Positions 1 through 64,000 of a stretch of 64,000 bases of DNA are shown in pieces. The stretch comes from Chloroflexia bacterium (GTDB lineage Bacteria > Chloroflexota > Chloroflexia > QHBQ01). The stretch spans positions 9,214 through 73,213 of the forward strand of contig JBBROH010000002.1 in assembly GCA_038229595.1 (NCBI GenBank), written 5' to 3'. How positions within the stretch are numbered: position 1 is the first letter of the stretch; each line of letters opens with the position of its first letter. The position numbers were made by a program, and so were the translations under genes. The notes under the pieces were generated by a model. That model ran no database searches and had not been told where the DNA came from. It saw nothing but the letters and a program-made list of their open reading frames with translations.

Positions 1-244
1 ACTCCTCTTTCGCCATGAAGTAGAGCGTCTGCGGCCAGGCTGCCCAGCCGACCAGCGGCGGGTCGATCAGGCTCAGATGGTTGGCAACGATGATGTAGGG
101 GCCATGCTTGGGCAGGTGTTGCTTGCCGCGAACACGCGTCCGCAGGTAGATGCGGAAGGCGAAGGTGAAGATGATCTCGGCGACGATCCGCACCACCGGG
201 TTGATGTTCGCTTGGGGTGTACGTTCTGGCTCGGGCTGGGGCAT
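1..244 (-). CDS. lysophospholipid acyltransferase (PlsC-like 1-acyl-sn-glycerol-3-phosphate acyltransferase), N-terminal part; gene runs off the window start
   Basis: Minus-strand ATG at 242-244. Own translation MPQPEPERTPQANINPVVRIVAEIIFTFAFRIYLRTRVRGKQHLPKHGPYIIVANHLSLIDPPL... carries the NHxxxxD acyltransferase motif. Absent from the ORF track because it is truncated. Sits downstream of cdsA on the same strand. Confidence 0.6.
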   Translation of the reverse strand, partial: MPQPEPERTPQANINPVVRIVAEIIFTFAFRIYLRTRVRGKQHLPKHGPYIIVANHLSLIDPPLVGWAAWPQTLYFMAKEE

Positions 245-255
245 GGTTGGCACCT

Positions 256-1170
256 TCAGAGGATGTGCAGACTGCTGGCGGAGAGGTAGAAGTAGACGAC
301 GACGAGGGCAAAGATGATGCTATCCAGCCGATCCAACAGCCCGCCGTGGCCAGGGATCAGGTGGCTACTATCCTTGACCCCCATCGCCCGCTTGAGCATG
401 GACTCGATCAGGTCGCCGAGTACCGCAGCGGGAGCCAGCACCGCCGCCAGCAGCAAGGCGGCCAGCGGGCTGAGAGTAGGGATCAGCCCGCCGAAGCTGA
501 ACAGAACCGCCACCACAATCGCAGTCAGGATGCCGCCAATCGTACCCTCCCAGGTCTTGCCGGGGCTAATCCAGGGGATCATCTTGTGTTTGCCCCAGCG
601 CGTGCCGCTGAAGTACGCCCCGGTGTCGGCGGAGGCCGTGCAGAGGATGACGAAGGCCAGCCACCAGACGCTATCCAGGTAGACGTACCAGCCCAGGCGC
701 AGCAGCCAGCCAACATAGAGCAGGCAGCCGAGCGTAAGCGCAAGATCGAGCCAGACGCGGCTAACGGCGGCACGATCCAGGCTGGGCGGGGCAACCGATG
801 GTAGGCCCGCCGCAAAGTTGCTGCGCTCCTGCCCTACCTGCCCGCCAGTCCCTTTCCACAAGAGGCTAACCAGCAGTGCGCCGAGCAGGATCGGCAGGGC
901 CAGGCCACGCTGCACCGTGAAGTCAGCGACGATCAGGTTGGGGTGTGTGGTCGCGCTCTCTAGATAAGCATCGAGGACGAGCAGCACCGAGCCGCCGATT
1001 GCCACCCAACGCACCGGCTGGTAGCCGCCCGCCTGGGCCATCGCACAGAACTCGTAGGCGCAGGCCCCGGCGATCAGCAGCAGCACCAACCCAACGTAAG
1101 GCGGTGGCGCACTCAGCACCGCCACCACCACCCCGATCAGCACCAATCCACTAACGATCCGCGTCCGCAT
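256..1170 (-). CDS. cdsA: phosphatidate cytidylyltransferase (CDP-diglyceride synthase)
   Basis: 304-aa polytopic membrane protein with the CdsA signature ...SPGKTWEG... and C-terminal PGHGGLLDRLDS motif. Confidence 0.85.
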   Translation of the reverse strand: MRTRIVSGLVLIGVVVAVLSAPPPYVGLVLLLIAGACAYEFCAMAQAGGYQPVRWVAIGGSVLLVLDAYLESATTHPNLIVADFTVQRGLALPILLGALLVSLLWKGTGGQVGQERSNFAAGLPSVAPPSLDRAAVSRVWLDLALTLGCLLYVGWLLRLGWYVYLDSVWWLAFVILCTASADTGAYFSGTRWGKHKMIPWISPGKTWEGTIGGILTAIVVAVLFSFGGLIPTLSPLAALLLAAVLAPAAVLGDLIESMLKRAMGVKDSSHLIPGHGGLLDRLDSIIFALVVVYFYLSASSLHIL

Positions 1171-1294
1171 CTTGCTACCTCAGCTTCTTTACTCGCTGCG
1201 AAGGCCCGCTCTTGCACCCTCTAACTTGTTGCTATTATACACGCTCCTGTCAACAGCGCCCCACTAACCAGCAGCACCTGGCTATTGCATAGGC

Positions 1295-1303
1295 TGGTAT
1301 AAT
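1295..1303 (+). promoter_or_regulatory. extended -10 promoter element (TGgTATAAT) upstream of plsY
   Basis: ctgGTATAAT about 70 nt upstream of the plsY start. GGAAGGAGG Shine-Dalgarno at about 1353-1361. Confidence 0.3.
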
Positions 1304-1371
1304 AGAGACGTAGCACTGGGTAGCTGGACTGCCCAGGCAGAGACTGATGCTCCCTGGAAGGAGGTTCAAAG

Positions 1372-2043
1372 ATGACCCTCAGCTTTATCCTGCTCATCAT
1401 CGTCGCCTACGTGATCGGCGGCATTCCCAGCGGCCCGCTGGTGGTTGACCGCCGTGGTGTTGACCTGACGACGCGCGGCAGTGGCAAGACGGGCATGACC
1501 AATGTAATGCGGACAGCAGGCTATGGCCCGGCTGCACTTGTCGCGGTGGGCGACATCCTCAAGGGCGTGCTGGCGATCTTCGCCGCCCGCTGGATTATCT
1601 ACAACGTGGGCCAGTTTGAGCCGACGATCAACCTCGGTAGCTTGCAGATCGCCACCGTGCCGCTCGTCGAGTTCATTGCCGCAACGGTGGTGATCGCCGG
1701 TCACGTCTGGTCGATCTGGCTGCGCCTGTTCACTGGCAAGTGGAGCGGCGGGCGGGGGGTGCTGACCGGGGCGGGGGCTGTGCTGGTGGTGATGCCGGTC
1801 GCGGCAGTGGTAGCCACCCTGATCGCAGTGCCGCTGGTGTTGATCTCGCGCTACGTTAGCCTCGGTTCGATCACTGGGGCGGCGATCATTGGCCTGGTGA
1901 TCTTGATCGCGGTCTTGTTGCAGCAGGCCAACTGGCTCTACCTGTTCTTCATCATCCTGCCCATCTTCGTCATTGCCGCCCACAAAGACAATATTGATCG
2001 CCTGCTCAAAGGCACCGAACGACGGCTGGGCGAGAAAGCCTAG
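1372..2043 (+). CDS. plsY: glycerol-3-phosphate acyltransferase PlsY
   Basis: 223-aa membrane protein. MTLSFILLIIVAYVIGGIPSG... RGSGKTGMTNV matches the PlsY GSGNxGxTN-type motif. Divergent from cdsA. Confidence 0.85.
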   Translation: MTLSFILLIIVAYVIGGIPSGPLVVDRRGVDLTTRGSGKTGMTNVMRTAGYGPAALVAVGDILKGVLAIFAARWIIYNVGQFEPTINLGSLQIATVPLVEFIAATVVIAGHVWSIWLRLFTGKWSGGRGVLTGAGAVLVVMPVAAVVATLIAVPLVLISRYVSLGSITGAAIIGLVILIAVLLQQANWLYLFFIILPIFVIAAHKDNIDRLLKGTERRLGEKA

Positions 2044-2066
2044 CTGCCAACCCAGCTATAGGAGAT

Positions 2067-2651
2067 ATGATGAAGCACGAGTATGGTGGAGACGAGCAGA
2101 TCAAGGTGGGCGTGTTGACGGTCAGCGACAGCAGGCATAGCGACCCAAACAACGATGACCTCAGCGGTCAGCAGGCCCAGCGCGAGATCGTGGCGGGGCT
2201 GGCAGGCGCGGTTATCGCCCAGTATGCCGTTGTGCCAGACGAGCAGGCCCAGATCGAGGCGACCCTCATCCGCTGGGCCGACGATCTACAACTTGACCTG
2301 ATCCTCACTACTGGCGGCACCGGCCTGACCGCCCGCGATGTGACCCCCGAAGCAACGCTGGCGGTCGGCCATCGTATTGTTCCCGGCTACGGCGAACTGA
2401 TGCGGGTGGGAACGGCGCAGTACACCATCCTCAGCTATCTTTCGCGCAGCGTGGCGGTGCAGCGCGGTGGCACGTTGATCGTCAACCTGCCCGGCAGCCC
2501 GAACGCGGTGCGCGAGTGCATTGGCGCGATCATGCCGCTGCTGCCGCACAGTGTCAAGCTGATCCACAACGAAGTAGGCCAGCACACGCCTACGCTGGAG
2601 TTAGCGATTAGCTGCTTCGTTCGCGCAGCTTCAGGCTCTGTAGCTTGTTGA
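2067..2651 (+). CDS. molybdenum cofactor biosynthesis protein, MogA/MoaB family
   Basis: 194 aa with the LILTTGGTGLTARDVTPEA signature of the MoCF_biosynth domain. Confidence 0.75.
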   Translation: MMKHEYGGDEQIKVGVLTVSDSRHSDPNNDDLSGQQAQREIVAGLAGAVIAQYAVVPDEQAQIEATLIRWADDLQLDLILTTGGTGLTARDVTPEATLAVGHRIVPGYGELMRVGTAQYTILSYLSRSVAVQRGGTLIVNLPGSPNAVRECIGAIMPLLPHSVKLIHNEVGQHTPTLELAISCFVRAASGSVAC

Positions 2652-3795
2652 CTACGGCGGGCAGTTTGGCGAGAACGTAGTCTATGTCGGCCTCCGTGTT
2701 GCTTGCGCCGAGGCTCAAGCGCAGGCTGCCGACTGCCAGTGCGTCAGGGATGCCCATTGCGCGCAGCACATGGCTGGGTTCGACCGCCCCGCTGGTGCAG
2801 GCCGAGGCCGAGCTAGCCGCGATACCCAGCAGATCGAGGCGCAGCAACAACGTCTCTGCCTCCACGTCGGGCAGGCAGAAGTTGGCGTTGCCAGGCAACC
2901 GCTCCACAGGGTGGCCGTTGAGGATCGCGCCAGGGATGCTGCCCAGCACCCCCCCGATCAGCCGCTCGCGCAAGCCACGCAGACGGGCCGCTTCAGCCTC
3001 CCGCTTCCCCTCAGCGATGGTCAGGGCGGTAGCGAGGCCGACGATCCCAGCCACATTCTCCGTGCCAGCCCGCCGCTTGCTCTCCTGCGAGCCGCCACTC
3101 TGCTGGTAGAGCAGGCGGCTGCCGCCACGCACGTACAGCACGCCCACCCCCTTCGGCCCGTAGAACTTGTGGGCCGAGAGCGCGAGCAAGTCTACCCCCA
3201 GCCGATCTACATCAAGGTCGAGGCTGCCACCCGCCTGCACCGCATCGCTGTGGAACGGCACAGCAGCCCGCTGCGCCACCGCCGCGATCTGCGCGATTGG
3301 GTTGATCGTCCCCACCTCGTTGTTGGCGTACATGATGCTGATCAGCCGCGTGTCGGGCTGGATCGCTGCCGCCACCGCGTCGGGGCTGACCATGCCAAAC
3401 CTGTCTACTGGTAGATATGTCACCTTGAAGCCGCGGTGGGCAAGGTACTCTGCGCTGTGCAACACCGCGTGATGCTCCGCTACGCTGGTGATGATGTGAC
3501 CCACCCCCTGCTGGGCGAGGGCTACACCCTTGAGCGCGAGGTTGTCGCTCTCTGTGCCACCGCTGGTGAAGATCAGCTCCTGCGGACGGCAATGCAGCAC
3601 CGCCGCCACCTGTCGCCGGGCCGCTTCCAGCCCCTCGTGCGCCAGCCGCCCCTCAGCGTGGACGCTGCTGGGGTTGCCATAGCTGGCGTTGAAGTAGGGT
3701 AGCATCGCGGCGATCACCTCAGGGGCGAGGGGCGTGGTCGCGGCGTGGTCAAAGTAGAGGCGGCGTGGGCCGCTGTTAAGCAAAACATCCATCAT
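2608..3795 (-). CDS. cysteine desulfurase (class V aminotransferase, IscS/NifS-like)
   Basis: SGGTESDNLALKG and PLP-lysine motif SAHKFYGPKGVGVLYVR. The ORF-track start at 3951 is probably too long. Internal MMDVLLNSGPRRLYFDHAATTP start at 3795 follows a GGTG-rich RBS. Convergently overlaps the moaB 3' end by 44 nt. Confidence 0.8.
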   Translation of the reverse strand: MMDVLLNSGPRRLYFDHAATTPLAPEVIAAMLPYFNASYGNPSSVHAEGRLAHEGLEAARRQVAAVLHCRPQELIFTSGGTESDNLALKGVALAQQGVGHIITSVAEHHAVLHSAEYLAHRGFKVTYLPVDRFGMVSPDAVAAAIQPDTRLISIMYANNEVGTINPIAQIAAVAQRAAVPFHSDAVQAGGSLDLDVDRLGVDLLALSAHKFYGPKGVGVLYVRGGSRLLYQQSGGSQESKRRAGTENVAGIVGLATALTIAEGKREAEAARLRGLRERLIGGVLGSIPGAILNGHPVERLPGNANFCLPDVEAETLLLRLDLLGIAASSASACTSGAVEPSHVLRAMGIPDALAVGSLRLSLGASNTEADIDYVLAKLPAVVNKLQSLKLRERSS

Positions 3796-3927
3796 TTCAC
3801 CCTGTTCTAGTGCAATGCCTATGGAGATCGGTAGCTGTTTCCTGCTATCATTATAACGACCGCTGCGTGAGAGGTCAATTAGCGTTTCGGCTTGACATTC
3901 TAGCCCTGGCAAACTAAACTTTACCCT

Positions 3928-4806
3928 ATGGAACAAAGCAGCCAAAGCCAACCGCCCATCCTCTCCTACGTGCAGGTGTTTCCTCTGCTACAGGCGAAGC
4001 GGGTTGGCACCACCCACACCACCCTCTCGCTCGACCTCAACCAGACGCGGGTGGCGGTGGAGCTTGACGAGGGGGGGGTTTCGCTACCCGACGGCCAGCA
4101 CCTACCCTGGGACGAAGTGGTAAAGGTGAGCGAGGGCGGGCGCAAGGGCTTCTACAAGTGTTACACCATCGAAGGTGGCACAGCGAGGGAGATCATGATC
4201 TTTAGCGGCCAAACCAACTGGCTACGCACCCTGATCGCTACCGAGGCGGCCCCCACCATGCTGGTCAGCGGCATCGTCATGCACCGCATCAAGGACACCA
4301 ACCCGCTGGAAGACACCCGCCGCAAGGTCAAGACGATAGCCCCCCTCAGTGGCGAAGTGTTGGACACCGCCACTGGCCTGGGCTACACTGCGATTGAGGC
4401 CGCGCGTGGGGCGGTGAGCCGCGTGCTGACCATCGAGCTAGACCCCGCCAGCTTGCAGGTGGCCCGCCTCAACCCCTGGTCGCGGGAGTTGTTCAGCAAC
4501 CCGCGCATCCAACAGATCGTGGGCGACAGTTATGCGGAAGTGCCGAAGCTGGCGGATGACCGCTTCAGCCGCATCATCCACGACCCGCCCACCTTCAGCC
4601 TGGGTGGGGAACTCTACTCTGGCGCGTTCTACAAACAACTATACCGGGTGCTGAAGCGCGGTGGCAAACTCTTTCACTACATTGGCGACCTGGAGAGCAA
4701 CTCTGGCGGGCGGGTGGTACGTGGCGTACTACAACGGCTGCAAGATGCGGGCTTTAAGCAGGTGACGAAGCGGCAGGATGCCTTCGGCCTGACAGCGATC
4801 AAGTAG
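3928..4806 (+). CDS. class I SAM-dependent methyltransferase (possible RNA/N-methylase, DPP motif)
   Basis: 292 aa. LDTATGLGYTAIEAA (motif I) and IIHDPPTFS (motif IV, DPPx) typical of amino-methylating Rossmann MTases. Has an about 100-aa N-terminal extra domain. Confidence 0.55.
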   Translation: MEQSSQSQPPILSYVQVFPLLQAKRVGTTHTTLSLDLNQTRVAVELDEGGVSLPDGQHLPWDEVVKVSEGGRKGFYKCYTIEGGTAREIMIFSGQTNWLRTLIATEAAPTMLVSGIVMHRIKDTNPLEDTRRKVKTIAPLSGEVLDTATGLGYTAIEAARGAVSRVLTIELDPASLQVARLNPWSRELFSNPRIQQIVGDSYAEVPKLADDRFSRIIHDPPTFSLGGELYSGAFYKQLYRVLKRGGKLFHYIGDLESNSGGRVVRGVLQRLQDAGFKQVTKRQDAFGLTAIK

Positions 4807-4808
4807 CA

Positions 4809-5783
4809 ATGCAAGAGCAAACAGCAAGAGCAAACAAGCAGCTAGCCGCAGACCTATCGCTGGTCGGCGTAGTGTTGATCTGGGGCGCAACCTTCATCCT
4901 GATTAAGGACGCGCTAAAGGAGACTGCGCCGCAGCTCTTTCTCAGCGTACGCTTCGCCAGTGCTGCGGCTGCCCTGCTGCTGATCGTGTTGTTCACGGGC
5001 AGGTGGGCTGGCTGGCGGCAACGCGAGTTGGCTGGCGGCCTGCTGATCGGTCTCGCCTACTGGCTGGGCTTCATCTTGCAGACTATCGGCTTGCAGTACA
5101 CCACCGCCAGCAATGCGGGCTTCATTACCGGGCTGTCGGTGGTGCTGGTGCCGCTCTTTGCCTACCTGCTGCTGGGCCAGCGGCCTGGGGTCTGGCCTGT
5201 CGTCGGGGTGGCGGTGGCGGTTGTCGGCCTGGCTCTGCTCAGCGTGCAGGACGGCTTCACGGTGCGGATTGGCGACTGGCTCCAGATTGCTTCGGCAGCC
5301 TGCTTCGCCATGCAGATAGTCCTGGTTAGCCGCTATGCAGCAGGAGCGGACGCTCTGCGGCTGTCGCTGGTAGCGATGACGGTGGCAGGCGCACTTAGCT
5401 TGCTGGGTTCGGCGGCCTTCGAGTTGCCGGTCGGGGCTGGCTGGCTGCTACCGCCGAATGTGATACTGGCGGCGGTCTTTATGGGCCTGGTTGCCAGTGC
5501 GCTGGCGCAGGTGTTGCAGGCAGTAGCACAGCGGGCCACCAGCCCGACGCACGTGGCCCTGATCTTCACCCTTGAGCCAGTCGCAGCGGCAGCCTTCGCC
5601 TGGCTCCTCGGCGGCGAGTTGTTGAGCGGACGGCAACTGTTCGGCTGTGGGCTGATCCTCGGCGGGATGTTGCTGGCCGAGTGCGCCCCCCAGCTAGTCG
5701 GCAGGCTACGAAAGATGAACAAACAGAGCGCAGTTACCCCGCTACCCTCGCTGCCGCTTGGCGACGAGCCGAAGCGCGCATAG
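4809..5783 (+). CDS. EamA/DMT family permease (10 TM, duplicated EamA domains)
   Basis: 324 aa, hydrophobic, two EamA-like halves (LIWGATFIL...). Follows the MTase by 2 nt. Confidence 0.7.
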   Translation: MQEQTARANKQLAADLSLVGVVLIWGATFILIKDALKETAPQLFLSVRFASAAAALLLIVLFTGRWAGWRQRELAGGLLIGLAYWLGFILQTIGLQYTTASNAGFITGLSVVLVPLFAYLLLGQRPGVWPVVGVAVAVVGLALLSVQDGFTVRIGDWLQIASAACFAMQIVLVSRYAAGADALRLSLVAMTVAGALSLLGSAAFELPVGAGWLLPPNVILAAVFMGLVASALAQVLQAVAQRATSPTHVALIFTLEPVAAAAFAWLLGGELLSGRQLFGCGLILGGMLLAECAPQLVGRLRKMNKQSAVTPLPSLPLGDEPKRA

Positions 5784-5799
5784 GAAAACAGGCTATAAA

Positions 5800-7599
5800 A
5801 TGTTCAAGAAGAAGAAGTTCCAGTGCAATATCAGCGAAGCAGCGGCCCAACCAGGTAGCGAGACATCCTCACAGCGGGTTAGCCAGCCTGCCCGCGACCC
5901 CGACGAGGTGCATACCAACCAGACAGTCAACGCGGACGGCAGCACGCCCGACCCGCGTAGTATGCTGGAAGCGATGATCAACAAGGTGGTTCACGCGGCT
6001 GGCAGCCAGGCGGGGATGGTCGCCCTCTACGAGGGGGATCGTCCATTCTACACCGCCAGCGTTGGCCTGGGCGAGGGCGAGGCGCGCAGCCTGGCCGCCA
6101 GCCTCCGCAGTATGCCAGAGTTGCAGGGCGAGGTGGGCGAACAGCAGGCCCAACACACGCTTGGCCTCACCCTCAGCCCAGCGGAGGCGGTCAGCGGCGT
6201 GGCCCGGCTCAAGGGCCACGACCTCCACCTGGTTGCTATCCCCCTACGTGGCGGCGACGGCATGGTGGGCCTGCTCTGCCTGCTCGAACCAGGGGAGGGT
6301 GGCGACCGCGAGGACATCTTCAACCGTCCCGACATCTACCAGATCATCGTAGATCAGGTGGACATTGTAGCCCAGAATACCCGCCTCTTGCAACGTATCC
6401 TCAACGAGAAGCACTGGTTGGAGGAGGTGATCCAGCAGACCAGCGAGGCGATCCTGGTGGTAGACCCGCAGCGGCGCATCATCGGCCTCAATCGCGCCCT
6501 CGAGCGGCTGACTGGCTGGACGGGGCCGCTGGCCTGGGGGCAAGATGCCGAGCAACTCTTTGACTTCCACACCGCAGCCAGCAGCCAGCAGAGTGGCAGC
6601 AACTACTCACCATCATCCAACTTGTTGCAACGGGCTAGCGGGCAGAGCAGCAACCTGCCTGCCATTCGCGGCCAACACATCGGCGACGGCTGGCTAAGTG
6701 AGCAGCTAACCACCACCCTGAATGACAGCAGCTATGCCGCCGTGCAGGAACTTACCCTCCTGGCCCACGACGGGCGGCGCGTGCCGGTGGAAGCCAGTTG
6801 CGGGCTGATCCGCGGCAACGACGGCGCAGTATTGGGTGCTACGCTCACCCTGCACGATATCCGCGCCCGCAAGGAGGCAGAGGCAATGCAGGCTACCTTC
6901 CTCTCGGTCGTCAGCCACGAGTTGCAAACCCCGATTGCGGTGATCAAGGGCTATGCGGGGCTGCTGGGCGACACCATCGGCGAGGAAAACGCGACCGCCC
7001 GCCAGCAGTTGGAGATCGTCAGCCAGGAGAGCGACCGCCTGAGCAAGATGGTGGAGAACTTGATGACCGTCACTCGCCTGCAAGCGGGCAAGCTGGACAT
7101 CAACCGCGAGCCACTCGACCCCTACAGCCTGCTCAACCGGGTCGCCACCCGCCTGCGTGTCCTGGTGGCCGAGCGGCCAGAGCGCAGGCTGACCGTTGCC
7201 CCCTATCCACCAAAGGGCGACGAGGTGGCTGGCGAGGAGCAACTGCCCGTAGTGATCGGCGACGAGCAGCGGATTGAGCAGGTGTTGACCAACCTGGTGG
7301 AGAACTCGCTGAAGTATGGGGCGGGCGAGATCACCCTGGCCGCTGAACGGCGGGGCAGCCACGTCTTGTTCAGCGTCAGCGACGAGGGTGAAGGCGTGCC
7401 AGCGCAGGAGCGGGAGCGCATCTTCACCCCCTTCACCCGCCTGGAGGGGCGCATGGTACGCGAGGCGAAGGGGGTGGGGCTGGGGCTGTACATCGCCCGC
7501 GAGATCATCAACGCCCTCGGCGGTAGCATCTGGGTGGAAGAAGCGGCTGGCGGCGGCGCAAGATTTGCTTTCACCCTACCTGTCAGCAAGGAAGACTGA
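5800..7599 (+). CDS. sensor histidine kinase with GAF and PAS sensory domains
   Basis: HisKA H-box SHELQTPIAVIKGYAGLL. HATPase_c G-boxes (GVGLGLYIAREIINALGGSIWVEE). PAS segment (ILVVDPQRRIIGLNRALERLTGW). Probable start at MFKKKKF (5800) rather than the ORF-track start 5758, which overlaps eamA. Confidence 0.8.
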   Translation: MFKKKKFQCNISEAAAQPGSETSSQRVSQPARDPDEVHTNQTVNADGSTPDPRSMLEAMINKVVHAAGSQAGMVALYEGDRPFYTASVGLGEGEARSLAASLRSMPELQGEVGEQQAQHTLGLTLSPAEAVSGVARLKGHDLHLVAIPLRGGDGMVGLLCLLEPGEGGDREDIFNRPDIYQIIVDQVDIVAQNTRLLQRILNEKHWLEEVIQQTSEAILVVDPQRRIIGLNRALERLTGWTGPLAWGQDAEQLFDFHTAASSQQSGSNYSPSSNLLQRASGQSSNLPAIRGQHIGDGWLSEQLTTTLNDSSYAAVQELTLLAHDGRRVPVEASCGLIRGNDGAVLGATLTLHDIRARKEAEAMQATFLSVVSHELQTPIAVIKGYAGLLGDTIGEENATARQQLEIVSQESDRLSKMVENLMTVTRLQAGKLDINREPLDPYSLLNRVATRLRVLVAERPERRLTVAPYPPKGDEVAGEEQLPVVIGDEQRIEQVLTNLVENSLKYGAGEITLAAERRGSHVLFSVSDEGEGVPAQERERIFTPFTRLEGRMVREAKGVGLGLYIAREIINALGGSIWVEEAAGGGARFAFTLPVSKED

Positions 7600-7649
7600 G
7601 GGTTTGGGCTAACGCCCCGACCCGCTGTCTCACCCGAAGGAGAAAGAAA

Positions 7650-8372
7650 GTGGCCCAGACGATCCTCGTCGTAGACGACGAACCGCACTTGATCAACCTG
7701 CTCACCTCGATCCTGGAACAGGCCGAATATGGGGTGATCACCGCCAGCACTGGCCGCGAGGCGATCACCAAAACCCGCGAGGCGATCCCTGACCTGATCC
7801 TGCTGGATGTGATGATGCCTGGCATGGACGGCTTTGAGACGCTCAAGCAACTGCGGCAGGCGACCAACACGCCAGTGATCATGCTGACAGTGCAGGCCAG
7901 CGAGGCAGACCGGGTGCGCGGCCTTGAACTGGGGGCCGACGACTATGTTGCCAAACCCTTCAGCCACCGCGAACTGCTCAGTCGCATCAAGGCGGCCCTG
8001 CGGCGGGCGGCAATGGCCCCGACAGTGAGCAGCAGCGAGACGGTCAAGATCGATGAGCGGCTGACGATTGACTTCGATAAGCGCGAGGTGATCGTCGCTG
8101 GCAACGAGGTGAAGCTGCGACCCACCGAGTACCGCCTGCTATCGCAATTGGTCAACAATGCTGGGCGGCTGCTGACCCATGAGGCTCTGCTGACCCGCGT
8201 TTGGGGCCGCGAGTACCGCGACGACACGCAGTTGCTGCGCCTCTACATCACCTACCTGCGCCAGAAAATTGAGATCGACCCGGCCCACCCGAAGTACATC
8301 TTCAACGAACGCGGCCTCGGCTACCGCTTTGCCGACTATCGGGCGGAGCAGCAGGCCGCCCAGCCACAATAG
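7650..8372 (+). CDS. OmpR/PhoB-family response regulator (receiver + winged-helix)
   Basis: ILVVDDEPHL...DLILLDVMMPGMDGFE receiver. C-terminal trans_reg_C (RLLTHEALLTRVWG). Immediately downstream of the kinase. Confidence 0.85.
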   Translation: MAQTILVVDDEPHLINLLTSILEQAEYGVITASTGREAITKTREAIPDLILLDVMMPGMDGFETLKQLRQATNTPVIMLTVQASEADRVRGLELGADDYVAKPFSHRELLSRIKAALRRAAMAPTVSSSETVKIDERLTIDFDKREVIVAGNEVKLRPTEYRLLSQLVNNAGRLLTHEALLTRVWGREYRDDTQLLRLYITYLRQKIEIDPAHPKYIFNERGLGYRFADYRAEQQAAQPQ

Positions 8373-10077
8373 ACTGCCCGCAAAAGCCCCGCTCCTGTGC
8401 AGGAGTGGGGCTTTCTGTTTCCGCTGTAATGGGGCTGCCGAAGTCGGTCGGCACTGTAGAGCGTAAGGGCGTTGCGTCTATTGCCCTATGCACAACCTTG
8501 CTCAGTTCACCGCGCTTGATGCTGTCGTTGGGGCGGTAGCAGAGGCCGCTGCCACAAGTCGCGCCGCTGATGATCGCCCTGCTGTTCAGCGTTTCGATGT
8601 ACTGCCAGAAGACGTTGCTGCTCGGCACGTCGCTGAAGGTCGGCACAGTGGGGGTTGCCACGGCGTAGCCCCCGGCCCCCACCACAATTTTGGCTAGCTG
8701 CGCCCGCGTCACCGGCCCGTTTGGGCGGAAGTTGCCGTCGGGGAAGCCGCCGACCACTTGCCTGCTGACTAGCGTCTCAACATAGAGATAGAAGGGGTGA
8801 TTGGCTGGCACATCCACGAAGCGCGGCGTAGCGGGCGGCGTGACCAGCGGGATGCCAAAGCCGCTGACGATAATTTTGGTTACTTCACCGCGCGTTGTAT
8901 TGCCGTTGGGCCTGAAGTTACCGTCCGCGTAGCCATTGATTACCCCACGACAGGCAAGGAAGATGATGTCGTCGTAGAAGATATAGCTGGCAGGCACGTC
9001 GGGGAAGCTGCGTAGGCAAGGGGTGGCCGTCAGCGTCGGCGTGGGCGTGGGCGTTGGTGGGCCGGGAGTGGTTGTACACTGGGGGTTGTTGCTGTCGCCA
9101 GCGCAGCAGAGTGAGGGCGGGCAGGTGGTGGCTGAGAAGGTCGGTGTGGGCGTGTAAGTGCGCGTTGGTGGGCCGGGAGTGGTTGTACACTGGGGGTTGT
9201 TGCTGTCGCCAGCGCAGCAGACTGAGGGCGGGCAGGTGGTGGCTGAGAAGGTCGGCGTGGTCGTGTAAGCACGCGTTGGTGGGCCGGGAGTGGTTGCCGT
9301 CGGGCTGGGGTTAGCACTCGGTGTCCTGGTTGCGGTGGGCGGCGGGCCAAGTACGACTACACGTCCAGTCATGCCGGTGTGGATGTTGCACTGGTAATCG
9401 TAGGTGCCAGCCGTGTTGAATGTATAGCTGTAGACCGCGTTCTGGGCGAGGTTGCCAGAGTTCAGCACCCCCGGCGGGCTGGTCGAGTTGACGGTGTGGC
9501 TGGTAGCATCACGGTTCGTCCACTGCACCCTGGTGCCAACCGTGACGGTCAACACCTGGGGGGCGAAGGTGAAGCTCTGGATGTCTACTGCCACTGGCGC
9601 AGGCAGCACCACAATCCGCGCCGTCATGAACGGGTGCGGGTCGCAGAGGTAGTCGTAGACCCCGACCAGGGTGAAGGTGCGGCTAACAATGCGGTTGGTT
9701 GGTGAGATGGCGTAGGCAGTCTGGAATGGTTCTGGTGGAATGCTGCCGCTGTTCAGCGTTGAGGCATTGTGGCCGATCTGGTCGTAGTTGTCCCAGGCGA
9801 CAGTATCGCCAACGGTGATCGTCAACACGCGGGTGGTAAAGCAGAAGTTCTGGATCGCGACGGTAGCGGTGATCGATTGGTTGGCCGGGTGGTTGCTAGC
9901 ATCCACGTCAAACTGGCGTTGGTCACAGGGTAGACCCCCCTGCGGCTGTTGGTGCAGACTGTGGTTTGCAGGGGCCGCCAGGGTCGAGCCAGCAATGAGC
10001 AGCCCACTAACCAGCATGGTAAGGCCGAGGGCAAGAGCCAGCAGCGGCAGGATGGGCAAACGCTTCTCATCTTTCAT
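8302..10077 (-). CDS. secreted two-domain blue-copper (cupredoxin, auracyanin/plastocyanin-like) protein with repeat linker and three C-terminal SLH domains
   Basis: N-terminal signal peptide MKDEKRLPILPLLALALGLTMLVSGLLIAGSTLAAPA. Two type-1 Cu sites (YDYLCDPHPFMTARIVV; YDYQCNIHTGMTGRVVV: Cys-x2-His-x4-Met). Cys/Pro/Thr-rich duplicated linker. Three SLH-like repeats (FPDVPASYIFY..., FVDVPANHPFY..., FSDVPSSNVFW...). About 57-aa tail past the last SLH overlaps the regulator gene. Confidence 0.7.
   Translation of the reverse strand: MKDEKRLPILPLLALALGLTMLVSGLLIAGSTLAAPANHSLHQQPQGGLPCDQRQFDVDASNHPANQSITATVAIQNFCFTTRVLTITVGDTVAWDNYDQIGHNASTLNSGSIPPEPFQTAYAISPTNRIVSRTFTLVGVYDYLCDPHPFMTARIVVLPAPVAVDIQSFTFAPQVLTVTVGTRVQWTNRDATSHTVNSTSPPGVLNSGNLAQNAVYSYTFNTAGTYDYQCNIHTGMTGRVVVLGPPPTATRTPSANPSPTATTPGPPTRAYTTTPTFSATTCPPSVCCAGDSNNPQCTTTPGPPTRTYTPTPTFSATTCPPSLCCAGDSNNPQCTTTPGPPTPTPTPTLTATPCLRSFPDVPASYIFYDDIIFLACRGVINGYADGNFRPNGNTTRGEVTKIIVSGFGIPLVTPPATPRFVDVPANHPFYLYVETLVSRQVVGGFPDGNFRPNGPVTRAQLAKIVVGAGGYAVATPTVPTFSDVPSSNVFWQYIETLNSRAIISGATCGSGLCYRPNDSIKRGELSKVVHRAIDATPLRSTVPTDFGSPITAETESPTPAQERGFCGQSIVAGRPAAPPDSRQSGSRGRVR
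8386..8422 (+). terminator. putative intrinsic terminator of the kinase/regulator operon
   Basis: GCCCCGCTCCT-gtgc-AGGAGTGGGGC hairpin followed by TTTCTGTTTCC. Lies inside the 3' extension of the convergent cupredoxin ORF. Confidence 0.5.
9051..9310. repeat. 111-bp coding tandem repeat (2.3 copies) inside the cupredoxin linker
   Basis: cgttggtgggccgggagtggttgtacactgggggttgttgctgtcgccagcgcagcag... repeated at 9051, 9163 and partially at 9274. Encodes the duplicated peptide CTTTPGPPTRTYTPTPTFSATTCPPSLCCAGDSNNPQ. Confidence 0.8.
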
Positions 10078-10107
10078 CAGCGTCTCTCCTTCTCAATCCA
10101 GAACAGC

Positions 10108-10140
10108 AAAGAGCGGGAGCAGCTTGTCAGCCGCTCCCAT
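10108..10140 (-). terminator. weak candidate terminator between the two cupredoxin paralogues
   Basis: GGGAGCAGC-ttgtca-GCCGCTCCC imperfect hairpin. A-rich on the plus-strand 5' side, giving a U-tract for the minus-strand transcript. Confidence 0.25.
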
Positions 10141-10176
10141 TCATTATACCACTGCTAGCAAGTGGGGCGGGCGCGC

Positions 10177-11676
10177 TCAGGGTGCGCTGTCAATCGCCCG
10201 CTTGACGATCTTGGACAATTCACCGCGCTTGACATTATCATTGGGCCGGAAGCAAGTGCCGCCGCCACTGCTGCAAGCCGCCCCGTTGATGATCCCCCGG
10301 TTCGCCAGCGTCTCAACCGCTGCGTAGCCGAAGGCGGTGGCTGCCAAATCGCGGAAGGTCGGCAGGGCGGGGGTGACGACGGCGTACTGGCGCACGCGCT
10401 GCACGATCAGGGCAACCTGCACGCGGCTGATCAGCACGTTGGGGCCGTAGCAGTTGCCGGGGGTGCCGAGGGCAGCACATTGACTGGCCGCCAGGCCATT
10501 AACCGCCCCGGCGTGCGCGGCAGTCTCCACGTAACCGTAGAAGATGCTACCAGGGGCAACATCTACGAAGGTCTGGCTGCCAGTGGGGGTGAAGGCGGGC
10601 AGGCCGAAGCCGAGGGCGGCGATTTTGGCGAACTGGCCCCGCGCCGGGTTGTTGTTGGGCAGGAAGCTGTTGCCGCCGGGCGGGTTCGGGTTGGGGTAGC
10701 CGCTAAGCACACCACGACAGGCGAGGTACTGGATTTCGTTGTAGAAGATGTAGCCACTCGGCACGTCGGTGAAGCTGACGGTGCAGGGGGTGGCTGTCGC
10801 GCCGCCAGGGATAGCTGTCGGGCTACCAGGGGTTGCAGTGGCCGTGGCGGTAGCAGCAGCAGTAGTAGCAGTTGGACTACTAGCGGCCCCAGTGTTGGTT
10901 GGGCCAGGGGTTGGCGTAGGGGTAGGTGGGTCGATCACGACTACGGTTCCAGCCATGCCAGGATGGAAGTCGCATTGATACTGGTAAGTGCCAGCGGTGG
11001 CGAAGGCGTGGGTATAAACATCGCCCGCCGCCATTGTGCCAGAGTTGAGGATAGCGGGCAGGCCGATGGAGGTGACAGTGTGAGCGCGGGCGTTGCTGGT
11101 CGGGTTCGTCCAGGAGACGATGGAACCAGCGGTGATCGTGATCACTGCGGGGCTGAAGAAGTTATTGCCTATCGCCACTGGCACTACCTGCGGCAGCACC
11201 TCTACGATGCCAGCCATGTCGGGGGCGTGTGGGTCGCACCAGTAGTAGTAGCGACCAGGGCGGTAGAAGGTGTGCTGCACGCTATGCGGCTGCCCAGGGT
11301 TCGACTCTGGGGCGGCAAAGCCGGTCAAGAAGTCCTGCGGCTGGGTGTAACCAAGCGGCCCGGTGCTGCTATCTGCGCGCACGTTGTGGAAGAAGTTGCC
11401 GCCATTATGCCAAACCACAGTGTCGCCAGCGGTGATCGTTACTACGGTGGGGGCGACGAAGTTGTCGCCCATCTCCACCGTGATCACGCTGCTGGGGCCA
11501 ATGTGGCTGGCATCAAGGAAGCTGGCTGGGGGTTGCGCGCCCGCGTGGTGCTGGTGGCCGCTGCTCTGCCCAGCGAAGGCTGATCCTACAACGAACAGGC
11601 TGCCCAGCAGCAGCAGCAAACCGAAGCTGACCGCCACCAACGTCCCCAAACGGGGCTTGCTCTCTACTGTTTCCAT
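10177..11676 (-). CDS. secreted two-domain cupredoxin protein with Thr/Pro/Ala linker and C-terminal SLH domains (paralogue of 8302..10077)
   Basis: Signal peptide METVESKPRLGTLVAVSFGLLLLLGSLFVVGSAFA. The start at 11676 was chosen over the ORF-track start 11907. Cu sites YYYWCDPHAPDMAGIVEV and YQYQCDFHPGMAGTVVVI. Linker PTPTPTPGPTNTGAASSPTATTAAATATATA. SLH repeats FTDVPSGYIFYNEIQYLACRGVLSGY..., FVDVAPGSIFYGYVE..., FRDLAATAFGYAAVETLANRGIINGA... Confidence 0.7.
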   Translation of the reverse strand: METVESKPRLGTLVAVSFGLLLLLGSLFVVGSAFAGQSSGHQHHAGAQPPASFLDASHIGPSSVITVEMGDNFVAPTVVTITAGDTVVWHNGGNFFHNVRADSSTGPLGYTQPQDFLTGFAAPESNPGQPHSVQHTFYRPGRYYYWCDPHAPDMAGIVEVLPQVVPVAIGNNFFSPAVITITAGSIVSWTNPTSNARAHTVTSIGLPAILNSGTMAAGDVYTHAFATAGTYQYQCDFHPGMAGTVVVIDPPTPTPTPGPTNTGAASSPTATTAAATATATATPGSPTAIPGGATATPCTVSFTDVPSGYIFYNEIQYLACRGVLSGYPNPNPPGGNSFLPNNNPARGQFAKIAALGFGLPAFTPTGSQTFVDVAPGSIFYGYVETAAHAGAVNGLAASQCAALGTPGNCYGPNVLISRVQVALIVQRVRQYAVVTPALPTFRDLAATAFGYAAVETLANRGIINGAACSSGGGTCFRPNDNVKRGELSKIVKRAIDSAP

Positions 11677-11836
11677 TTTTCTCAACCCTTTCTCTGCACG
11701 ATACCCCGTCGCGGTCTCTGCGGCGGCTACGAAGCACTGCCATATTATACTACAAATCTTACATCTGGCCCAGGGAGGGGATGGGGTAGTTGTAGGGCCG
11801 TATGGCGCACAGCCACAAGCAAATGTGGTACGCGAA

Positions 11837-12283
11837 TCACTTCGTCGTTGGCGCATGGAAGGCCATCGTGCTGGCACGGCTGGGGCCAATCGCCATCGGC
11901 TTGCCATCGGTCTGGTAGACGCTGATCAGGTTGCGGGCGGGGTCGCGCACCCAGGCGTGTCGCCAGCCCCAGGGCATCAGCGCAGGCAGGCGCACAATCT
12001 CCACATCTTCAGAGTGCAGCACGCTGATCAGTTGATCCAGGTTCTCCACCTCGATGTTAAGTTCGATGCTGTTGCCTTTGTTGTGGAAGGGGTGGTCGGT
12101 ATTGTGCTTGACGATCCGCATGATCGCCCCCTCGCCAATGGTGGGCTTGATAATCGCGTAGTTCTCGATCAGGTCGGAGACAACCACCTGGAAGCCAAAC
12201 AACCGGTCGAAGAAGTCTAGCTCCTTGAATACATCTGGCACGTAGATCGTAAGAAACTGCATCCCGCTGAACTGCTGCGCCAT
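11837..12283 (-). CDS. VOC/glyoxalase-bleomycin-resistance family protein
   Basis: 148 aa. beta-alpha-beta-beta-beta module pattern (IMRIVKHNTDHPFHNKGNSIELNIEVENLDQLISVLHSEDVEIV). Assignment by fold-family resemblance only. Confidence 0.55.
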   Translation of the reverse strand: MAQQFSGMQFLTIYVPDVFKELDFFDRLFGFQVVVSDLIENYAIIKPTIGEGAIMRIVKHNTDHPFHNKGNSIELNIEVENLDQLISVLHSEDVEIVRLPALMPWGWRHAWVRDPARNLISVYQTDGKPMAIGPSRASTMAFHAPTTK

Positions 12284-12374
12284 TGCTTACCCTCCTCGTT
12301 GAGTTCTGGCTGATCCTAACATCTTTGTGGCAATCTGGTCAAGTCCACGCGTGGGTTGGCAGCACACTCGCGGC

Positions 12375-13103
12375 CTAGCCAAGCTGCTGAGGTGAGTCTG
12401 CCTCGCCCTGGCTGGGGAATATCGTTGTCAGGCGTGCCTCTGCACCCAGCCAGTGGCGGGTCTGGTAGAGGGTGAAGGCAGCAACGGAGAGCAGGAAAGC
12501 TGCGATCCCAGCCGCCGTTACCCAGCCGAAGTCCAGGCCCAGTACGGTACGCAGCAGCAAGCCAACGAACACGCCGAGGATCACGCTGTCGATCACCGCC
12601 ACCATGCTGGCGGTCGTCATCCACGTCCCCAGCCAGTTGCTCGTGCCACTTGCCCCGAAGCTGTGCATCACCCCATCGCCGTCATCGTGGGTGGAGAGAA
12701 CGAAGTAAGGGGCGATTTCGGGAGCCACCTCGCTGTAGTAGTGGCGGATGCGGTTGATGCCGCGCAGGTAGAGGATGTTGGCGACGGCGGTATCCAAAGC
12801 GCGCACAAAAGTGACCAGGCCGAGGAAGAAAAGCGAAGGAAAGAGGATCAGGGCGAAGACGGTAAACTCCCCGCCATGTACGCTCTGGCCGACGAAGCTG
12901 AGGGCCAGCAAAGTGCCGCTAACTGTGCTGAGAAAGAGGCTGGCCCGCCCGTTGCTCTCGCTGATCGTGGCTGCGCTAGCCCCCTGCAAGTTGTAATGCT
13001 CTGTAGTCATTATCGTCAGGATTTCGCCACTGCTAGCCCGCTTGCGCCCGGCTGCGGTAAGCTCCTGCTGTTCGGCCTCTCCCTGTGCGCCCTCTACAGC
13101 CAT
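12375..13103 (-). CDS. hypothetical polytopic membrane protein
   Basis: Four or five hydrophobic helices (LFLSTVSGTLLALSFVG..., FALILFPSLFFLGLVTFV..., MVAVIDSVILGVFVGLLL..., AAGIAAFLLSVAAFTLY). Start ambiguous (13103 or 13010). Confidence 0.4.
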   Translation of the reverse strand: MAVEGAQGEAEQQELTAAGRKRASSGEILTIMTTEHYNLQGASAATISESNGRASLFLSTVSGTLLALSFVGQSVHGGEFTVFALILFPSLFFLGLVTFVRALDTAVANILYLRGINRIRHYYSEVAPEIAPYFVLSTHDDGDGVMHSFGASGTSNWLGTWMTTASMVAVIDSVILGVFVGLLLRTVLGLDFGWVTAAGIAAFLLSVAAFTLYQTRHWLGAEARLTTIFPSQGEADSPQQLG

Positions 13104-13225
13104 CACCACGCCCCTTATCAACGAATGGAGAGGCAGCACACTCTTGCTGCGTCCCTGCCGAAAGCCGCCGCTTCAACCAGCGCAAGCCGCAAACCAGGCG
13201 CGCCCGCTACCGCCTACCTGCGGCC

Positions 13226-13690
13226 TCATCTATCCTCTTTGGACAGCGGTAGGTGCCGCCGCTCGAAGTAGGTGGAGAGGATTACGTTGGTTCGCGTGCG
13301 GAACACACCGGGTATAGTGTTGATCCGCTTGAGCAAGGCTTCCAGGTCGCGGGCGGTGCGGGTGCGGACGCGTAGGATGTAGTCGTCGTCGCCCGCCACC
13401 CCAAAGCAGTCCTCTATCTCGCTGAACCCTGCCAGCCGCTCCTCGATGCTGGGCGACTTGTCGAAGCCCCCAGTCAGGCTCAATTGCACCATCGCCATCA
13501 CCCCAAAACCGAGGGCCTCTGCGTCAAGGATCGGCTGGTAGCCACGGATTACGCCCCGCGCCTCCAGCTTACGCACCCGCTCATGCACCGAACTGGTCGC
13601 CATGCCCAGCCGCTTCGCCACCTCAACCAGCGGCGTGCGCGCGTTCTCCTGCAATTGTGCCAATATGCGCGTGTCTACCTCGTCAACCAT
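13226..13690 (-). CDS. Lrp/AsnC-family transcriptional regulator
   Basis: HTH MVDEVDTRILAQLQENARTPLVEVAKRLGMATSSVHERVRKLEARGVI plus RAM ligand domain. Start at 13690 is preceded by a GGAGG RBS. The ORF-track start 13795 is too long. Confidence 0.8.
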   Translation of the reverse strand: MVDEVDTRILAQLQENARTPLVEVAKRLGMATSSVHERVRKLEARGVIRGYQPILDAEALGFGVMAMVQLSLTGGFDKSPSIEERLAGFSEIEDCFGVAGDDDYILRVRTRTARDLEALLKRINTIPGVFRTRTNVILSTYFERRHLPLSKEDR

Positions 13691-13854
13691 CCGCCCAACC
13701 TCCGTAAATGTTACGGCTATCATAGCGCAAAGTGGCCTCGGCTGCAAGGCGGCAACTACTCGGATTTGGGCCATTCTGCTGGCAAATTGGCACAAGGGTG
13801 GTGGTCGAAAGTTGACATCAACGCGCAGTTCGTCAGTTTCTAGCCACCGCTTCG

Positions 13855-14988
13855 CTAGCTACTGCCACCAAACAGCTTGCCGAAGAAGCTCTTGTTGTCC
13901 TGTTGGCTAACCTCGCGCCCAAAGCTGCGGCCCAGTTCCTCGAACAGCCGCCGTTGCTCGTCGTTCAGGTTGCCCGGTATCTGCACCTTGAGGCGCACCA
14001 GCATATCACCGCGTCCGCTCTGGCGCAGGTAGGGTACGCCGCGGTCGCGCAGGGTGATCACCTTGTCGCCCTGGGTGCCAGCCGCTACCTTGATCGGCGT
14101 GTCCTGACCATCAACGGTTGGCACCTCGATCTCGTCGCCGAGGGCAGCCTGGGCTACATTGATGGGCCAGTCCAGCAGGATATCGTTGCCTGCCCGCTTG
14201 AACAGCCTGTGCGGCTTGACCCCGATTGCGATGTAGAGGTCGCCTGCTGGCGCGCCCCGCACGCCCACGTCGCCTTCGCCAGTTAGCCTGATCTGGGTGC
14301 CGTCGTCCACCCCCGCTGGTACCTTGACTGCTAGCCGATCACTCTGGCGCAGACGGCCCTCGCCCTTGCAAGTCTTGCAGGGGGTGGTGATCAGGCGGCC
14401 CTCGCCCCGACACTTGTCGCAGGCGACTACGCCGACCAGCGAGCCGAAGACCGATTGCTGTACGCGGCGCAGTTCGCCCGTCCCCTTGCACTTGTCGCAG
14501 GTTTCGGGGGTAGTGCCTGGCTCGGCTCCGTTGCCGTTGCAAGTCTGGCAGGCGATGAAGCGGGTTACCTCGACCTCGCGCTCGGTGCCAAAAACGGCGT
14601 TCTCGAAGTCAAGCTGGATGCGGGTGCCAATGTTTGCGCCACGCTGTGGGCCAGCGGCGCGGGTGCCACCCATTGCGCCATTGAACATCTCGAAGATATC
14701 GTTGATGTTCATGCCCGCGCCACCCATGCCGCCGTAAGGATCGTAGGTGCCACCGCCCATATTCGCGCCAGCATGACCGATACGGTCGTAGAGCGAACGC
14801 TTGTCGGGGTCGTTCAAGACCTGATAAGCCTCGTTGATCTCCTTAAACTTCGCCTCGGCAGCGGGGTCTTTGTTGGTATCAGGGTGGTACTGCTTCGCCA
14901 TCCGTCGGTAAGCCTTTTTTAGCTCCTCCTCGGTCGCGCCCTTCGCCAGCCCCAGTACCTCGTAATAGTCACGCTTCGGTGTGGTCAT
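13855..14988 (-). CDS. dnaJ: molecular chaperone DnaJ
   Basis: J-domain (DYYEVLGL...YHPDTNKD). G/F region. Four CxxCxGxG zinc-finger repeats. C-terminal domains. Confidence 0.9.
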
Positions 14989-15189
14989 CGTTCGCCTCGT
15001 GTTGTTGATGGTCTCTATGTCGCTAGCTGCGGGCAGGGTTTGCTGCTACCCGCTGGGCCGCCCCGATCAAGGCAGGCTTGGGGCAAGAAGATAGCCCCTC
15101 GCGACAGATTGTTCTCCTATTATACCAACTTAGCGTTAGAATAGGATTAGCCCGCCTCCGGTGGGGAGGCGGGCCGGGTCATATGCTGG

Positions 15190-17121
15190 TTAGCTGTTCA
15201 CCTCGCGGTACTCGCCCTCAACGGTGCCTTCGGGCGCACCGTCGCCGCTACCGTCACTGCTACCGTTGCCGTTGCTGTGAGCAGCCGAGCCGTCGGCACC
15301 GGGCTGGCCTGCGCCTGCTGCCCCGTACATCGCCTGCCCAACCTTCTGCAATGCTGGTTGCAGCGCGTCACTGGCAGCACGGATGGCGGCTGCATCTTCG
15401 CCAGCGAGAGTGCCGCGCAGGGTAGCTACCCGATCCTCAACTTCGCGCTTGACCTCAGCCGGGATTTGTTCGCCATACTCGCGCAGGGTCTTCTCTGCAA
15501 TGAAGGCGAGGGTGTCACCCTGGTTGCGGGCCTCGATCAGGTCGCGCTGCTTGCGATCCTCGTCGGCGTGGATAGCCGCCTCTTTGACCATCTTATCCAC
15601 TTCGTCCTTGCTCAGGCCCGAACTGGCGGTGATCACCACCTTCTGCTCGCGGTTGGTTGCCTTGTCCTTAGCGATCACGTTGAGGATACCGTTTGCGTCA
15701 ATGTCGAACGTAACCTCCACCTGCGGCACCCCACGCGGCGCGGGCGGGATACCGTCCAGGATGAAGCGGGCAAGGGTCTTGTTCTCGCTAGAGAGGGGGC
15801 GTTCGCCCTGGGTGACATGGATCTCCACGCTGGTCTGGCTATCGCTAGCAGTGCTGAAGACCTGGCTCTTGCTCACCGGGATGGTAGTATTGCGCTCGAT
15901 CAGCGGGGTGGCAATGCCGCCCATCGTCTCGATAGCCAGCGTCAGCGGGGTGACATCCAGCAGCAGCACGTCCTTGACTTCGCCGCCCAGCACGCCAGCC
16001 TGCACCGCTGCGCCGAGGGCCACCACTTCATCGGGGTTGATCCCACGGTTGGGGTCCTTGCCGAAGAAGCTCTTAACCTTGTCCTGCACGGCGGGCATAC
16101 GGGTCTGGCCGCCAACGAGCAACACCTGGTCGATCTTGCTAGTGTCAATGCCAGCATCCTTGAGGGCAGCCTTCATCGGCGGGATCGTCCCCTGCACGAG
16201 GTCATCCACCATCTGCTCTAGCTTGCTGCGGCTGAGATTGTAGTTGAGGTGCTTCGGGCCTTCAGCGGTAGCGGTGATGAAGGGCAGGTTGATCTCGGCT
16301 TGCTGGGTGCTGGAAAGCTCGATCTTGGCCCGCTCTGCCGCTTCCTTCAGGCGTTGCAGAGCCATACGGTCGCTGCGGAGGTCAATCCCCTCATCGCGCT
16401 TGAAGCTGTCGGCCAGCCAGTCAATGATGCGCTGGTCGAAGTCGTCGCCGCCGAGGTGGGTGTCACCGTTGGTAGCCTGCACGTCGAACACGCCCTCACC
16501 GAGGGTCAGCACGCTGATGTCGTAGGTGCCACCGCCGAGGTCGTAGACGGCAAGCGTCTCCTCACGGCCTTCCTTGTCCACGCCATAAGCTAGAGCCGAG
16601 GCGGTCGGCTCGTTGATGATGCGGAGGACTTCTAGCCCAGCGATGCGGCCCGCGTCCTTAGTTGCCTGCCGCTGGCTGTCGTTGAAGTAAGCGGGGACGG
16701 TGATCACGGCCTGGGTGACAGTTTCGCCGAGGTAGGCTTCTGCGTCGGCCTTCAGCTTTTGCAGGATCATCGCGGAGACTTCGGGTGGCGAGTAAGTACG
16801 GCCACCGAGCATCACCTGCGCGTCGCCGTTTGCCGCCTCCGTCACCTTGTAGGGGACTAGCTTGATGTCGCGCTGCACGATGGGGTCGTTGAACTTGCGG
16901 CCCATGAACCGCTTGATCGAGAAGATGGTGTTCTCTGGGTTGGTGATCGACTGCCGCTTGGCGACCTGGCCGACCAGCCGCTCGCCGCTCTTACTGATCG
17001 CTACAACCGACGGGGTGGTGCGTGCGCCCTCTACGTTGGGGATGACGGTCGCCTCGCCGCCTTCGATCACGGCTACAACCGAGTTGGTAGTGCCGAGGTC
17101 AATACCGATAATCTTAGCCAT
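15190..17121 (-). CDS. dnaK: molecular chaperone DnaK (Hsp70)
   Basis: [18 protein letters not shown]..., DLGGGTFD, full-length Hsp70 with EEVD-less Gly-rich tail. Confidence 0.95.
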
Positions 17122-17199
17122 TGTCTGCCTTTACCTCCGTAATGTAAGAACCTGTAGTGTAGAAACCCCGCTTGCTCTGCTTGAGCAACAGGAGTAGTG

Positions 17200-17760
17200 C
17201 TATTTTTGGTTGCCAGTGGCATCAGTGCGCTTGACCATCACCATGCTGGGGCGTAGTACCTTGCCCTTGTAGGTGTAGCCGCGGCGGTACTCGCTGGCTA
17301 CGACCTCCTGGCCGCCCTCACCATCCTCCATGCCGACCGCTTCGTGACGGCTGGGGTCGAACGGCTGGCCGACCGCTTCGATAGGGGCTAGACCTTCGTT
17401 CTCCATCACCTGGCGCAGCTTACGCTCAATTGCCAGCACCCCTTCCAGCCACTTGCGCTCCTTCTCATCGAAGCGTTCGATGGCGGGCTTGTAGCGCAGG
17501 GCTAGTTCGAGGTCGTCTAGCACGACCAGCAGCTTGCTGATCACCTCGGACTTTGCCATGCCGAACAACTCTATGCGCTCGGCTTCTACCCGCCGCTTGT
17601 AGTTGATGAAAGCGGCCCGCTCGCGCTGCAAGGCATCCAGGTACTCGGCGGCCTTAGCGTCGGTCGGTTGGGTGTTGATTTCGTTCAGCACGTCACTGAG
17701 GGTGGGGCCGTTCTCCTGCGCCTCACTCTGTTCGTTGCTGCTCTGTTCGTCTTTGCTCAC
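17200..17760 (-). CDS. grpE: nucleotide exchange factor GrpE
   Basis: 186 aa with coiled-coil plus GrpE core (...EAVGMEDGEGGQEVVASEYRRGYTYKGKVLRPSMVMV). Confidence 0.9.
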   Translation of the reverse strand: MSKDEQSSNEQSEAQENGPTLSDVLNEINTQPTDAKAAEYLDALQRERAAFINYKRRVEAERIELFGMAKSEVISKLLVVLDDLELALRYKPAIERFDEKERKWLEGVLAIERKLRQVMENEGLAPIEAVGQPFDPSRHEAVGMEDGEGGQEVVASEYRRGYTYKGKVLRPSMVMVKRTDATGNQK

Positions 17761-17823
17761 CAGAGATTAACTCCTTCCTTATGCCCCGCCCTGCCCCCCT
17801 GTGGAGAAGCAGGCAGGGGAGGT

Positions 17824-18846
17824 TCATTTGCCGTACACATCGCGCATCATTTCACTGAGCAAGCGGGAGACGTAGCGCACACCACTGATCGTGCGGCCAT
17901 ACTCCATACGGGTTGGGCCAATGATACCCAGCACCCCCGCCTTCTCATCCACCCCATAGCGGGTAAGGATGATACTACACTGGCGCAGATCATTCAGCTT
18001 GTTCTCGTCGCCGATGATCACCTGCACACCCTCCTGGTTGAGTACGTCGGGCAGGATGGTGAGCAGCACCCCTCCATTCTCCAACAGTTCGATCACCTGC
18101 TTAACCCGCTCGGTCGCCTTGAACTCTGGCTGGTTGAGCATCTTGACCAGCCCATCGTAGGTAATATCGCGGCTGCTGAAGTCTTCTACCGAACGGAGCA
18201 GGCCGATCATCTGGCTCTCCACCGCCCGCTCAAACTCGTTCAGGTCGCCATCGGCCAGCGGTATCTCTAGCAAACTCTTGCCACGCAGCAAGGCGGTCAG
18301 CTTGTTGCCGACGGTCGCCAACTCATCTTCGCTGCGCTGCTGGTCGAGGGTGATCACCGCCTGGCGCACAGTACCATCGTTGGTGACCAGGATCAGCAGG
18401 GCGGTGTGGTCTTGCAGGCTGAGTAGCTGACACTGCTTGAACAACACGCTCGGCCCCTTCGGTTCGGTGATGATCGCGGCGTTCTGCAAAGCACGGGAGA
18501 GAACCGCAGTGCTGAGACGCATCCACTCGTCCAGGTCGCGCTGCACCTGGTAGAACTGGTGCTGGATGGTGCGCTGCTCGTCGTTGGAGAGGTTGCCACT
18601 ATTGTCCAGCAGGTTCTCCACAAAGTAGCGGTAGCCCTTGTCGGAGGGGATGCGACCAGCGGAGGTGTGGGGGTGGGTGATATAGCCAGCAGCCTCCAAT
18701 TCGGCCATCTCGTTCCGCACCGTGGCGGGCTTCACGCCCAGGCCAGAGCGAGCCGCGATATTCTCGCTGGCGACGGGATGGACGGTGCTGATGTATTCTT
18801 CGACGATCACCTGGAGGATACGCCGCTGGCGTTCACTGAGTTCCAC
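17824..18846 (-). CDS. hrcA: heat-inducible transcription repressor HrcA
   Basis: Winged-helix N-terminus (LSERQRRILQVIVEEYISTVHPVASENIAARSGLGVKPATVRNEMAELEAAGYITHPHTSAGRIPSDKGYRYFV). Probable GTG start at 18846 with an AGGGG RBS. The track's TTG start at 18906 would overlap the operator. Confidence 0.85.
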   Translation of the reverse strand: MELSERQRRILQVIVEEYISTVHPVASENIAARSGLGVKPATVRNEMAELEAAGYITHPHTSAGRIPSDKGYRYFVENLLDNSGNLSNDEQRTIQHQFYQVQRDLDEWMRLSTAVLSRALQNAAIITEPKGPSVLFKQCQLLSLQDHTALLILVTNDGTVRQAVITLDQQRSEDELATVGNKLTALLRGKSLLEIPLADGDLNEFERAVESQMIGLLRSVEDFSSRDITYDGLVKMLNQPEFKATERVKQVIELLENGGVLLTILPDVLNQEGVQVIIGDENKLNDLRQCSIILTRYGVDEKAGVLGIIGPTRMEYGRTISGVRYVSRLLSEMMRDVYGK

Positions 18847-18894
18847 GGCTGCAAACCCCTGACTTGATAGTGCCACGCTCAAGCTGTCGGCTGA

Positions 18895-18920
18895 TTGGCA
18901 CTCCAAGATGCGAGTGCTAT
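18895..18920. promoter_or_regulatory. CIRCE-like HrcA operator (TTGGCACTC-N8-GAGTGCTAT)
   Basis: Inverted repeat matching the CIRCE consensus TTAGCACTC-N9-GAGTGCTAA at 7/9 and 8/9 positions, but with an 8-nt spacer. Located about 50 nt upstream of hrcA in the hrcA/MFS divergent region. Confidence 0.6.
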
Positions 18921-19063
18921 CTGTTGCCTAATAATACAACTTGAGCCTGATCATGTCAAGGGTAGAGCCAATGGGCGCGGCTGGTCTAATGTAGGTCTAA
19001 TAGGCAGCTTGGCAGAAAGATCGGGCGGAAGTGGTATTTACAGAGTCAGCCCAGTGAGGCATA

Positions 19064-20374
19064 ATGAGGCAGCATGAACGGGAGGCTAGCATGGCGCAAC
19101 TGAAAGAGGGGGCAGGAGGGGGAGAGAGGGCAGAGGAAGCGACAGCGAAGCAACCCTCGCTCTGGCGCAACCACGACTTCATCCTGCTCTGGGGCGGGCA
19201 GGTGGTCTCGCAACTGGGCAGCAGTATGTCGGGTTTTGCCCTCACCCTGCTGATCCTGGCCCTGACCAACTCGCCACAAGCGGCAGGGATCGCCGGGGGG
19301 TTGGTTTGGGTACCCTACATCCTCCTCAGCCTGCCCGCTGGTGCGCTGGTAGACCGCTGGGATCGCAAGTGGGTGCTGATCGTCTGCGACACGATCCGGG
19401 CTGCAAACATGGCAAGCATCCCCCTCGCGCTCGCCCTCGGCGGCCTGAGCGTCTGGCTGATTTATGCTAATGCGCTGATAGACGGTTGCTGCTTCGTCTT
19501 CTTCGTTGCGGCAGAGACGGCGGCCATCCCTCGCGTAGTGACTAAGGAGCAGTTGGCCGCGGCCAACAGCCAGTTCTACGCGGCTGGCAGTGTGGTCGAA
19601 CTGCTGGGCGCGCCGCTCGGTGGCTTCCTGTTCAAGAGCGTGGGCCGCACCTTCCCCTTCGTCTTCGATGCGATCTCATACGCTGCCTCGGTCGTCTCCC
19701 TCACCTTCATCAAGACCGACTTCCAGGGCGAACGGGCCAAGAGCGACCGCCACCTCTGGGCCGAGATCAAGGAGGGCATGGCCTGGATTTGGCAGCGGCC
19801 CTTCGTCAAGATGATGGCCCTGCTCAACCTGGGGGCGAACGGCATCATCGGCTGCATTGCGCTGCTGCTGGTCGTGCGGGCGCGCGAGCTTGGCGCAGAC
19901 GAGCCGACTACGGGGCTACTGCTAAGTATGTGGGCGATAGGGGGGTTGCTCGTGTCGCTGCTCAATGAGCGGCTACGGCTGCGGATCAGCTATGGGCGGA
20001 TCATGATCGGCAGCTTGTGGGCGGAGATGGCCTGCATGGTACTCTACGCCCTGGCTCCCAACCTCTGGCTACTGGGCCTGGTGGCCGTAAGCTGGGCGAT
20101 CACCACCACATTCTACGACCTCAACCAGTATCCCTACCGGCTGGCCCTGATCCCCGACCAGTTGCAGGGGCGGGTGAACAGCGCGTTCCGCCTGGTAGCC
20201 TGGGGCATTCGGCCTATCGCGGCAGTGGCGGCTGGCTGGTTGCTGGAACACGTCGGCGCACAAACGACATTCGTAGTGCTGGCAGTCTGGATCACCATCT
20301 TTGCCGGGCTGGCAACGGCCAGCCGCCTGATCCGCACGGCGGTGCCGCTGGAGCAACTAGAGGCTACAGCCTGA
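19064..20374 (+). CDS. MFS transporter (12 TM)
   Basis: Two 6-helix halves, hydrophobic throughout. N-terminal Glu/Gly-rich tail. Possible alternative start at MAQLKEG (19091). Confidence 0.7.
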   Translation: MRQHEREASMAQLKEGAGGGERAEEATAKQPSLWRNHDFILLWGGQVVSQLGSSMSGFALTLLILALTNSPQAAGIAGGLVWVPYILLSLPAGALVDRWDRKWVLIVCDTIRAANMASIPLALALGGLSVWLIYANALIDGCCFVFFVAAETAAIPRVVTKEQLAAANSQFYAAGSVVELLGAPLGGFLFKSVGRTFPFVFDAISYAASVVSLTFIKTDFQGERAKSDRHLWAEIKEGMAWIWQRPFVKMMALLNLGANGIIGCIALLLVVRARELGADEPTTGLLLSMWAIGGLLVSLLNERLRLRISYGRIMIGSLWAEMACMVLYALAPNLWLLGLVAVSWAITTTFYDLNQYPYRLALIPDQLQGRVNSAFRLVAWGIRPIAAVAAGWLLEHVGAQTTFVVLAVWITIFAGLATASRLIRTAVPLEQLEATA

Positions 20375-20519
20375 TCTTCTTTGGCGGCAACCCAGGCTGC
20401 GGCGACCAACGCCTGTCGCTAACCGCATCCCGCTACGGTGTAGCAGCGGCTGTAGCATAACAGGATCAGTAACAGGTTGGCCCCATTTGTGGTTATAGCT
20501 TGCAACAAAGCAGAGGAGA

Positions 20520-21593
20520 GTGCCAGTGGCAAGCCAGCCAACCAACGCAAGCAGCCGCCGCAGCGTGATCACAGTCGAACACCTGAGCAAACGCTTCGGC
20601 GCGCAGGTGTCGGTCAACGACGTTAGCTTCGAGGTGTATGAGGGAGAGATATTCGGCTTCATCGGCCCCTCTGGGTCGGGTAAGACCACCACCATGCGGC
20701 TGATCACCGGCATCTACGAACCCAGCGGCGGGCGGGTGCGGATGCTCGGTCAGAACCCCCATCACTCGGCTAGCAGGCTGCACGAACGCTTTGGCTATAT
20801 GCCCCAGTTGTTCGTCCTCTACCCCAGCCTCAGCGTGATGGAGAACATGAACTTCGTTGCCTCGATCTACGGTATGCCCTGGTGGAAGCGCAAGGCGCAG
20901 GTGCGCGAGGCACTCGATTTCGCCGAACTGTGGGAGCATCGCGGCAAGTTGGCGGGCAACATCTCTGGCGGGATGCAGCGGCGGCTAGAACTGGCCGCTA
21001 CCCTCGTCCATCGCCCCACCATCATCTTCGTGGACGAGCCGACAGCGGGTATTGACCCGATCCTGCGCGCTAAGTTCTGGCAAGAGTTCCGCAAACTGCG
21101 CGATGCGGGCCGCACCCTGTTCGTCACCACCCAGTACATTGGCGAGAGCGAATACTGCGACCGGGTGGGGGTGATCAACAAGGGGCGGCTGATCGCCATT
21201 GGCACGCCGGTGGAGTTGCGCCGCCGCGCCCTCGGTGGCAGCGAGGCGATTGACCTGACGGTAGACAGCCGCCACACCTGCCCGATGCTAGAGCAGATAC
21301 TCAAGCCACTGCCAAACTATCGCGGCATTGAGGATTTGGCCCACGGCACCATCCGCGTCTACGTGGCCGACGCAGGCGAGGCCACGCCCGACATAGCGGC
21401 GGCTCTGCAAGAGGCTGGCGTAGAGGTCAAGAGCCTCAGCGAGTACAAGCCCAACTTCGACGAGGTCTTCTTCCAACTGATGGAGCAGGACGCTGCCGAC
21501 CACCCCGACGAGACGCAGGACAGCGAAGGGGTGACACTGGAGCGGCTGGAGCGGCGTAGCGACCGCCAGGCCACCAACCAGGGGAGGAAGTAG
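20520..21593 (+). CDS. ABC transporter ATP-binding protein (ABC-2 exporter ATPase) with C-terminal extension
   Basis: Walker A GPSGSGKTT. Signature LSGGMQRRLELAATL. Walker B IIFVDEPTAGID. Confidence 0.85.
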   Translation: MPVASQPTNASSRRSVITVEHLSKRFGAQVSVNDVSFEVYEGEIFGFIGPSGSGKTTTMRLITGIYEPSGGRVRMLGQNPHHSASRLHERFGYMPQLFVLYPSLSVMENMNFVASIYGMPWWKRKAQVREALDFAELWEHRGKLAGNISGGMQRRLELAATLVHRPTIIFVDEPTAGIDPILRAKFWQEFRKLRDAGRTLFVTTQYIGESEYCDRVGVINKGRLIAIGTPVELRRRALGGSEAIDLTVDSRHTCPMLEQILKPLPNYRGIEDLAHGTIRVYVADAGEATPDIAAALQEAGVEVKSLSEYKPNFDEVFFQLMEQDAADHPDETQDSEGVTLERLERRSDRQATNQGRK

Positions 21594-21595
21594 CG

Positions 21596-23164
21596 ATGCC
21601 GCTAATCAAGATGCTGGTGCGCCTCAGCGCGTTTTTGGGCAAGGAGGTAGCCGAGGTGCGGCGGCAATTGCGCCTGGTCTTTACCCTGGTGCTTGGCCCC
21701 TTCCTCATCCTCTTTATCTTCGGTATCGGCTACGTCAGCAAGCAGCAGAGCCTGACTACGATCATCGTGGGGCCGCCAGGAACGCAGGCTCGCAGTGCGG
21801 AGATCAAGAAGCAGTTTGCTGTTGAGCAACTGGACGTGCGCGAAGTGACGGAAGACCTAGGCCGGGCGATGAGCGAACTACATGACCGCCGGGTAGATGC
21901 GGTGGCGGTGATTCCCACCGACCCCTACAGCGACATCTTGGGCGGCAAGCAGGCCGAATTGCGGCTCAACGTCAACGAGATTGACCCGGTGAAGATCAAC
22001 ATCGTCTACTTCCTCACCTATGCCTACTCTAACGAACTGAACAAGCGCATCCTCGAAGCGGGCTTCAAGCAAGGGCAGGCGGGCCTTACCGACTTGCAGG
22101 GGCAGGTGGGCCAATTGCGCCAGGCGGTCAACCGCTTGCAAGCGGGCTTGCAGGCCAACGACGTGCAGGCGGTGACGAAGGAGAGTGGCGACCTGCTGAC
22201 TAGCAGCAACTCCGTCCTGGTCGTTCTCGCCGTCGCGGGCGGTGCCGTAAACAACGACCAGCTAGCAGCAGTGCCGATCAGCCCGGCAGGTCAGCAGAAG
22301 GTGGACAGCATCAACAAGGCGCAGACCGCTATCCGCCGCCTGAACGACAACGTGCAGGCGATCCGCAGCGATGCCCTGCGCGGCCAGGCGAGTCGGGAGC
22401 AGCAGGTGCAACGCCTCAAGCAGGTAGATGAAGACCTCGCTACCCTGGAAGCAACCACTGGGCAGATCACCAACATCGCCCCCGGTGTCCTGGTCTCCCC
22501 CTTCCGCGCCATCGTCAAGAATGAGGCCAGCAAGGAGGACAACTCCAACGGCGTTGAGATCAACTTCATCAACTACTACACCCCTGCCGTCCTTGCCCTG
22601 CTGCTCCAACACATCGCCGTCACCTTCGCAGCCCTCTCGCTAGTGCGTGAACGGACAATCGGCACGCTCGAACTGTTCCGCGTCGCCCCGATCCACGCCA
22701 CCGAAATCCTGGTCAGCAAGTACGTTGCCTACATCCTGTTCGTGGCCGTGGTCGGTGCTGCCCTGGTCGGTGCGCTAGTCAGCCCGCTGCTGGGCGTACC
22801 GTTCAAGGGCGACCCCGTCTGGTTCAGCCTGACCGCCCTCGCGCTGGTCTTCGCCAGCCTGGGCCTGGGCTTCTTCATCAGCCTAATCTCCCAAACCGAG
22901 TCGCAGGCGGTGCAGTTGTCGATGCTGGTGCTGCTCACCTCGGTCTTCTTCAGCGGCTTCTTCCTCTCGCTCAGCAGCTTCAACCAGTACGTGCAGTATG
23001 GAGCGCAAGGGCTACCGATCACTCACGGCATCCAGGGCTTCCAGCAGGTCATGCTGCGCGGCCAGCTACCGACCGACTACGTAATCGGCGCACTGACGAC
23101 GATGGGGCTGATCTTCTTCGTGATCAACTGGCTGCTGTTCCGCCGCGAGTTGGCTAAGGGCTAA
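21596..23164 (+). CDS. ABC-2 family permease with large extracytoplasmic coiled-coil domain
   Basis: N-terminal TM, about 280-aa soluble Gln/Ala-rich domain, five C-terminal TM helices. Translationally coupled to the ATPase. Confidence 0.7.
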   Translation: MPLIKMLVRLSAFLGKEVAEVRRQLRLVFTLVLGPFLILFIFGIGYVSKQQSLTTIIVGPPGTQARSAEIKKQFAVEQLDVREVTEDLGRAMSELHDRRVDAVAVIPTDPYSDILGGKQAELRLNVNEIDPVKINIVYFLTYAYSNELNKRILEAGFKQGQAGLTDLQGQVGQLRQAVNRLQAGLQANDVQAVTKESGDLLTSSNSVLVVLAVAGGAVNNDQLAAVPISPAGQQKVDSINKAQTAIRRLNDNVQAIRSDALRGQASREQQVQRLKQVDEDLATLEATTGQITNIAPGVLVSPFRAIVKNEASKEDNSNGVEINFINYYTPAVLALLLQHIAVTFAALSLVRERTIGTLELFRVAPIHATEILVSKYVAYILFVAVVGAALVGALVSPLLGVPFKGDPVWFSLTALALVFASLGLGFFISLISQTESQAVQLSMLVLLTSVFFSGFFLSLSSFNQYVQYGAQGLPITHGIQGFQQVMLRGQLPTDYVIGALTTMGLIFFVINWLLFRRELAKG

Positions 23165-25717
23165 CTCGCCTAGCAGGTTGAAGACCGCCTGGGCTGCCTG
23201 CGCCCGCGTCAGGGTGCTGCGTGGCGAGAAGGTGGTCGCGCTCGTCCCTTGCATCAGGCCGTGCAGCCGGGCCGCCTCTACCCAGCCGTAGAAGATATTG
23301 CTGGGCGACACGTCGCTGAAGCTGGGGCTGGCTGGCTGTTGGGGGCCGAAGCCAGCCGCAGCGGTTAGCATCTTCGCCATCTGCTCCCGCGTTACGCTGG
23401 CGTAGGGCTGGAAGTTGCCATCGCTGTAGCCACTAATCACCCCATGTGCGTAGGCGGTCTCCACGTAGCGGTAGAGGAGGTTGCTGGCTGGCACGTCGCG
23501 GAAGGTGGCAGTAGCAGGGTTGAGCAACGGCCAGCCCTGGGCCTGGGTCAGCATCTTGGCTAGCTCGTCCCGCCGCACCTGGGCGTTGGGCGCAAACAGG
23601 TTCGGCCCTGTCCCCTGCACCACCCCACGAGCATTGAGCCAACTGATCGCTGTCCAGGCCCAGTAACTATTTGGCACATCAATGTAAGTGTAGGTGGCCG
23701 CCTTCTGGCGGATCAGTTCGCGCTGCACCGCCCGCAGGTTGACCGCCCGTGGCTGGATGTTGGCTGCCGCCGCTTGCGCCGCCGCGACCCCCGCCGCCTG
23801 GCCCATTGCCGCCCGCACTGGCTCCATCCGCAACGCGCCAAAGCCGAGGTGGGTGGCCGAGGCCGCCAGCGGCACCAACAAACCATCCAACCTGAGTGGC
23901 ACGATTGCGCGGTATGGCACCTGGTAGGGCTGGGTGTTGCCCAACCACATATTGCCATCTGCGAACTGCCTGCCATTGCCGTCAGCGATCAGGCGCACGG
24001 TATGCGAGTCCAACGCGTACTGGCCGGTGGCGATGCTGTCGGTGAAGTAGCGGCTGACCGTGCTGCACCCCTGGCTGAGGCAGGCGTAATCGCGCTCGCT
24101 GAGGGTGTATTCGCCGATTAGCCGATTACCCTCGCGGATGTAGAGCAAGGGTGGCAGGCCGTCTAGTGTGCCGTACTCGTTGGTAGGCAGCCAGTCTTGG
24201 GCGGCAGGCACCCGCTGGCGCGCCCAGTAGACAAAGCTGAGGGCGTAGAGGCGGTGTTGCTGCTCAATAGCCGAGCGGCTGGCGGGGTTGGTCAGGTAGT
24301 TGTCCTCGCGCTCGACCGAGAGGTAGTTGCCGCCAGGGATATCGGCATAGTTCAGTTCGATCTTGTTGTTCGGCAGCAACCGCCGCCAGTTGAACCAGAT
24401 GTCGTTGAAGTAGCCGATGCTGTTTGCGCCATTGGTCGTGCTGAACTGCTGCACATACGCCTGGTAGAGGCTGTTCTGGTCGCCAGTGCGCCCCTGTGGA
24501 TCGGCGATGCTGGCGAAGGGGTGGGGCATAGTGCGGTTCGGCTGGTAGACGAGGGTCATCAGGTAGCTGTAGGCTTGCAAGCCGTAGTCGCCGTCGCCGA
24601 CCGACTCGCCGACCTGGGGCGGCACGAAGGTCTTGCCCGCGTCCAGTTCGTCAAAGGTGCGCGGGCGCAGAGGGAGCGGGGCAGCATTGTCGGTGCTGCT
24701 ACGTTCGCGGCCAAAGGCATAGTCCTGCCAGCGGGTGCCAGCGTCGGCCAGCACGTCGCCGCGGCTGGTCGCATCGATCACCACTTTGCCGTAGAGCGCA
24801 CTGCTCTGCCCCCCGCTGAGGACGTAGACCCCGCGCACGCTATTGCCCGCAGTGATCACCCCGCTGTAAGCGGTGTTGAGCAGCAGAGTGACAGTCAGCC
24901 CTTGCAGCAGTTGCATCATCTGGTTCTGGGCCACCAGTGGCTCATAGGTGAAGCCGTCGGTGGGGTAGTCATTCGCAGGATTGCAGACCAGGTTGTAGAC
25001 TTGCAGGTAGGCGGCGTGGGTCGGCGGGGTAGTAGCGGTGTTGGTGTACCAGGTGTAGAGCGAGTGGCCGCTATAATAGCTGCCGCCGCCCACTTTGGCC
25101 TGCATCGCCCCGGCCACCGTCGGCTGCTCGAAGTTAGTATCTACCAGCAGCGGCGGCGGGCTGTAGCATTGCAGTTGGCCGCTGTTGCGCTGGCTGCGGT
25201 AGTAGGCGCGCACCGCCAGGCGAAACTGCTCGAACAGGCCGCTGATCGCTGTCGGGTTGCCGTCGGTTGCGCCGAGGCCGCCCGCACTGACCATGCCGCC
25301 CAGCCAGCCGCTCTCCTCGACCAGTGCAACCCGCGCCCCCAGCCGGGCCGCAGCAACGGCAGCCGCCACCCCCGCCGAGGTACCGCCCACTACCACCACG
25401 TCGAACTGGTTGGCGGCGGGCGTAGCCGTTGGCGGCGGGACAGTTGTCGCAGTCGCAGTCAGGGTGGCGGTAGCGGTCACAGTCGCAGTCGCAGCCGCAG
25501 TCAGGGTGGCGGTAGCGGTAGCGGTCACAGTCGCAGTCGCAGTCAGGGTGGCGGTAGGGGTCAGAGACGTGGCTGGGGTGGGGGTTGCGCTGGGCGGGTC
25601 AGCGGTGGCCGTCGCGGTGGGGTTGCCACCGCTGGGGGCGGGCTGGCTCTGCGCCTGTGCGAGGGTGGGGAGCAGCAGGCTGGCGACGAGGATAAGCAGG
25701 AACAGGCGGTGCTTCAA
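23066..25717 (-). CDS. secreted FAD-dependent oxidoreductase (FAD_oxidored family) with Thr/Ala repeat linker and C-terminal SLH domains
   Basis: Signal peptide MKHRLFLLILVASLLLPTLAQA. Rossmann dinucleotide motif VVVVGGTSAGVAAAVAAARLGARVALVEESGWLGGM. About 550-aa catalytic region. SLH repeats FRDVPASNLLYRYVETAYAHGVISGY..., FSDVSPSNIFYGWVEAARLHGLMQG... Convergently overlaps the ABC-2 permease 3' end by 99 nt. Confidence 0.65.
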   Translation of the reverse strand: MKHRLFLLILVASLLLPTLAQAQSQPAPSGGNPTATATADPPSATPTPATSLTPTATLTATATVTATATATLTAAATATVTATATLTATATTVPPPTATPAANQFDVVVVGGTSAGVAAAVAAARLGARVALVEESGWLGGMVSAGGLGATDGNPTAISGLFEQFRLAVRAYYRSQRNSGQLQCYSPPPLLVDTNFEQPTVAGAMQAKVGGGSYYSGHSLYTWYTNTATTPPTHAAYLQVYNLVCNPANDYPTDGFTYEPLVAQNQMMQLLQGLTVTLLLNTAYSGVITAGNSVRGVYVLSGGQSSALYGKVVIDATSRGDVLADAGTRWQDYAFGRERSSTDNAAPLPLRPRTFDELDAGKTFVPPQVGESVGDGDYGLQAYSYLMTLVYQPNRTMPHPFASIADPQGRTGDQNSLYQAYVQQFSTTNGANSIGYFNDIWFNWRRLLPNNKIELNYADIPGGNYLSVEREDNYLTNPASRSAIEQQHRLYALSFVYWARQRVPAAQDWLPTNEYGTLDGLPPLLYIREGNRLIGEYTLSERDYACLSQGCSTVSRYFTDSIATGQYALDSHTVRLIADGNGRQFADGNMWLGNTQPYQVPYRAIVPLRLDGLLVPLAASATHLGFGALRMEPVRAAMGQAAGVAAAQAAAANIQPRAVNLRAVQRELIRQKAATYTYIDVPNSYWAWTAISWLNARGVVQGTGPNLFAPNAQVRRDELAKMLTQAQGWPLLNPATATFRDVPASNLLYRYVETAYAHGVISGYSDGNFQPYASVTREQMAKMLTAAAGFGPQQPASPSFSDVSPSNIFYGWVEAARLHGLMQGTSATTFSPRSTLTRAQAAQAVFNLLGELALSQLAAEQQPVDHEEDQPHRRQCADYVVGR
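25441..25570. repeat. short-period coding tandem repeats (gtcgcagtc/gcggtagcggtcaca units) encoding a (T-A-T-V/L)n linker
   Basis: Visible periodicity cgcagtcgcagtcagggtggcggtagcggtcacagt... repeated about 3 times. Translates to TATLTATATVTATATATLTAAATATVTATATLTATATT. Confidence 0.6.
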
Positions 25718-25733
25718 TTACTTACTTCTCCGT

Positions 25734-26084
25734 TTAGTAGTGCGGGCTGAACAGGTCGGGGATCGCTAGCAGCGTCGCCACGATGATGCCTAGCGCGAAG
25801 ATGAGGCCGAGGGCAAGGAACAGCCACTCCGTCCACTTGCGCTGGCGTGCGCTGGCCTGCTTCGGCGGGTAGTATTGGGCTGAGAGGTCTTCGTTGGCGT
25901 ACTCTGGCAGGTGGTCAGCCTCTGCCCTTTGCTGCCAGGGGTCAGCCTGGGGCCGGGGCTGCCGCTGGCGGCGGGGGGTGGCAGCGTAGGTGGCGGCTGC
26001 CTCCTCCTCGTCGGCCAGCAGGTAGTCGGGCAGGGCAGCAGTGTCGCTGGTTGGCTGCTTCTCTTTGTCTATGTCCATGTTCAT
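25734..26084 (-). CDS. hypothetical small protein with C-terminal transmembrane anchor
   Basis: MNMDIDKEKQPTSDTAALPDYLLADEEE...WTEWLFLALGLIFALGIIVATLLAIPDLFSPHY. Acidic/Gln-rich then a single TM. The ORF-track N-terminal extension up to 26480 is implausible because it overlaps the RAM gene. Confidence 0.3.
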   Translation of the reverse strand: MNMDIDKEKQPTSDTAALPDYLLADEEEAAATYAATPRRQRQPRPQADPWQQRAEADHLPEYANEDLSAQYYPPKQASARQRKWTEWLFLALGLIFALGIIVATLLAIPDLFSPHY

Positions 26085-26098
26085 CCGTTCAGTTGCGC

Positions 26099-26377
26099 TC
26101 AATCCAGCCCGATTGACCAGATCGCTTCCATGTCCTTGCGCGAGTAGCACTGGAAGGCCACCATCGTGCGCGTGTTGGTAATCGCGCTGATCGCGGCAAA
26201 GCGGCTGGTCACCACGTCGGCCAACGCCTCGTACTCCTTCACCCGCACGATAGCCACCAGATCGTACTCGCCAGTGACAGAGTAGACCTCCTTCACCTCT
26301 GGGATCGCCAGCAGAGCCTCGGCGGTGGCCGGGATGCGCTGCCGCTCGGCTCCAATCATCACGATTGCGGTAATCAT
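26099..26377 (-). CDS. stand-alone Lrp/AsnC ligand-binding (RAM) domain protein
   Basis: 92 aa. [75 protein letters not shown] is the beta-alpha-beta-beta-alpha-beta RAM fold pattern with no DNA-binding domain. Start overlaps the kinase stop by 4 nt. Confidence 0.55.
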
Positions 26378-28932
26378 ACCGTTTCCTCCCTCTCGTTGGC
26401 AACCTTGAGCAACTCGTTGGCCCGGCTGCCGCCGTCCTCCGCACTGTGCGCCTCTTGCAGGGTGATCGGCCCCTCGGCACTGAGAACGCGGTCGCCGATC
26501 ATGCGCGGTGTGTCCCACTCCACTTGCGGGTGGGTCTCCACCTCCTCCTCGTCCAGCGGCAAGACCTCTGGCGGGCTAAACTGGCCCGGCTCTGGCTGCT
26601 CGCTGATCAGCGGCAAGGTGATAGTGAAGGTGCTACCCTCCCCTTCGCCCTTGCTGAAGACCGCCACGGTGCCGCCCATCAGGGTCGCCAGGCGGCGCGT
26701 GATCGCCAGACCGAGGCCAGTGCCACCGTACTGCCGGGTAGTAGAGCCGTCGGCTTGACGGAACTCCTCGAAGATCAGGGCGTACTTGTCCTGGGGGATG
26801 CCGATGCCAGTGTCGGTCACGGTTAGGGCGTAGAGTTCGTTGCTCACCCGCCGCGCCCGCACCGTCACGCTGCCAGTGTTGGTGAACTTGACGGCATTGG
26901 AGGCGAGATTAAGCAGGATTTGTTGCAGGCGGTCAGAGTCGCCGATCAGGGTGGGTGGGAGTTGGGGGTCAATATAGTGGCGCAGAGCCAGCTTCTTCTG
27001 CTGGGCCAGCGGCCCGACCGTGTTGAGGACGGTGAGGATCAGTTCGCGCACCGAGAACGGAGCAGTGACCAACTCAAAGCGACCCGCCTCAATCTTAGAG
27101 AGGTCCAGCACGTCCGTGATCAGGTTGAGCAAGGTGCCTGCGTTGCGCTGCACCCGACCCAGGCTGGTCTGCTGGCCCTCGTTCAACTCGCCAAACAGAC
27201 CATCCAGCAGCATATCAACGTAGCCAATAATCGAGTTGAGCGGGGTACGCAGTTCGTGGCTGATAGTGGAGAGAAACTCGGTCTTGAGGCGGCTGATCGA
27301 GAGCAACTGCTCGTTCGCGCTCCGCAAGTCGGTGTAGATGCGGGCCGTCTCCAACACGGCGGCGGCCTGGTTGGTGAACAACACCAACATCTGCTCATCA
27401 TCGTCGCTGAACACCCGCCGCTCGCTGTCGTCCAACACATCCAGCACGCCGATCAGCTTGCCGCGCTTGTTAAGCAGCGGGCTGGCGATCACGGCGGTGA
27501 AAGGGGAGTCGGCGTAGCGGGCTGCCTTCCCCTCCCAGGTGCGGTAGTTGTTGACCCTGAGCGGCTGGCGGCTGGCAGCCACCTGCCCGGCCAACCCCTC
27601 ACCAACTGCCAGGTAGGTGCCGCAGTAATCGCGGTCTAGATTGTAGGAGGTAACGCATTCCAGCCGGTGCTGACTGCTATCATAGAGGTAGATCGCTGCC
27701 CCACGCGCCGAGAGCAGGCTAACCGAGTGCAGGGTGACAGTATCGAGCAGATTTTGCAGTTCGCGCTGGCGGGTGATCTCCAACGAGGTGCGATAGATCA
27801 ACTCCAACTGCTGCGCCCTTTTCTCTGCGTCGCTAAGTTGCGCGAGGCTGTAGAGCGCGCCGACCAGTTGGCCGCCAATGATGGCGAATACATCGAGGTC
27901 GTCAGCATCCGCCTGCGCCAACAGGGTCGAGCCGACGATCAGCAAGCCAGCCAACCTGCCGCCGCCAAGCAGCGGGGTGATGATCGCGCTGCCCAGGTGC
28001 AGTTGCTTGAGCAGGGGCAGGTAGAAGTCGTTTTGTTCGCTGCTGCAAGCTACTGGGCGGCCCTCGTCGGTCAGGGCGGCCCACAACGGTTGGTCGGGGT
28101 CGAAGGGGAGAGCAAGGCTGGGGGTGATGCGCCGTTCGGCCAGCAAACCAGAGCGGGCGACCAACTGCTCCCCCTCCACCAGCATGACCAAGCCGAACTC
28201 GTAGCCGAACTCGCCGGTGACGACCGCCACGATGTGATCGAGCAGAGCCTGGCGGTCGAGGGTGCCGCTGATTTCGGTGCCAACCCGGTGCATGGCAAAG
28301 AGGCCCGCCAGCCGCCTACCCAGGCGGTCGCGGGAGTGGCTAACCTCGGCCTCGGTTGCGCTCACCTGCTCCAAATGGCTCTCTGCCTCCTGCAACTGCG
28401 CCTCAAGGTGCTGGTACTGGTCGCGCAGATGGGTATAGCGGCGGGTGTAGTTGAGGGTAGCGGCGATCAGGCGGGCCGCTGGCTTGACCTTCTGCAACTC
28501 CTCCTGCCCCAGGGTGCCGGGCTTGCGGCTCTCCAGGTTGAGGACACCGATCACCTCACCGTCCACCACCAGGGGCAAAGCCAGTTCGCCCATCGAAGTG
28601 GGTGGGCCAATCTTGCCGTACACGGCATCCAGGTTGAAGTATTCGGGGTCGCGGCCAGGGTGGGTGATGATCGCGGCCCGCCCGCTCTGGGCCACTCGCT
28701 GCACGATCCCGCGACCAGGCGGCAAGCTGAGGCCAACTGGATTGTAGCTGATCGGGCGGGCCGACCAGTAGGCGACAAACATCAGGTCGTCGCTCTCTGG
28801 CTGGCGCAGCAACACAGAAGCCTGATCGAACTGCACGATCTCGGCCAGGCTGGCTAGCATGGTAGTCAGATCGCGTTCGACCGATAGTTCGCGGTCGCTA
28901 CTTGCGGGTTGGGCGGTGGCTGCGCTGGTCAT
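26374..28932 (-). CDS. multi-GAF sensor histidine kinase
   Basis: 852 aa. At least three GAF-like modules. Coiled-coil. His[21 protein letters not shown]. HATPase_c ([11 protein letters not shown]..., [38 protein letters not shown]). No receiver domain. Confidence 0.8.
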
Positions 28933-28943
28933 GGCTGGCTACT

Positions 28944-29381
28944 CTAGTTGCTAGGTGCGCTGGGTTGGGGCGGCAGGGTCGCGGGCGAAGAATGGTACTC
29001 GGCCAACTGCTGCTCAACCATACTGACGAGGGCGTTGATCGTGATCGGCTTGGTCAGGTAGGCACTGCACCCGGCTTGCAGAGCCAGGTCACGGTCGTCG
29101 CTGAGAACGTTGGCGGTGAGGGCGACGATGGGGCGGCTGACGAACTCTGGCAAGGCACGGATCATCCGCGCCGCTTGCCAGCCGTCAAGGATGGGCAGCG
29201 AGAGGTCCATCAAGATCAGGTCGGGTTGGGGGCCGTCTTTGCCAGCGGCCATGCAGATGTTGACTGCTTCGCGCCCGTTGACCGCTTCGATCACCCGGTA
29301 GCCGCGCAAGGTAAGTAGTATCTTTACCATGTCGCGGCTATCGAAATTGTCTTCTACCACCAGGATCAACTCACCGGCCAT
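28944..29381 (-). CDS. single-domain (CheY-like) response regulator receiver
   Basis: LILVVEDNFDSRDMV...DLILMDLSLPILDGWQ...ALTANVLSDDRDLALQAGCSAYLTKPI. No output domain. Start taken at MAGELILVV (29381). Confidence 0.8.
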   Translation of the reverse strand: MAGELILVVEDNFDSRDMVKILLTLRGYRVIEAVNGREAVNICMAAGKDGPQPDLILMDLSLPILDGWQAARMIRALPEFVSRPIVALTANVLSDDRDLALQAGCSAYLTKPITINALVSMVEQQLAEYHSSPATLPPQPSAPSN

Positions 29382-29486
29382 TAGCTGCTCCCTTGCCGCA
29401 CCAGATAACGGCCCACCCATATTTTGGTTCGCAAGGCTATTATAACACAGTAGCAAGGTAGATAGGAGAAACAGGCTAGCCGCTCG

Positions 29487-29672
29487 TCACTCGTCCTCCT
29501 CGTAGGGGCAGTTGCGGCAGCCGTTGCCACAGCAGTAGCCGCGCTCAAGCAGGAACTCGCGGCAGAGCGCGCCATCAGCATCGAAGGGATAGCTGGCAGG
29601 TAGCTCCTGCTCTGCTGCTGGCGGGCTGGCGGGCTGGTTGCTCGGCTCAGGCGACGGCTTTGGCATAGTCAT
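29487..29672 (-). CDS. small Cys-rich protein (CC-x3-C-x2-C motif)
   Basis: 61 aa. MTMPKPSPEPSNQPASPPAAEQELPASYPFDADGALCREFLLERGYCCGNGCRNCPYEEDE. Overlaps the upstream gene's 3' end by 26 nt. Coding status uncertain. Confidence 0.35.
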   Translation of the reverse strand: MTMPKPSPEPSNQPASPPAAEQELPASYPFDADGALCREFLLERGYCCGNGCRNCPYEEDE

Positions 29673-30453
29673 CTTCCTTGAGCGTAGTCAACCGCGTGTA
29701 GTAGAAGCGACGTTGGAAGCGGTAGAGTATCTTCAGCGTCGCCCCACCCAGGGTCAGCACCAGCAGCAGGTTGAGGGCGGATCGCCAGAGATCGTAGGCG
29801 AACGAGGTAGCGAAGTAGAAGATGGTGAAGCGGCTGACCAGTTCGCCAACCCGCTCCAGGCCACTGCTGCTGAGGTTAGTTGCGTCGGCAGAGGCGGGCC
29901 AGAACCAGAGGTTGAGCAAGGCACCGTAGAGCAAGCCCCAGCCCAGCCCCAGCAGGCCGAGCGCAGTCAGGTTGAGGGCCATGTTAGCCTGCCAGCGACG
30001 CAGCAACCGACCGAGTAGCCCCGCACTTGCGCCTAGCCAGGCGGCAGCCAGCATCTGGTAAGGCAGCCAGGGGCCAAAGCCGCCAGTCACTATCGCCGAA
30101 ACGAAGATGGTCAGCGCGCCAAAGAGGAAGCCGAAACCCGCCCCGAACACGTAGCCGCCGACCAGCAGCAGGAAGAAGATCGGGGAGGCTCCGCCAAAGG
30201 TAGGCAGTAGCCGCAACGCGCCGTTCAGGGCCGCCAGCACCGCCAGCAGAGCGACACCCTTCGCGTCCAACTCTTGCCCCTGCACGGCACCGAGGCCAAC
30301 CACCAGCACCAGCACTCCGAGCAGCAGGGTGGCAGCCAGGGGCGGCACTGCACTGGCGAAGAAGGGCCAGAGTAGCATCGCCAGCCCCAACAGCGTGCTG
30401 AGCAGCAGGGCCAGGTTAGCGATCAGGCGGCCTTGCCCCCACTCATCCCGCAT
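29647..30453 (-). CDS. polytopic membrane protein, candidate ECF-transporter substrate-capture (S) component
   Basis: About 268 aa with six or seven TM helices. Translationally coupled to the EcfAA' gene (start overlaps its stop). No recognisable soluble domain. Assignment is by context only. Confidence 0.4.
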   Translation of the reverse strand: MRDEWGQGRLIANLALLLSTLLGLAMLLWPFFASAVPPLAATLLLGVLVLVVGLGAVQGQELDAKGVALLAVLAALNGALRLLPTFGGASPIFFLLLVGGYVFGAGFGFLFGALTIFVSAIVTGGFGPWLPYQMLAAAWLGASAGLLGRLLRRWQANMALNLTALGLLGLGWGLLYGALLNLWFWPASADATNLSSSGLERVGELVSRFTIFYFATSFAYDLWRSALNLLLVLTLGGATLKILYRFQRRFYYTRLTTLKEDDYAKAVA

Positions 30454-32086
30454 CTTGCACCCCCACATCTTGCCCCGCCATCGCCTCGGCCACCGTCAGG
30501 AACCGTCCGTTGGTCAGCTTGCCGATCTGCGAGGAGAAGATCAGCGACTCGCTGAGGACGGCGCGGGTTGGGCCGTCCACCGCGATCTCGCCCGCCGCCA
30601 GTAGGGCCACCCGGTCAGCGACTTCGGCGACCAACTCTACGTCGTGGGTGACAAGCACTACCGCCCGGCCCGCCGCCCGCAACCAGCGCAGGTAAGCGAC
30701 CAATGCCCCCTTGCTCTCGTAATCCAGCCCGCGAGTTGGCTCATCCAACAGCACCAGGGCAGGGTCAGCGACGAGCAGGGCGGCAATCGCCACCCGCTGC
30801 TGCTGGCCGATGCTAAGGTCACGCGGGTAGCAGTCGGCCAGCCCGCTGAGGCCGAGCGCAGTCAACAAATCGGCGATCCGACCCTCGTCTACCGCCAGCT
30901 TGTGGCCGCGCAGGGTGAAGCGCAGCTCGTCGGCTACCGTGTCGGCAAAGAGCAGGCTAGAGGGGTTCTGCGGCACGTAGCCAACCTGCCGAGCAATCGC
31001 GCTGGGGTCAAGCCCAGCCACGCTGCGCCCCAGCACCTGAACCGCGCCCCGCTGCGGACGCAGCAGCCCGATCAGCAGCTTGAGCAGCGTAGTCTTGCCG
31101 CTGCCATTGCGCCCCAAAATCGCCAGCACCTCGCCCCCCCGAATGTCGAAGCTGACCCCACGCAACACTTCCCGCCTACCGTAACCAAACCACACTCCGC
31201 GCAAGTCCGCACTGCCTTCCTTCGCGGCGGGCGGGGTAGGACTGGCTGGCACAGCCTCCTCCCCTCGTGCGCGGGTAGGCAGGGTGGCGGTGAGTGAGCG
31301 GGCGAACGGCCTCGCTTCGCGCACAGTGAGCGGCAGCGGCTGCCAACCTAGCCGCTTCGCCAGGGTCAGCAACGGCGGGGTGAGCGGCACCTGGGCCAGA
31401 GCCTCGCGGGGCGGCCCGTCGGCAACGATGCGCCCAGCCGCCATGTACAGCAGGCGATCAGCATACTGCACCACCCGCTCCAGCCGATGTTCAGAGAGGA
31501 TGATCGTCATGCCCAGGTCGCTGTTCAGCTTTTGCAGCAAGGTCAGCACCTCCTCCGCACTCTGCGGATCGAGTTGCGAAGTCGGCTCGTCCAGCACCAG
31601 GATGGCGGGCTGCATCGCCAGAGCCGCCGCAATCGCCAGCCGCTGACGCTCACCCCCACTCAGGCTGCTGATCGGACGAGCGCGTAGCTGGTCGAGGTCG
31701 AGTTGATGCAGCAACTCCTCTACCCGCCGCCGCATCAGCGCGGGGTCAAGGCCGAGGTTCTCCATGCCGAAAGCGACCTCGCCCGCCACCTCCTCCGTCA
31801 CCGCCTGCGCCTCTGGGTCCTGGAAGACGAAGCCGACCCTGCCGCCCAACTGCTGCGGCTGCACAGTGAGGGTGTCCACGCCGTCTACCAGCACCCGCCC
31901 GCCAAACTTGCCGCCATAGAAGTGCGGCACCAGCCCAGCGATAGCCCGCAGCAGGGTGGACTTGCCCGCCCCGCTGCCGCCAACCAGCAGCACGAACGCC
32001 CCCTCTGGCACGCTGAGGTCAACCTCGTGCAGGGCAAAGGTGGTGGCGGTGGGGTAGCAGTAACTGAGCTTTTCGAGCTTGATCAT
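30443..32086 (-). CDS. energy-coupling-factor transporter ATPase, fused tandem EcfA-EcfA' (two ABC domains)
   Basis: Two complete ABC cassettes. Walker A GGSGAGKST / GRNGSGKTT. Signatures LSGGERQRLAIAAAL / LSIGQQQRVAIAALL. Walker B LVLDEPTSQLD / LLDEPTRGLD. Start at MIKLEKLSYCYP (32086) abuts the cyclase gene stop. Confidence 0.85.
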   Translation of the reverse strand: MIKLEKLSYCYPTATTFALHEVDLSVPEGAFVLLVGGSGAGKSTLLRAIAGLVPHFYGGKFGGRVLVDGVDTLTVQPQQLGGRVGFVFQDPEAQAVTEEVAGEVAFGMENLGLDPALMRRRVEELLHQLDLDQLRARPISSLSGGERQRLAIAAALAMQPAILVLDEPTSQLDPQSAEEVLTLLQKLNSDLGMTIILSEHRLERVVQYADRLLYMAAGRIVADGPPREALAQVPLTPPLLTLAKRLGWQPLPLTVREARPFARSLTATLPTRARGEEAVPASPTPPAAKEGSADLRGVWFGYGRREVLRGVSFDIRGGEVLAILGRNGSGKTTLLKLLIGLLRPQRGAVQVLGRSVAGLDPSAIARQVGYVPQNPSSLLFADTVADELRFTLRGHKLAVDEGRIADLLTALGLSGLADCYPRDLSIGQQQRVAIAALLVADPALVLLDEPTRGLDYESKGALVAYLRWLRAAGRAVVLVTHDVELVAEVADRVALLAAGEIAVDGPTRAVLSESLIFSSQIGKLTNGRFLTVAEAMAGQDVGVQDAG

Positions 32087-32087
32087 T

Positions 32088-32741
32088 TCACTCCAAGATG
32101 GCGAAGGCGCGCACTGGGAAGCTCGTACCCCCTTCGATGGCGGGCGGCACGGCGAAGAAACGGCTGCCTTCAGCCGGTAGCTGCTCAAGGCTACAGAGGT
32201 GTTCGATGATCGGGATGCTCGCACCGAGCAAGATGGTGTGAGCAGGGCGCGATTTGTCTGTCATAGCGTCCAGGTTGGCGCAATCTATGCCGACCAGGGC
32301 CGCGCCTGCCGCCACCAATGCTTCACAGGCGGCAGCGGTGAGGTAGGGGCCGGAGCGGAAGTAGTCCCCGCCCCAGCGTTGCGCCCAGCCGCTATGCACC
32401 AACACCGCCTTGCCGCGCACTGCCAGCCCAACGAAAGCCTCTGGCCCAACCGCCCCCTCCAGGGCGACAGCAACTACGATGGCGGGCAGGTTCGCCAGCC
32501 TGTCCAGAGGCAGCTTCGCCAAATCCGCAAGGCTGGCATGGCGGTGGAAGGGAGCATCCACATAGGTACCAGTGTTGCCCGCGATCTCGTAGGTAGCAAT
32601 CTGGAAGGTCGTACCGGGGGCATAGTTGCCACGGGCCACGCTCTGCTCGTGCGTAAAGAGGATGTGGAAGCGGGGTTCTGGCACGCCAGGGTAGGAGGGC
32701 ATGGCAGGGCCGAGCGGGTGACTGAGGTCGATCAGGGTCAT
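32088..32741 (-). CDS. cyclase-family protein (kynurenine-formamidase-like metal hydrolase fold, PF04199-like)
   Basis: MTLIDLSHPLGPAMPSYPGVPEP...GNTGTYVDAPFHRH matches the HxGTHxDAPxH-type motif (first His replaced). About 217 aa. Embedded between the EcfT and EcfAA' genes. Confidence 0.6.
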   Translation of the reverse strand: MTLIDLSHPLGPAMPSYPGVPEPRFHILFTHEQSVARGNYAPGTTFQIATYEIAGNTGTYVDAPFHRHASLADLAKLPLDRLANLPAIVVAVALEGAVGPEAFVGLAVRGKAVLVHSGWAQRWGGDYFRSGPYLTAAACEALVAAGAALVGIDCANLDAMTDKSRPAHTILLGASIPIIEHLCSLEQLPAEGSRFFAVPPAIEGGTSFPVRAFAILE

Positions 32742-34552
32742 GGTTCGCTCCTTTGCAGCACGCTGGCTGCCGTCTGGTCGGGCTGGCGGGCGTGGATTAG
32801 ACTGACCAGAGCAGGGGGTAGCAGCAGCGCGCTGGTCAGCAAGGCGGGTAGGAGGTCGAAGGGCGGCCACTGCAACTGGGGGTAGGGGTAGTAGTCCAGT
32901 GGCAGGCTGCTGAACAGGCGCAGCAGGGCGAAGCTGGTGGCTACTGCCAGCCCGACCGCCAGCAGCACCCGGTCACGTGGCCGCCAGACAAGGTGGCGGT
33001 AGGCAGTGCGCCCCTTGAAGCCGGGCGGCCCATAGCCCCACGCTCGCGTTGCCAACGCCTCGGCCAACTGGCTAGCCTGCTCCAGGCTGAGGAGCAGGAG
33101 GGGGGCGACCAGGGGTAGGAGGTTGCGCGCCCGCACCCGATAGCCACGCAACTGCTGGGCCTGCTGCACGTTGCGCGCCGCCGCCACTGTCTGTGGCACA
33201 AACAGCACTGCGATGCTGGCGACCAGGCCCAGCCGCCGCAGCGGGCCGGGGATCAGGCCCAGCACCTCTCGGTGGCTAACCACCCGATTGAAGGTGGCAA
33301 AGACGGCCAGCAGGGTGAGGATGGTCAGCCCCTTGCTTGCGCCCCAGGCCAGCCCCTCGGCGGTAAGGATGCCGCCAATTGCGGGCCACTCTCGCGGGAG
33401 GGTGAGCAAAACAGTACGCCCAGCGTGCGCGGTCAAGAAGTTGAACAGGGTAATGAAGGCGAAGCTGACCACGCCCAGGCGTAGCAGCACGCTGCCCTGC
33501 TGCTGCCCCTCTAGCGGGGCGGCGCAGGCCCGATAGACGATCAGGCTAGTCAGCAGCAGCATAGCCAGATAGTAGGGGTTGCTGCCCACCGCCAGCACCG
33601 CCGCTAGCAGCCACCCCAGCCAGGCCCTGCTGTTCAACGGCTCCCCTGTTGCACCGCGCCCGACCAGCAGCAGCAGCCCGAGTAGCAAGATGATGGCGAC
33701 CGCCAGCCCCTCTGCACCACGGCCTGCGCCTGGTGGTTGGCTCGTAGCCACCAGCAGCACGTCTGCCGCCCCCGGCGTGGTCGTTGCGGTGACAACCAGG
33801 GTGGCGGTAAGCGTCGCTGCTGGGGTCTCGCTCGGTGGTGGTGGAGGCGTGGCGGTTGCTTGCGGCGTGGCGGTGGCTGCCTGCGCTGTTGTTGTGGCTA
33901 GCGTAGCCTGCCCAACAATCGGGCTGGGGCTGGGCATAGCGGTGGCTGGGGCTGGCCTAGTAGTAGCCGGGGCCGTGCGTGTCGGCGTACTGCTGGGGCG
34001 CGGCAGGCGGGTGGGGGCGTGCGTAGCAGTCGGCGGCGGGGGCTGGTAGAGGTCGGCGAAGCTGTAGAGCGGTGGTTGCTCCTTGCCACCCCAGGCCCAG
34101 CTCTCTACCGCTCCGTCGCGCACCCGATAGTCGCCTGCGCCAGAGTTGGCTAGCCGCCACTGGGCGGGCGGGCCAGCGTCGAGGTGGAAGTACCGCCAGA
34201 ACTTGCACTCTGCGCCCTGGCATTGGCAGAAGGCCGACTGGCCGGGGGGGTGGCAGCCCTCACCCTGGAGCGCGGCCACCGCGCCACCCAGACCGAGGTA
34301 GTCTATCTCTGCCTCCAGACTGGCCCGCTCAAGCAGTTCCAGCCCGCTGATGCTCTCTGTGCTGAAAGCCACCACCCTGGTCACTACGCGCCCATCTCCA
34401 TGCCGCACCACCAGAGCCGCGTGATGCAGCGGCGGGCCAACAACCGGTTGCGCGGCAGCAGCATTGCCCACAAAGAGGATCAGGGCTAGCAGGCAGAGCA
34501 GCCCTCCCCCTGCCCACTTGGGCGGCAGGCGAGAGGAACGGAATGAGGACAT
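32738..34552 (-). CDS. DUF4430 (transcobalamin beta-domain-like) extracytoplasmic domain fused to ECF transporter T component (EcfT/CbiQ)
   Basis: N-terminal signal/TM (GGLLCLLALILFVGNAAAA). DUF4430-like segment (ISGLELLERASLEAEIDYLGLGGAVAALQGEG...FWRYFHLDAGPPAQWRLANSGAGDYRVRDGAVESWAWG). About 100-aa Pro/Thr/Ala linker. C-terminal CbiQ-type membrane domain (ARNVQQAQQLRGYRVRARNL... conserved EcfT loop). Start uncertain: 34552 or 34627. Confidence 0.65.
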   Translation of the reverse strand: MSSFRSSRLPPKWAGGGLLCLLALILFVGNAAAAQPVVGPPLHHAALVVRHGDGRVVTRVVAFSTESISGLELLERASLEAEIDYLGLGGAVAALQGEGCHPPGQSAFCQCQGAECKFWRYFHLDAGPPAQWRLANSGAGDYRVRDGAVESWAWGGKEQPPLYSFADLYQPPPPTATHAPTRLPRPSSTPTRTAPATTRPAPATAMPSPSPIVGQATLATTTAQAATATPQATATPPPPPSETPAATLTATLVVTATTTPGAADVLLVATSQPPGAGRGAEGLAVAIILLLGLLLLVGRGATGEPLNSRAWLGWLLAAVLAVGSNPYYLAMLLLTSLIVYRACAAPLEGQQQGSVLLRLGVVSFAFITLFNFLTAHAGRTVLLTLPREWPAIGGILTAEGLAWGASKGLTILTLLAVFATFNRVVSHREVLGLIPGPLRRLGLVASIAVLFVPQTVAAARNVQQAQQLRGYRVRARNLLPLVAPLLLLSLEQASQLAEALATRAWGYGPPGFKGRTAYRHLVWRPRDRVLLAVGLAVATSFALLRLFSSLPLDYYPYPQLQWPPFDLLPALLTSALLLPPALVSLIHARQPDQTAASVLQRSEP

Positions 34553-34638
34553 CCCCACCCTGCCCTCCCCAGCGAGCAGGGAGGGTTCAGGGGTAGAAGC
34601 GGGCCTGATCGTGCCAGGGAGGTGCAAGCGGGTGCTTT

Positions 34639-35784
34639 CTAGCTGCGCCGGGGGCGGAGCAGCAAGCCGCCCACCAGCCCGCCGAGCGCGAGGGCGAACA
34701 AGGTCAGCAGCCAGCCGTAGTCGCTGCTACCGGTGCGCGGTAGGCGGGGGATGCTAGGCGGGGTAGCGACCATGCTACTGTCGTTGGCGACGGCGGGGGT
34801 GTCGCTCACCGCTGCGCTGCCTGCCGCGTCGGGGATCGCAATTGGCAGGGTGGCATAGCGCAGGGCGGGGATCGCCTGCAAGGTCGCCAGCACGTTATCT
34901 TCGCCGCTTGCGCCCTGGAAGCGGAAGGCACCGTCGGCGTTCTGCAACTTGAGCAGGGCAGCTAGCGGGTCATTGCCAGCCGCACTCTTGAAGCCAGCGG
35001 GGTCGAGGTTAGCGGCCAGCAAACCCTGGATTACGTAGGCGGTCGAGTTCGCGTCGGTGTCGGTGCCATACTGACTGGGCTTCTGGTAGGGGAAGCCGCC
35101 GTCGTCGTTCTGCTGCGTCTTGAGGTAGGCAACCGCCTGGGTGATCGCCGCGTCGTCGGCAGCCACGCCATTGGCGGCCAGGGTCTGGATCACCAGCGCA
35201 GTGGTGTTGCTGTCCCCCTCACCGGCTGCGCCCAACCCCGCGAAGGCAAAGCTGCCATCGGCAAGCTGGAGCTTCTTCAGCGCGTCAATCGCCGCTTGGG
35301 GTGCGCCGATGCGACTTTGTAGCAGACAATATGCCTGGTCGAGAGTGGTCTTGCCGAAGGTGGCGGTCGTCTTGTCGTAAGCCTTGCTGATCGCTTCGAA
35401 GACCGCCTTCGGCAGGTAGCCACGCCCAGCGAGGGCTACCTTGCAGGCGGCGGCGGGCGAACTGGCGGTGGCCCCGTTCGCCACCAAGTAAGCGAGCAGC
35501 GACTTGCCGCCCTTCGCCACGCCAGTCAACTCTGCCCCACTGGCGGCGAAAGCAAAGGCGGCATCAGTGGATTGGCCGAGGGTGGACGGCCCCTTGAGCG
35601 CAGGGCCAAAGCCGCCGTCGGCTTGTTGTGCGCCGCGCAGCCAGCTAGCCGCCGTTTGCGCGGCGGTGGTTGCGGCGGCAGGGGCAGCGGCAGGGGCGGC
35701 GGGGGCGGCGGCAGCGGGCGGGCCGAAGCCGATCAACATGGTCAGTACCAGCAGCAGGCTACTCAACTTCTTGGCGTAGGACAT
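34639..35784 (-). CDS. secreted alpha/alpha-toroid (prenyltransferase/squalene-cyclase-repeat) protein with C-terminal LPXTG sortase anchor; candidate cobalamin-binding alpha-domain analogue
   Basis: Signal peptide MSYAKKLSSLLLVLTMLIGFGPPAAAAP after an AAAGGAG RBS. Repeated Q..DGGF-type motifs (QQADGGFG, QLADGSFAF, QQNDDGGFPYQ, QNADGAFRFQ). C-terminal LPRTG, then a hydrophobic helix and RPRRS. Confidence 0.6.
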   Translation of the reverse strand: MSYAKKLSSLLLVLTMLIGFGPPAAAAPAAPAAAPAAATTAAQTAASWLRGAQQADGGFGPALKGPSTLGQSTDAAFAFAASGAELTGVAKGGKSLLAYLVANGATASSPAAACKVALAGRGYLPKAVFEAISKAYDKTTATFGKTTLDQAYCLLQSRIGAPQAAIDALKKLQLADGSFAFAGLGAAGEGDSNTTALVIQTLAANGVAADDAAITQAVAYLKTQQNDDGGFPYQKPSQYGTDTDANSTAYVIQGLLAANLDPAGFKSAAGNDPLAALLKLQNADGAFRFQGASGEDNVLATLQAIPALRYATLPIAIPDAAGSAAVSDTPAVANDSSMVATPPSIPRLPRTGSSDYGWLLTLFALALGGLVGGLLLRPRRS

Positions 35785-35810
35785 GGACGCTCCTTTTCTT
35801 CCCCGTAGGG

Positions 35811-35846
35811 CCAACAAAAGACCCCCGCCCGAAAGGGGCGAAGGTA
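35811..35846 (-). terminator. candidate attenuator/expression-platform terminator of the cobalamin riboswitch
   Basis: On the minus strand, CGCCC-cuuuc-GGGCG hairpin followed by GGGGUCUUUUGUUGG. Lies between the aptamer and the RBS. Confidence 0.4.
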
Positions 35847-35869
35847 GCGTGGCCCTGCGGCGCGGAGGG

Positions 35870-36030
35870 TAGAGTCGCCCCAGCAGGTAGCTCACACATA
35901 CCCTCTCTCGCGAAGGGTGGTCGTGTCTGCGTTGAATGGGCGATCTGGCTCACCGCGAATAGCGATTACAGTAGCGGGACTGCGCCGGGTTTGCACCGGA
36001 CTTCCCCCAGGTTCAACGCTTATTAACATC
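35870..36030 (-). ncRNA. cobalamin (AdoCbl-type) riboswitch aptamer
   Basis: Minus-strand leader reads ...GUUGAACCUGGGGGAAGUCCGGUGCAAACCCGGCGCAGUCCCGCUACUGUAAUCGC...GAGCCAGAUCGCC...GAGCUACCUGCUGG. The conserved cobalamin-riboswitch core (GGUG.AAUCCGG.GCGG.CCCGCCACUGU) is present with a single C-to-U change. Confidence 0.7.
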
Positions 36031-36036
36031 TTTCGC

Positions 36037-36065
36037 AGTATAACAGGCGGCAGCGGGCTTGTCAA
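36037..36065 (-). promoter_or_regulatory. sigma70-type promoter (TTGACA-17-TATACT) driving the riboswitch operon
   Basis: Minus strand TTGACAagcccgctgccgcctgtTATACT immediately downstream of the preceding gene's stop. Predicted TSS about 36030. Confidence 0.5.
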
Positions 36066-36073
36066 ACAGGGGA

Positions 36074-36520
36074 CTAGCGGCGGTTGAGCCAGCGGCGGAT
36101 GGTGCTGGCGATGCGCTCGAAGGGAGTTTCGGGCTGCTCAAATTGGATCGGCTGGCCGCGCCACCGCTTCTCGCCGGGGGGTAGAGACGTGCGCCCACTC
36201 TGGCTGAAGTAGTAGATCACTGCGCCGATCAGGGCCAACACCGCCAGCGGCCTGAGCAGCAAGGTGATGCGGCTGGGGTCAATCGGGGAGAGGATGATCA
36301 CTAGCAGGGTAAAGATCGCCACAGCGGTGAGGATGCTACCAGGGGTCCAGCGCACCGAGCGGCGGTTCGCTTTCGGCTTTGCGGGGTTGGCGCGGTTGGG
36401 CGGCAAGGGGCGGGCTGTCTCCTGCGGGCGCGGAGCGGCACCGTTTACCTTGCCCCATCCTGCTTCCTCGGCCTTCCGCAGAATATCCTCGATCTGTTTT
36501 TCGTAACGCTGCTGTGGCAT
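36074..36520 (-). CDS. hypothetical membrane protein (two TM helices, basic/proline-rich loop)
   Basis: MPQQRYEKQIEDILRKAEEAGW... then TM helices ILTAVAIFTLLVIILS / LAVLALIGAVIYYF. Start at 36520 follows an AGGGGGA RBS. Confidence 0.45.
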   Translation of the reverse strand: MPQQRYEKQIEDILRKAEEAGWGKVNGAAPRPQETARPLPPNRANPAKPKANRRSVRWTPGSILTAVAIFTLLVIILSPIDPSRITLLLRPLAVLALIGAVIYYFSQSGRTSLPPGEKRWRGQPIQFEQPETPFERIASTIRRWLNRR

Positions 36521-36578
36521 AGCGTGATCCCCCTGTCCCTTGAGCGACATTGCTCCCCGCTAATACGATCCTTGCCTA

Positions 36579-36607
36579 ATTCTACGACATCCTTAGCAGT
36601 TTGGCAA
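36579..36607 (-). promoter_or_regulatory. sigma70-type promoter (TTGCCA-17-TAGAAT) for the 36074..36520 gene
   Basis: Minus strand TTGCCAaactgctaaggatgtcgTAGAAT in a relatively AT-rich intergenic spacer. Confidence 0.4.
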
Positions 36608-36655
36608 GCTATTGGCCTTGAGATTCGCCAGCAAAGTTACCCCTTTAAGCCTACG

Positions 36656-37573
36656 TTAATTATCTTCCTCGTCTGCATCCGCATCTTCGTAGGCAGCAGC
36701 CTCATCCCTGTGGTCGTCCCTGTCGTTATCTTCGTACTCGTCGCCCTTGTACTCCTTGCCCGCTACATCTGCGCTAGCCTTGAGTGCCTTGACCAGCCAG
36801 AGAACAGTCCGCTTGCTCACCTGCTCGTAAGCAGGGCGCAGGGCAGCGGCGAAGTCGCCCGACCAGAAGGGTGGTTCACCGAGGCGGGTCAGGCTGGGCG
36901 ATTCGCCTTTGAGCGGCACAAGCTGCGTGCTGAAGCCCAGCAATGCTGGCCCAGGCTGCCAGAGTTGCTCGTTGTTGACCGCTGCTGGCACGGTTGGCGG
37001 GGCCGCCTTTGGCATAGTGGGAGGCTCTGGCCCGCCGGACGGCTGGGGGCCTGGCAACCCGACTGCGGTCAGTACCTGATCGCGGTCGCGGCCATAGAGG
37101 GCGAACAGCTTGAACGGGTCGCTGCTGACTTGCTGGCCGAAGCTGTACCAGAGGGCGATCAGGTGTTTGCAAAGGGCATCGCCATACCAGTCTCCGCAGT
37201 CGCAGGATAGTAGCTCAAGGTCAAGTTCGGGTACCAGTTCGATGCTGGCTGCCGCGAACAGGTCTTCGGCTTCGGGCGGCCACTCGCCCGCCAGCAGGCG
37301 GCTGAGGCGAAGCGGCTGGTTGCGGATCGCCTGCAATACTGTCTCCCACTGGTGGTCATCGGGCAGCGGCACGCGGATAGAGACCTTGTACGGGGCGGCC
37401 TCGCTGCCCTCCACCCGCCCCTTCAGCCTGCCCGGAGCAACAGTCTGGCTTAGGATGCTGCCGTTGTTGGCATAGCGGCGGCCCCGCGTGAAGCGACCCT
37501 CGTCGGTCTCGCCCTCCAACACATCGAGCCAGCGTTGCCAGAACCAGTTGCCTGCTTCCTTCTTCGTCACCAT
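36656..37573 (-). CDS. SWIM zinc-finger domain protein (partner of SNF2 helicase)
   Basis: CxC-x10-CxH SWIM motif (LLSCDCGDWYGDALCKHLIALWY). Acidic C-terminal tail (EYEDNDRDDHRDEAAAYEDADADEEDN). Start is 3 nt after the SNF2 stop. Confidence 0.7.
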   Translation of the reverse strand: MVTKKEAGNWFWQRWLDVLEGETDEGRFTRGRRYANNGSILSQTVAPGRLKGRVEGSEAAPYKVSIRVPLPDDHQWETVLQAIRNQPLRLSRLLAGEWPPEAEDLFAAASIELVPELDLELLSCDCGDWYGDALCKHLIALWYSFGQQVSSDPFKLFALYGRDRDQVLTAVGLPGPQPSGGPEPPTMPKAAPPTVPAAVNNEQLWQPGPALLGFSTQLVPLKGESPSLTRLGEPPFWSGDFAAALRPAYEQVSKRTVLWLVKALKASADVAGKEYKGDEYEDNDRDDHRDEAAAYEDADADEEDN

Positions 37574-37576
37574 CGG

Positions 37577-40500
37577 CTAGTCCCCCACCGCATCGGCACT
37601 GAGGCGCACCAGGTCGCGCAGGTCGGCGGTGCTGAGTTCGGTCAGCCAGCCCTCGCTGTCGCCGCCAACCACGCTCTCGGCCAGGGCGCGCTTGCTCTCG
37701 ATCAACTGATCGATGCGCTCCTCCAATGTGCCGATGCAGATAAACTTGTGTACCTGTACGCTCTTGGTCTGGCCGATGCGGAAGGCGCGGTCGGTCGCCT
37801 GGTTCTCCACCGCCGGGTTCCACCAGCGGTCAAAGTGGAAGACGTGGTTGGCGGCGGTCAGGTTGAGGCCCACACCGCCCGCCTTGAGGGAGAGGATAAA
37901 GAGGGGCGGCCCATCTGCACTCTGGAAGCGTTGCACCATCTCCTCACGCTTGCGCCGTTCGGTGCTGCCGCTGAGGTAGAGGGCTTCCACCCCTAGTTGC
38001 TCTTGCAGGTAGGTCTGCAACATCCCACCCATCTCGGCGAACTGACTGAAGATCAATGCCTTGTCGCCCGCACTGAGGGCTTCTTCCAACATCTCCTCCA
38101 GGCGGGCTAGCTTGCCACTGCGCCCAGTCAGGGCCGAGCCGTCGCCCAGGAAGTGGGCCGGGTGGTTGCACAGTTGCTTGAGGCGCAGCAACATCTTGAG
38201 GACGAGACCGCGCCGCTGGATGCCCGCACTCTCCTCGATCTGGCGCAAGATGTCGTTGACGAAGGCCTGGTAGAGGCTGGCCTGCTCGACCGAGAGATTG
38301 CAGTAGACCTTCATTTCGTTCTTGGAGGGCAAGTCCTGGATGATGCGCGGGTCGGTCTTGAGCCGCCGCAAGATGAAGGGCTGGGTTAGCTTGCGGAGCT
38401 TCTCGATGGCGGCGGGGTCGGCCTCCTTCTCGATGGGGGTGGCGAAGTGCTTGCGGAAGCTCTCTGCACTGCCCAGGTAGCCAGGGTTGAGAAAGTCCAT
38501 GATGCTCCACAGTTCGATCAACCTGTTCTCCACCGGCGTGCCAGTCAGGGCGATGCGCTGAACGGCGGGCAGGTTCTTGATCGCCCGCGTCTGCTTGGTG
38601 CCAGGGTTCTTGATGTTCTGGGCCTCGTCCAGTACCAGGCTGCGCCAGGGTACGCTGCCAAAAAGCTCCTCGTCGCGGGCGGCCAGGCCATAGCTGCTGA
38701 TCACCAGATCGTGGCTGTGCGCGTCGGCGGCGAAGTGTTCGTTGTCGCGCTGGCGGGTCGCCCCGTGATGCACCATTACGCGCAGGTCGGGGGTGAAGCG
38801 GTCGGCCTCGCGCTGCCAGTTGCCGACCACGCTGGTGGGGCAGAGCAGCAGGCTGGGGCCAGCCCGCCCAGCTTCCTTCTCGCGCAGCAACAGGGTCAGT
38901 AGCTGGATCGTCTTGCCCAGGCCCATGTCGTCGGCCAGGCACGCGCCGAGGCCGTAGCGACGGAGGAAGGCCAGCCAGGAGTAGCCGCGCACCTGGTAAG
39001 CGCGCAAGGTGGCGTGCAGGTTGGTGGGCGGCGGCAACTCCTCCAGGCGGCCCTCCTCCAGTTCGCCCATCAGCACCTTGAGCCAGCCCTGGGTTTCGAC
39101 TTCGCCGATCTCCAGCCCGGCGGCCTGCTCGCCCTTGCCGCCGAGAGCCAGGCGCACCGCATCGCCGAGGGCCATCGTGCCATGTGGGTTGCGCTTGAGG
39201 AACTGCAAGGCGGCTTCGCGCTGCTCTGGGCGCAACTCTAGCCACTGGCCGCGCACCTGCACTAGCGGCTGCTTGAGGTCAGCGACCTGCGCGAACTCAT
39301 CGGGCGAAAACGTCTCGTCGCCAAGCGATAGCTGCCAGTCGTACTCAACCAGACCCTCGACGTTAAAGAGACCGCTGCCAGTCTTCTTCTCGTCAGCCCC
39401 CTTCAGCCTGGCCCTCGCCTTCAGTTTGGCCCGCTGCTGCCACCAGTTCGGCACGATCACCCCCAGCCCGCTCTCCTCCAAAGGTGGGGCGGCTTCGCTG
39501 AGAAACTGGTAGGCTTCCTCCAACGTCAGGTAGGCCACGGTTGGGCGGGCGGTGGTCAAGGCGCGCGCTACGGGAGGAAAGAGGCGGGCGACATGACCGA
39601 GGGCCATCAGCAACCGCTCATGAGGGCGGTCGAAGCGGCGGCTCAGGTAGTCCAGGCTACTGCTGTCTGCCTGCCAGACATCCTCGGCGGGGACGAGCAG
39701 GCTGGGGTCGTCGTTAGCCTGCAAGAGGAAGCGCAGCCGCCACTTGTCGGGCTGCTCTGGCGCAAACAACTCCTCGTCCAACAGGCCGTCAGCGGGTTGC
39801 TGGCTGGGCGGCTGCTCAAGACGGAGGGCGACGCGGTAGCTGCTGCCGCCCTCTAGCGGCGCAGCAACCCCAGCCAACTGCCCGCGCCAGGCGGTATAGC
39901 TGTCGAACAGCGGTTGCAACTTGTCGCGCTGGGCCTTCGTGCGGAGCGTCTCCAAATCATCCACCAGGTAGCTGTGGCGGCCAAATAGCGACTGCATCCA
40001 GAGGTTGGCGTACTTATCCTTGCTCTGTGGGGCAAGATCGCGCTTGAGGAAGGAAGAAAGCGTCTCGCTGACTACGCTGTTGAGGAAGCCAGCCAGGATG
40101 GGGCCAGGCTGCTGCTGCTCACCGTCGATCATCTTCGCCAGGCCGCGCTCACCATAAGCGTAGAGGAGGGTAGCGGGGGGCCTTGCCTCTACCAGGATGT
40201 CAAAGCGGGGGCCGACAGCGGGGTGGCCGAGGTCGGCTTCCCAGCCCGCCTGCCAGTGCTTGCCACGCAGGTAGAGCGTGGGCAGGTAGTAACCGCCCAC
40301 CACGATCTCCAGCGCGAAGCGCAGGGCGGCAGCCCAGTACGCGAGGTCAGCCCCAGCAGCAAACTCTTGGCCCAGCAGGTCATCGTGCGAGCCGAGCAGG
40401 ATGTCGATCATCTCATAGTTGCTGGCCTGGATCGTGGGCAGACAGAAGCCTTCCTGCCGATTGCTGCCCGGTCGGGGCAGGTAGGCCCAGGTCGGTACGG

Positions 40501-40708
40501 CATAGTAACCGTAGAGGCCCAGCCATTGGTCGAAGTATTTGCTCAGGGTAGCGGCGGTGGCGGCTAGCGGGTACTTCGGGTAGCGGCTGTCGAAGATGTG
40601 CGAACTACCAGCCCGCGCCTTGTCCAACTCCACCCAGAAGTAGAAGCCCCCCTCATCCGTGCCATTCACCCAGCTAGCGTGTAGGGTTCTCTTTGCTTTG
40701 TCTGTCAT
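37577..40708 (-). CDS. SNF2-family helicase with N-terminal bacterial SNF2-associated (SNF2_assoc-like) domain
   Basis: 1043 aa. SNF2_N motifs (LADDMGLGKTIQ, DEAQNIKN, LTGTPVENRL). Helicase_C (LSLKAGGVGLNLTAANHVFHFDRWWNPAVENQATDRAFRIGQTKSVQVHKF). About 500-aa N-terminal region typical of bacterial YwqA-like proteins. Confidence 0.85.
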   Translation of the reverse strand: MTDKAKRTLHASWVNGTDEGGFYFWVELDKARAGSSHIFDSRYPKYPLAATAATLSKYFDQWLGLYGYYAVPTWAYLPRPGSNRQEGFCLPTIQASNYEMIDILLGSHDDLLGQEFAAGADLAYWAAALRFALEIVVGGYYLPTLYLRGKHWQAGWEADLGHPAVGPRFDILVEARPPATLLYAYGERGLAKMIDGEQQQPGPILAGFLNSVVSETLSSFLKRDLAPQSKDKYANLWMQSLFGRHSYLVDDLETLRTKAQRDKLQPLFDSYTAWRGQLAGVAAPLEGGSSYRVALRLEQPPSQQPADGLLDEELFAPEQPDKWRLRFLLQANDDPSLLVPAEDVWQADSSSLDYLSRRFDRPHERLLMALGHVARLFPPVARALTTARPTVAYLTLEEAYQFLSEAAPPLEESGLGVIVPNWWQQRAKLKARARLKGADEKKTGSGLFNVEGLVEYDWQLSLGDETFSPDEFAQVADLKQPLVQVRGQWLELRPEQREAALQFLKRNPHGTMALGDAVRLALGGKGEQAAGLEIGEVETQGWLKVLMGELEEGRLEELPPPTNLHATLRAYQVRGYSWLAFLRRYGLGACLADDMGLGKTIQLLTLLLREKEAGRAGPSLLLCPTSVVGNWQREADRFTPDLRVMVHHGATRQRDNEHFAADAHSHDLVISSYGLAARDEELFGSVPWRSLVLDEAQNIKNPGTKQTRAIKNLPAVQRIALTGTPVENRLIELWSIMDFLNPGYLGSAESFRKHFATPIEKEADPAAIEKLRKLTQPFILRRLKTDPRIIQDLPSKNEMKVYCNLSVEQASLYQAFVNDILRQIEESAGIQRRGLVLKMLLRLKQLCNHPAHFLGDGSALTGRSGKLARLEEMLEEALSAGDKALIFSQFAEMGGMLQTYLQEQLGVEALYLSGSTERRKREEMVQRFQSADGPPLFILSLKAGGVGLNLTAANHVFHFDRWWNPAVENQATDRAFRIGQTKSVQVHKFICIGTLEERIDQLIESKRALAESVVGGDSEGWLTELSTADLRDLVRLSADAVGD

Positions 40709-40711
40709 AGC

Positions 40712-40999
40712 CTAAAGGAACTTGGCTGGCGTAGCGGTGATAAAGCCTGGAGCCTTGATCCGCTTGCCGATAGTAACAATAATGTTTACTCCTGCTGCGG
40801 TGGCCGAGGCGGGCTGCATCGCGTCTTCCAGGTCGTCAATAGTCAGCGACACTGCTTGCCTCCAGGTTTGGAGATCGGTAGGGACAGCAGCGGTGTCGAT
40901 CAGCTTGTGCCTGAGGCTGTACCGCTCGTCGGCAGACAGGCGTAGGGCTGCGGCCTCGATCTGCTTATAGCGAAGATTGGTGGGCTGAGTGCTGGTCAC
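40712..40999 (-). CDS. hypothetical 95-aa protein at the head of the SNF2-SWIM operon
   Basis: MTSTQPTNLRYKQIEAAALRLSADERYSLRHKLIDTAAVPTD... Stop is 3 nt before the SNF2 start. No recognisable domain. Confidence 0.4.
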   Translation of the reverse strand: MTSTQPTNLRYKQIEAAALRLSADERYSLRHKLIDTAAVPTDLQTWRQAVSLTIDDLEDAMQPASATAAGVNIIVTIGKRIKAPGFITATPAKFL

Positions 41000-41085
41000 A
41001 GCGGCTACTCCTTTTGCGGGCTGAAGATAGCATTTTTGGTGGCTGCTGCTTGCCTTTCCTCATATTATACCGTACCAAAGCGGGC

Positions 41086-41114
41086 TTGACAAAGCCGCCC
41101 GTATTGGTCAAAAT
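41086..41114 (+). promoter_or_regulatory. candidate sigma70 promoter (TTGACA-17-CAAAAT) upstream of deoC
   Basis: gcTTGACAaagccgcccgtattggtCAAAATg about 60 nt upstream of the deoC start. Confidence 0.3.
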
Positions 41115-41170
41115 GTTGGTTAGTGAGCAGTGCCACATGAGCAGCAATCAGGGCCGCATGAGGGGTAACT

Positions 41171-42196
41171 ATGACAACTACTTTGCCACGAACGACCATC
41201 AATGGCGCAACTGACAGCGCGAGCGACAGCCACCTTGACCTGGCGATAGAGCAGCGCAATCCGGGGATGCCGCTAGACCTGGGTCTGGTCAATGCCGCGC
41301 ACGTCAACCGCAGTGCGGTAGAGCGCAGGGCCACCTCGTTGCCAGCCCGCCGCACCGTCAAGAAGGAGTGGCAGGCCGCCTGGCTCTTGCGGGCGATCAC
41401 CTGCATAGACCTGACCACGCTGGCGGGCGACGATACGCCGAGCAACGTGCGTCGCCTCTGCGCAAAGGCCCGCCAGCCCGTGCGCGACGAAATCCTGGCG
41501 GCAATGGGCGTGCAGCAGCTTGGCCTGACTGTGGGTGCGGTATGCGTCTACAACAACCTGGTGCCGGTGGCGGTCGCGGCCTTGCGCGGGACAGCGATCC
41601 CGGTCGCTGCGGTCAGCACCGGCTTCCCAGCGGGGCAGGTGAGCCACCATGTCAAGCTGGCAGAGATCGCCGACTCGGTGGCGGCGGGGGCGCAGGAGAT
41701 CGATATCGTGATCTCCCGCGCCTACGTGCTGACCGAGAACTGGCAGGCACTCTACGACGAAGTGCGCGACTTTCGGGCTGCCTGCGGGGACGCGCACATG
41801 AAGGCGATCATCGCGGTGGGCGAACTCGCTACCCTGAGCAACGTCGCCCGCGCCAGCCTGGTTTGCATGATGGCTGGCTCCGACTTCATCAAGACCAGCA
41901 CTGGCAAGGAGACGACCAACGCGAACCTGGCGAACAGCCTGGTGATGGTGCGCCAAATCCGCGAGTACCACGAGTTGAGTGGGATGCGGGTTGGCTTCAA
42001 GCCAGCCGGTGGCATCCGTACCGCCAAGCAAGCCCTGGACTTCCTGATTTTGATCAAGGAGGAACTGGGTGATGAGTGGCTGCGCCCCAACCTGTTCCGC
42101 ATCGGCGCGTCGTCCCTGCTGACCGACATCGAACGCCAGCTAGAACACTTCGTCACCGGCCACTACGCTGCCAGCTACCGCCAACCAATGGTCTAG
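41171..42196 (+). CDS. deoC: deoxyribose-phosphate aldolase (long, class I DERA-like)
   Basis: 341 aa. ITCIDLTTL substrate-pocket region and the Schiff-base lysine context SDFIKTSTGKE (DERA DFxKTSTGF motif). Confidence 0.8.
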   Translation: MTTTLPRTTINGATDSASDSHLDLAIEQRNPGMPLDLGLVNAAHVNRSAVERRATSLPARRTVKKEWQAAWLLRAITCIDLTTLAGDDTPSNVRRLCAKARQPVRDEILAAMGVQQLGLTVGAVCVYNNLVPVAVAALRGTAIPVAAVSTGFPAGQVSHHVKLAEIADSVAAGAQEIDIVISRAYVLTENWQALYDEVRDFRAACGDAHMKAIIAVGELATLSNVARASLVCMMAGSDFIKTSTGKETTNANLANSLVMVRQIREYHELSGMRVGFKPAGGIRTAKQALDFLILIKEELGDEWLRPNLFRIGASSLLTDIERQLEHFVTGHYAASYRQPMV

Positions 42197-42230
42197 CTTG
42201 CAAAGTACGGTCACATAAAGGAGCGCAAAC

Positions 42231-42449
42231 TTGAACGAGGAAACAACCGGCTGGGCCGAGCAGTTGAGTGCAGTCGAGGCGAAGCTAGGCGAGGCCTACG
42301 AGCAGCTAGCCGCCCTGCGCGACGAGATGAAGTCGGCGGGCAACAAGAAGGAGTCCACCGCCTTCAACGAGCCAATGGAAAGGCTGGCCCGCTACGCCCG
42401 CCTTTTTGCCGAAATCCGAGCCAGTTGGAGCGGGGACGACGCACTGTAG
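42231..42449 (+). CDS. hypothetical small helical protein
   Basis: 72 aa. TTG start 7 nt after an AAGGAG Shine-Dalgarno. MNEETTGWAEQLSAVEAKLGEAYEQLAALRDEMKSAGNKKE... coiled-coil-like. Confidence 0.35.
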   Translation: MNEETTGWAEQLSAVEAKLGEAYEQLAALRDEMKSAGNKKESTAFNEPMERLARYARLFAEIRASWSGDDAL

Positions 42450-42508
42450 GCACTCTCCCAGCCCCCGTGCAACGGTGGAGGAGTCGCTCATCAAGAAGGA
42501 TATGTGAC

Positions 42509-44908
42509 ATGACTAGCGTGGCAGAAATCTTTGAGACGATGGCGTATGGCCCGGCCCCAGAGGCGGCTAGCCCGGCTACGGACTGGCTGAAGGAGCATGG
42601 AGGCCAGTTCGAGTTGTTCTACGGTGGTGAGTGGGTACAGCCACAGAGTGGCAAGTACCTGGAGACGACCAACCCCGCGAACGGCAAGCCACTGGCGAAG
42701 ATCGCGGCAGCCAACCCCGCCGACGTGGATGCAGCGGTCGCTGCATCCACTGCCGCCTTCAAGGATTGGAGCAGCTTGCCGGGCCACGCCCGCGCCCGCT
42801 GGATGTACGCCCTGGCTCGCCAGATACAAAAGCACGCGCGCCTGCTAGCTGTGCTAGAGTCGCTAGACAACGGCAAGACGATCCGCGAGACGCGGGACAT
42901 TGACGTGCCGCTGGTTGCCCGCCACTTCTACTACTACGCGGGCTGGGCGCAGTTGATGGAGAGCGAACTGCGCGACTACGCCCCGCTCGGCGTAGTTGGA
43001 CAGATCATTCCCTGGAACTTCCCGTTGATGATGATGGCCTGGAAGATCGCGCCCGCCCTGGCGATGGGCAATACTGTTGTGCTGAAGCCCGCCCGCTACA
43101 CCCCACTGACCGCCCTGGCCTTCGCCGCGATTTGCCACGAGGTGGGCCTGCCCGCTGGCGTGGTCAACATCATCACCGGCGATGCTGGTTCGGCGGGCGC
43201 AGCTATCGTTGCGCACCCCGACGTTGCCAAGATCGCCTTCACTGGCTCGACCGAGGTGGGCCGTACCCTGCGGCAGCAGACGGCTGGCACTGGCAAGCGG
43301 CTATCGCTCGAACTGGGCGGTAAGTCGCCCTTCGTCGTCTTCGCCGATGCCGACCTGGACGGCGTGGTGGAGGGGGTGGTGGACGCGATCTGGTTCAACC
43401 AGGGGCAGGTCTGCTGCGCGGGGTCACGGCTGCTGGTGCAGGAGAGCGTTGAGCAGAAGCTGCTGGCGAAGCTGCGCGCCCGCATGGAGAAGCTGCGGGT
43501 CGGTCAGCCGCTCGACAAGGCGATGGATATTGGCGCGATAGTCTCACCCAGCCAGCTTGAGCAGATCGATGCGCTGGTACAGCAGGGCGTGGCTGCGGGC
43601 GCGACCTTGTGGCAGCCCTCCTGGTCGTGTCCCACCGAGGGCAGCTTCTACCCGCCGACGCTGCTAACCGACGTGTCGCCCGCCTCGATGATCGCGCAGA
43701 CCGAGATTTTCGGTCCGGTGCTGGTCAGCATGAGCTTCCGCACCCCAGCCGAGGCGGTCGCCCTGGCAAACAATACCAGCTACGGCCTGGCCGCCAGCGT
43801 CTGGAGCGACAACCTCAACCTCGCACTGGACATCGCTCGCCAGATCAAGGCTGGCACCGTCTGGGTCAATTGCACCAACCAGTTTGACGCAGCCAGCGGC
43901 TTTGGCGGCTACCGTGAGAGTGGCTACGGGCGTGAAGGCGGCAAGGAGGGGCTATGGGAGTACCTCAAGCTGCGCGACAGCGGCGCAGAGCGAGCCGCCA
44001 TCGTGGAGCCGTCCGCGCCCACCGCCGAACAGGGGGGGAGCAAGGTAGCAGTGCGTGGCCGTTCAGCCTTGCCAGTAATCGACCGCACCCCGAAGATGTA
44101 CATCGGGGGCAAGCAGGCCCGGCCCGATAGCGGCTACTCAATGCCGATCTATGGCGCGGCTGAGCAGGAGATCGGGCTGGTAGGCGAAGGCAATCGCAAG
44201 GACATCCGCAATGCAGTTGAGGCAGCCCACGCTGCTGAGGGCTGGGCAACGGCCTACGGCCACAACAAGGCGCAGATAATCTACTACATTGCTGAGAACC
44301 TCGCCGCCCGCGCTACCGAGTTTGCTACCCGCCTCGCCCAGCAGACTGGCGGCGACGGCGCAGCAGAGGTGGAGGCGGCGATCTCGCGGCTGTTCACCTA
44401 CGCGGCCTGGGCCGACAAGTACGACGGCCTCGTACACTCCACCCCCTCGCGCAATGTCACGCTAGCGATGAATGAGCCAGTGGGGGTGCTGGGTATCCTC
44501 TGCCCCGACGACGCGCCGCTCCTGGGCTTCGTTTCCCTGGTCGCCCCCGCGATTGCGATGGGCAACACGGTTGTGGTCGTCCCTTCACCGCTGCACCCGC
44601 TCTCTGCCACCGACCTCTACCAGGTGTTCGATACCTCCGACCTGCCCGCTGGGGTGATCAACATTGTGACTGGCCCACGTGAGCCGCTGGCGAAGGTGCT
44701 GGCCGAGCATGACGACGTGGACGGCGTTTGGTACTTTGGCACCGTCGAGGGCAGCAAGCAGGTGGAGCTAGCCAGCGTTGGTAACATGAAGCGCACCTGG
44801 ACAAGCCTGGGCCGGGCCACCGACTGGCTATCCAGCCACGCCGAGGGCCAGGAGTTCCTGCGCGAAGCGACCCAGGTGAAGAACATTTGGGTGCCTTACG
44901 GCGAGTAG
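42509..44908 (+). CDS. aldehyde dehydrogenase with C-terminal degenerate second ALDH-like (NAD-binding half) domain
   Basis: First about 490 aa is a complete ALDH. It has a Rossmann GxxxxG region, catalytic Glu in LELGGKSP and catalytic Cys in NQGQVCCAGSRLLV. Residues about 520-800 repeat the N-terminal ALDH half (NEPVGVLGILCPDDAPLLGFVSLVAPAIAMGNTVVVVPS...VINIVTGPREPL) but lack the Cys/Glu catalytic segments. ATG at 42509 follows an AAGAAGGA RBS. Confidence 0.8.
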   Translation: MTSVAEIFETMAYGPAPEAASPATDWLKEHGGQFELFYGGEWVQPQSGKYLETTNPANGKPLAKIAAANPADVDAAVAASTAAFKDWSSLPGHARARWMYALARQIQKHARLLAVLESLDNGKTIRETRDIDVPLVARHFYYYAGWAQLMESELRDYAPLGVVGQIIPWNFPLMMMAWKIAPALAMGNTVVLKPARYTPLTALAFAAICHEVGLPAGVVNIITGDAGSAGAAIVAHPDVAKIAFTGSTEVGRTLRQQTAGTGKRLSLELGGKSPFVVFADADLDGVVEGVVDAIWFNQGQVCCAGSRLLVQESVEQKLLAKLRARMEKLRVGQPLDKAMDIGAIVSPSQLEQIDALVQQGVAAGATLWQPSWSCPTEGSFYPPTLLTDVSPASMIAQTEIFGPVLVSMSFRTPAEAVALANNTSYGLAASVWSDNLNLALDIARQIKAGTVWVNCTNQFDAASGFGGYRESGYGREGGKEGLWEYLKLRDSGAERAAIVEPSAPTAEQGGSKVAVRGRSALPVIDRTPKMYIGGKQARPDSGYSMPIYGAAEQEIGLVGEGNRKDIRNAVEAAHAAEGWATAYGHNKAQIIYYIAENLAARATEFATRLAQQTGGDGAAEVEAAISRLFTYAAWADKYDGLVHSTPSRNVTLAMNEPVGVLGILCPDDAPLLGFVSLVAPAIAMGNTVVVVPSPLHPLSATDLYQVFDTSDLPAGVINIVTGPREPLAKVLAEHDDVDGVWYFGTVEGSKQVELASVGNMKRTWTSLGRATDWLSSHAEGQEFLREATQVKNIWVPYGE

Positions 44909-45059
44909 TAAGCGGCTGAAGCTGGCGGGCTGGCCCTCTACTGCCCGCGGCGACTCCTCTTGCACGGGCAGCTTGCCGCGTGAGAGACTGATGCTTGCCG
45001 AGAGCAGCAGCAAGCCAGTCAGCATATAGTAGACAATGTGCAGCCCTGCAACCTGCGCT

Positions 45060-46385
45060 TTAGTTGCCGCTTGCCCCGCTAGCCGCTGGGGTTAGCTGCG
45101 CGGCATAAAGCAGGCGGCGTAGGCTGCTGGCGAAGGGGCTGCGGCTGAACAAGCCTGTCAGGTCGTAGTCCGCCAACAGGTGTAGCAGGCTGGTCAGGGC
45201 GGGGCTGGCAACGACCAGGCCCACGTGTCGCTCCTCGGCGGGGTAGCTCTCCACCCCATCCCTGCTGGCTGTCACTGTCAGGTAGTAGTCGCCCGGAGCA
45301 GGTGGGCGCAGGCTATAGCTGCCCAGCCCGCTCACGTCCACCGTCGCAGTGTAGACCCCACTCTGCACCCCGTACTTGAGGGTGTAGGTGGTCGCATCGG
45401 TGACTACCCGCTGCCAACTGAGGCTAATCGTCTGCTCCGGGTTGGCGGCGGCGACGAAGTTGGCGGGCGTGTCGCCGATGGTGATCGCTGGGTTGTCGCT
45501 GCGCGGGGTGAAGTGAGTCAGGTCAGGGCCTTCCGCGATGCCGATCATGCCATAGTTGCCGCCCAACTCTGGGATGCCGTTGTAGTACATGGTGTAGCCA
45601 CCCGCCTCGTTGCGCCGAATAAACATCCCGTAAACCTGCCCCGCATCCCACTGCTTACCGCTACCCTTGTCCAGGATCGGGTCGCCCGGCTGCGGGGCGA
45701 AGTTTAGCCCATCCTTGCTTAGAGCCAGGCGGATGTTCGTTCCCTCCCGATAGTAGAGGTAGACGGTGCTGTTCTCCACCCAGGCCAGGCTGGTGTACAG
45801 TTCGCTGGTCGAGGTGATTACCGGCTGGGCGCGCCGCTGCCAGTGCAGACCGTCCACACTCTGAGCTACACCGATGCTCATCTTCATAGCCTGGTCGAAG
45901 CCGGTGTAGTACATCAAGTAGAGGGGTGGCAGGGTTGGCAGGCCGAAACTGGCGAGCAGGTCGTTGCTCTGCTGGTCGAGGCGCACAACTGAGGGTCGCA
46001 CCAACAGCTGCTCATCCCAGCTACCCTGTGGCCCAAAGCCCAGCACTGGCGCGGGCTGAGCCTGCCAATGTACGCCATCCACGCTCTCGGCATAGCCAAT
46101 CTGGTAGGGGTAGCCACCATCATAGTACATCTTGAAGCGACCCGCCTCGTAGCTGACATAGGGGAAGGCATGGGTTGCAGCCCAATCCTGCAACTCTATC
46201 GGCCCCTGCTTGTCAAAGTGGATACCATCCTTGCTGGTCGCGTAGTAAATCTGCCAGTAGCAGCCGTAGCCACTGTAGAAAGCGTAGTAGGTGTCGCCTA
46301 CCCTGACTACGCTAGGGTACTCGGCGTGTACACCATCGCAGTAGATGAAGCCAGCATCGCGCCACTGCTGTGGTGGCTCAGTCAA
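45060..46385 (-). CDS. five-bladed beta-propeller glycoside hydrolase/phosphorylase-like protein (GH43/GH130-type) with C-terminal Ig/Fn3-like domain
   Basis: Repeated blade motifs (YYAFYSGYG...YYATSKDGIHF; YYDGGYPYQIGYAESVDGVHW; LMYYTGFDQAMKMSIGVAQSVDGLHW; YLYYREGTNIRLALSKDGLNF). No signal peptide. TTG start. Confidence 0.6.
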   Translation of the reverse strand: MTEPPQQWRDAGFIYCDGVHAEYPSVVRVGDTYYAFYSGYGCYWQIYYATSKDGIHFDKQGPIELQDWAATHAFPYVSYEAGRFKMYYDGGYPYQIGYAESVDGVHWQAQPAPVLGFGPQGSWDEQLLVRPSVVRLDQQSNDLLASFGLPTLPPLYLMYYTGFDQAMKMSIGVAQSVDGLHWQRRAQPVITSTSELYTSLAWVENSTVYLYYREGTNIRLALSKDGLNFAPQPGDPILDKGSGKQWDAGQVYGMFIRRNEAGGYTMYYNGIPELGGNYGMIGIAEGPDLTHFTPRSDNPAITIGDTPANFVAAANPEQTISLSWQRVVTDATTYTLKYGVQSGVYTATVDVSGLGSYSLRPPAPGDYYLTVTASRDGVESYPAEERHVGLVVASPALTSLLHLLADYDLTGLFSRSPFASSLRRLLYAAQLTPAASGASGN

Positions 46386-46650
46386 CCACTGGGTGGTGGG
46401 TCGCCCAGCGGGGCAGCCACACCTGGTAGAACAACGACCAGGACAACCAACAAACTCAAGATTAGAGCAACAACTCTCCCCCTTGCACTCATCCTTTTAT
46501 GCACTCCTGTTTATGATTTACCTGCTTTGTACCCGCTCTTTATAGCTGCTTCGCAAATAGATGGAATGCCCTTGAGACCAATAGCAACAGCGTCTTCGCC
46601 AATGTTGCAAGATTTGCACCCCCATTGTTTACATTACGTTAAAGATCGTT

Positions 46651-46659
46651 TGCTATAAT
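46651..46659 (+). promoter_or_regulatory. extended -10 element (TGcTATAAT) in an AT-rich island upstream of the nuclease gene
   Basis: tttgcTATAATcg within 46486-46740, the most AT-rich intergenic region in the window. An AAAGGGA RBS precedes the TTG start. Confidence 0.3.
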
Positions 46660-46740
46660 CGTTGGGGTTTGCCACTTGCAAGCCCTATAGAGCGATTTAC
46701 CTCGGCAGCAAGAAAGTAGTATTAGAGAAAGGGAACAGAT

Positions 46741-49700
46741 TTGATCAGCAGCAACAAGCGGCGCAGCCCCATGTGGATTGGTCTTAGCCTCGTGGTCGTC
46801 CTCACCATCACGCTCGGCAGCATTAGCGCACTGGCAGCCACTGGCAGCACCCTCACTGCCCAGCAGCCTGCAAAGGCGATCAGCCAGCCAGCAGTCAGCA
46901 CCAGCATCGTGATCAGCCAACTGTATGGCGGTGGCGGCAACACTGGCGCAACCTATCAGAACGACTACGTTGAACTGCTCAACATCAGTGCAGCAACGAT
47001 CAACCTCAGTACGTACTCGCTCCAGTATGCCAGTGCCGCTAGTGCCTTCACCACCACCAACGTCAACACGCTGACGGGCAGCATCGCCCCAGGCCAATAC
47101 TACCTGATCAAGCTGAACAGTAACGCTGCTATTGGTGCGCTACTACCGACCCCAGATTACACTGGCACGCTCGCGCTGAGCAACAATAACGGCAAAGTCG
47201 CCCTGGTCAGCGGGGCTACCGCCCTTGCCTGTGGCAGTGTAGCTAACGACTGCTTCCCGGCTGGCACTGCTCTGCCGACGATCATCGACTTCGCGGGCTA
47301 TGGCACGGCCAACAACTTTGAGGGGGTGGCTGCAGCTGCTGCGCCCAGCAACACCACCGCCGACCTGCGGGCAGGCAATGGCTGCACCGACAGCGACCGG
47401 AACTCAATTGACTTCTCGCTGAGCCAGCCTGCGCCGCGCAACAGCAGCAGCCCGCTCAACCCCTGCGGCACTCTGCCGACGGCCACCAACACCATCACCC
47501 CTGGTGGAGCGACCAACACCGCCACCGCGACGGCCACCATCGGCAGCCCAACGGCCACCGCCACCGCGACGATCACCCCCACTGTGACCAGCATCCCCAC
47601 TGTGACCAGCACCCCCCCTGGCCCTGCGACCCGCATCCATGACATCCAGGGTGCCAGCCACCTCTCGCCCTACAGTGGCACGGTCGTCAGCAACATCCCC
47701 GGCATCGTCACCGCCAAGAAGACCAACGGCTTCTACGTGCAGGACGCGACGGCGGATGCAAACGACGCAACCTCCGAGGCGATCTTCATCTTCACCAGCA
47801 GTGCGCCAACCGTTCTAGTGGGCGATAGCATCGTCTTCAGCGGCACGGTCAAGGAGTTCCGCCCTGGTGGGAGTGCCTCTGACAGCCTGACGACCACCGA
47901 GATCGACAACCCTGGCCGAGTGATCACCATGCTGTCCAGCGGCAACCCCCTGCCTACCCCGATCACCATCGGCACTGGCGGGCGCGTCCCCCCCACCAAC
48001 GTGATCGAGAACGACGCAGTTGGTGATGTGGAGAATGGCAGCAATACCTTCGACCCCGCCCAGGACGGCATTGACTTCTATGAGAGCATGGAAGGTATGC
48101 TCGTGAGGGTCAACAACACGGTCGCGGTCGGCCCCACCAACGACTATGGCAGCAACAGCGAAATCCCGGTGCTGACCGACAACGGCAGCAACGCTACTGG
48201 CACCCGCACCGTGCGCGGCGGCATCGAAATCACCGCTACCGCCAGCTACGTAACCAGCACCAACCCCACCGACGACTACAACCCAGAGCGGATCATCCTC
48301 AACGACCTGGTACTCAGTGCCAGCGGTGGTGGCCGCCTGCCGAACGTCAACGTCAGCGCAACCTTCAGCGGCGTGATCACTGGCGTGCTAGACTACAACT
48401 TCGTCAACTTCAAGCTGCAAGTGACCAGCCAGCCAGTGGTTGCCAGCAACCCGCTGACCCGTGAAGTGACCGCCCTCGTCTCTGACCAGGCGAGCAACAA
48501 GCTGACGGCGGCTACCTTCAACCTGGAGAACCTCAACCCCGGTGACACGATCACCAAGGTGCTGGGTCTCTCCAACCTGATCGTCAACAACCTGAAGGCT
48601 CCCGACATCATCGCGGTTGAAGAAATCCAGGACAACAATGGGGCGACCAACAACGGTGTGGTGGACGCTAGCCAGACCTACGCCTTGCTGATCAACAGCA
48701 TCAGCAGCATCAGCGCAACGGTTAACTACACCTACACCCAGATCGACCCGCTGGACGGGCAAGACGGCGGTCAGCCAGGCGGCAACATCCGCCAGGGCAT
48801 CCTCTATCGCACGGATCGCGGCCTCAGCTTCAACTCGCGGCCCGGCGGCGGCTCGACGATCAGCAACACGGTTGTTAACGGCGCGGGTGGCCCGCAGTTG
48901 CAGTTCAGCCCTGGGCGCATCGACCCGCTCAACGTGGCCTGGACTAGCAGCCGCAAGCCGCTGACCGCTGAGTTCAGCTACAACGGCCAGCGTTTGTTCT
49001 TCATCGTCAACCACTTCAACTCGAAGGGTGGCGACAACGGCGTGTTTGGCCGCTTCCAGCCACCACTGCGCGTCTCTGAAGTGCAACGCCAGCAGCAGGC
49101 TACCATCGTCAACGGCTTCGTGCGCCAAATCCTCAACCTCGACGCGAACGCCAGGGTCGTCGTCCTCGGCGACATCAACGACTTTGAGTTCTCCAACACG
49201 GTCAACGTCCTCAAGCTCGGTGGCGACAGCACGCCCGAACTGGTCAACCTGTTCGACCTGCTGGCCCAGAACGAACGCTACAGCTACGAGTTCCAGGGCA
49301 ACGCGCAGGTACTCGACCAGATTCTGGTCAGCCCCAGCCTCTATGCCAACGGCCAGCCCCAGTTGGATGTTGTCCACGCCAACTCGGAGTTCTTCGACCA
49401 GGCCAGCGACCATGAGCCGCAGGTAGCCCGCCTTGCCATCCAGGCCGTACTAACCCCAACAGTGACCCCGACCGGCACCGTCAGCGTGACTCCGACTGGC
49501 ACGATCACCGCCACTGGCACCGTCACTGTGACCCCGACTGGCACGATCACTGCTACTGCCACCGTTACTGGCACGCCGACCGCCACGATCACCGCCACTG
49601 CCACCGTTACTGGCACGCCAACCGCCACCGCCACCCCCTGCTCAACCACCAACTTCGCGGCCACCCTCAATGGTATGCAGGAGGTTCCGCCCAATACCTC

Positions 49701-51357
49701 GCTGGCAATTGGCAGTGGCACCATCCTGCTCAACCCCGCAACGGGCGCAGTCACGGCCAACCTCTGCTCTAGTGGCATCACCCCCACTGTCCTCTTTGCC
49801 CACATCCACCAGGGCGCGGCTGGCACTGCTGGCCCGGTCATCTTCCCGCTCAATGCGGTTAGTGGCACCAACGCCTTCACTGGCACCGGCACCATGACCC
49901 CGACCCAGATTGCTGCCCTGCAAACTGGCGGGCTGTACTTCAACATCCACAGCAGCAACTACCCTGGCGGCGAGATTCGCGGCCAGATTGGGGTAGCCTG
50001 CGCCACCCCGACGGTGACTGCTACTGGCACCGCCGCTACTGCCACGGCCACGCGCACTGGCACGGTCGTTACCACCACCGCCACTGTCACCGCCACGACC
50101 ACCAGCACTGCCACCGCGACGGTGACGGCCACGCCCTGCTCGATCACCTTCAGCGACGTGCCGACCACCAACATCTTCTACGGCGACATCCAGTTCCTCG
50201 CTTGCCGCAACATCGTTAACGGCGCGAACGGCCTGTTCCGCCCCAACGACAGCACCAAGCGTGGTGAGTTTGCCAAGATCGCCGTCCTCGGCTTCAGCCT
50301 ACCCAGCTTCACCCCGGTTACACGGACCTTCGTGGACGTGCCGAGCAGCAACATCTTCTACGGCTTCATCGAGTCGGCCAACCGCGCCGGTGCAGTCAAC
50401 GGCCTCAATGCCGCCCAGTGTGCTGCCCTCGGCACCCCTGGCACCTGCTACGGGCCAAACGTCAACATCACCCGCGTGCAGGTAGCGTTGATCGTGCAGC
50501 GCATCCGCAACTACAACACCTACACCCCCACCAGCCCGACCTTCACCGACGTGCCGGTAGGTGCCTTCGGGGCCAGCGCAATTGAGACCCTCGCCCACGA
50601 GGGGATCATCAGCGGGGCGGCCTGTGTCACGCCGCAGACCGGCCTCTGCTTCCGCTCCAACGACAACATCCGTCGCGGCGAACTAAGCAAGGTCGTGCGC
50701 CGCGCTATCGTGGACGTTCCCCCTGCCCCAGCGCGGGTGCGGGCCATCCACGCCAGCAGCAATGCCCCGGCCAATGTTGATGTGCTGGTTGATGGTGGGC
50801 GGGCTATCGCAGCCCTGCCCTACACCGGCACCAACGTGGCAGTCAGCCCCCGGCTCGCGGTCTTCGCGGGCAACCACCAGTTCCAGGTAGTGGCGGCTAA
50901 TACTACAGGCCCGGCAGCGATTTCGGCCACCCTCACCCTCACCAATGGGCAGGCGATCACGATTGTCGCTGCCGACAACGTAAGCGGCACCACGATCATC
51001 AGCGGTTCGCAGGCGATTGTCTCACAGGACGACCTCAGCGCACTCGCTGCTGGCTCCGCCCGCCTCAAGGCGATCCACGCTGCTGCTGGACAGCCTGCGG
51101 TAGACATCGCAGTGAACGGCACTGTCACCTACGCCAATGTCTCCTTCGGCAGCCAGGCCGACTACCTGACCGTCCCGGCTGGCACCTACAACCTGGAGGC
51201 GCGCCTGGCGGGTACTACGACGGTGCTGGTCTCCCTCCCCAACTTCGTAATCCAGGCAGGCAAGGTCTACGACTTCGTAGCGACCGGCAAGCCGAGCGGC
51301 CCCTTCCCCCTCTCTGTCATCTACTACGTGGACGATGCGGCTAGCAGCAGCCGCTAA
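46741..51357 (+). CDS. giant secreted extracellular nuclease: lamin-tail domain (LTD) + endonuclease/exonuclease/phosphatase (EEP) + Thr-repeat linkers + CHRD domain + three SLH domains + DUF4397 repeats
   Basis: Signal peptide MWIGLSLVVVLTITLGSISALAA. LTD (VISQLYGGGGNTGATYQNDYVELLNISAATINLSTYSLQYA). EEP motifs (FNLENLNP..., IIAVEEIQDNNG, FFIVNHFNSKGGD, VVVLGDINDF, SDHEPQVARL). CHRD (ATLNGMQEVPP...AHIHQGAAGTAGPVIFPL). SLH x3 (FSDVPTTNIFYGDIQFLACRNIVNG..., FVDVPSSNIFYGFIE..., FTDVPVGAFGASAIETLAHEGIISG). DUF4397-type C-terminus (VRAIHASSNAPANVDVLVDG...). Confidence 0.8.
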   Translation: MISSNKRRSPMWIGLSLVVVLTITLGSISALAATGSTLTAQQPAKAISQPAVSTSIVISQLYGGGGNTGATYQNDYVELLNISAATINLSTYSLQYASAASAFTTTNVNTLTGSIAPGQYYLIKLNSNAAIGALLPTPDYTGTLALSNNNGKVALVSGATALACGSVANDCFPAGTALPTIIDFAGYGTANNFEGVAAAAAPSNTTADLRAGNGCTDSDRNSIDFSLSQPAPRNSSSPLNPCGTLPTATNTITPGGATNTATATATIGSPTATATATITPTVTSIPTVTSTPPGPATRIHDIQGASHLSPYSGTVVSNIPGIVTAKKTNGFYVQDATADANDATSEAIFIFTSSAPTVLVGDSIVFSGTVKEFRPGGSASDSLTTTEIDNPGRVITMLSSGNPLPTPITIGTGGRVPPTNVIENDAVGDVENGSNTFDPAQDGIDFYESMEGMLVRVNNTVAVGPTNDYGSNSEIPVLTDNGSNATGTRTVRGGIEITATASYVTSTNPTDDYNPERIILNDLVLSASGGGRLPNVNVSATFSGVITGVLDYNFVNFKLQVTSQPVVASNPLTREVTALVSDQASNKLTAATFNLENLNPGDTITKVLGLSNLIVNNLKAPDIIAVEEIQDNNGATNNGVVDASQTYALLINSISSISATVNYTYTQIDPLDGQDGGQPGGNIRQGILYRTDRGLSFNSRPGGGSTISNTVVNGAGGPQLQFSPGRIDPLNVAWTSSRKPLTAEFSYNGQRLFFIVNHFNSKGGDNGVFGRFQPPLRVSEVQRQQQATIVNGFVRQILNLDANARVVVLGDINDFEFSNTVNVLKLGGDSTPELVNLFDLLAQNERYSYEFQGNAQVLDQILVSPSLYANGQPQLDVVHANSEFFDQASDHEPQVARLAIQAVLTPTVTPTGTVSVTPTGTITATGTVTVTPTGTITATATVTGTPTATITATATVTGTPTATATPCSTTNFAATLNGMQEVPPNTSLAIGSGTILLNPATGAVTANLCSSGITPTVLFAHIHQGAAGTAGPVIFPLNAVSGTNAFTGTGTMTPTQIAALQTGGLYFNIHSSNYPGGEIRGQIGVACATPTVTATGTAATATATRTGTVVTTTATVTATTTSTATATVTATPCSITFSDVPTTNIFYGDIQFLACRNIVNGANGLFRPNDSTKRGEFAKIAVLGFSLPSFTPVTRTFVDVPSSNIFYGFIESANRAGAVNGLNAAQCAALGTPGTCYGPNVNITRVQVALIVQRIRNYNTYTPTSPTFTDVPVGAFGASAIETLAHEGIISGAACVTPQTGLCFRSNDNIRRGELSKVVRRAIVDVPPAPARVRAIHASSNAPANVDVLVDGGRAIAALPYTGTNVAVSPRLAVFAGNHQFQVVAANTTGPAAISATLTLTNGQAITIVAADNVSGTTIISGSQAIVSQDDLSALAAGSARLKAIHAAAGQPAVDIAVNGTVTYANVSFGSQADYLTVPAGTYNLEARLAGTTTVLVSLPNFVIQAGKVYDFVATGKPSGPFPLSVIYYVDDAASSSR
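49441..49640. repeat. coding tandem repeats (about 60-bp unit) encoding VTPTGTITATGT-type Thr-rich linker
   Basis: gtgaccccgactggcacgatcaccgccactggcaccgtcact repeated with variants. Protein TPTVTPTGTVSVTPTGTITATGTVTVTPTGTITATATVTGTPTATITATATVTGTPTATATP. Confidence 0.6.
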
Positions 51358-51371
51358 CCAGCGGTTTCAGC

Positions 51372-51415
51372 CAGCGGCCCTCTCCCCAGCCAGGGAGGGG
51401 GCCGCTGTTTTGGTC
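51372..51415 (+). terminator. intrinsic terminator downstream of the nuclease gene
   Basis: CAGCGGCCCTCTCCCC-agcc-AGGGAGGGGGCCGCTG hairpin (one mismatch) followed by TTTTGGTC. Confidence 0.6.
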
Positions 51416-51467
51416 ATCGCGTATACTGCACAAGGAGTGCTTTCACAACCAAACCTGGAGGATGTTT

Positions 51468-52421
51468 ATGGATGAGCTTGTTACCCTGGCCGAGATCGTA
51501 GCGGCGCAAGAGCGGCTGCGCGGGGTGATCGTGCGTACCCCCCTCGTTGCTTACCCCTACCCGCTGGCCGACAACAACACCCTTTACCTCAAAGCCGAGT
51601 CGTTGCAACGTACTGGCAGCTTTAAGCTACGTGGTGCCTACAACAAGGCGGTCAGCCTCAGTGCGGCCCAACGCCAGCCTGGGCTGGTCGCTTACTCCTC
51701 TGGCAACCACGCCCAGGCTGTTGCCTGTGCCGCCCACCTGCTCGGCTGCCCGGCTACCATCGTGATGCCCAACAATGCGCCGCAGGTGAAGATCGAAGGG
51801 ACGCGCAGTTGGGGGGCGGAGATCATCTTTGCGGTGCCAGGCAATGAGGCGCGCCGCCTGATCGCCGAACAGATCGCTGAGCAGCAAGGCATGGCCCTGG
51901 TGCCGCCCTACGAAGATCGCCAGATCATCGCTGGGCAGGGAACAATCGGCATCGAAATACTTGCTGACCTGCCTGATGTTGAGGCAGTGCTGGTACCGGT
52001 TGGCGGTGGTGGTTTGCTCTCTGGGGTGGCAGCGGCGATCAAGTTGAGCAGGCCCCAGGTGGCGGTTTACGGGGTCGAACCGAGCAACGCCGCCGACGCA
52101 TACGACTCGTTCCACAAGGGGGCGGTCGTCAAGTGGGAGAGCAACAACACGGTGGCTGACGGTCTACGAACCGAGCGGATCGGCGACCTCAACTTCGCCC
52201 ACATTCAGCGGTATGTAGATGACATCTTCACCGTCAGCGAGGAGCAGATTGTGGAGACCATGCAGCACCTGACCCGCCAGGTTCACCTGTTGACCGAGCC
52301 GAGTGGGGCGGTGGCAACGGCAGCCCTCCGCAGCGGCAAGACAGGGTTGCGCGGCAAAAGGGTGGCGGCAGTAATCAGCGGCGGCAACGTCGAGATCGGC
52401 TTCTGCTGTGGCCTGCGCTAA
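51468..52421 (+). CDS. threonine/serine dehydratase (PLP fold-type II, catabolic threonine ammonia-lyase-like)
   Basis: PLP-lysine motif ESLQRTGSFKLRGAYNK. Glycine-rich loop. About 318 aa, no ACT regulatory domains. The second ATG (51468) has correct GGAGG spacing. Confidence 0.8.
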   Translation: MDELVTLAEIVAAQERLRGVIVRTPLVAYPYPLADNNTLYLKAESLQRTGSFKLRGAYNKAVSLSAAQRQPGLVAYSSGNHAQAVACAAHLLGCPATIVMPNNAPQVKIEGTRSWGAEIIFAVPGNEARRLIAEQIAEQQGMALVPPYEDRQIIAGQGTIGIEILADLPDVEAVLVPVGGGGLLSGVAAAIKLSRPQVAVYGVEPSNAADAYDSFHKGAVVKWESNNTVADGLRTERIGDLNFAHIQRYVDDIFTVSEEQIVETMQHLTRQVHLLTEPSGAVATAALRSGKTGLRGKRVAAVISGGNVEIGFCCGLR

Positions 52422-52475
52422 TTGCTTGACTATCCTGCCACAGGTTGGTACAATTGAGGCAGGGAGTATCAATAA

Positions 52476-53465
52476 GTGGCTAATCAGGTACAGGCAATTG
52501 AGACTGGACAGCAACGGGGCGGCCACAGCCACGCCCTTGAAGCAGCCATGCACCGCTGCAACCTGCGTGGGCAGGAGGTGGATCAGCAGCAAGCCAGCCA
52601 CCAGCGACAGCGCAAGCTGGTAACCGTGCTGCTGCTCAGTGCCTGCTTCATGGCGGTGGAGGTTGGGGCGGGGCTGCTCAGCGGCAGCCTCGCGCTGATT
52701 GCCGACGCGGGTCATATGCTGACCGACGTGGTGGGGGTGGGCATTGCCCTGTTCGCAGGCTGGCAGGCACGCCGCCCCGCAGACCAGCAGCACAGCTACG
52801 GCCACTATCGTAGCGAAATCCTGGCTGCCCTACTCAACGCTTTGCTCCTGCTAGCGGTTGGCAGCTACATCCTGGTCGAAGCCTGGCAACGTTGGCAGAA
52901 CCCCCCGTCGGTCGAAGGTGGTATCGTGCTAGTGGCGGCCAGCGTCGGTCTGCTGTTCAACCTTGTCTCCGTACGTCTGCTACACAGCCACGCGGGGGAC
53001 AACCTGAACATGAAGGCGGCCTTCTTCGAGGTGGTCAGTGACGCGGTTAGCTCTGCTGCTGTGCTACTGGCGGGCCTGATCCTCGTCTTTACCGGCTGGC
53101 GGTATGCCGACCCACTGTTCAGCGCAGCCATCGCCCTCTTTATCCTACCCCGCACGATTGGGCTGCTGCGCGAGGCGGTCAATGTGCTGCTGGAAGCCAC
53201 CCCCCGCCACCTGGATACGAGCGCGATCCAGGATGCGATCCTCAGCGTAGCGGGGGTGCGCGCCGTCCATGACCTGCATTGCTGGACGCTCACCTCTGGG
53301 GTCGAAGCCCTCAGCGCACACGTGCTGGTCGAAGATGCGCTGACCCGCTGCCCACAGGATACACTCTGTACCCTGCAAGCCCTGCTGCACGACCGCTTTG
53401 GTGTAGACCACAGCACGCTGCAACTGGAGGAAGTGGACTTGCAGGCCCAGGAGAGCAGCTTCTAG
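52476..53465 (+). CDS. cation diffusion facilitator (CDF) family metal efflux transporter
   Basis: Six TM. HxxxD-type metal sites (IADAGHMLTDV..., HSHAGDNLNMKAAFFEVVSDAVSS). C-terminal cytoplasmic domain. GTG start. Confidence 0.8.
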   Translation: MANQVQAIETGQQRGGHSHALEAAMHRCNLRGQEVDQQQASHQRQRKLVTVLLLSACFMAVEVGAGLLSGSLALIADAGHMLTDVVGVGIALFAGWQARRPADQQHSYGHYRSEILAALLNALLLLAVGSYILVEAWQRWQNPPSVEGGIVLVAASVGLLFNLVSVRLLHSHAGDNLNMKAAFFEVVSDAVSSAAVLLAGLILVFTGWRYADPLFSAAIALFILPRTIGLLREAVNVLLEATPRHLDTSAIQDAILSVAGVRAVHDLHCWTLTSGVEALSAHVLVEDALTRCPQDTLCTLQALLHDRFGVDHSTLQLEEVDLQAQESSF

Positions 53466-53541
53466 AAGCGCGTAGCAAGAGGCAGAGCAAGGGCGCACTG
53501 TACAGTGCGCCCCTCTAATTTGTGCCAACCTCGTGCGGTCT

Positions 53542-55389
53542 CTACTCCACCGTGACGCTCTTGGCGAGGTTGCGGGGCTGGTCCACGTCGGCCCCACGCC
53601 GCACTGCGATGTAGTAGGCCAGCAGTTGCAGCGGCAAGGCGGCCAGCACTGGTACCAGCAGCGGGTCGGTGGCGGGGATGTAGATTACATCGTCGGCCTT
53701 AGCCCCGATCTCGGTGTCCCCCTCGGTGGCGATAGCGATCACCTGTGCGTCGCGGGCCTTGACCTGCTCAATATTGCTGACCATCTTATCATACACTTTG
53801 TCGTGGGGGGCGATAGCGACAACCGGCACGTGCTGGTCTACCAGGGCGATAGTACCGTGCTTCAGTTCGCCGCCCGCAAAGCCTTCGGCGTGGATGTAGC
53901 TGATCTCCTTCAGCTTGAGCGCACCTTCGAGGGCGGTAGGGTAGTTGATCAGCCGACCGAGGAACAGGAAGTCGCTGGCGTGGGCGTACTTCTGGGCCAG
54001 CTTCTCATAACGGGCGCGGCCAGCCTCGCTCTCGTCCAGCAGGCTGCTAGCCTGGGCGGGTAGGGCGAGGATAGCGTGGATCAGTTCGCCCGCCCGCTCG
54101 TCGCTGAGGGTGCCACGCTCCTGGGCCAGGTACATGGCAAGCAGCAGTTCATCCACCACCATCGTCACGTAGGCTTTGGTCGAGGCCACCCCGATCTCTG
54201 GCCCGGCTTGCAGGTAGATCACCCCATCGGTGTCACGGCTAAGTTGGCTACCCACCACGTTGACGATACTGAGCAGCTTTGCCCCCTTATGGCGCGCTTC
54301 GGCTATCGCTTCGAGGGTATCCACCGTCTCCCCGCTCTGGCTGACCCCGACCACCAGGGTGTGTTCGTCCACAATCGGGTTGCGGTAGCGAAACTCGTGG
54401 GCGTAATCAACTTGCACCGGCAGGTGAGCAAGCTCCTCTACCATGTACTTGCCGACCATCGCGGCATGATAGGCAGTGCCGCAGGCAACAAAGATCAGCC
54501 TGTGGATTGCGGCCACGTCGAGGTTGGCGGCATCGAGCAGTACGCGCCGCTTCTCGGCATCCACCCGACCGCGGATCGTGTCGGTCAGGGCGCGGGGTTG
54601 CTCATAGATTTCCTTCTCCATAAAGTGCTTGTAGCCACTTTTGGCTGCCGCCACCGGATCCCAGGCCACAGTCTGCGGCTGGCGGGAGAGCGGATCGCCC
54701 TGCAAGTTGGTGTAGTCAGCCCCGTGCTGGGTGATCGTCACCACTTCGCCGGGGCTGAGAAAGACGACGCGGCGGGTGTGTTGCAAGATGGCAGGCATAT
54801 CGGAGGCAAGGAACATCTCGCCCTCGCCGTAGCCAACCACCACGCCGCCCGCGTTGGCGACCCGTGCGCCGACGATAGTGCCGGGTTCGCTGCTGCTCAT
54901 CACTGCAATAGCCGCCGCCCCCACGATGCGGTGTAGGGTAGATCGTACTGCCTCGGTGAGGGTCTGGCCGTCCTTCTGATAGCGTTCGATCATGTGCGGC
55001 AGCACTTCAGTGTCGGTCTCGGAGAGGAACTGGTAGCCGAGGGCTTGCAACTCGTGCTTGAGGCTGACGTAGTTCTCGATAATGCCATTGTGAATCACGA
55101 CGACCGTCCCGCCCTGGCTGAGGTGAGGGTGGGCGTTGAGGTCGCTTGGCTTGCCATGCGTGGCCCAGCGGGTATGGCCGATACCATAATGCCCCTGCAA
55201 TGGCGACTTCTGCAAGACGAGGCCGAGGTTGTGGAGCTTGCCTACGCTGCGGCGTAGCTCGATCTCGTTCTGCGCGTCCAGCACTGCAATACCCGCCGAG
55301 TCGTAGCCGCGATACTCCAACCGCTGCAAGCCTTCATAGATGATCGGCTGAGCTTCTTGTTCGCCAGTGTAAGCAACGATTCCACACAT
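53542..55389 (-). CDS. glmS: glutamine--fructose-6-phosphate aminotransferase
   Basis: MCGIVAYTGEQEA N-terminal Cys-1 glutaminase. Two SIS domains. C-terminal ...LAKSVTVE. Confidence 0.95.
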   Translation of the reverse strand: MCGIVAYTGEQEAQPIIYEGLQRLEYRGYDSAGIAVLDAQNEIELRRSVGKLHNLGLVLQKSPLQGHYGIGHTRWATHGKPSDLNAHPHLSQGGTVVVIHNGIIENYVSLKHELQALGYQFLSETDTEVLPHMIERYQKDGQTLTEAVRSTLHRIVGAAAIAVMSSSEPGTIVGARVANAGGVVVGYGEGEMFLASDMPAILQHTRRVVFLSPGEVVTITQHGADYTNLQGDPLSRQPQTVAWDPVAAAKSGYKHFMEKEIYEQPRALTDTIRGRVDAEKRRVLLDAANLDVAAIHRLIFVACGTAYHAAMVGKYMVEELAHLPVQVDYAHEFRYRNPIVDEHTLVVGVSQSGETVDTLEAIAEARHKGAKLLSIVNVVGSQLSRDTDGVIYLQAGPEIGVASTKAYVTMVVDELLLAMYLAQERGTLSDERAGELIHAILALPAQASSLLDESEAGRARYEKLAQKYAHASDFLFLGRLINYPTALEGALKLKEISYIHAEGFAGGELKHGTIALVDQHVPVVAIAPHDKVYDKMVSNIEQVKARDAQVIAIATEGDTEIGAKADDVIYIPATDPLLVPVLAALPLQLLAYYIAVRRGADVDQPRNLAKSVTVE

Positions 55390-55562
55390 CTTCTTCTGTT
55401 CCTGCTTTCTAAGTAGCTATCCCGCTCCTTGCCAGGCAAGGTCAGGGGTCTGTGATCAAAACACCGATGCACAGGCAAAGGTAACTGTCCTAGTTTACCA
55501 AACACGCAGGCTGGCTGACGAATCTGCTGGCCGCGCACTGCCGCTAGCCGCAACATCTCTGC

Positions 55563-57113
55563 TCAAGGCACAAGCGGGGTGGCGGTAGCACTGGCAGGCG
55601 GCACGCTGAAGGGGCGCAGCGGCAAGGTAGCGGAGGGGCTGGGGGCTGGTTCGCTGGTGGCATTGGGGGTGGGCGCACTAGGACTAAGCACGGGGCTGGC
55701 GGATGGTGCGGGCGATGTATTTGACAGGGGGCTGCTGCCAAAGGGAGGGCTGCTGGCAGAGGGTGAGGGGGGGCTGCTGGCAGAGGGTGAGGGTAGACCG
55801 AGGGTGACGCTGGGGCTGGGTCGGACAGTAGGGCTGGGCAGGAGGCTAAGCGTCACCTGTACCTGCTCTGGGCTGGCTGCCTGCAAGTTGATACCTGGGG
55901 GCAGCAGGATCGTCGGCCTGACCTGGTGGATGCCCCCGCCCAGGCCGCTGAGGTCTAGCGTCGCCCGCACCGTCGAGGGGTCAAGGGCTTGCAAGGAGCG
56001 CAGGCTACCCTGCAACTTGAGGTTGATCTGGCGGGTATCTACTTGCACGCTGTAACCAGCTACCAGGTTGGTGACGGTGGGGATCACTGGCAAGTCCTGG
56101 CTAGACTGCACCGCCCGAATCGTCACCCCCACCTGCACGCTGTTCTCCATGTTCAGCAGGCTGACCCCAGTGGTCAGCACCAGGCGTTGCTGGGTGATAA
56201 TGCTGCTCTCGCGGCCCGTGATATCGAGCGGCTCTGTTTCGAGGAAGTTGATCTTGCTCATCACCAGCGGGTCGCCGAGGATGGTAGCAGTGTTCGGCTC
56301 AATTCGTATCTCATCCACCTGGTAGCCGCTGGCTGGTTCGCCGAGGACAACCGACTTGAGCGGCACCGTCTTGTAGTTGATGCCCAGGCTGATCGTGGCG
56401 GTGATGGCGACCGCCTCCGGCTGGAAGCTGACCCCGCTGACCGTGCGCCCCTGGCTGTCGAGGGCGGTCGGCTGCACGCGCCCCTGCACCGTCGCACTCT
56501 TGCCGTTTACGTCCACCACCACTTCGGCGGTCGCTACCTGGGCCACCACTTCGGCGGGGCCAGAGACAGCCACCGTATTAGTCTCCACCTGAAGCGGCTG
56601 GATGTTGTAGCCGATCTGGGCTGTCCCCTCGGTGCGCGCAGTCAGCGATATCACCTTGTTGGCCTGCAATGTCGCCTGCACCTGCACGTTGAGCGGGTCT
56701 ACGTTCTGCACAGTCACACCGGGGGGGGTTTCGACGTTGATTTTTAGGATGTGGGTGCCAGCCCCCAGCCCGGCCATGTCCACGATGGGGTGGATGTCGG
56801 AGCCGGTGATCTTACTCAGCACCGACTGCGGCGCACTCACGCGGATCGTTGCGTTGCTAGAACTGGAGTTGACCTTCAGGTTGGGCGCAACATTGCGTAG
56901 TTGGATGGTGATGTTGGGGTAGGGGGTAGTGGTCTCTGGGTTCTCCTGGCTGGTGACGTAGACCCAGAGGGTTGCGCCCAGTAGCACGGCGAAGACAGCC
57001 CGCAGCAGCAGACCGAGCAGGGCAGCCCGTGGCTGGTCCGCCCCCTCGTCAAAGAGCCAGCCAGTCTTGTCGCTGCTACTGCGCTTGAGCAGGCGGCGGG
57101 GGTTGAGGTTCAT
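55563..57113 (-). CDS. cdaR: YbbR-domain protein (CdaR, diadenylate-cyclase regulator) with Ser/Pro-rich C-terminal tail
   Basis: N-terminal TM. Four repeated YbbR-like beta domains. C-terminal SPPSPSASSPPSPSASSPP low-complexity tail. Start overlaps the cdaA stop by 4 nt. Confidence 0.7.
   Translation of the reverse strand: MNLNPRRLLKRSSSDKTGWLFDEGADQPRAALLGLLLRAVFAVLLGATLWVYVTSQENPETTTPYPNITIQLRNVAPNLKVNSSSSNATIRVSAPQSVLSKITGSDIHPIVDMAGLGAGTHILKINVETPPGVTVQNVDPLNVQVQATLQANKVISLTARTEGTAQIGYNIQPLQVETNTVAVSGPAEVVAQVATAEVVVDVNGKSATVQGRVQPTALDSQGRTVSGVSFQPEAVAITATISLGINYKTVPLKSVVLGEPASGYQVDEIRIEPNTATILGDPLVMSKINFLETEPLDITGRESSIITQQRLVLTTGVSLLNMENSVQVGVTIRAVQSSQDLPVIPTVTNLVAGYSVQVDTRQINLKLQGSLRSLQALDPSTVRATLDLSGLGGGIHQVRPTILLPPGINLQAASPEQVQVTLSLLPSPTVRPSPSVTLGLPSPSASSPPSPSASSPPFGSSPLSNTSPAPSASPVLSPSAPTPNATSEPAPSPSATLPLRPFSVPPASATATPLVP
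55728..55795. repeat. 24-bp coding tandem repeat with G7 homopolymer in the cdaR tail
   Basis: ggctgctggcagagggtgaggggg x2 plus a partial copy. Contains ggggggg at about 55767-55773. Encodes SPPSPSAS repeats on the minus strand. Confidence 0.5.
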
Positions 57114-58057
57114 GGCCGCGCCCTGCTGCTGGCTTCGCTTTGGCCCTTCGCCGCTGCGTCGGCCAAGCGAGGCGGCAGGGCTGGGCTGTCGGCCTTACCG
57201 AGGTCGCGAACATCTAGGGGGAGGGTGCTGAGGCGGCGTTCGTCGGCAGCTTGTCGCTTACCCCGCTTGCTGCGTAGGCGGAACAGACCGCGCAACATCC
57301 CTGCCAGTTGCTCATCATCAAGATTGCTGATCAGCTTACCGTTGTTGACCGCGAGCGAGATCGTCCCTGTTTCCTCGGAGACAACCACTACCACAGCGTC
57401 GGAGTGTTCGGTGATCCCGATGGCGGCCCGGTGGCGGGTGCCGCGCTTGATGCTGCCGAAGGTGTTTTCGGTCAGCGGCAGCACCACCCCAGCGGCGACC
57501 ACCCGCCCGCCCCGCACGATCACCGCGCCGTCATGCAGGGGTGAGTTGGGGAAGAACAGATTGGCAAGCAACTGGCGCGAAACGCGAGCATCAATCAGCG
57601 TCCCCTTGTTGGCATACTCTTGCAAGCCAGTGCGCCGCTCCATGACGATCAAGGCACCGATGTGGCGGCGGCTGAGTTCGCTGGCGGTGGCGACCACCTC
57701 ATCTATGCTGGCGAGGATGGTGGGCGAGTGAGCGAACTGGTTGCTGCGGCTGAAGAAGTCGGAGCCACGCCCCAGCGTCTCCAACGCCCGCCGCAACTCT
57801 GGCTGGAAGATGACTGGCAGGGCGACCAGCATGGCGGGGATCGAGTTGCGGATTAGCCAGCTAAGGGCAGTCAGCTTCAGCACCGAGCCGAGGATCACCG
57901 CAGCAAAGAGCAGCACGCCGATGCCGCGCACGAGTTGCACCGCCCGCGTACCCTGGATGGCGGTCAGTAGCCAAAAGAAGACCAGACTAACCAGCAAGAT
58001 GTCCAGCAGGGTTTCGAGGTTGATGCGTGATAGTACCCAGCCAAACTGCGTATCCAA
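57110..58057 (-). CDS. cdaA: diadenylate cyclase CdaA (c-di-AMP synthase)
   Basis: Three N-terminal TM helices. DisA_N/DAC domain with conserved motifs (...GALIVMERRTGL..., SPLHDGAVIVRGGRVVAAGVVLPLTEN, RHRAAIGITEHSDAVVVVVSEETGTISLA). Confidence 0.85.
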   Translation of the reverse strand: MDTQFGWVLSRINLETLLDILLVSLVFFWLLTAIQGTRAVQLVRGIGVLLFAAVILGSVLKLTALSWLIRNSIPAMLVALPVIFQPELRRALETLGRGSDFFSRSNQFAHSPTILASIDEVVATASELSRRHIGALIVMERRTGLQEYANKGTLIDARVSRQLLANLFFPNSPLHDGAVIVRGGRVVAAGVVLPLTENTFGSIKRGTRHRAAIGITEHSDAVVVVVSEETGTISLAVNNGKLISNLDDEQLAGMLRGLFRLRSKRGKRQAADERRLSTLPLDVRDLGKADSPALPPRLADAAAKGQSEASSRARP

Positions 58058-58139
58058 CAGCGTTGCCTTCCAGGTGACGGGGTGAGCAGGGAATGATAGT
58101 GATGAGCGAGATTAAGTGAGCAAGAGCGCAAGTACGCCC

Positions 58140-61100
58140 CTACTGTGCGCCAGCCTCCTTTGCTTCGCCGACGACCGCTGGCTCGGCGGCTGGCTCGGCC
58201 ACGGCCAATAGGCTAGCCTGCTGGGCCGTCTCCGCCAGCGGGCCAGGCTCGTCCGCCGTTGCTTCAACCAGTGGTGGGGCAGGCGGGCTAGCCCCATCAG
58301 GTGACGTTGCCTCGGCCTGCTGATCGCCAGGTGGCTGGCTAGCTGCCACTGCGGGCGGCATGGCGGGCGCACTCTTTGGCTGGCCGCCCTGGGCTGCCCG
58401 TTTCTCGGCGGCACGGCGGGTCATCTCCGCTTGCAAGATCGGCACCTGGTGGTCAGCAGGGTTGAGGCGCGTCAGGCGGGCGTACAGCTTGGCCGCCTGC
58501 CCAAACTCCTGCTTGACGGTCAGCAGCTTGCCCAGGGCGTAGTACGCCTCCGTGTCCTCCGGGGCGAGGCCGATCACCTGATGCAGGGCGGCTTCGGCCT
58601 CTTGCAGGTTGCCCTGCTGCATACAGATGCGGGCAATGGCCTTCTGCTCCTTCACCGCATCGCCCAGGCGACCAGCCTGGATGTGCAGGTTGATCAACTG
58701 CTGGCGGGCCTCTACATCGTTCGGCGAAATGCGGGTGATGCGGTCGTAGATGTCGTAGGCGGCCTGCTGCTTACTCATCATCCACTGTATTTCGGCGGCC
58801 TGTTGCAGGCTCCGCACCGCGTCCTTGAGCATACCGCTCTTTTGTTGCAGGTCGGCCAGCGTATCAAGCTCGTTCAAGCCCTGCTCGATCAGCCCGCGCT
58901 TGAGGTAGATTTCGCTCAGGCGTTGGCGGATGGCGATGTTGGAGGGGGCTAGCAGGGTCATCTGCAAAAGGGTTTCGATCTGCTTGTCGGTCTGGAAGCT
59001 AGCCTTGTAGTGTTCGACCAGTTCGTTGAGCGCGGTCAGGGCTTTCGGCAACTGCCCCTGGCGGAAGTAGAGGTCGGAGAGGCGGGTGTACACTTCGCGG
59101 TCATAAGGCAGCATCCGCTTCAGTTCTTCGAGGTAGACCACCGCGCTGTCCGCATCACCGCTGAGAGAGTAGGCTTCGGCGAGACTGTGGTAGACGTTGG
59201 CGCGCAAAGGCAGGCGGGCGAAGGCGTAGTTGGGCCGAGGCGAGAGGGGCGCGTCGTCACCCTCAATCAGGGTACGAACCTGCTCAAGGCTGCGGGCTGC
59301 TTCTTGCCCGCGCCCAGCAGCGACGTAGAGTTCGCCGAGCAGGTTACGCATCAGTACATCAAGCAGCGTAGTACCTAGCGGCGGCAACTGGCGGATGCCC
59401 CGTTCGAGGCTGGCTATCGCCTCGTCGCGGCTCGCGGCCCGCTGCAACAGAGCGAGGCTGTAGTCGAAGTCGGGCAGGAAGTGGCGCATAGCGGCCCGGC
59501 TATACTCGCCCACCGCTGCCTCATGGTCGGGTGCGTTGCGTTCGCTGCGGCTCAACACCTCGTTGAGCGCGTCCCAGCGGGTCTCCTCCCCCTGGATGGT
59601 GAGCAGAGTGTTGAGCCGCACCATCGCCAGCGTATTACCCGCCTCTATTTCCAGGACGCGGCGCAGTTCGCCCATCGCTTCGCTGTAGCGTTCGCGGCTA
59701 GAGAGGAAGTCAGCGTAGGCCAGGCGCACCGCTGCATTCTGGGGCGCAAGCTGGCGGGCGCGGCGGTACTCCTCGGCAGCCCGCTCGTCCTGGGCCAGTT
59801 GGGTGTAGATGCGGGCCATCTCCATGTACTGGCCTGCCGCATCCTCTTTGCGGCTGAGGTCAACCAGCAGGGCGGCGTAGCGACCGCGCAGACCGAGATT
59901 GTTGCCATCGTAGGCGAGGATGCGCTGATATATGTCAGCAGCAGCCTGCGGTTCGCCGCGCACTAGATACAGATCGAGGGTAGTCTGGAACTTGGTCAGC
60001 GCGTCTTCGGTGCGCCCCTGGCCGAGGTAGAGTTCCCCCAGCTTGAGGTGGACGGGCAGATAGTCAGGAGCAAGGCGGATCACCTCGAAAGCGGTGTCCA
60101 CTGCCGCATAGTAGGCTTGCTGTTCGCCATAGCCTTGCAGGTCGATCAACATCTGGTTAACAGTATGGCTGAGGTTCTGGGCCTCACGGCTGGCCCGTGC
60201 CGCCATCGCCTGCTCTACATTGGGCGGGGGGGTGGCAGCTTCGGCGCGTAGGCTACGGATAGCACCGCCGCGGCTCTCTGCGGGCAGCCCACTTTCGGCC
60301 AGCCTGGTAGTCGGCTGAACATTGCTCTGGCTACCCTCGTCCAGCCGTCGCAGGGGGGCAGGCACGGCGGCAGGCGGCGGGTCTGGCTCGGCAGGGGCGG
60401 GCGCGCGCAGGTAGTCAGTGATCGGGCGCAGGGTGTCAGACTCGCGCAGGCGACCGCTCAACACCTCTGGCGACCGCGCAACCAACCCCACTGCATTGTC
60501 CTGGTCTACGCCACCCTCGGCTCCACTGAGGCGCATCAGCTTGGCGCGCATGGAGTCTTCGGTCAGCGACTCCGCCTTGCGCCGAATCTCGTCGGTGCGC
60601 TCCTTGTTCCACTTGCGGCTTTGCAGGAAACCCGCCAGGCTGGTGTAGAGGCTAGCAGCACGAGAGGTATTTTGCAGGGCGGTGTAGGTGCTGGCAGCGG
60701 CCTCGTAGAGTTGGATCAGGTCTTCGATCTCGCCCTTGCCGATGGTTTGCATATTGATCAGGCGCAGAGCGTTGTCATAAGCACCACCAGCGGCAGGCAG
60801 GTTGCCCAACGCCCGCTGGCTTTCGCCCATGCTGTAGTAGGCAGACATGGCGTACTCCTCGTCCTGGGCGATCACCTGGAACTGGTCAACCGCCTGCTGG
60901 TGCTGACCGCCAAGCTGGTAGAGCAGGCCGAGGTTGAACACCACGTCAGGCCGCTTCACCCCGCTGTTGACTAGGCTTTCGTAGATGCGGGCGGCAGCGG
61001 CGTACTGTCTACGCTCCTGGTAGCCATTGGCGAGGGCGAACATCTCGTTTACCTGGGTCTGGCTCAGTTCAGTGCCAGCCACCTTCGCGAGTGCGGGGGC

Positions 61101-61721
61101 GGCGGCAGCAGTGGCGGTCTGCCCCTCGGTGGCAATGCGGCGTAGGCGGAACAGAAGGTCGCGGGCTTCGCGACTCTCTGGATCGAGGCTGGTAGCGGCT
61201 TCAGCCAGGCGGATCGCCTCATCCGTGTTGTTCTGCTCAAGGGCAAGGTTGGCGAGGGTCAGGTAGGCCGCGACCGTCGCGCCAGTATCGCCAATGGCGC
61301 GGCTCAATTCGGCAATACGTTGATAGATGGTCTTGTTCTTCGGCTCCAAGCGGGTTAGTTCTTGCAGAGCCTTGATCGCTTCGCCAGCCTGGTTCTGCTG
61401 CTCAAACAGGTCGGCCAGCCGAAAGTAGGTGCGCGAGGCATCGGCGGTGCGCTCAGTGGCAGCATAAATCTCGGCCAGTTGGCCCTGGACAAAGGTATCC
61501 TGCGGCTGTTTCTCGGCCAGCGCACTGTACTCGCGCAGGGCATCGGGCCACTGCTTGAGGCGCAGGTGGGCGAGGGCGAGGTTACCACGAGCGGAGAGGT
61601 CGTCGGGGAACTCAGCTATCGCCCGCTGGTACTCCTTGAGCGCACGATCCCATTGGTTCTGCCAGGCGTAGTCATGACCACGCTTGAGGGCCGTCTCGAA
61701 CAATGCTCTATTACCAGCCAT
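58140..61721 (-). CDS. large tetratricopeptide-repeat (TPR) protein, about 1190 aa
   Basis: More than 25 TPR-like helical repeats (AxxxYxxAxxxxP periodicity). Pro/Ala-rich acidic C-terminal tail. Start at MAGNRALFE (61721) follows a GGGGAG RBS. The ORF-track start 61931 is too long. Confidence 0.75.
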   Translation of the reverse strand: MAGNRALFETALKRGHDYAWQNQWDRALKEYQRAIAEFPDDLSARGNLALAHLRLKQWPDALREYSALAEKQPQDTFVQGQLAEIYAATERTADASRTYFRLADLFEQQNQAGEAIKALQELTRLEPKNKTIYQRIAELSRAIGDTGATVAAYLTLANLALEQNNTDEAIRLAEAATSLDPESREARDLLFRLRRIATEGQTATAAAAPALAKVAGTELSQTQVNEMFALANGYQERRQYAAAARIYESLVNSGVKRPDVVFNLGLLYQLGGQHQQAVDQFQVIAQDEEYAMSAYYSMGESQRALGNLPAAGGAYDNALRLINMQTIGKGEIEDLIQLYEAAASTYTALQNTSRAASLYTSLAGFLQSRKWNKERTDEIRRKAESLTEDSMRAKLMRLSGAEGGVDQDNAVGLVARSPEVLSGRLRESDTLRPITDYLRAPAPAEPDPPPAAVPAPLRRLDEGSQSNVQPTTRLAESGLPAESRGGAIRSLRAEAATPPPNVEQAMAARASREAQNLSHTVNQMLIDLQGYGEQQAYYAAVDTAFEVIRLAPDYLPVHLKLGELYLGQGRTEDALTKFQTTLDLYLVRGEPQAAADIYQRILAYDGNNLGLRGRYAALLVDLSRKEDAAGQYMEMARIYTQLAQDERAAEEYRRARQLAPQNAAVRLAYADFLSSRERYSEAMGELRRVLEIEAGNTLAMVRLNTLLTIQGEETRWDALNEVLSRSERNAPDHEAAVGEYSRAAMRHFLPDFDYSLALLQRAASRDEAIASLERGIRQLPPLGTTLLDVLMRNLLGELYVAAGRGQEAARSLEQVRTLIEGDDAPLSPRPNYAFARLPLRANVYHSLAEAYSLSGDADSAVVYLEELKRMLPYDREVYTRLSDLYFRQGQLPKALTALNELVEHYKASFQTDKQIETLLQMTLLAPSNIAIRQRLSEIYLKRGLIEQGLNELDTLADLQQKSGMLKDAVRSLQQAAEIQWMMSKQQAAYDIYDRITRISPNDVEARQQLINLHIQAGRLGDAVKEQKAIARICMQQGNLQEAEAALHQVIGLAPEDTEAYYALGKLLTVKQEFGQAAKLYARLTRLNPADHQVPILQAEMTRRAAEKRAAQGGQPKSAPAMPPAVAASQPPGDQQAEATSPDGASPPAPPLVEATADEPGPLAETAQQASLLAVAEPAAEPAVVGEAKEAGAQ

Positions 61722-62084
61722 GCTTTCACTCCCCGAACTTTGGCAAATTGGCAAGCGATTATAGAGGCAGAAGGTCGGTTGCCTGCCCCTATTATCGCGC
61801 CAATCACCTAATATGTCAACGCAGGCGGCGAGGGAAAGCAGGATTGCGGCAAAGTAGGTACTGCATCTTGTGCTACGTAGGGGCGGGCGGCGGCCCAGCG
61901 CGGGGAGGCGGCCCAACGCGGGAGGGCGCACGGCTCACGGCGGGTGATGCCGCCCTTCGGCCCACAGGTCTGGACTGAGGATGAGCCGATGGCGGGTATT
62001 CTGATCCACGGCCCTGCCGAGCGCGGTGCTGGCTGAAGCACAAAGGAGCGCAGCCAGGCGGCTATGCTCCTTCGTTACTCCGCA

Positions 62085-62903
62085 TCACCTGCGCCGCTGG
62101 CGGTAGTCGGGTGCCTGGATGAAGCGTTGCAGGCAGAGGTCAACATCAAAGATGCGCGAGCGGATGCGCGGTTCGATGCTGTCAGGGTAGACGTTGCTGG
62201 TGATCACCGTGGGCTTACGCATATTATAGCGGTGGTTGAGGATTTGGAACAGCTTCTCCTTCGCCCAGCTAGTCGCGTTCTCCGTCCCCAGGTCGTCGAG
62301 GACAAAGAGGGCGGCGTTGCGGATTTGCTCAAACCGCTGGTCGTAGGTGCTTTCGCTGCCGGGGGCATAGGCGGCTCGTAGCTGGTCGAGCAGGTCGGGG
62401 GCGACCGCGAAGTAGGTGGAGATGCCGCTGCGAACGGCCTCGTTGGCGATAGCCGCAGCCAGATGTGTCTTGCCGCAGCCAATATCGCCCATCAACAGCA
62501 GCCAGTCGTTCAGGTTGCTGGCGTAATCGCGAGCGGCGGTGTAGGCTTCGCGCACCCCCGGTAGGCTGTGGTCGAAGTTGGCGAAGGTCTTGTCGCGAAA
62601 AGCGTCGAGGTTGGAGAGTTCGGCCAGCTTGCTCTTTTGGCGGCTAGAATTGTCCTGGGCGCGGCACTTGCAGGGAAAGATACGCCCAAAGTTGGGCGAA
62701 CTGGTCTCAGCATCAAGGCGCAGCCAGCCCGACCCCTTGCAGCGGGGGCAGACTTCCTTTGGCTCTTGCGGCTGGCCGACCCCACGCACCTCAAGCTCAA
62801 GCTCGTCCTCTGCCGCTGGCACAGCGACCAGCAGACGCGGACGGCGCACTGCTGGGGTCGGGGGTGGGGCTGGCACTGGCTGGGCGAAGCTACGCCCGTC
62901 CAT
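62085..62903 (-). CDS. DnaI/DnaC-like helicase-loader AAA+ ATPase with N-terminal zinc-binding module
   Basis: CPRCKGSGW...FPCKCR Zn motif. Walker A GDIGCGKTHLAAAIA. Walker B LFVLDDLGTE. IstB/DnaC-type. Start uncertain: 62903, 63077 or 63173; the longer ones overlap the dnaD-like gene. Confidence 0.6.
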   Translation of the reverse strand: MDGRSFAQPVPAPPPTPAVRRPRLLVAVPAAEDELELEVRGVGQPQEPKEVCPRCKGSGWLRLDAETSSPNFGRIFPCKCRAQDNSSRQKSKLAELSNLDAFRDKTFANFDHSLPGVREAYTAARDYASNLNDWLLLMGDIGCGKTHLAAAIANEAVRSGISTYFAVAPDLLDQLRAAYAPGSESTYDQRFEQIRNAALFVLDDLGTENATSWAKEKLFQILNHRYNMRKPTVITSNVYPDSIEPRIRSRIFDVDLCLQRFIQAPDYRQRRR

Positions 62904-62952
62904 GCGGCTCCGCTCGGTTGGCGCGGCTGGCGAGGGGACGGTAGAGGGCGAT

Positions 62953-63882
62953 TCAGCCTCCACTGCTACCGTCTCCACTGCCAGTTCCACGTTGGAATAT
63001 GTGCGCGTATTTTCCCGTCGTGAACTCCTGGGGATCGAGATGTTCATTCCCTTGATTACGTCGTGCAGACTGTCCATCGCCTTTACCCTCAGTTTCCCAC
63101 TTCTGCAAGATGCGTTCGATATACCGCCAACTACGCTTGTTATAACTGACTGCCTCGGTGAAAGCCTGCTCAATCCACTCGGTTGGATAGTGCTGCTGGG
63201 CTGCCGCCAGTTGCTCGGCCAGCAGCGGGGTCAGCACGCCGATGTTCTGTTCATAGAGCGCAAAGATGTTGGGCCGCAGCGGAACCACCCGCATTCGCTT
63301 GGGCTTCGGCTGGGCTGCCGCCCGATAGGTCGCATCCAGGCCCAGGTCAATGCCCGCCAGGTCGATCTCGCCACCCTTCCACTGCTGCACCACCTCGCGG
63401 TTCCACGGGGTGTTGACCATGTAGCAGAGTTCCTTGCGCGTGCGCCGCCGATTGCTGCCCCCCTCGAAAGCCCCTGCTCGTGACCGCTCGATTTTGACCA
63501 GCAGCGGCTCAGCTGGCTGGGCTTCCACCTCCTGCTCCTCCCCCTTCGCGGCTGGCAGGGCGGGCAGCTTGATCGTCAGGCCCAGCAGGGTGGCGCGGGC
63601 GACCGCCAGTTCCAACCCCTCGATCAGCAACTCCTCGGCTGGGCGTGGGCTGCTGGTTACCCCCTGCCCCTTCAATCCTGCCAGCAGCCGCTGATCAGCC
63701 CGCAACTCCTGGTAGCTGACCCCTCGCGGGAAGCCGCGCTTGAGCGAGAGCAGCAGGAAGACGTGCAGTGTCACCTTCACCTCGCTCATACTGGTGATCG
63801 TGGGCAGCACCTCGGTGAAGAAGTCTGCTGGGACGGAGACTAGCTCCACCCTGTCCTGGGGCTTCATGAATCCAGCGAACAT
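62953..63882 (-). CDS. DnaD-domain replication-initiation/primosome protein
   Basis: C-terminal DnaD_dom signature YEQNIGVLTPLLAEQLAAAQQHYPTEWIEQAFTEAVSYNKRSWRYIERILQKWETEG. N-terminal winged-helix-like part. Confidence 0.65.
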   Translation of the reverse strand: MFAGFMKPQDRVELVSVPADFFTEVLPTITSMSEVKVTLHVFLLLSLKRGFPRGVSYQELRADQRLLAGLKGQGVTSSPRPAEELLIEGLELAVARATLLGLTIKLPALPAAKGEEQEVEAQPAEPLLVKIERSRAGAFEGGSNRRRTRKELCYMVNTPWNREVVQQWKGGEIDLAGIDLGLDATYRAAAQPKPKRMRVVPLRPNIFALYEQNIGVLTPLLAEQLAAAQQHYPTEWIEQAFTEAVSYNKRSWRYIERILQKWETEGKGDGQSARRNQGNEHLDPQEFTTGKYAHIFQRGTGSGDGSSGG

Positions 63883-64000
63883 TGGCTAACCCCTGCCCTG
63901 GCTCATTGCCATAGTGCGTCTCCAGGTCAACAAACTTGGTCGTCTCCTTCTGGAAGAGAAGGCGCACAATACCAGTTGGCCCGTTGCGATGCTTGGCGAT

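Follow-up and report, generated by a model that had tools for sequence, protein, structure and literature searches.

Two adjacent genes on the minus strand of the window, i.e., the 64-kb stretch of Chloroflexia DNA (64,000 nucleotides) that was analysed as a whole, encode proteins in which tandem blue-copper domains are joined to an SLH cell-wall anchor. These proteins, here called A and B, are probably secreted, wall-tethered one-electron shuttles with two blue-copper domains each that operate in the cell-wall zone of Chloroflexota, a reading to which we assign a probability of about 60%. The pairing of cupredoxin and SLH combines two textbook domains, and databases already contain automatic annotations of the proteins, with both NCBIfam and Pfam placing A and B in the Copper-bind and SLH families.

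Gene A (8302–10077, minus strand; 591 aa), delineated by its ORF and Pfam, encodes an export segment, two cupredoxin domains, a Cys-bearing Pro/Thr linker, three SLH repeats and an unconstrained tail. Gene B (10177–11676, minus strand; 499 aa), delineated by Pfam and alignment, encodes an export segment, a His-rich GHQHH motif, two cupredoxin domains, a Pro/Thr/Ala linker and three SLH repeats. Although the ORF of B spans 10177–11907(−), the gene is taken to start at the METVESK codon (11676), which is conserved and is also the start called in relatives. ORFs, Pfam and alignment thus bear out the preliminary description of an adjacent minus-strand pair, each with an export segment, two type-1 cupredoxins, a linker and three SLH repeats. 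The tandem paralogy claimed for the pair is likewise supported, as domain 1 of A matches domain 1 of B at 41% and domain 2 matches domain 2 at 51%, showing that the duplicated ancestor gene was already two-domain. Gene A has a syntenic orthologue (P0001, 90% identical), and an identical 591-aa copy of protein A (P0294) is present in the protein collection, although the contig index lists no exact match to it. Measured against a relative at ~91% DNA identity, the cupredoxin and SLH parts each have a dN/dS of 0.08; the low value in both modules indicates that A and B are real, constrained genes.

In protein A, cupredoxin domain 1 (residues 56–158; 9604–9912(−); pLDDT ~80–90) carries H103, C145, H148 and M151 with the loop CDPHPFM, and domain 2 (residues 162–243; 9349–9594(−); pLDDT ~95) carries H194, C230, H233 and M236, so that the ligand loops read C145-x2-H148-x2-M151 and C230-x2-H233-x2-M236. 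The corresponding domains of B, located by Pfam and alignment, have the loops CDPHAPDM (domain 1, residues 53–160; 11197–11520(−); C147-x2-H150-x3-M154) and CDFHPGM (domain 2, residues 164–248; 10933–11187(−); C235-x2-H238-x2-M241). Pfam detects Copper-bind (PF00127, gathering cutoff 21.2) in two stretches of each protein, at E 7.6e-19 and 68.4 bits in A and E 7.1e-15 and 55.7 bits in B. The complete type-1 ligand sets reported earlier hold up in a proper alignment, where the His/Cys/His/Met residues of all four domains align with amicyanin His53/Cys92/His95/Met98; C-x2-H-x2-5-M loops are also kept in 17/17 SLH-linked cupredoxin proteins examined. In the structure model, the cupredoxin domains (pLDDT 80–97) and the SLH modules are confident, and the linker and tail are disordered.

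For both domains, the best match in sequence and fold is amicyanin (MauC) of methylotrophic Proteobacteria (PDB E 1.7e-12, 37% identity). Foldseek aligns it with the Greek-key beta-sandwich modelled here at TM 0.75 and rmsd 1.3–1.4 Å (1.4 Å for domain 2 of A), and it shares all four ligands and the short CxPHPFM-type loop (CTPHPFM in amicyanin, CDPHPFM here). However, amicyanin consists of one soluble domain in the periplasm, and its gene belongs to the mau cluster beside methylamine dehydrogenase, whereas A and B have two tandem domains and a wall anchor. Both proteins score under the cutoff of the NCBIfam amicyanin equivalog TIGR02657 (97.8 for A and 55.4 for B vs. 110.2), and neither the 64-kb window nor the syntenic loci contain mau genes. 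Judged by sequence and model, the cupredoxin domains of A and B are amicyanin-like, and they would be expected to load copper.

The preliminary description had instead compared the pair with auracyanins. Auracyanins A and B of Chloroflexus and Roseiflexus are blue copper proteins, tethered by a lipid or a transmembrane segment, that serve membrane respiratory and photosynthetic complexes. They share with the present pair the phylum, the blue-copper type and a tether, predicted in A and B, at the cell surface, but they are azurin-like, single-domain and membrane-anchored, whereas the present proteins are two-domain with SLH. When all chains of the PDB, which includes auracyanin structures, were searched with phmmer (E ≤ 10), amicyanin, plastocyanin and pseudoazurin matched and no auracyanin or azurin chain did. 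Kinship with auracyanins was rejected on this result, and the closest comparison is amicyanin. Two-domain multicopper oxidases and NirK, which likewise contain two consecutive cupredoxin folds, also appear among the Foldseek matches. An enzyme of this kind was rejected, as the superposition gives an rmsd of 17–20 Å and a TM of ~0.2, and the HxH type-2/3 motifs are missing from the cupredoxin domains.

The SLH triplet of A (residues 353–537; 8467–9021(−)) contains the motifs TRGE, TRAQ and KRGE, is detected by Pfam in three stretches (PF00395, E 1.1e-33, 115 bits) and aligns with the SLH domain of B. anthracis Sap. That of B (residues 297–499; 10180–10788(−)) contains ARGQ, SRVQ and KRGE and a Cys-bracketed insertion in repeat 2; Pfam detects two stretches (E 2e-14, 53.7 bits), and the third repeat is seen by alignment and motif. 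With HMM scores far over threshold in both proteins, the SLH identity originally given to the C-terminal repeats stands. By Foldseek, the SLH fold of A reaches TM 0.84 to 3pyw (Sap), 0.84 to 6bt4 and 0.77 to 7sv3, and the Arg of its repeat 1 aligns with the Sap TRAE motif, with Arg also at the equivalent positions of repeats 2 and 3. Firmicutes SLH proteins, e.g., B. anthracis Sap, P. alvei SpaA and clostridial glycanases, share the three-repeat fold (TM 0.84/0.77), the Arg motifs and a variety of passengers. They differ in that their passengers are lattice or hydrolase modules, whereas the passenger of A and B is a redox carrier in a host phylum reported to be largely SLH/CsaB-less. Within this lineage SLH is a generic exoprotein anchor, its passengers including peptidases, Kelch, sialidase-like, FG-GAP and cellulase modules, and the window itself holds two more SLH exoproteins, one of which is a FAD-dependent oxidoreductase. 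The CsaB family PF04230 (PS_pyruv_trans) is absent from the Pfam-scanned proteins of the window (ORF 62064–62381 left out) and from the gene calls listed for the syntenic locus L001, and a survey describes SLH/CsaB as generally lost in Chloroflexi (10.1101/2021.05.31.446380). For these two reasons, the wall ligand of A and B is only putative.

The linker of A (residues 244–352; 9022–9348(−)) is Pro/Thr-rich and predicted to be disordered (pLDDT below 50), with a dN/dS of 0.19. It contains a 111-bp tandem repeat (9029–9296(−)), each full copy of which is translated into 37 aa with four Cys (C-x4-CC-x8-C); the product TTPGPPTR.YT.TPTFSATTCPPS[VL]CCAGDSNNPQC occurs twice. Tandem Repeats Finder reports a period of 111, 2.4 copies, 92% matches and a score of 459 for this array, so the Cys-rich repeat noticed earlier is present, but in 2.4 rather than 2.3 copies. 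The repeat had also been called recent, which is contradicted by the same 2.4-copy array in a lineage ~9% diverged in DNA. Copies within a genome are identical at 106/111 and 104/111 positions, vs. 99–101/111 for orthologous copies, and this closer similarity within a genome suggests concerted evolution by conversion rather than a new duplication. The sequence comparison thus points to an array that predates the ~9% DNA split and has been homogenised by conversion. As for the suggested length variability, three public assemblies do contain alleles of 550 aa from which exactly one 37-aa unit is missing; however, these one-copy alleles could be either real or a product of assembly collapse. No Cys-rich unit was found outside gene A and its close orthologues, B and all other homologues lacking it. 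The 37-aa units of A probably form disulfide-stapled knots.

The N-terminal hydrophobic export segment of A (residues 1–35; 9973–10077(−)), recognised from sequence, contains a modelled helix at residues 9–28. The hydrophobic stretch is long (~26 residues) and lacks a lipobox Cys. Putative cleavage sites, placed from the n/h/c layout alone, lie between TLA and AP in A and between AFA and GQ in B. The N-terminus of A may be either a signal peptide cut at this TLA/AP site or an uncleaved membrane anchor, since a hydrophobic stretch of such length might stay in the membrane. At the other end of the protein, the C-terminal tail (residues 538–591 plus stop; 8302–8466(−)) consists of read-through of the intergenic terminator and of sequence antisense to the 3′ end of the neighbouring regulator gene. 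It has a pLDDT below 45 and a dN/dS of 0.77 in the intergenic part, and the paralogue B ends at ...AIDSAP. These last 54 codons of A are neutral read-through and contain no functional domain.

The terminator in question is a bidirectional terminator-like hairpin between A and the regulator gene (8382–8415; −25.3 kcal/mol, z −3.6), whose stem is kept with different bases, i.e., through compensatory changes, in L001 and L004. The neighbour is a convergent OmpR-type response regulator (7650–8372(+)), the 3′ end of which overlaps the A ORF by 71 bp, and next to it lies a cytoplasmic PAS histidine kinase without a transmembrane segment (5800–7599(+)). This kinase had been described as GAF-PAS; PAS is present, together with HisKA and HATPase_c, but GAF is undetected by Pfam. 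Similarly, the kinase and regulator are convergent with the pair as stated, but they lie downstream rather than upstream of gene A. Both copper genes have their own GTATAAT −10 box, at 10143–10149(−) for A (TGGTATAAT) and at 11744–11750(−) for B. A further hairpin between the B stop and the A start (10114–10139(−)), with a G-C to A-U compensatory change in L001, may serve as the B terminator and/or as an element of the A 5′UTR. With a separate promoter for each copper gene and a conserved terminator in between, there is no sign of a regulatory link to the kinase and regulator. The proposal that they control the pair is thus not sustained, and a shared operon or regulon was rejected, the genes being convergent and the adjacency missing at distant homologues.

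The cupredoxin–SLH architecture is rare and undescribed in the literature. Around 16 clusters in billions of proteins show it, all the named ones from Chloroflexota, and SLH is found in just 5 of the 149 best cupredoxin relatives, in agreement with the earlier view that it is unusual. These relatives come from an exhaustive search of representatives; a word-index search with the cupredoxin head alone returned 11 matches and missed the orthologue. Literature searches on cupredoxin or blue copper with SLH, auracyanin with S-layer, and tandem or multi-cupredoxin proteins returned nothing relevant. Uncharacterised tethered or tandem cupredoxins are similarly amicyanin-like and type-1, occurring as single domains with a T9SS tail or in 3–12 tandem copies (P0017, P0132 onward). 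Both kinds differ from A and B in how they are anchored, the tandem ones often by a hydrophobic C-terminal segment. The closest single-domain relatives (P0122–P0131) bear T9SS sorting tails, and in 68/149 of the best relatives the C-terminus is hydrophobic, indicating that tethering of cupredoxins by other means is common. Some SLH relatives contain up to 4–5 cupredoxin domains (P0002, P0003, P0145 and P0157), and untethered ones up to 9–12. In two relatives (P0005 and P0057), a PQQ-type sugar dehydrogenase (PF07995) is fused to SLH and cupredoxin, which gives a hint of the type of redox partner. No redox partner genes (cytochrome c, ACIII, oxidase or dehydrogenase operon) were found in the 64-kb window or beside distant homologues, and the distant SLH-cupredoxins have no conserved neighbours, their contexts being housekeeping genes.

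In the proposed mechanism, the N-terminal hydrophobic segment would direct Sec export, and the SLH triplet would bind a pyruvylated secondary cell-wall polymer non-covalently, as in Sap and SpaA, to judge from the conservation of fold and motif. The disordered Pro/Thr linker (~110 aa in A, ~50 aa in B) would give the compact di-cupredoxin head room to move between partner proteins and the wall anchor, and in A the homogenised tandem duplication of the Cys-bearing 37-aa unit alters the linker length. Cu(II)/Cu(I) cycling may then link redox enzymes outside the cytoplasm to the respiratory chain of the membrane by electron transfer, the direction and the partners being putative; wall-anchored PQQ- or FAD-dependent dehydrogenases are the candidate electron donors. 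The cell probably lacks an outer membrane, and the wall tether would keep the carrier from being lost. The periplasm-like electron transfer first suggested for this pair at the envelope is plausible as an inference of this kind.

Other functions have to be weighed against such a shuttle. The proteins might handle copper rather than take part in respiration, as CopI-like cupredoxins tethered to the wall, where they would bind, oxidise or buffer the copper of the envelope, with GHQHH in B and perhaps the Cys units of A as extra sites. His-rich motifs do occur right after the export segment in B, P0020, P0003 and P0011, and each linker unit of A has four Cys; however, the Cys unit is missing in B and all other homologues. 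The NCBIfam CopI model (NF051440) matches B weakly at residues 38–99 (E 0.014), but with 15.2 bits where the cutoff is 280, and leaves A unmatched. Moreover, cop/cus genes are not adjacent, metal transport is represented in the window by a CDF efflux gene alone, ~40 kb off, and the adjoining kinase is of the cytoplasmic PAS type without a periplasmic sensor and is separated from A by the terminator. A copper-handling role is unlikely. We are just as doubtful of an outward-facing conduit, in which the SLH-anchored cupredoxins, located on the outside of the wall, would accept electrons from extracellular donors (e.g., reduced organics, Fe(II) or Mn(II)) or feed extracellular acceptors, in a copper version of what wall-anchored multihaem cytochromes do in Gram-positive metal reducers. 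The predicted wall anchoring, the long flexible linkers and the tandem redox centres would suit this role, as would the higher domain numbers of some relatives, both SLH-bearing and untethered, and type-1 copper potentials are appropriate for metal oxidation, e.g., in rusticyanin. However, A and B have just two centres per protein, their similarity to rusticyanin is negligible (E 0.073), and genes for an associated oxidase, porin or cytochrome are missing from the 64-kb window.

Many SLH proteins of this lineage carry non-catalytic beta-rich modules, and the cupredoxin folds could by analogy be beta-sandwich spacers of structural wall proteins with no redox role. This is very improbable, since 4/4 domains, the orthologues and every SLH-linked relative counted above retain full ligand sets, and since dN/dS is low. 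A broader extension of the shuttle reading is that, in some Chloroflexota without an outer membrane, SLH-tethered blue-copper chains (2 domains here, 3–5 in relatives) relay electrons through the wall, wiring wall-anchored PQQ/FAD dehydrogenases or Fe(II)/Mn(II) to the respiratory chain. Such a relay is speculative, and we consider it improbable at present. If true, a phylum thought to be SLH/CsaB-less would have a copper-based equivalent of the conduits that Gram-positive metal reducers build from multihaem cytochromes.

Small soluble electron carriers require a closed periplasm. To our knowledge, single-membrane bacteria are known to retain carriers only by lipid and transmembrane anchors, as in auracyanins and Gram-positive cytochromes c. 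If A and B are indeed wall-tethered shuttles, non-covalent wall anchoring of blue-copper carriers would be a third solution to this retention problem, and, together with the dehydrogenase–SLH–cupredoxin fusions, it would place redox chemistry inside the Chloroflexota cell wall. The rich SLH exoproteome seen here, in a phylum reported to be largely without SLH and CsaB, also bears on the reconstruction of its envelope.

Genes A and B, neighbours on the minus strand, form a tandem pair in which each gene encodes a predicted export segment, two cupredoxin domains, a linker and an SLH triplet, an architecture proposed in the preliminary description and confirmed by Pfam, ligand alignment and fold. 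Gene A (8302–10077, minus strand) encodes 591 aa, and gene B (minus strand, 499 aa) starts at 11676 with the METVESK codon, in an ORF open to 11907; this codon is conserved as the B start and is also called so in relatives. The Pfam matches are well over threshold, with Copper-bind in two stretches (E 7.6e-19) and SLH in three (E 1.1e-33) for A, and Copper-bind in two stretches (E 7.1e-15) and SLH in two (E 2e-14) for B, whose third SLH repeat is recognised from alignment and motif. The predicted structure of A shows a confident domain 1 (residues 56–158), domain 2 (162–243) and SLH triplet (about 350–535), with pLDDT <50 in the linker (245–340) and the last 50 residues. Comparison of the window with a relative (about 91% DNA identity) gave dN/dS values of 0.08 for the cupredoxin part, 0.08 for SLH, 0.19 for the linker and 0.77 for the tail, and the value of 0.08 in each of the two modules shows that both are real and constrained. 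Between A and B, the first domains pair with each other at 41% and the second domains at 51%; therefore, the gene that was duplicated already had two domains.

All four cupredoxin domains possess an upstream His and a Cys-x2-His-x2/3-Met loop, aligning with His53, Cys92, His95 and Met98 of amicyanin, and the loop of A domain 1 (CDPHPFM) is almost the same as that of amicyanin (CTPHPFM). Among solved structures, both domains are most closely related to amicyanin (E 1.7e-12 and 4.8e-10), followed by plastocyanin and pseudoazurin; amicyanin is also the top fold match (TM 0.75, rmsd 1.3–1.4 Å, 37% identity). The domains had been framed as auracyanin-type, which is wrong, because not a single auracyanin or azurin chain appeared among the solved-structure matches even with E<=10. 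Amicyanin proper was rejected, as A and B fall under the equivalog cutoff and methylamine dehydrogenase genes were not found nearby. A multicopper enzyme was rejected because the HxH ligands are absent; two-domain laccases and NirK match the fold only at rmsd 17–20 Å. A His-rich motif lies directly after the export segment in B (about 11550–11570, residues 36–46) and in the homologues P0020, P0003 and P0011, with the variants GHQHH, HHAH, HAAGHSAH and HVH among SLH-cupredoxins, and may provide an additional site for copper binding or loading.

In the fold comparison, the C-terminal triplet matches the SLH domains of P. alvei SpaA and of B. anthracis Sap (TM 0.84, also for the Sap structure with a bound pyruvylated wall-polymer unit). 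At the position of TRAE, the ligand-binding motif of Sap SLH, Arg is present in every repeat (TRGE, TRAQ and KRGE in A; ARGQ, SRVQ and KRGE in B). The nearest SLH regions are joined to peptidase M14, Kelch, sialidase-like, FG-GAP, subtilase and cellulase modules, in proteins from Chloroflexia/Chloroflexota wherever named, and the window holds two further SLH proteins besides A and B; SLH evidently serves as a general exoprotein anchor in this lineage. One of the two is an 883-aa FAD-dependent oxidoreductase (PF12831; 23066–25717, minus strand) with three C-terminal SLH repeats, a second wall-anchored redox protein and conceivably an electron donor for the cupredoxins. The other is a 1538-aa secreted-type protein (46741–51357, plus strand) with Lamin-tail, endonuclease/exonuclease/phosphatase, CHRD, SLH and DUF4397 modules. 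A phylum-wide survey reported that SLH and CsaB are generally lost in Chloroflexi (10.1101/2021.05.31.446380), and this lineage departs from that SLH loss; a CsaB gene was not found within the 64-kb window.

An exhaustive search with the di-cupredoxin head against 1.84 billion representatives returned 27,014 relatives, the best 149 of which mostly carry 3–9 tandem type-1 domains; SLH is present in only 5 of these 149, and a hydrophobic C-terminal segment ends 68. Word-indexed searches (5.8 billion sequences) added a handful of further cupredoxin+SLH proteins, and all searches gave about 16 such clusters. Among them are proteins combining 1–5 cupredoxins with SLH (P0002, P0003, P0011, P0020, P0051, P0145, P0157, P0201 and P0271) and fusions of both modules with Kelch (P0004, P0080), peptidase M14 (P0094) or a PQQ-type sugar dehydrogenase (P0005, P0057). 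The Cys-His-Met loop is retained in 17/17 SLH-linked cupredoxin proteins examined. The nearest single-domain relatives, metagenomic P0122–P0131, carry the T9SS Por_Secre_tail (PF18962) and are surface-tethered by a route other than SLH, presumably in Bacteroidota hosts. The source names of these proteins are only "plastocyanin", "cupredoxin domain-containing" or "S-layer homology domain-containing", and the cupredoxin + SLH combination did not turn up in literature searches. The closest genome to the uncultured Chloroflexota lineage of the window is JAYUUN01.

The linker of A contains a 111-bp tandem unit in 2.4 copies (Tandem Repeats Finder; 9029–9296), encoding 37 aa with four Cys (C-x4-CC-x8-C); neither the rest of the window nor other homologues contain this Cys-bearing unit. 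The same 2.4-copy array with identical boundaries is present in the syntenic loci of relatives (L001–L004, L040–L042); therefore, the duplication is older than that split, and its presumed recency is not supported. Since copies within a genome are closer (106/111 and 104/111 alike) than orthologous copies (99–101/111), and copy-to-copy differences are spread as a mosaic across assemblies, the data indicate homogenisation by conversion. The suggested length variability is plausible, as the 90% cluster of gene A includes 550-aa members with exactly one 37-aa unit fewer (L037, L038 and L039, gene at 3001–4653). In their lone copy, the 5′ part is that of copy 1 and the 3′ part that of copy 2, a clean chimera with its junction inside a 47-nt stretch with no copy-1/copy-2 difference, as unequal crossing-over would give. 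However, repeat collapse in assembly could mimic such alleles, all three of which are from one ENA series of metagenomes assembled with MEGAHIT (k141); a fourth assembly from that series has the 587-aa form. The linker of B has a weaker tandem repeat (21 bp, about 2 copies; 10784–10832, minus strand), also present in a relative (L001, 9250–9292).

B stops immediately after ...RAIDSAP, where A lacks a stop and continues for 54 extra codons (8302–8466, minus strand). This tail crosses a bidirectional terminator hairpin (8382–8415, between the A SLH end and the regulator stop; −25.3 kcal/mol, z −3.6), whose stem is maintained in relatives with other bases, and then enters the last 71 bp of the regulator gene, antisense. 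It is predicted to be disordered, its intergenic part is neutral (dN/dS 0.77), and its conservation is confined to the stretch constrained by the opposite-strand gene; the most fitting interpretation is a lost stop codon rather than a domain. If transcription stops at the hairpin in the direction of A, the mRNA would be non-stop.

GTATAAT occurs 6 times in the window vs. 0.7 expected, at 1234–1240(−), 1297–1303(+), 10143–10149(−), 11744–11750(−), 15119–15125(−) and 41064–41070(−). Because every copy is intergenic and lies 5′ of a same-strand gene, these are likely genuine −10 boxes (genome 63% GC). Two copies, both kept in L001, lie about 65–70 nt upstream of the A and B starts, and the stem of a hairpin between B and A has a compensatory G–C to A–U change; with its own GTATAAT copy per gene and this hairpin, the pair looks like separate transcription units. 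A response regulator and a PAS kinase, in which Pfam found neither a GAF domain nor a membrane segment, lie downstream of A and convergent with it. Their proposed regulation of the pair gains no support from this convergent arrangement, the intervening hairpin, or a context unconserved at distance, where SLH-cupredoxin genes occupy unrelated housekeeping neighbourhoods. A second two-component pair (26374–29456, minus strand) comprises a histidine kinase with three GAF domains and a stand-alone receiver protein. An AdoCbl riboswitch (35890–36031, minus strand; 57.7 bits) immediately precedes an operon (genes 29647–35895, minus strand) for a 418-aa terpene-cyclase-like toroid protein, a 629-aa CbiQ-like protein, a double ABC ATPase and an ECF S-component. 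This set probably serves B12/corrinoid uptake, its first gene being unusual for such a system.

With a probability of about 0.6, A and B act as wall-tethered single-electron shuttles. After a presumed Sec export, the SLH triplet would bind a pyruvylated wall polymer non-covalently, the disordered linker would serve as a leash, and the two type-1 centres, once loaded with copper, would relay electrons one at a time between the membrane chain and redox enzymes outside the cytoplasm. The only partner hints are the metagenomic P0005 and P0057, in which a PQQ-type glucose/sorbosone dehydrogenase, SLH and a C-terminal cupredoxin share one polypeptide, and the gene for the FAD oxidoreductase+SLH protein, at a distance of 13 kb; the fusions suggest that such cupredoxins receive electrons from wall-anchored dehydrogenases. 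Cytochrome, ACIII and oxidase genes were not found in the 64-kb window. CopI-like copper handling is unlikely; in its favour are the His-rich motif that follows the signal peptide, in B as in several homologues, and a weak CopI match far under the cutoff. An outward-facing conduit to metal or an electrode is likewise doubtful, and a purely structural role is very improbable.

Overall, the preliminary description holds for the architecture and the copper/SLH identity, and fails in its auracyanin frame, recency and two-component regulation. The cupredoxin+SLH pair joins two well-known modules in a new combination, which is rare and undescribed and occurs here in an uncultured Chloroflexota lineage; as a kind of system it is not new. 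The A/B pair would gain in interest if a copper relay spanning the wall, or a defined partner, were demonstrated.

Follow-up and report, generated by a model that had tools for sequence, protein, structure and literature searches.

ECF-CbrT is a characterised importer of vitamin B12 of the ECF type (Santos et al., 2018; PMC5997447). Among soluble enzymes, KynB, isatin hydrolase and the cyclase-phosphotriesterase (C-PTE) represent the PF04199 family in the structural record. Corrinoid remodelling in B12 salvage loci is carried out by the amidase CbiZ, an adenosylcobinamide amidohydrolase. The window analysed here, a stretch of 64,000 nucleotides from a Chloroflexia bacterium, contains an operon with a complete ECF set (CbiQ-type EcfT, a pair of EcfA-type ATPase domains, an S component) and a cyclase-family gene between the T and ATPase genes. 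The locus probably represents a B12-riboswitch-controlled ECF importer, most likely for corrinoids, in which the cyclase is a relocated passenger specific to one lineage.

Organisation of the operon

The genes of the unit overlap or abut, and its features lie on the minus strand in the following order of transcription:

36037..36065 (-): sigma-70-like promoter of the operon (TTGACA, 17 nt spacer, TATACT, TG extension)
35890..36031 (-): AdoCbl (cobalamin) riboswitch aptamer (RF01482)
35811..35845 (-): terminator-like hairpin with T-run, downstream of the aptamer and ahead of the first gene
34639..35784 (-): secreted alpha/alpha-toroid protein, prenyltransferase/squalene-hopene-cyclase-like and SCO2321-like (PF13243 match)
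32738..34627 (-): SCO2322-like domain joined by a Pro/Thr/Ala-rich linker to EcfT (CbiQ; PF02361) in one fusion
32088..32741 (-): cyclase-family gene (PF04199; NTGTYxDxPFH subfamily), inserted between T and AA' in this lineage only
30443..32086 (-): fused EcfA-EcfA' ATPase with two ABC cassettes (TIGR04520 and TIGR04521, both above cutoffs)
about 29647..30453 (-): ECF S component, the substrate-capture subunit (PF12822 above cutoff)
29487..29672 (-): small Cys-rich DUF5522 ORF that overlaps the 3' end of the S gene and closes the unit

An earlier, sequence-only reading of this DNA had proposed an EcfT fusion, a cyclase-family protein, a fused EcfAA' and, as a possible S component, a membrane protein with six or seven transmembrane segments; profile matches bear out all four identities. 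EcfAA' (547 aa, 32086-30443) contains two PF00005 cassettes and scores 369.5 bits against TIGR04520 (cutoff 315) and 359 bits against TIGR04521 (cutoff 330). The S component matches PF12822 at 37.9 bits (cutoff 30.7) and its homologues carry the name ECF S component, while a phmmer search of PDB sequences (E up to 10) returned no ECF S-component match, a negative that extends to CbrT only if the CbrT structure is in the PDB copy searched. The CbiQ domain (PF02361) occupies residues 334-531 of the 629-aa ORF at 34627-32738, and the start codon of the EcfT fusion is probably the ATG at 34552. Most related loci encode the SCO2322-like N-domain of the fusion separately; PF28005 (SCO2322) gives a weak precomputed match in the orthologue from one outgroup locus (L090) and none in the window's fusion protein. 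The toroid protein, whose ATG at 35784 is preceded by AAAGGAG, matches PF13243 (E=5.6e-11) and, below the cutoff of 300, the SCO2321 family NF053823 (66.8 bits, E=1.6e-18), and ends in an LPRTG sorting signal. DUF5522 (PF17653) is annotated at the equivalent position in L006, L090 and L091.

Regulatory leader

The promoter-like site matches 11 of 12 consensus positions, and the riboswitch follows it after 6 nt; the scan of the region is crude, with 2 sites found against 0.7 expected. The riboswitch (36031-35890) matches RF01482 over its full length (57.7 bits, gathering score 50; E=5.4e-8) and confirms the B12 setting that had been presumed for the locus. Furthermore, a cobalamin riboswitch stands at the equivalent position in 8/8 homologous loci with the same type of ECF module (Rfam) and was detected in 20 of 34 further loci of this type with our own covariance model (R1). 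The leader hairpin, with a 10-bp stem, 7 GC pairs and the tail CTTTTGTTGG, is the probable expression platform; terminator-like sites in the scan showed no excess over shuffle expectation. Since promoter, aptamer and terminator-like hairpin stand in this arrangement, the whole operon, cyclase included, would be subject to ligand-dependent repression by B12. The crude scan found no internal sigma-70-like promoter within the operon. None of the three leader elements had figured in the sequence-only reading.

The cyclase gene

The cyclase gene (32741-32088) encodes 217 aa, and PF04199 is the sole family match in a Pfam search, well above the cutoff (73.2 bits against 23.1; E=3.3e-20) and covering profile positions 1-142 of 142. 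At its upstream end the T stop shares the sequence ATGA with the cyclase start, which AAGGAG precedes by 7 nt; at its downstream end the TGA is followed by one base (A) and then by the ATG of EcfAA', itself preceded by GGAG. Such tight coupling on both sides, as originally described, places the cyclase within the transcription unit, co-transcription and coupled translation being indicated by sequence-level evidence. A GTG at 32870 was rejected as the start codon because homologues are 216-221 aa long and begin MTLIDLSH.

The predicted structure (AF2; pLDDT 85 and pTM 0.85, with the motif loop at residues 55-65 below pLDDT 50) has the KynB/isatin-hydrolase fold, with TM scores of 0.76-0.81 to 8F9X, 4CO9, 5NNA and 8HMO (Foldseek; probability 1.0, E 7e-15 to 1e-12). 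Assignment to the arylformamidase equivalog TIGR03035 was rejected (59.7 bits against a cutoff of 223.05), and tryptophan-catabolism genes were adjacent in none of the loci inspected.

The possibility that the ORF is a pseudogene, raised with the original proposal, fails: the gene is intact in three genomes, and its dN/dS is 0.16 (0.08-0.22 for neighbour genes). All 59 invariant columns of a 35-sequence orthologue alignment are intact in the window's copy, which holds by construction as the alignment includes that copy. The substitution pattern indicates that the cyclase is a functional gene under purifying selection.

Metal-site motif

The motif reads N56-T-G-T-Y60-V-D62-A-P-F-H66, and the complete HxGTHxDxPxH is absent. 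Replacement of the first His had been recognised from the sequence, but the second His is replaced as well. The changed motif, from which altered metal chemistry had been suggested, gives no hint at a corrinoid role: NTGTYxDxPFH occurs in 118 of 120 listed homologues whatever their context (the 120 including the window's protein and a relative at 88%), and at least 572 species genomes encode members of its subfamily. Being widespread irrespective of context, the signature is independent of the ECF setting and uninformative on a corrinoid role, which indicates that it is a mark of the subfamily and not an adaptation to this operon.

Mapping of the metal site shows that the cyclase retains D62, H66, H168 and E180, equivalent to Asp56, His60, His161 and Glu173 of KynB. 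At columns conserved at 85% or more, the cyclase differs at 8 of 121, and seven of these eight changes are conservative (the exception being F193S). Six substitutions at otherwise highly conserved columns are specific to the lineage; G54A, T117S and V179I adjoin conserved blocks, namely the NTGTY motif, the TGW block and E180.

Linkage across genomes

Linkage was counted from both sides. Among 83 loci with a homologue of the S component, CbiQ is present in 65, the SCO2322-like domain in 49, EcfAA' in 46, the toroid protein in 37 and the cyclase in 1. This sole cyclase-bearing locus (L093) is 89-97% identical and hence belongs to the same lineage as the window; the lineage with the inserted gene comprises this genome, the MAG GL122_UP_metabat_70 and one JGI metagenome contig. 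The nearest outgroups (L090 and L091; AA' 64% and S 58-69% identical) share this order of genes, fused T and DUF5522 included, with T directly overlapping AA' in both (14 nt in L090, ATGA in L091).

The count centred on the cyclase gave the same picture. Of 80 species-representative orthologue loci (cyclase identity 47-88%, flanks of about 10 kb), a single one (L010) contains any CbiQ, S or toroid gene, although very divergent EcfT or S genes could escape tblastn at E<1e-4/1e-5. Neighbour clustering revealed no conserved neighbour, no family recurring in more than 15 of the 80 loci; the recurrent families are generic kinase/regulator and ABC genes, and the Pfam-annotated surroundings of the inspected loci all differ. 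A B12 riboswitch lies near an orthologue in 1 of 85 loci (1.26 Mb, model R1), and an Rfam scan of the 10 nearest orthologue loci detected no element of any kind. In the outgroup genome JANXYP01, the ECF operon is without the cyclase (L090) and a 64% identical orthologue resides elsewhere, on another contig among unrelated genes (L033). No second copy of the cyclase was found among the top 80 matches listed for the assemblies searched, which are incomplete MAGs and include the sister MAG. In the literature searched, no paper connected the cyclase family with either B12 or ECF transporters.

The idea that the cyclase is a functional ECF or B12 component, put forward in the sequence-only reading, is therefore unsupported by comparison: the link is absent from 82 of 83 ECF loci and from 79 of 80 orthologue loci. 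Of the two signs of independence that had been named, unrelated neighbours elsewhere were largely found, which goes against that claim, while the crude scan showed no promoter of its own.

Origin and role of the cyclase

Since it occurs in one narrow lineage only, the cyclase is most likely an enzyme that stands alone elsewhere and was relocated here, rather than a novel part of the transporter. Without the cyclase, the order of the locus is promoter, AdoCbl riboswitch, terminator, toroid, SCO2322-like-EcfT, EcfAA', S and DUF5522, and a gene for a cytoplasmic metal hydrolase of the cyclase family would have moved, rather than been duplicated, into the T/AA' junction in one Chloroflexota lineage. 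This junction would have been coupled ancestrally and the inserted ORF coupled at both ends, so that expression of the downstream EcfAA' and S would be preserved. As the conserved residues of stand-alone orthologues are kept, their housekeeping or accessory hydrolase function has most likely been kept too. The cyclase would now be co-transcribed with the importer and repressed by B12 as a passenger, functionally unlinked to the importer and neither a transporter subunit nor a dedicated corrinoid enzyme. Against this explanation it counts that precise insertion with purifying selection (dS about 0.2-0.4) is tidier than expected of a neutral accident and that, if the copy is the sole one, repression by B12 would be odd for a function unrelated to B12.

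A rival explanation is functional recruitment, in which the cyclase would process the cargo of the importer in the cytoplasm and its placement, between T and AA' and under the B12 riboswitch, would be adaptive, for example in amide cleavage of an incomplete or “wrong” cobamide (CbiZ-like remodelling) or in processing of a lower-ligand precursor. We regard recruitment as unlikely. Co-transcription and translational coupling in a riboswitch-controlled operon would suit it, but the linkage is unconserved either way (1/83 ECF loci, 1/80 orthologue loci), and neither the one riboswitch in 85 loci nor the Rfam scan of the nearest ten ties the orthologues to B12. Purifying selection keeps the gene intact in three genomes and three of the six lineage-specific substitutions (G54A, T117S, V179I) stand beside conserved blocks, but the changes are mostly conservative and leave the ligand and catalytic positions as they were. 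The characterised relatives (KynB, isatin hydrolase, C-PTE) are amide, lactam or ester hydrolases, and the top 80 matches listed contain no further copy from the sister MAG; nevertheless, PF04199 is the only Pfam match, a relation to CbiZ is undetectable, and the literature searched does not join the family to ECF transporters or B12. Its sharpest form, that the captured Asn/Tyr-site cyclase works in the cytoplasm on corrinoids as an amidohydrolase, analogous to CbiZ without being homologous to it, or else processes a precursor imported alongside, is decidedly doubtful.

A metal-linked role, in which the subfamily needs or handles a divalent metal and tends to be co-expressed with metal or cofactor importers (here the cobalt-corrinoid importer, elsewhere MgtE-Nramp), is very improbable. 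The family is metal-dependent with its alpha-metal site remodelled to Asn/Tyr, the nearest orthologue outside the syntenic loci (L008; 74% identical) follows co-oriented MgtE and Nramp genes at a distance of 13 nt, and a ferritin gene is found near a Herpetosiphonaceae orthologue; however, such cases are anecdotal, two or three in 85 loci, unbiased neighbour clustering has no recurrent metal transporter and the nearest loci carry no metal riboswitch. A non-enzymatic ECF subunit of structural or regulatory nature (e.g., a cytoplasmic adaptor docking on EcfAA') would agree with the loss of the alpha-metal His pair and with the tight T-cyclase-AA' coupling, which in operons often mirrors stoichiometric assembly, but is hardly credible, as D62, H66, H168, E180 and about 59 invariant residues are retained by stand-alone proteins across phyla, which indicates an autonomous enzyme, and homologous ECF modules function without the cyclase.

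Significance

As a lineage-restricted passenger, the cyclase would offer no general insight into ECF or B12 biology. The riboswitch-controlled ECF module with toroid and SCO2322-like proteins is widely distributed and a strong candidate for a corrinoid-capture and import system of monoderm bacteria, with an S component unrelated in sequence to CbrT (given the presence of the latter in the PDB copy searched). The Asn/Tyr branch of the KynB/isatin-hydrolase superfamily is large, strongly conserved and uncharacterised, with hosts in Chloroflexota, Acidobacteriota, Gemmatimonadota, Steroidobacteraceae, Myxococcota and Actinomycetota, and replacement of both alpha-metal His residues by Asn and Tyr implies a different metal site. 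Should the corrinoid-processing reading be true after all, the cyclase would be the first case of a soluble enzyme set between ECF T and A genes, and this minority reading would make the locus a hint at the function of the branch.

Comparison with known systems

KynB, isatin hydrolase and the cyclase-phosphotriesterase (PDB 4CO9/4CZ1, 5NNA/4M8D and 8F9X) share the fold of the cyclase at TM about 0.8. The cyclase is 22-26% identical to them and has the equivalents of Asp56, His60 (the general base), His161 and Glu173. The KynB alpha-metal ligands His50 and His54 (Mn ligands in isatin hydrolase) correspond to Asn56 and Tyr60 throughout the subfamily, so neither the described binuclear-Zn site nor the mononuclear-Mn site can form as such.

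CbiZ would be a functional analogue if remodelling were true, being likewise a cytoplasmic amide hydrolase beside a corrinoid transporter; it differs in that no homology was detected and in that cyclase orthologues lie outside B12 loci. SCO2321/SCO2322-type clusters (NF053823, PF28005) similarly place a membrane-anchored toroid and a SCO2322-like domain beside ECF S, T and A genes, but none has a cyclase and the window's NF053823 match is far below the cutoff. ECF-CbrT resembles the present system in its EcfT, two ATPase domains and small integral-membrane S component, the tie to B12 here being the cobalamin riboswitch. Unlike ECF-CbrT, the window has an S component with no detectable similarity to solved S components (compared by sequence only), ATPases fused in one chain, an EcfT fused to an extracytoplasmic SCO2322-like domain, an additional surface alpha/alpha-toroid protein and, in this lineage, an embedded cyclase gene.

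Organisation and predicted regulation of the ECF operon

The ECF module lies in a compact gene string on the minus strand, at 29.4-36.1 kb of the window, with the following features in order of transcription:

36065-36037, minus strand: promoter-like site (11/12 matches, extended -10)
36031-35890, minus strand: AdoCbl riboswitch aptamer (RF01482, 57.7 bits; gathering score 50)
35845-35811, minus strand: GC-rich hairpin and T-run, terminator-like, then a Shine-Dalgarno sequence and the first ATG
35784-34639, minus strand: secreted alpha/alpha-toroid protein (PF13243, E=5.6e-11; SCO2321-like, below cutoff) with a C-terminal LPRTG sorting signal
34627-32738, minus strand: 629-aa ORF with extracytoplasmic domain, Pro/Thr/Ala linker and EcfT (PF02361 on residues 334-531)
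32741-32088, minus strand: cyclase-family protein, 217 aa (PF04199, 73.2 bits against a cutoff of 23.1)
32086-30443, minus strand: fused EcfA-EcfA', 547 aa (TIGR04520 and TIGR04521, both above cutoffs)
about 30453-29647, minus strand: ECF S component (PF12822, above cutoff)
29672-29487, minus strand: Cys-rich DUF5522 ORF, 61 aa (CCGNGCRNCPY), from translation and positional homologues

The gene string and tight junctions described in the sequence-only reading were borne out: the EcfT stop and the cyclase start overlap in ATGA, with AAGGAG upstream (read from the sequence), and the ATG of EcfAA' stands one base past the cyclase TGA. The promoter-like site, riboswitch and hairpin at the operon head were absent from that reading; together they would make the whole string, cyclase included, a unit led by a B12 riboswitch. 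An internal promoter or terminator setting the cyclase apart was considered and rejected, as no promoter-like site was found within the operon and the hairpin at 32176-32161 is weak. Both scans report consensus matches only, and the number of terminator-like sites in the operon equals the shuffle expectation.

Rfam placed a cobalamin riboswitch upstream of the ECF module in all eight loci tested. A covariance model built from these eight riboswitches (R1) recovered one in 20/34 further ECF loci, always on the operon strand, many of the misses being contigs that end upstream. The pairing of riboswitch and ECF module is widespread in metagenomes. Upstream of its ECF module, one locus (L133) has a pair of cobalamin riboswitches (2386-2536 and 4598-4748) separated by about 2 kb; in another (L094), an FMN riboswitch lies at 16277-16409 (minus strand), some 4 kb beyond the downstream end of the ECF genes and on the opposite strand.

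Two small ORFs lie at the ends of the string, one of them its last gene. The DUF5522 ORF overlaps the 3' end of the S gene, a position kept in the sister MAG (L006) and in the two nearest outgroups (L090 and L091), and may be a small uncharacterised partner of the ECF module. At 36074-36550 (minus strand), adjoining the operon promoter on its upstream side, a 158-aa ORF with one predicted hydrophobic segment gave no Pfam match; ORFs of 140-148 aa occupy the matching position in the same three loci.

Insertion of the cyclase gene between EcfT and EcfAA'

Homologues of the S component were gathered, and 83 loci (80 metagenome loci and three contigs) were examined. CbiQ was present in 65 of them, EcfAA' in 46, an SCO2322-like domain in 49 (mostly as a free gene) and the toroid protein in 37, so that the ECF module with toroid and SCO2322-like proteins is a widespread arrangement. 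The cyclase ORF occurred in just one of the 83 (tblastn, E<1e-4), a metagenome contig (L093) whose 89-97% identity to the window marks it as a member of the window's own lineage. The usual order in related loci is toroid, SCO2322 (as a separate gene), S, T and AA'; in the window the SCO2322-like domain is fused to EcfT.

The nearest outgroups, JANXYP010000272 (L090) and JBBSEE010000004 (L091), share 64% identity with the window in AA' and 58-69% in S, and have the window's gene order without the cyclase: toroid protein, fused T, AA', S and DUF5522. T runs straight into AA' in each of the two, with an ATGA overlap in L091 and a 14-nt overlap in L090, which argues that the ancestral junction was already coupled and that the cyclase was inserted into it. 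Furthermore, the JANXYP01 outgroup, whose ECF operon lacks the cyclase, does encode an orthologue of it (64% identical) on another contig.

Distribution and genomic context of cyclase orthologues

The orthologous group is tightly conserved, its top 120 matches being 65-88% identical. A signature search of a species-genome collection (GNTGTY[VIL]D[AS] or GTSF[PA][VI]RAF) matched at least 599 stretches, at least 572 of which encode relatives, from Chloroflexota, Acidobacteriota, Gemmatimonadota, Steroidobacteraceae, Myxococcota, cyanobacterial MAGs and Micromonospora. The subfamily thus spans at least 572 species genomes and several phyla, with no conserved gene neighbourhood. Among the best 80 species loci (flanks of up to 10 kb), CbiQ, S or toroid genes were found near the cyclase only in the sister MAG GL122_UP_metabat_70 (L010), where the cyclase is 88% identical and the locus fully syntenic, with the proviso that tblastn may miss strongly diverged EcfT or S genes. 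Unbiased clustering of neighbouring ORFs placed no family in more than 15 of the 80 loci, the recurrent ones being generic (kinase/regulator, ABC ATPase), and synteny was clade-local only. The R1 riboswitch was detected in one of 85 orthologue loci (1.26 Mb searched), again that of the sister, and Rfam returned no RNA family in the 10 nearest orthologue loci. The Pfam contexts of the inspected loci all differ: APH/His_Phos/ferritin, Fer4/TauE, MgtE-Nramp, penicillin amidase/ABC and 3HCDH/inositol monophosphatase.

An ABC ATPase lies downstream of the cyclase in three Chloroflexia orthologue loci. Tandem-ABC genes near two orthologues (L033 and L044) were considered as hidden EcfAA' and set aside, the L033 gene being of the ABC-F type (ABC_tran_Xtn) with no CbiQ or S nearby. 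Local translocation from the ABC genes at 20.5-23.2 kb was likewise rejected, the similarity being generic (only about 37% identity); these genes (20520-23164, plus strand) form an ABC-2-type exporter pair, a 357-aa ATPase and a 522-aa permease, unrelated to ECF.

Fold, metal site and state of the cyclase gene

The AF2 model of the cyclase (pLDDT 85) has the fold of KynB (bacterial kynurenine formamidase), isatin hydrolase and cyclase-phosphotriesterase, with TM about 0.8. KynB of B. anthracis binds one Zn through His50, His54 and Asp56 and the other through Asp56, His161 and Glu173, with His60 as the general base (PMC4243253); cyclase-phosphotriesterase is analogous (PMC12135135). In phmmer alignments, KynB His50, His54, Asp56, His161, Glu173 and His60 correspond to N56, Y60, D62, H168, E180 and H66. 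The earlier claim that the first His of the motif is replaced therefore stands, and the second, which it missed, is replaced too (N56-T-G-T-Y60-V-D62-A-P-F-H66 against HxGTHxDxPxH). Mapping of the active site on the model was set aside, pLDDT being <50 throughout residues 55-65, the motif loop that holds N56 and Y60.

The remodelled motif recurs in 118 of 120 listed homologues, which include the window protein and its 88% relative. By sequence, the cyclase is a member of a large, highly conserved, uncharacterised PF04199 subfamily marked by NTGTYxDxPFHR[HY], in which Asn and Tyr take the place of the two alpha-metal His residues. As it is present whatever the genomic context, the motif marks the subfamily and carries no information on corrinoids.

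The gene is intact in three genomes (window, sister MAG and L093). Its dN/dS between window and sister is 0.16, against 0.08-0.22 for the flanking ECF genes, and all 59 invariant columns of a 35-sequence orthologue alignment, this copy included, are intact. It departs at 8 of 121 columns conserved at >=85%; seven changes are conservative, F193S being the exception, and six are common to the sister (L20V, G54A, G87A, T117S, V179I and F193S). The cyclase gene is functional, and nothing strongly suggests that its role has changed. Its dS (0.38; window 32088-32741 against L006 10001-10654) exceeds that of the flanking ECF genes (0.16-0.22) roughly twofold, and its GC3 of 0.75 compares with 0.80-0.82 in neighbours; with only 217 codons, these differences may reflect noise. 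Recent horizontal acquisition found no support in composition, since GC3 is just as low in the SWIM gene and in the N-domain of T; the nearest cyclase homologues are from Chloroflexia, with divergence similar to that of the ECF genes.

Possible roles of the inserted cyclase

The account with the best support, which we consider probable, starts from a stand-alone gene for an uncharacterised cytoplasmic hydrolase. In the ancestor shared by the members of a narrow lineage, this gene would have moved into the junction between T and AA' of an ECF importer headed by a B12 riboswitch, with translational coupling kept on both sides, so that the downstream transporter genes would stay expressed. The sequence-only reading, whose observation is confirmed, had proposed corrinoid remodelling, lower-ligand processing or a structural role, and is supported in part. 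A corrinoid-processing role draws on the neatness of the insertion, its maintenance under selection and the placing of a seemingly sole cyclase copy under predicted B12 repression (the relatives being MAGs or metagenome contigs); a search of the literature turned up no cyclase-family gene in an ECF or riboswitch setting, and we regard such a role as unlikely. A metal-linked role is more doubtful still, its support being anecdotal: the closest non-syntenic orthologue (L008 1571-4929, 74% identical) starts 13 nt past Nramp, with MgtE preceding on the same strand, an arrangement that may hint at a divalent-metal link and is absent from other loci. A structural role is the least credible and very unlikely.

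Surface proteins and comparison with known systems

The riboswitch is the one feature that points to corrinoid transport by the ECF module. The toroid protein (34639-35784, minus strand), with its LPRTG sortase-type signal, and the SCO2322-like domain (33728-34627, minus strand), joined to EcfT by a Pro/Thr/Ala-rich linker, could together form a corrinoid-capture apparatus, conceivably a B12 binder resembling a split transcobalamin. A link of the toroid protein to transcobalamin or intrinsic factor was sought by PDB phmmer, which returned squalene-cyclase-like matches only; the N-terminal domain of T had no match in PDB phmmer, and none in Pfam even at E up to 10.

The S component differs from CbrT and other solved S components in having no sequence match to them. 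Compared with KynB, the cyclase is predicted to retain the catalytic His and the second of the two metal sites, the first being remodelled. The locus as a whole is a lineage-specific operon variant built of known parts.

Follow-up and report, generated by a model that had tools for sequence, protein, structure and literature searches.

A B12-riboswitch operon of a Chloroflexia bacterium encodes a predicted two-part corrinoid capture system whose beta domain is fused to the transporter subunit EcfT

In contig JBBROH010000002.1 of a Chloroflexia bacterium, a cobalamin riboswitch precedes genes for two putative surface proteins and an ECF transporter, and one of the surface domains is joined to the transporter subunit EcfT in a single polypeptide. 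This arrangement raises the question of what the transporter takes up and what the surface proteins, fused or separate, contribute to the uptake. Our analysis of the window (i.e., the whole 64,000-nucleotide stretch of DNA) indicates that the locus is probably a B12-repressed operon for corrinoid uptake, built from a dedicated (group I) ECF transporter and two predicted surface capture proteins. The operon type is widespread and was foreseen in 2007; its sole oddity here is the fusion of the beta half to the adjoining EcfT subunit. On the minus strand, a promoter, an AdoCbl riboswitch and a terminator-like attenuator are followed by six close-packed genes, whose products are an LPRTG toroid protein, the beta/Pro-Thr linker/EcfT fusion, a PF04199 cyclase-like protein, the EcfA-A' ATPase, EcfS, and a putative DUF5522 protein:

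36037..36065, minus strand: sigma-70-like promoter (TTGACA, 17 nt spacer, TG-TATACT)
35890..36031, minus strand: AdoCbl (B12) riboswitch aptamer (RF01482, 57.7 bits against a gathering threshold of 50, full length 1-149)
35821..35845, minus strand: terminator-like hairpin and T-tract (10-pair stem with 7 GC pairs, then CTTTTGTT)
34639..35784, minus strand: gene 1, secreted alpha/alpha-toroid protein (381 aa from ATG)
32738..34552, minus strand: gene 2 (604 aa, single unbroken ORF)
34046..34426, minus strand: gene 2, aa 43-169, predicted beta-grasp (SLBB) domain (transcobalamin-beta-like, carrying a Cys-rich insert; putative member of the SCO2322 family, PF28005)
33710..34045, minus strand: gene 2, aa 170-281, low-complexity linker (71% Pro/Thr/Ser/Ala)
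33659..33709, minus strand: gene 2, aa 282-298, transmembrane helix (equivalent to the anchor at the C-terminus of stand-alone beta proteins; kept at the junction)
32738..33637, minus strand: gene 2, aa 306-604, EcfT (CbiQ) transmembrane domain (PF02361, 1.4e-09, profile 11-209 of 216; stop codon included)
32088..32741, minus strand: PF04199 "putative cyclase" (arylformamidase-like), whose ATG overlaps the gene 2 stop (ATGA)
30443..32086, minus strand: fused EcfA-EcfA' double ATPase (two ABC_tran domains, PF00005; TIGR04520 1.4e-110, TIGR04521 2e-107)
29647..30468, minus strand: ECF S component (membrane, substrate-specific; PF12822, 2.4e-09)
29487..29672, minus strand: small Cys-rich ORF overlapping the end of ecfS (by position, the DUF5522 gene of relatives)

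The promoter matches the consensus at 11 of 12 positions (0.0 such matches expected in shuffles). As the earlier note had proposed, the riboswitch lies ahead of the first gene, i.e., immediately 5' of gene 1, and the hairpin downstream of it is likely its expression platform (attenuator). A cobalamin riboswitch was likewise found directly 5' of the toroid gene in all 15 loci tested, which come from two phyla and include those of Herpetosiphon aurantiacus and Streptomyces thermoviolaceus. Cobalamin riboswitches govern B12 synthesis, uptake of B12 or cobalt, and B12-independent isozymes. Further downstream, the presence of EcfT, EcfA/A' and EcfS in one operon is the hallmark of a dedicated-module (group I) ECF transporter; EcfS had no sequence match among solved structures.

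The product of gene 1 consists of a signal peptide (aa 1-26), a toroid (~aa 38-318), a linker, LPRTG at aa 348, a helix (aa 358-376) and an RPRRS tail. It thus has the layout of a sortase substrate (LPXTG, hydrophobic helix, basic C-terminal tail), with a score slightly below the cut-off of the NCBIfam LPXTG_anchor model TIGR01167 (14.1 versus 15.9 bits). In 77 of 120 gene 1 homologs, [LIM]PX[TSA]G occurs within the final 45 residues. Coordinates, strand, the repeat motifs QQADGGFG, QNDDGGFPYQ and QNADGAFRFQ, and the LPRTG-hydrophobic-RPRRS end were all as described before. The structure predicted for the toroid, with high confidence, is an alpha/alpha barrel.

Gene 2 starts with a signal peptide, and the proposal that it links a secreted domain through a Pro/Thr linker to a CbiQ/EcfT domain was borne out, with a single ORF and the PF02361 match listed above; the N-terminal motif of the fused EcfT domain aligns with stand-alone EcfT proteins. 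The identity that the earlier note had given to the secreted domain fared differently. It had named this domain DUF4430 and had staked its reading on a score for that family; no PF14478 match was obtained at E<=0.1, and taken literally this outcome counts against it. Five relatives were likewise without a DUF4430 match at E<=1, as were 26 proteins from across the diversity of the family at E<=10. PF28005 (SCO2322) is recorded on the relatives P0003, P0004, P0006, P0011 and P0012 and is unrecorded on the identical protein P0001. In the predicted model of the beta domain, a strand hairpin follows the helix, which is the feature that defines the transcobalamin-like SLBB clade in the account of Burroughs et al. 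(PMC1796856), and the predicted fold would accordingly place the domain in that beta-grasp clade. Its kinship to DUF4430 and transcobalamin is one of predicted structure only: searches against solved structures with a single sequence and with 8-sequence and 26-sequence profiles returned no transcobalamin and nothing related. The only hits, ribosomal protein L4 and a Cys-rich collagen C-propeptide, were dismissed as chance.

Across 80 Chloroflexota species loci, the usual order is toroid, beta, EcfT, EcfAA', EcfS. More specifically, the toroid gene is adjacent in 55 of these loci, and beta followed directly by a separate ecfT is found in 37; the toroid-beta-ECF gene order is identical in Streptomyces. 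The two halves are encoded as separate predicted surface proteins, as the earlier note had stated, and this layout is standard in Chloroflexota and Streptomyces rather than peculiar to the window. It had also been inferred before, in 2007 (PMC1796856) and in 2019 for Lactobacillus sakei lsa1836-1840 (bioRxiv 10.1101/864751). Natural fusions of beta and toroid exist in L005, L056, L079 and L081 as well as in P0136 and P0265, and the beta domain leads in such bacterial proteins. L056 additionally has a run-on frame of beta with EcfS, comparable to the frame of gene 2.

The beta-EcfT fusion itself is present in 4 of the 80 loci, in a survey that covers the best 150 of the 3381 family cluster representatives retrieved by the beta-domain profile. 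The fusion is real and rare, and we found no description of an EcfT-beta fusion in the literature. About 105 of 147 relatives terminate in a single helix, and in many relatives ecfT begins 0-4 nt past the stand-alone beta gene. With a membrane helix at the end of the beta protein and ecfT so close behind, one mutation would fuse both with topology unchanged. The fusion is an end-to-start read-through joining of adjoining genes in which the beta anchor helix was kept. Retention of this helix also implies that the domain was membrane-tethered beside the transporter before the genes were joined; the idea that the fusion is what puts the capture domain at the transporter was therefore overstated.

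Whether the joining matters to the cell is evenly balanced in our estimation against the alternative that it is neutral, i.e., a loss of the stop codon with no functional consequence, or else an artefact of assembly. Neutrality agrees with the ease of the event, for which a single mutation suffices, and with the like run-on frame in L056. The fusion is, however, maintained in separate assemblies at 45-89% identity; it is therefore not an assembly artefact, and its persistence over this range argues that it is at least tolerated. It is conceivable that covalent attachment to EcfT confers an advantage.

The proposal that the two surface proteins bind a corrinoid draws on their likeness to the animal B12 carriers transcobalamin, intrinsic factor and haptocorrin, whose C-terminal domain is a DUF4430 domain (PMC4350170). 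These eukaryotic carriers combine the beta half with an alpha domain of family PF01122 (Cobalamin_bind) in one chain, whereas the operon in the window encodes two separate polypeptides. Moreover, the beta domain here differs from the transcobalamin group in having no DUF4430 match and a Cys-rich insert, and the toroid has a greater likeness to terpene cyclases. Toroid homologs that are 37-41% identical pass the Pfam gathering threshold of PF01122: P0079, P0072 and P0087 exceed its 25 bits, and PF01122 is the top family for P0079 (33.7 bits). As the toroid in the window has no PF01122 match at E<=0.1, its link to this family is transitive only.

Closer counterparts are bacterial. Burroughs, Balaji, Iyer and Aravind predicted in 2007 that SLBB surface proteins beside CbiO/CbiQ scavenge B12 (PMC1796856). 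Their proteins have in common with ours a secreted or Gram-positive-anchored SLBB domain, alpha/alpha toroids, SLBB paralog pairs and CbiO/CbiQ operons, and the partner domains given are toroid, Ig, FIVAR, fasciclin, propeller, sulfite oxidase and HTH. The parts of that paper drawn on here list no CbiQ/EcfT fusion, and Chloroflexota and the SCO2322 family lie outside their coverage. The SCO2321/SCO2322 loci of Streptomyces (NF053823, NF040672, PF28005) have a matching gene order and, in S. thermoviolaceus, a riboswitch as well. In contrast to the window, beta protein and EcfT are on separate genes there, and the window proteins score far under the SCO2321 and SCO2322 NCBIfam cut-offs (66.8 bits versus 300, and 14.6 versus 85 for gene 2 against NF040672, respectively). 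Our literature search found no experimental work on this toroid/beta (SCO2321-SCO2323) family.

[quoted passage not shown] Unlike the window, this reported heme system has its beta subunit unfused to EcfT, and the parts of the preprint drawn on here mention no riboswitch. The same substrate is conceivable for the window insofar as nothing in the sequence singles out one ligand. We nevertheless regard it as highly improbable, given the cobalamin riboswitch in 15 of 15 loci and the toroid homologs above the Cobalamin_bind threshold. We know of no cobalamin riboswitch that governs heme uptake.

In a further reading, the toroid would be an envelope enzyme (terpene cyclase, prenyltransferase or glycoside hydrolase) instead of a binding protein. 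Its Pfam matches are SQHop_cyclase_C (5.6e-11) and Prenyltrans (4.4e-06). The toroid does carry the terpene-cyclase-type trait of an alpha/alpha barrel with QW-type repeats, and it is closer to terpene cyclases than to intrinsic factor. A carbohydrate-active or terpene-cyclase family with intact catalytic residues was what the earlier note had named as speaking against binding; the toroid is cyclase-like, yet the catalytic DxDD (DVDD in 7xq4) aligns to D-S-N-T, and D-[TS]-N-[TS] replaces it in 116 of 117 toroid homologs. A secreted, wall-anchored protein would also be away from isoprenoid diphosphate substrates, and both the riboswitch control and the beta-domain fusions point to ligand binding. 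On these grounds we rejected the enzyme reading as highly improbable.

Least credible of all, and likewise rejected, is a CbiMNQO-like cobalt importer for B12 synthesis with surface proteins of unrelated role. Pfam and NCBIfam names do read CbiQ and cbiO, and cobalt ECF transporters are under B12 riboswitches, but PF12822 is the sole Pfam family that the S component matches at E<=0.1, so that it is not CbiM or CbiN. In addition, toroid and beta are the first genes behind the riboswitch, and they keep their synteny with the ECF genes in most of the 80 loci.

Corrinoid uptake, the reading that we favor, would proceed as follows. At low AdoCbl, the riboswitch would allow transcription past the attenuator. 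The toroid protein would be exported and then attached by sortase to the cell wall via LPRTG, and the beta-grasp domain would be exported and held on a Pro/Thr leash of ~110 residues that ends in the membrane helix. In most relatives this helix forms the end of the protein, with ecfT as the next gene; in the small fusion clade, the stop codon has been lost so that the helix continues into EcfT. We infer that a corrinoid would be bound by toroid and beta, probably sandwiched between both as in transcobalamin, and then given to EcfS, from which the EcfT/EcfA-A' module would power its release into the cell. An AF2 model of toroid and beta as one concatenated chain with beta first gave pLDDT <50 for the beta part and hence no confident docking, and a complementary B12 pocket could not be derived from it. 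It is rather doubtful that this B12-regulated ECF class as a whole uses two-part surface capture and that, here, one jaw within EcfT shuttles B12 from the wall toroid to EcfS.

To our knowledge, ECF transporters are generally held to need no extracytoplasmic binding proteins. ECF-CbrT of Lactobacillus delbrueckii is reportedly a characterised ECF-type B12 importer that, unlike the transporter described here, uses a shared ECF module, and we know of no extracytoplasmic helper proteins that it employs; it and the proposed system of the window, the latter by prediction, would both be ECF transporters for cobalamin. If the account given here is true, some ECF importers draw on capture proteins at the cell surface, for which the standard ECF model has no place. 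Likewise, if toroid and beta bind corrinoids, the operon family, which is common in Chloroflexota and occurs in Streptomyces too, would be the bacterial equivalent of the animal B12 carriers and might represent their ancestral type. The fusion alone is a modest evolutionary variant. It does offer a handy natural test construct, with capture domain and transporter in one polypeptide at a 1:1 ratio, and one stop codon put back would restore the common split form.

The nearest relative is the Chloroflexota MAG GL122_UP_metabat_70. Among the relatives, the PF04199 gene is absent from L001 and L002 and present in the 89%-identical L004, and PF17653 is recorded on the genes syntenic to the small Cys-rich ORF in L001, L002 and L004.

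The toroid gene and the beta-EcfT gene lie in a compact minus-strand transcription unit, in which a promoter, a riboswitch, and a hairpin precede six genes that are separated by short gaps or overlap.

Features of the transcription unit in the window
36065..36037, minus strand: near-consensus promoter, first element of the unit
36031..35890, minus strand: AdoCbl riboswitch (RF01482, 57.7 bits)
35845..35821, minus strand: GC-rich hairpin with T-tract
35784..34639, minus strand: gene 1 (381 aa), with signal peptide, repeats, and C-terminal LPRTG, hydrophobic helix, and RPRRS
34552..32738, minus strand: gene 2 (604 aa), one ORF, with EcfT domain (PF02361, 1.4e-09)
32088-32741, minus strand: third gene, a PF04199 "putative cyclase" (arylformamidase-like) that separates beta-EcfT from ecfAA'
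Fourth gene, minus strand: fused EcfA-A' ATPase
Next, minus strand: EcfS (PF12822)
29487-29672, minus strand: small Cys-rich ORF, after EcfS and overlapping its end

This anatomy bears out the two genes and the riboswitch from which the earlier note had proposed a split transcobalamin-like B12 capture device, including the repeats and sorting signal of gene 1 and the single-ORF, EcfT-containing gene 2. More specifically, gene 2 encodes a signal peptide, a 127-residue (beta) domain, a 112-residue linker (71% Pro/Thr/Ser/Ala), one transmembrane helix, and the EcfT domain, and its stop codon overlaps the ATG of the PF04199 gene (ATGA). L004, the relative at 89% identity, has a counterpart of the latter gene (7824-8477); L001 and L002, the other fused-type loci, lack one. 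All fused-type loci encode, after EcfS, a Cys-rich protein (60-81 aa) whose gene overlaps the end of ecfS and may be a further operon member; DUF5522 was found on those of L001 (12109-12303), L002 (9204-9449), and L004 (10899-11081). Just upstream of the promoter is a 158-aa predicted membrane protein (window 36074-36550, minus strand) that had no Pfam match, and a gene of 140-148 aa, matched by position alone, occupies the equivalent site in L001, L002, and L004.

A one-genome-per-species scan returned 80 loci, all from Chloroflexota. A toroid gene was adjacent in 55 of these and two beta paralogs were present in 31; the gene directly after beta was a separate ecfT in 37 loci and ecfS in 16, and 4 loci had a beta-EcfT fusion. 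This gene order is shared by Streptomyces thermoviolaceus, and in all 15 loci tested, including those of Herpetosiphon aurantiacus and Streptomyces, a cobalamin riboswitch immediately preceded the toroid gene. An exhaustive search with a beta-domain profile yielded 3381 cluster representatives, and architectures were taken from the best 150 of them: 143 carried the beta domain alone, a few were beta-beta-toroid proteins, and a single C-terminal membrane helix was present in about 105 of the 147 newly returned proteins according to a crude hydrophobicity test. Beta and toroid domains also occur naturally in one chain.

Single-chain beta+toroid proteins among the surveyed loci
L005: 123-1496
L056: 4547-6805
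L079: 340-2733
L081: 5356-6903

In these proteins the beta domain comes first, followed by a short linker, such that the domain order is reversed relative to animal transcobalamin; after each of them, the locus encodes a second beta paralog that is anchored in the membrane. Together, the conserved neighborhoods, the riboswitches, and the natural fusions provide strong comparative evidence that toroid, beta domain, and ECF transporter work together, that the unit is part of the B12 regulon, and that operons of this family have the split layout as a rule. The idea that surface SLBB and toroid proteins encoded beside CbiO/CbiQ genes scavenge B12 was published in 2007 (PMC1796856), and the Streptomyces counterparts already have NCBI and Pfam models. 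What is new is the occurrence of the system in a Chloroflexota lineage, its consistent control by riboswitches in two phyla, and the beta-EcfT fusion.

In the proposed mechanism, low AdoCbl would permit transcription of the operon; the toroid would be anchored to the wall, and the beta domain would be tethered by a long flexible linker. Together, they would bind a corrinoid, probably between them by analogy with transcobalamin, and pass it to EcfS for ATP-driven import; we infer the ligand, the geometry of the sandwich, and the transfer to EcfS. Heme uptake has been claimed for the analogous Lactobacillus sakei operon, in which separate alpha-like and beta-like subunits are encoded (bioRxiv 10.1101/864751, 2019), but the riboswitch speaks against it here. 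Cobalt uptake is at odds with the type of S component. That the toroid is instead an envelope enzyme is countered by its secretion and wall anchoring, by D-S-N-T where cyclases have the aligned DxDD motif (DVDD in 7xq4; D-[TS]-N-[TS] in 116/117 toroid homologs), and by homologs at 37-41% identity that pass the Pfam gathering threshold of Cobalamin_bind (PF01122).

Returning to corrinoid binding, Cobalamin_bind was the best-scoring family for the toroid homolog P0079 (33.7 bits). The window toroid itself was not matched by this model in the Pfam scan, and its sequence link to the family is therefore transitive. Two D-x-N-[ST]-T-A motifs in successive repeats are nearly invariant among the 117 homologs, and the first takes the place of DxDD.

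Motifs of the toroid protein
35197-35217, gene 1 aa 190-196: GDSNTTA
35038-35064, gene 1 aa 241-249: TDTDANSTA

The motif residues are candidate ligand-binding residues.

The earlier note had assigned the N-terminal domain of gene 2 to DUF4430 (PF14478), an assignment that did not hold: this Pfam model matched neither the window protein nor five relatives (E<=1) nor 26 diverse family members (E<=10). By sequence, profiles of 8 and 26 beta-domain sequences found no cobalamin carriers among solved structures, and a recent Pfam family, SCO2322 (PF28005), is assigned to relatives of the domain. In a structure model based on eight sequences (pLDDT 73), the domain is predicted to have a beta-grasp core in which a strand hairpin follows the helix, the feature by which Burroughs et al. 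(PMC1796856) define the transcobalamin-like clade; the next fold, RnfH, scores 7.1. Thus, the predicted fold of the beta domain is transcobalamin-beta-like, and its family is a sister of DUF4430 rather than part of it. It carries a Cys-rich insert (GC...FCxCxG..C; GCHPPGQSAFCQCQGAECKFW; window 34123-34252, gene 2 about aa 101-143), in which two cysteines are invariant among the 26 diverse members. The model covers this insert with low confidence (pLDDT below 50), and the insert caused chance profile matches to the collagen C-propeptide. Disulfide formation or contact with the ligand are possible roles for it.

Among the best 150 of the 3381 representatives, EcfT occurred on beta proteins only in the query's own clade (P0001, identical to the gene 2 protein, and P0003). 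The fusion is real, because it recurs in separate assemblies whose proteins are 45-89% identical. Where the genes are unfused, the C-terminus of the beta protein consists of a membrane helix plus a basic tail, often with only 0-4 nt before the start of ecfT; gene 2 retains that helix (aa 282-298), followed by RGATGEP and the conserved EcfT N-terminal motif. Thus, the fusion is an end-to-start join of neighboring genes. The retained helix would place the start of EcfT on the cytoplasmic side, consistent with the positive residues after it. We found no description of such a fusion in the literature, in line with the earlier note's view of it as undescribed; in its available part, Burroughs et al. 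(PMC1796856) lists other partners for the domain and names CbiQ only as an operon neighbor. The functional change may be small, because the beta protein had a membrane anchor, and its gene lay beside those of the transporter, before the fusion arose; the effects shown for the fusion are limited to proximity and a constant 1:1 ratio.

Other long frames were seen in the survey. In a Caldilineales MAG (L056, 6833-9226), a 798-aa stop-to-stop frame runs from a beta domain through a Pro/Thr linker and a membrane helix to an EcfS domain; here the capture domain may have fused in parallel to the S component, and an internal start codon is possible. EcfT and EcfA domains share one 898-aa stop-to-stop frame in L019 (1838-4531) and L061 (1929-4622), which may represent T-A fusions or adjacent same-frame genes. 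Finally, the window encodes two large SLH-domain proteins (23066-25717, minus strand; 46741-51357, plus strand), one also with an FAD-oxidoreductase domain and the other with domains of the nuclease/phosphatase, CHRD, and DUF4397 types; anchoring by SLH domains is therefore used in this cell besides the LPXTG signal of the toroid.
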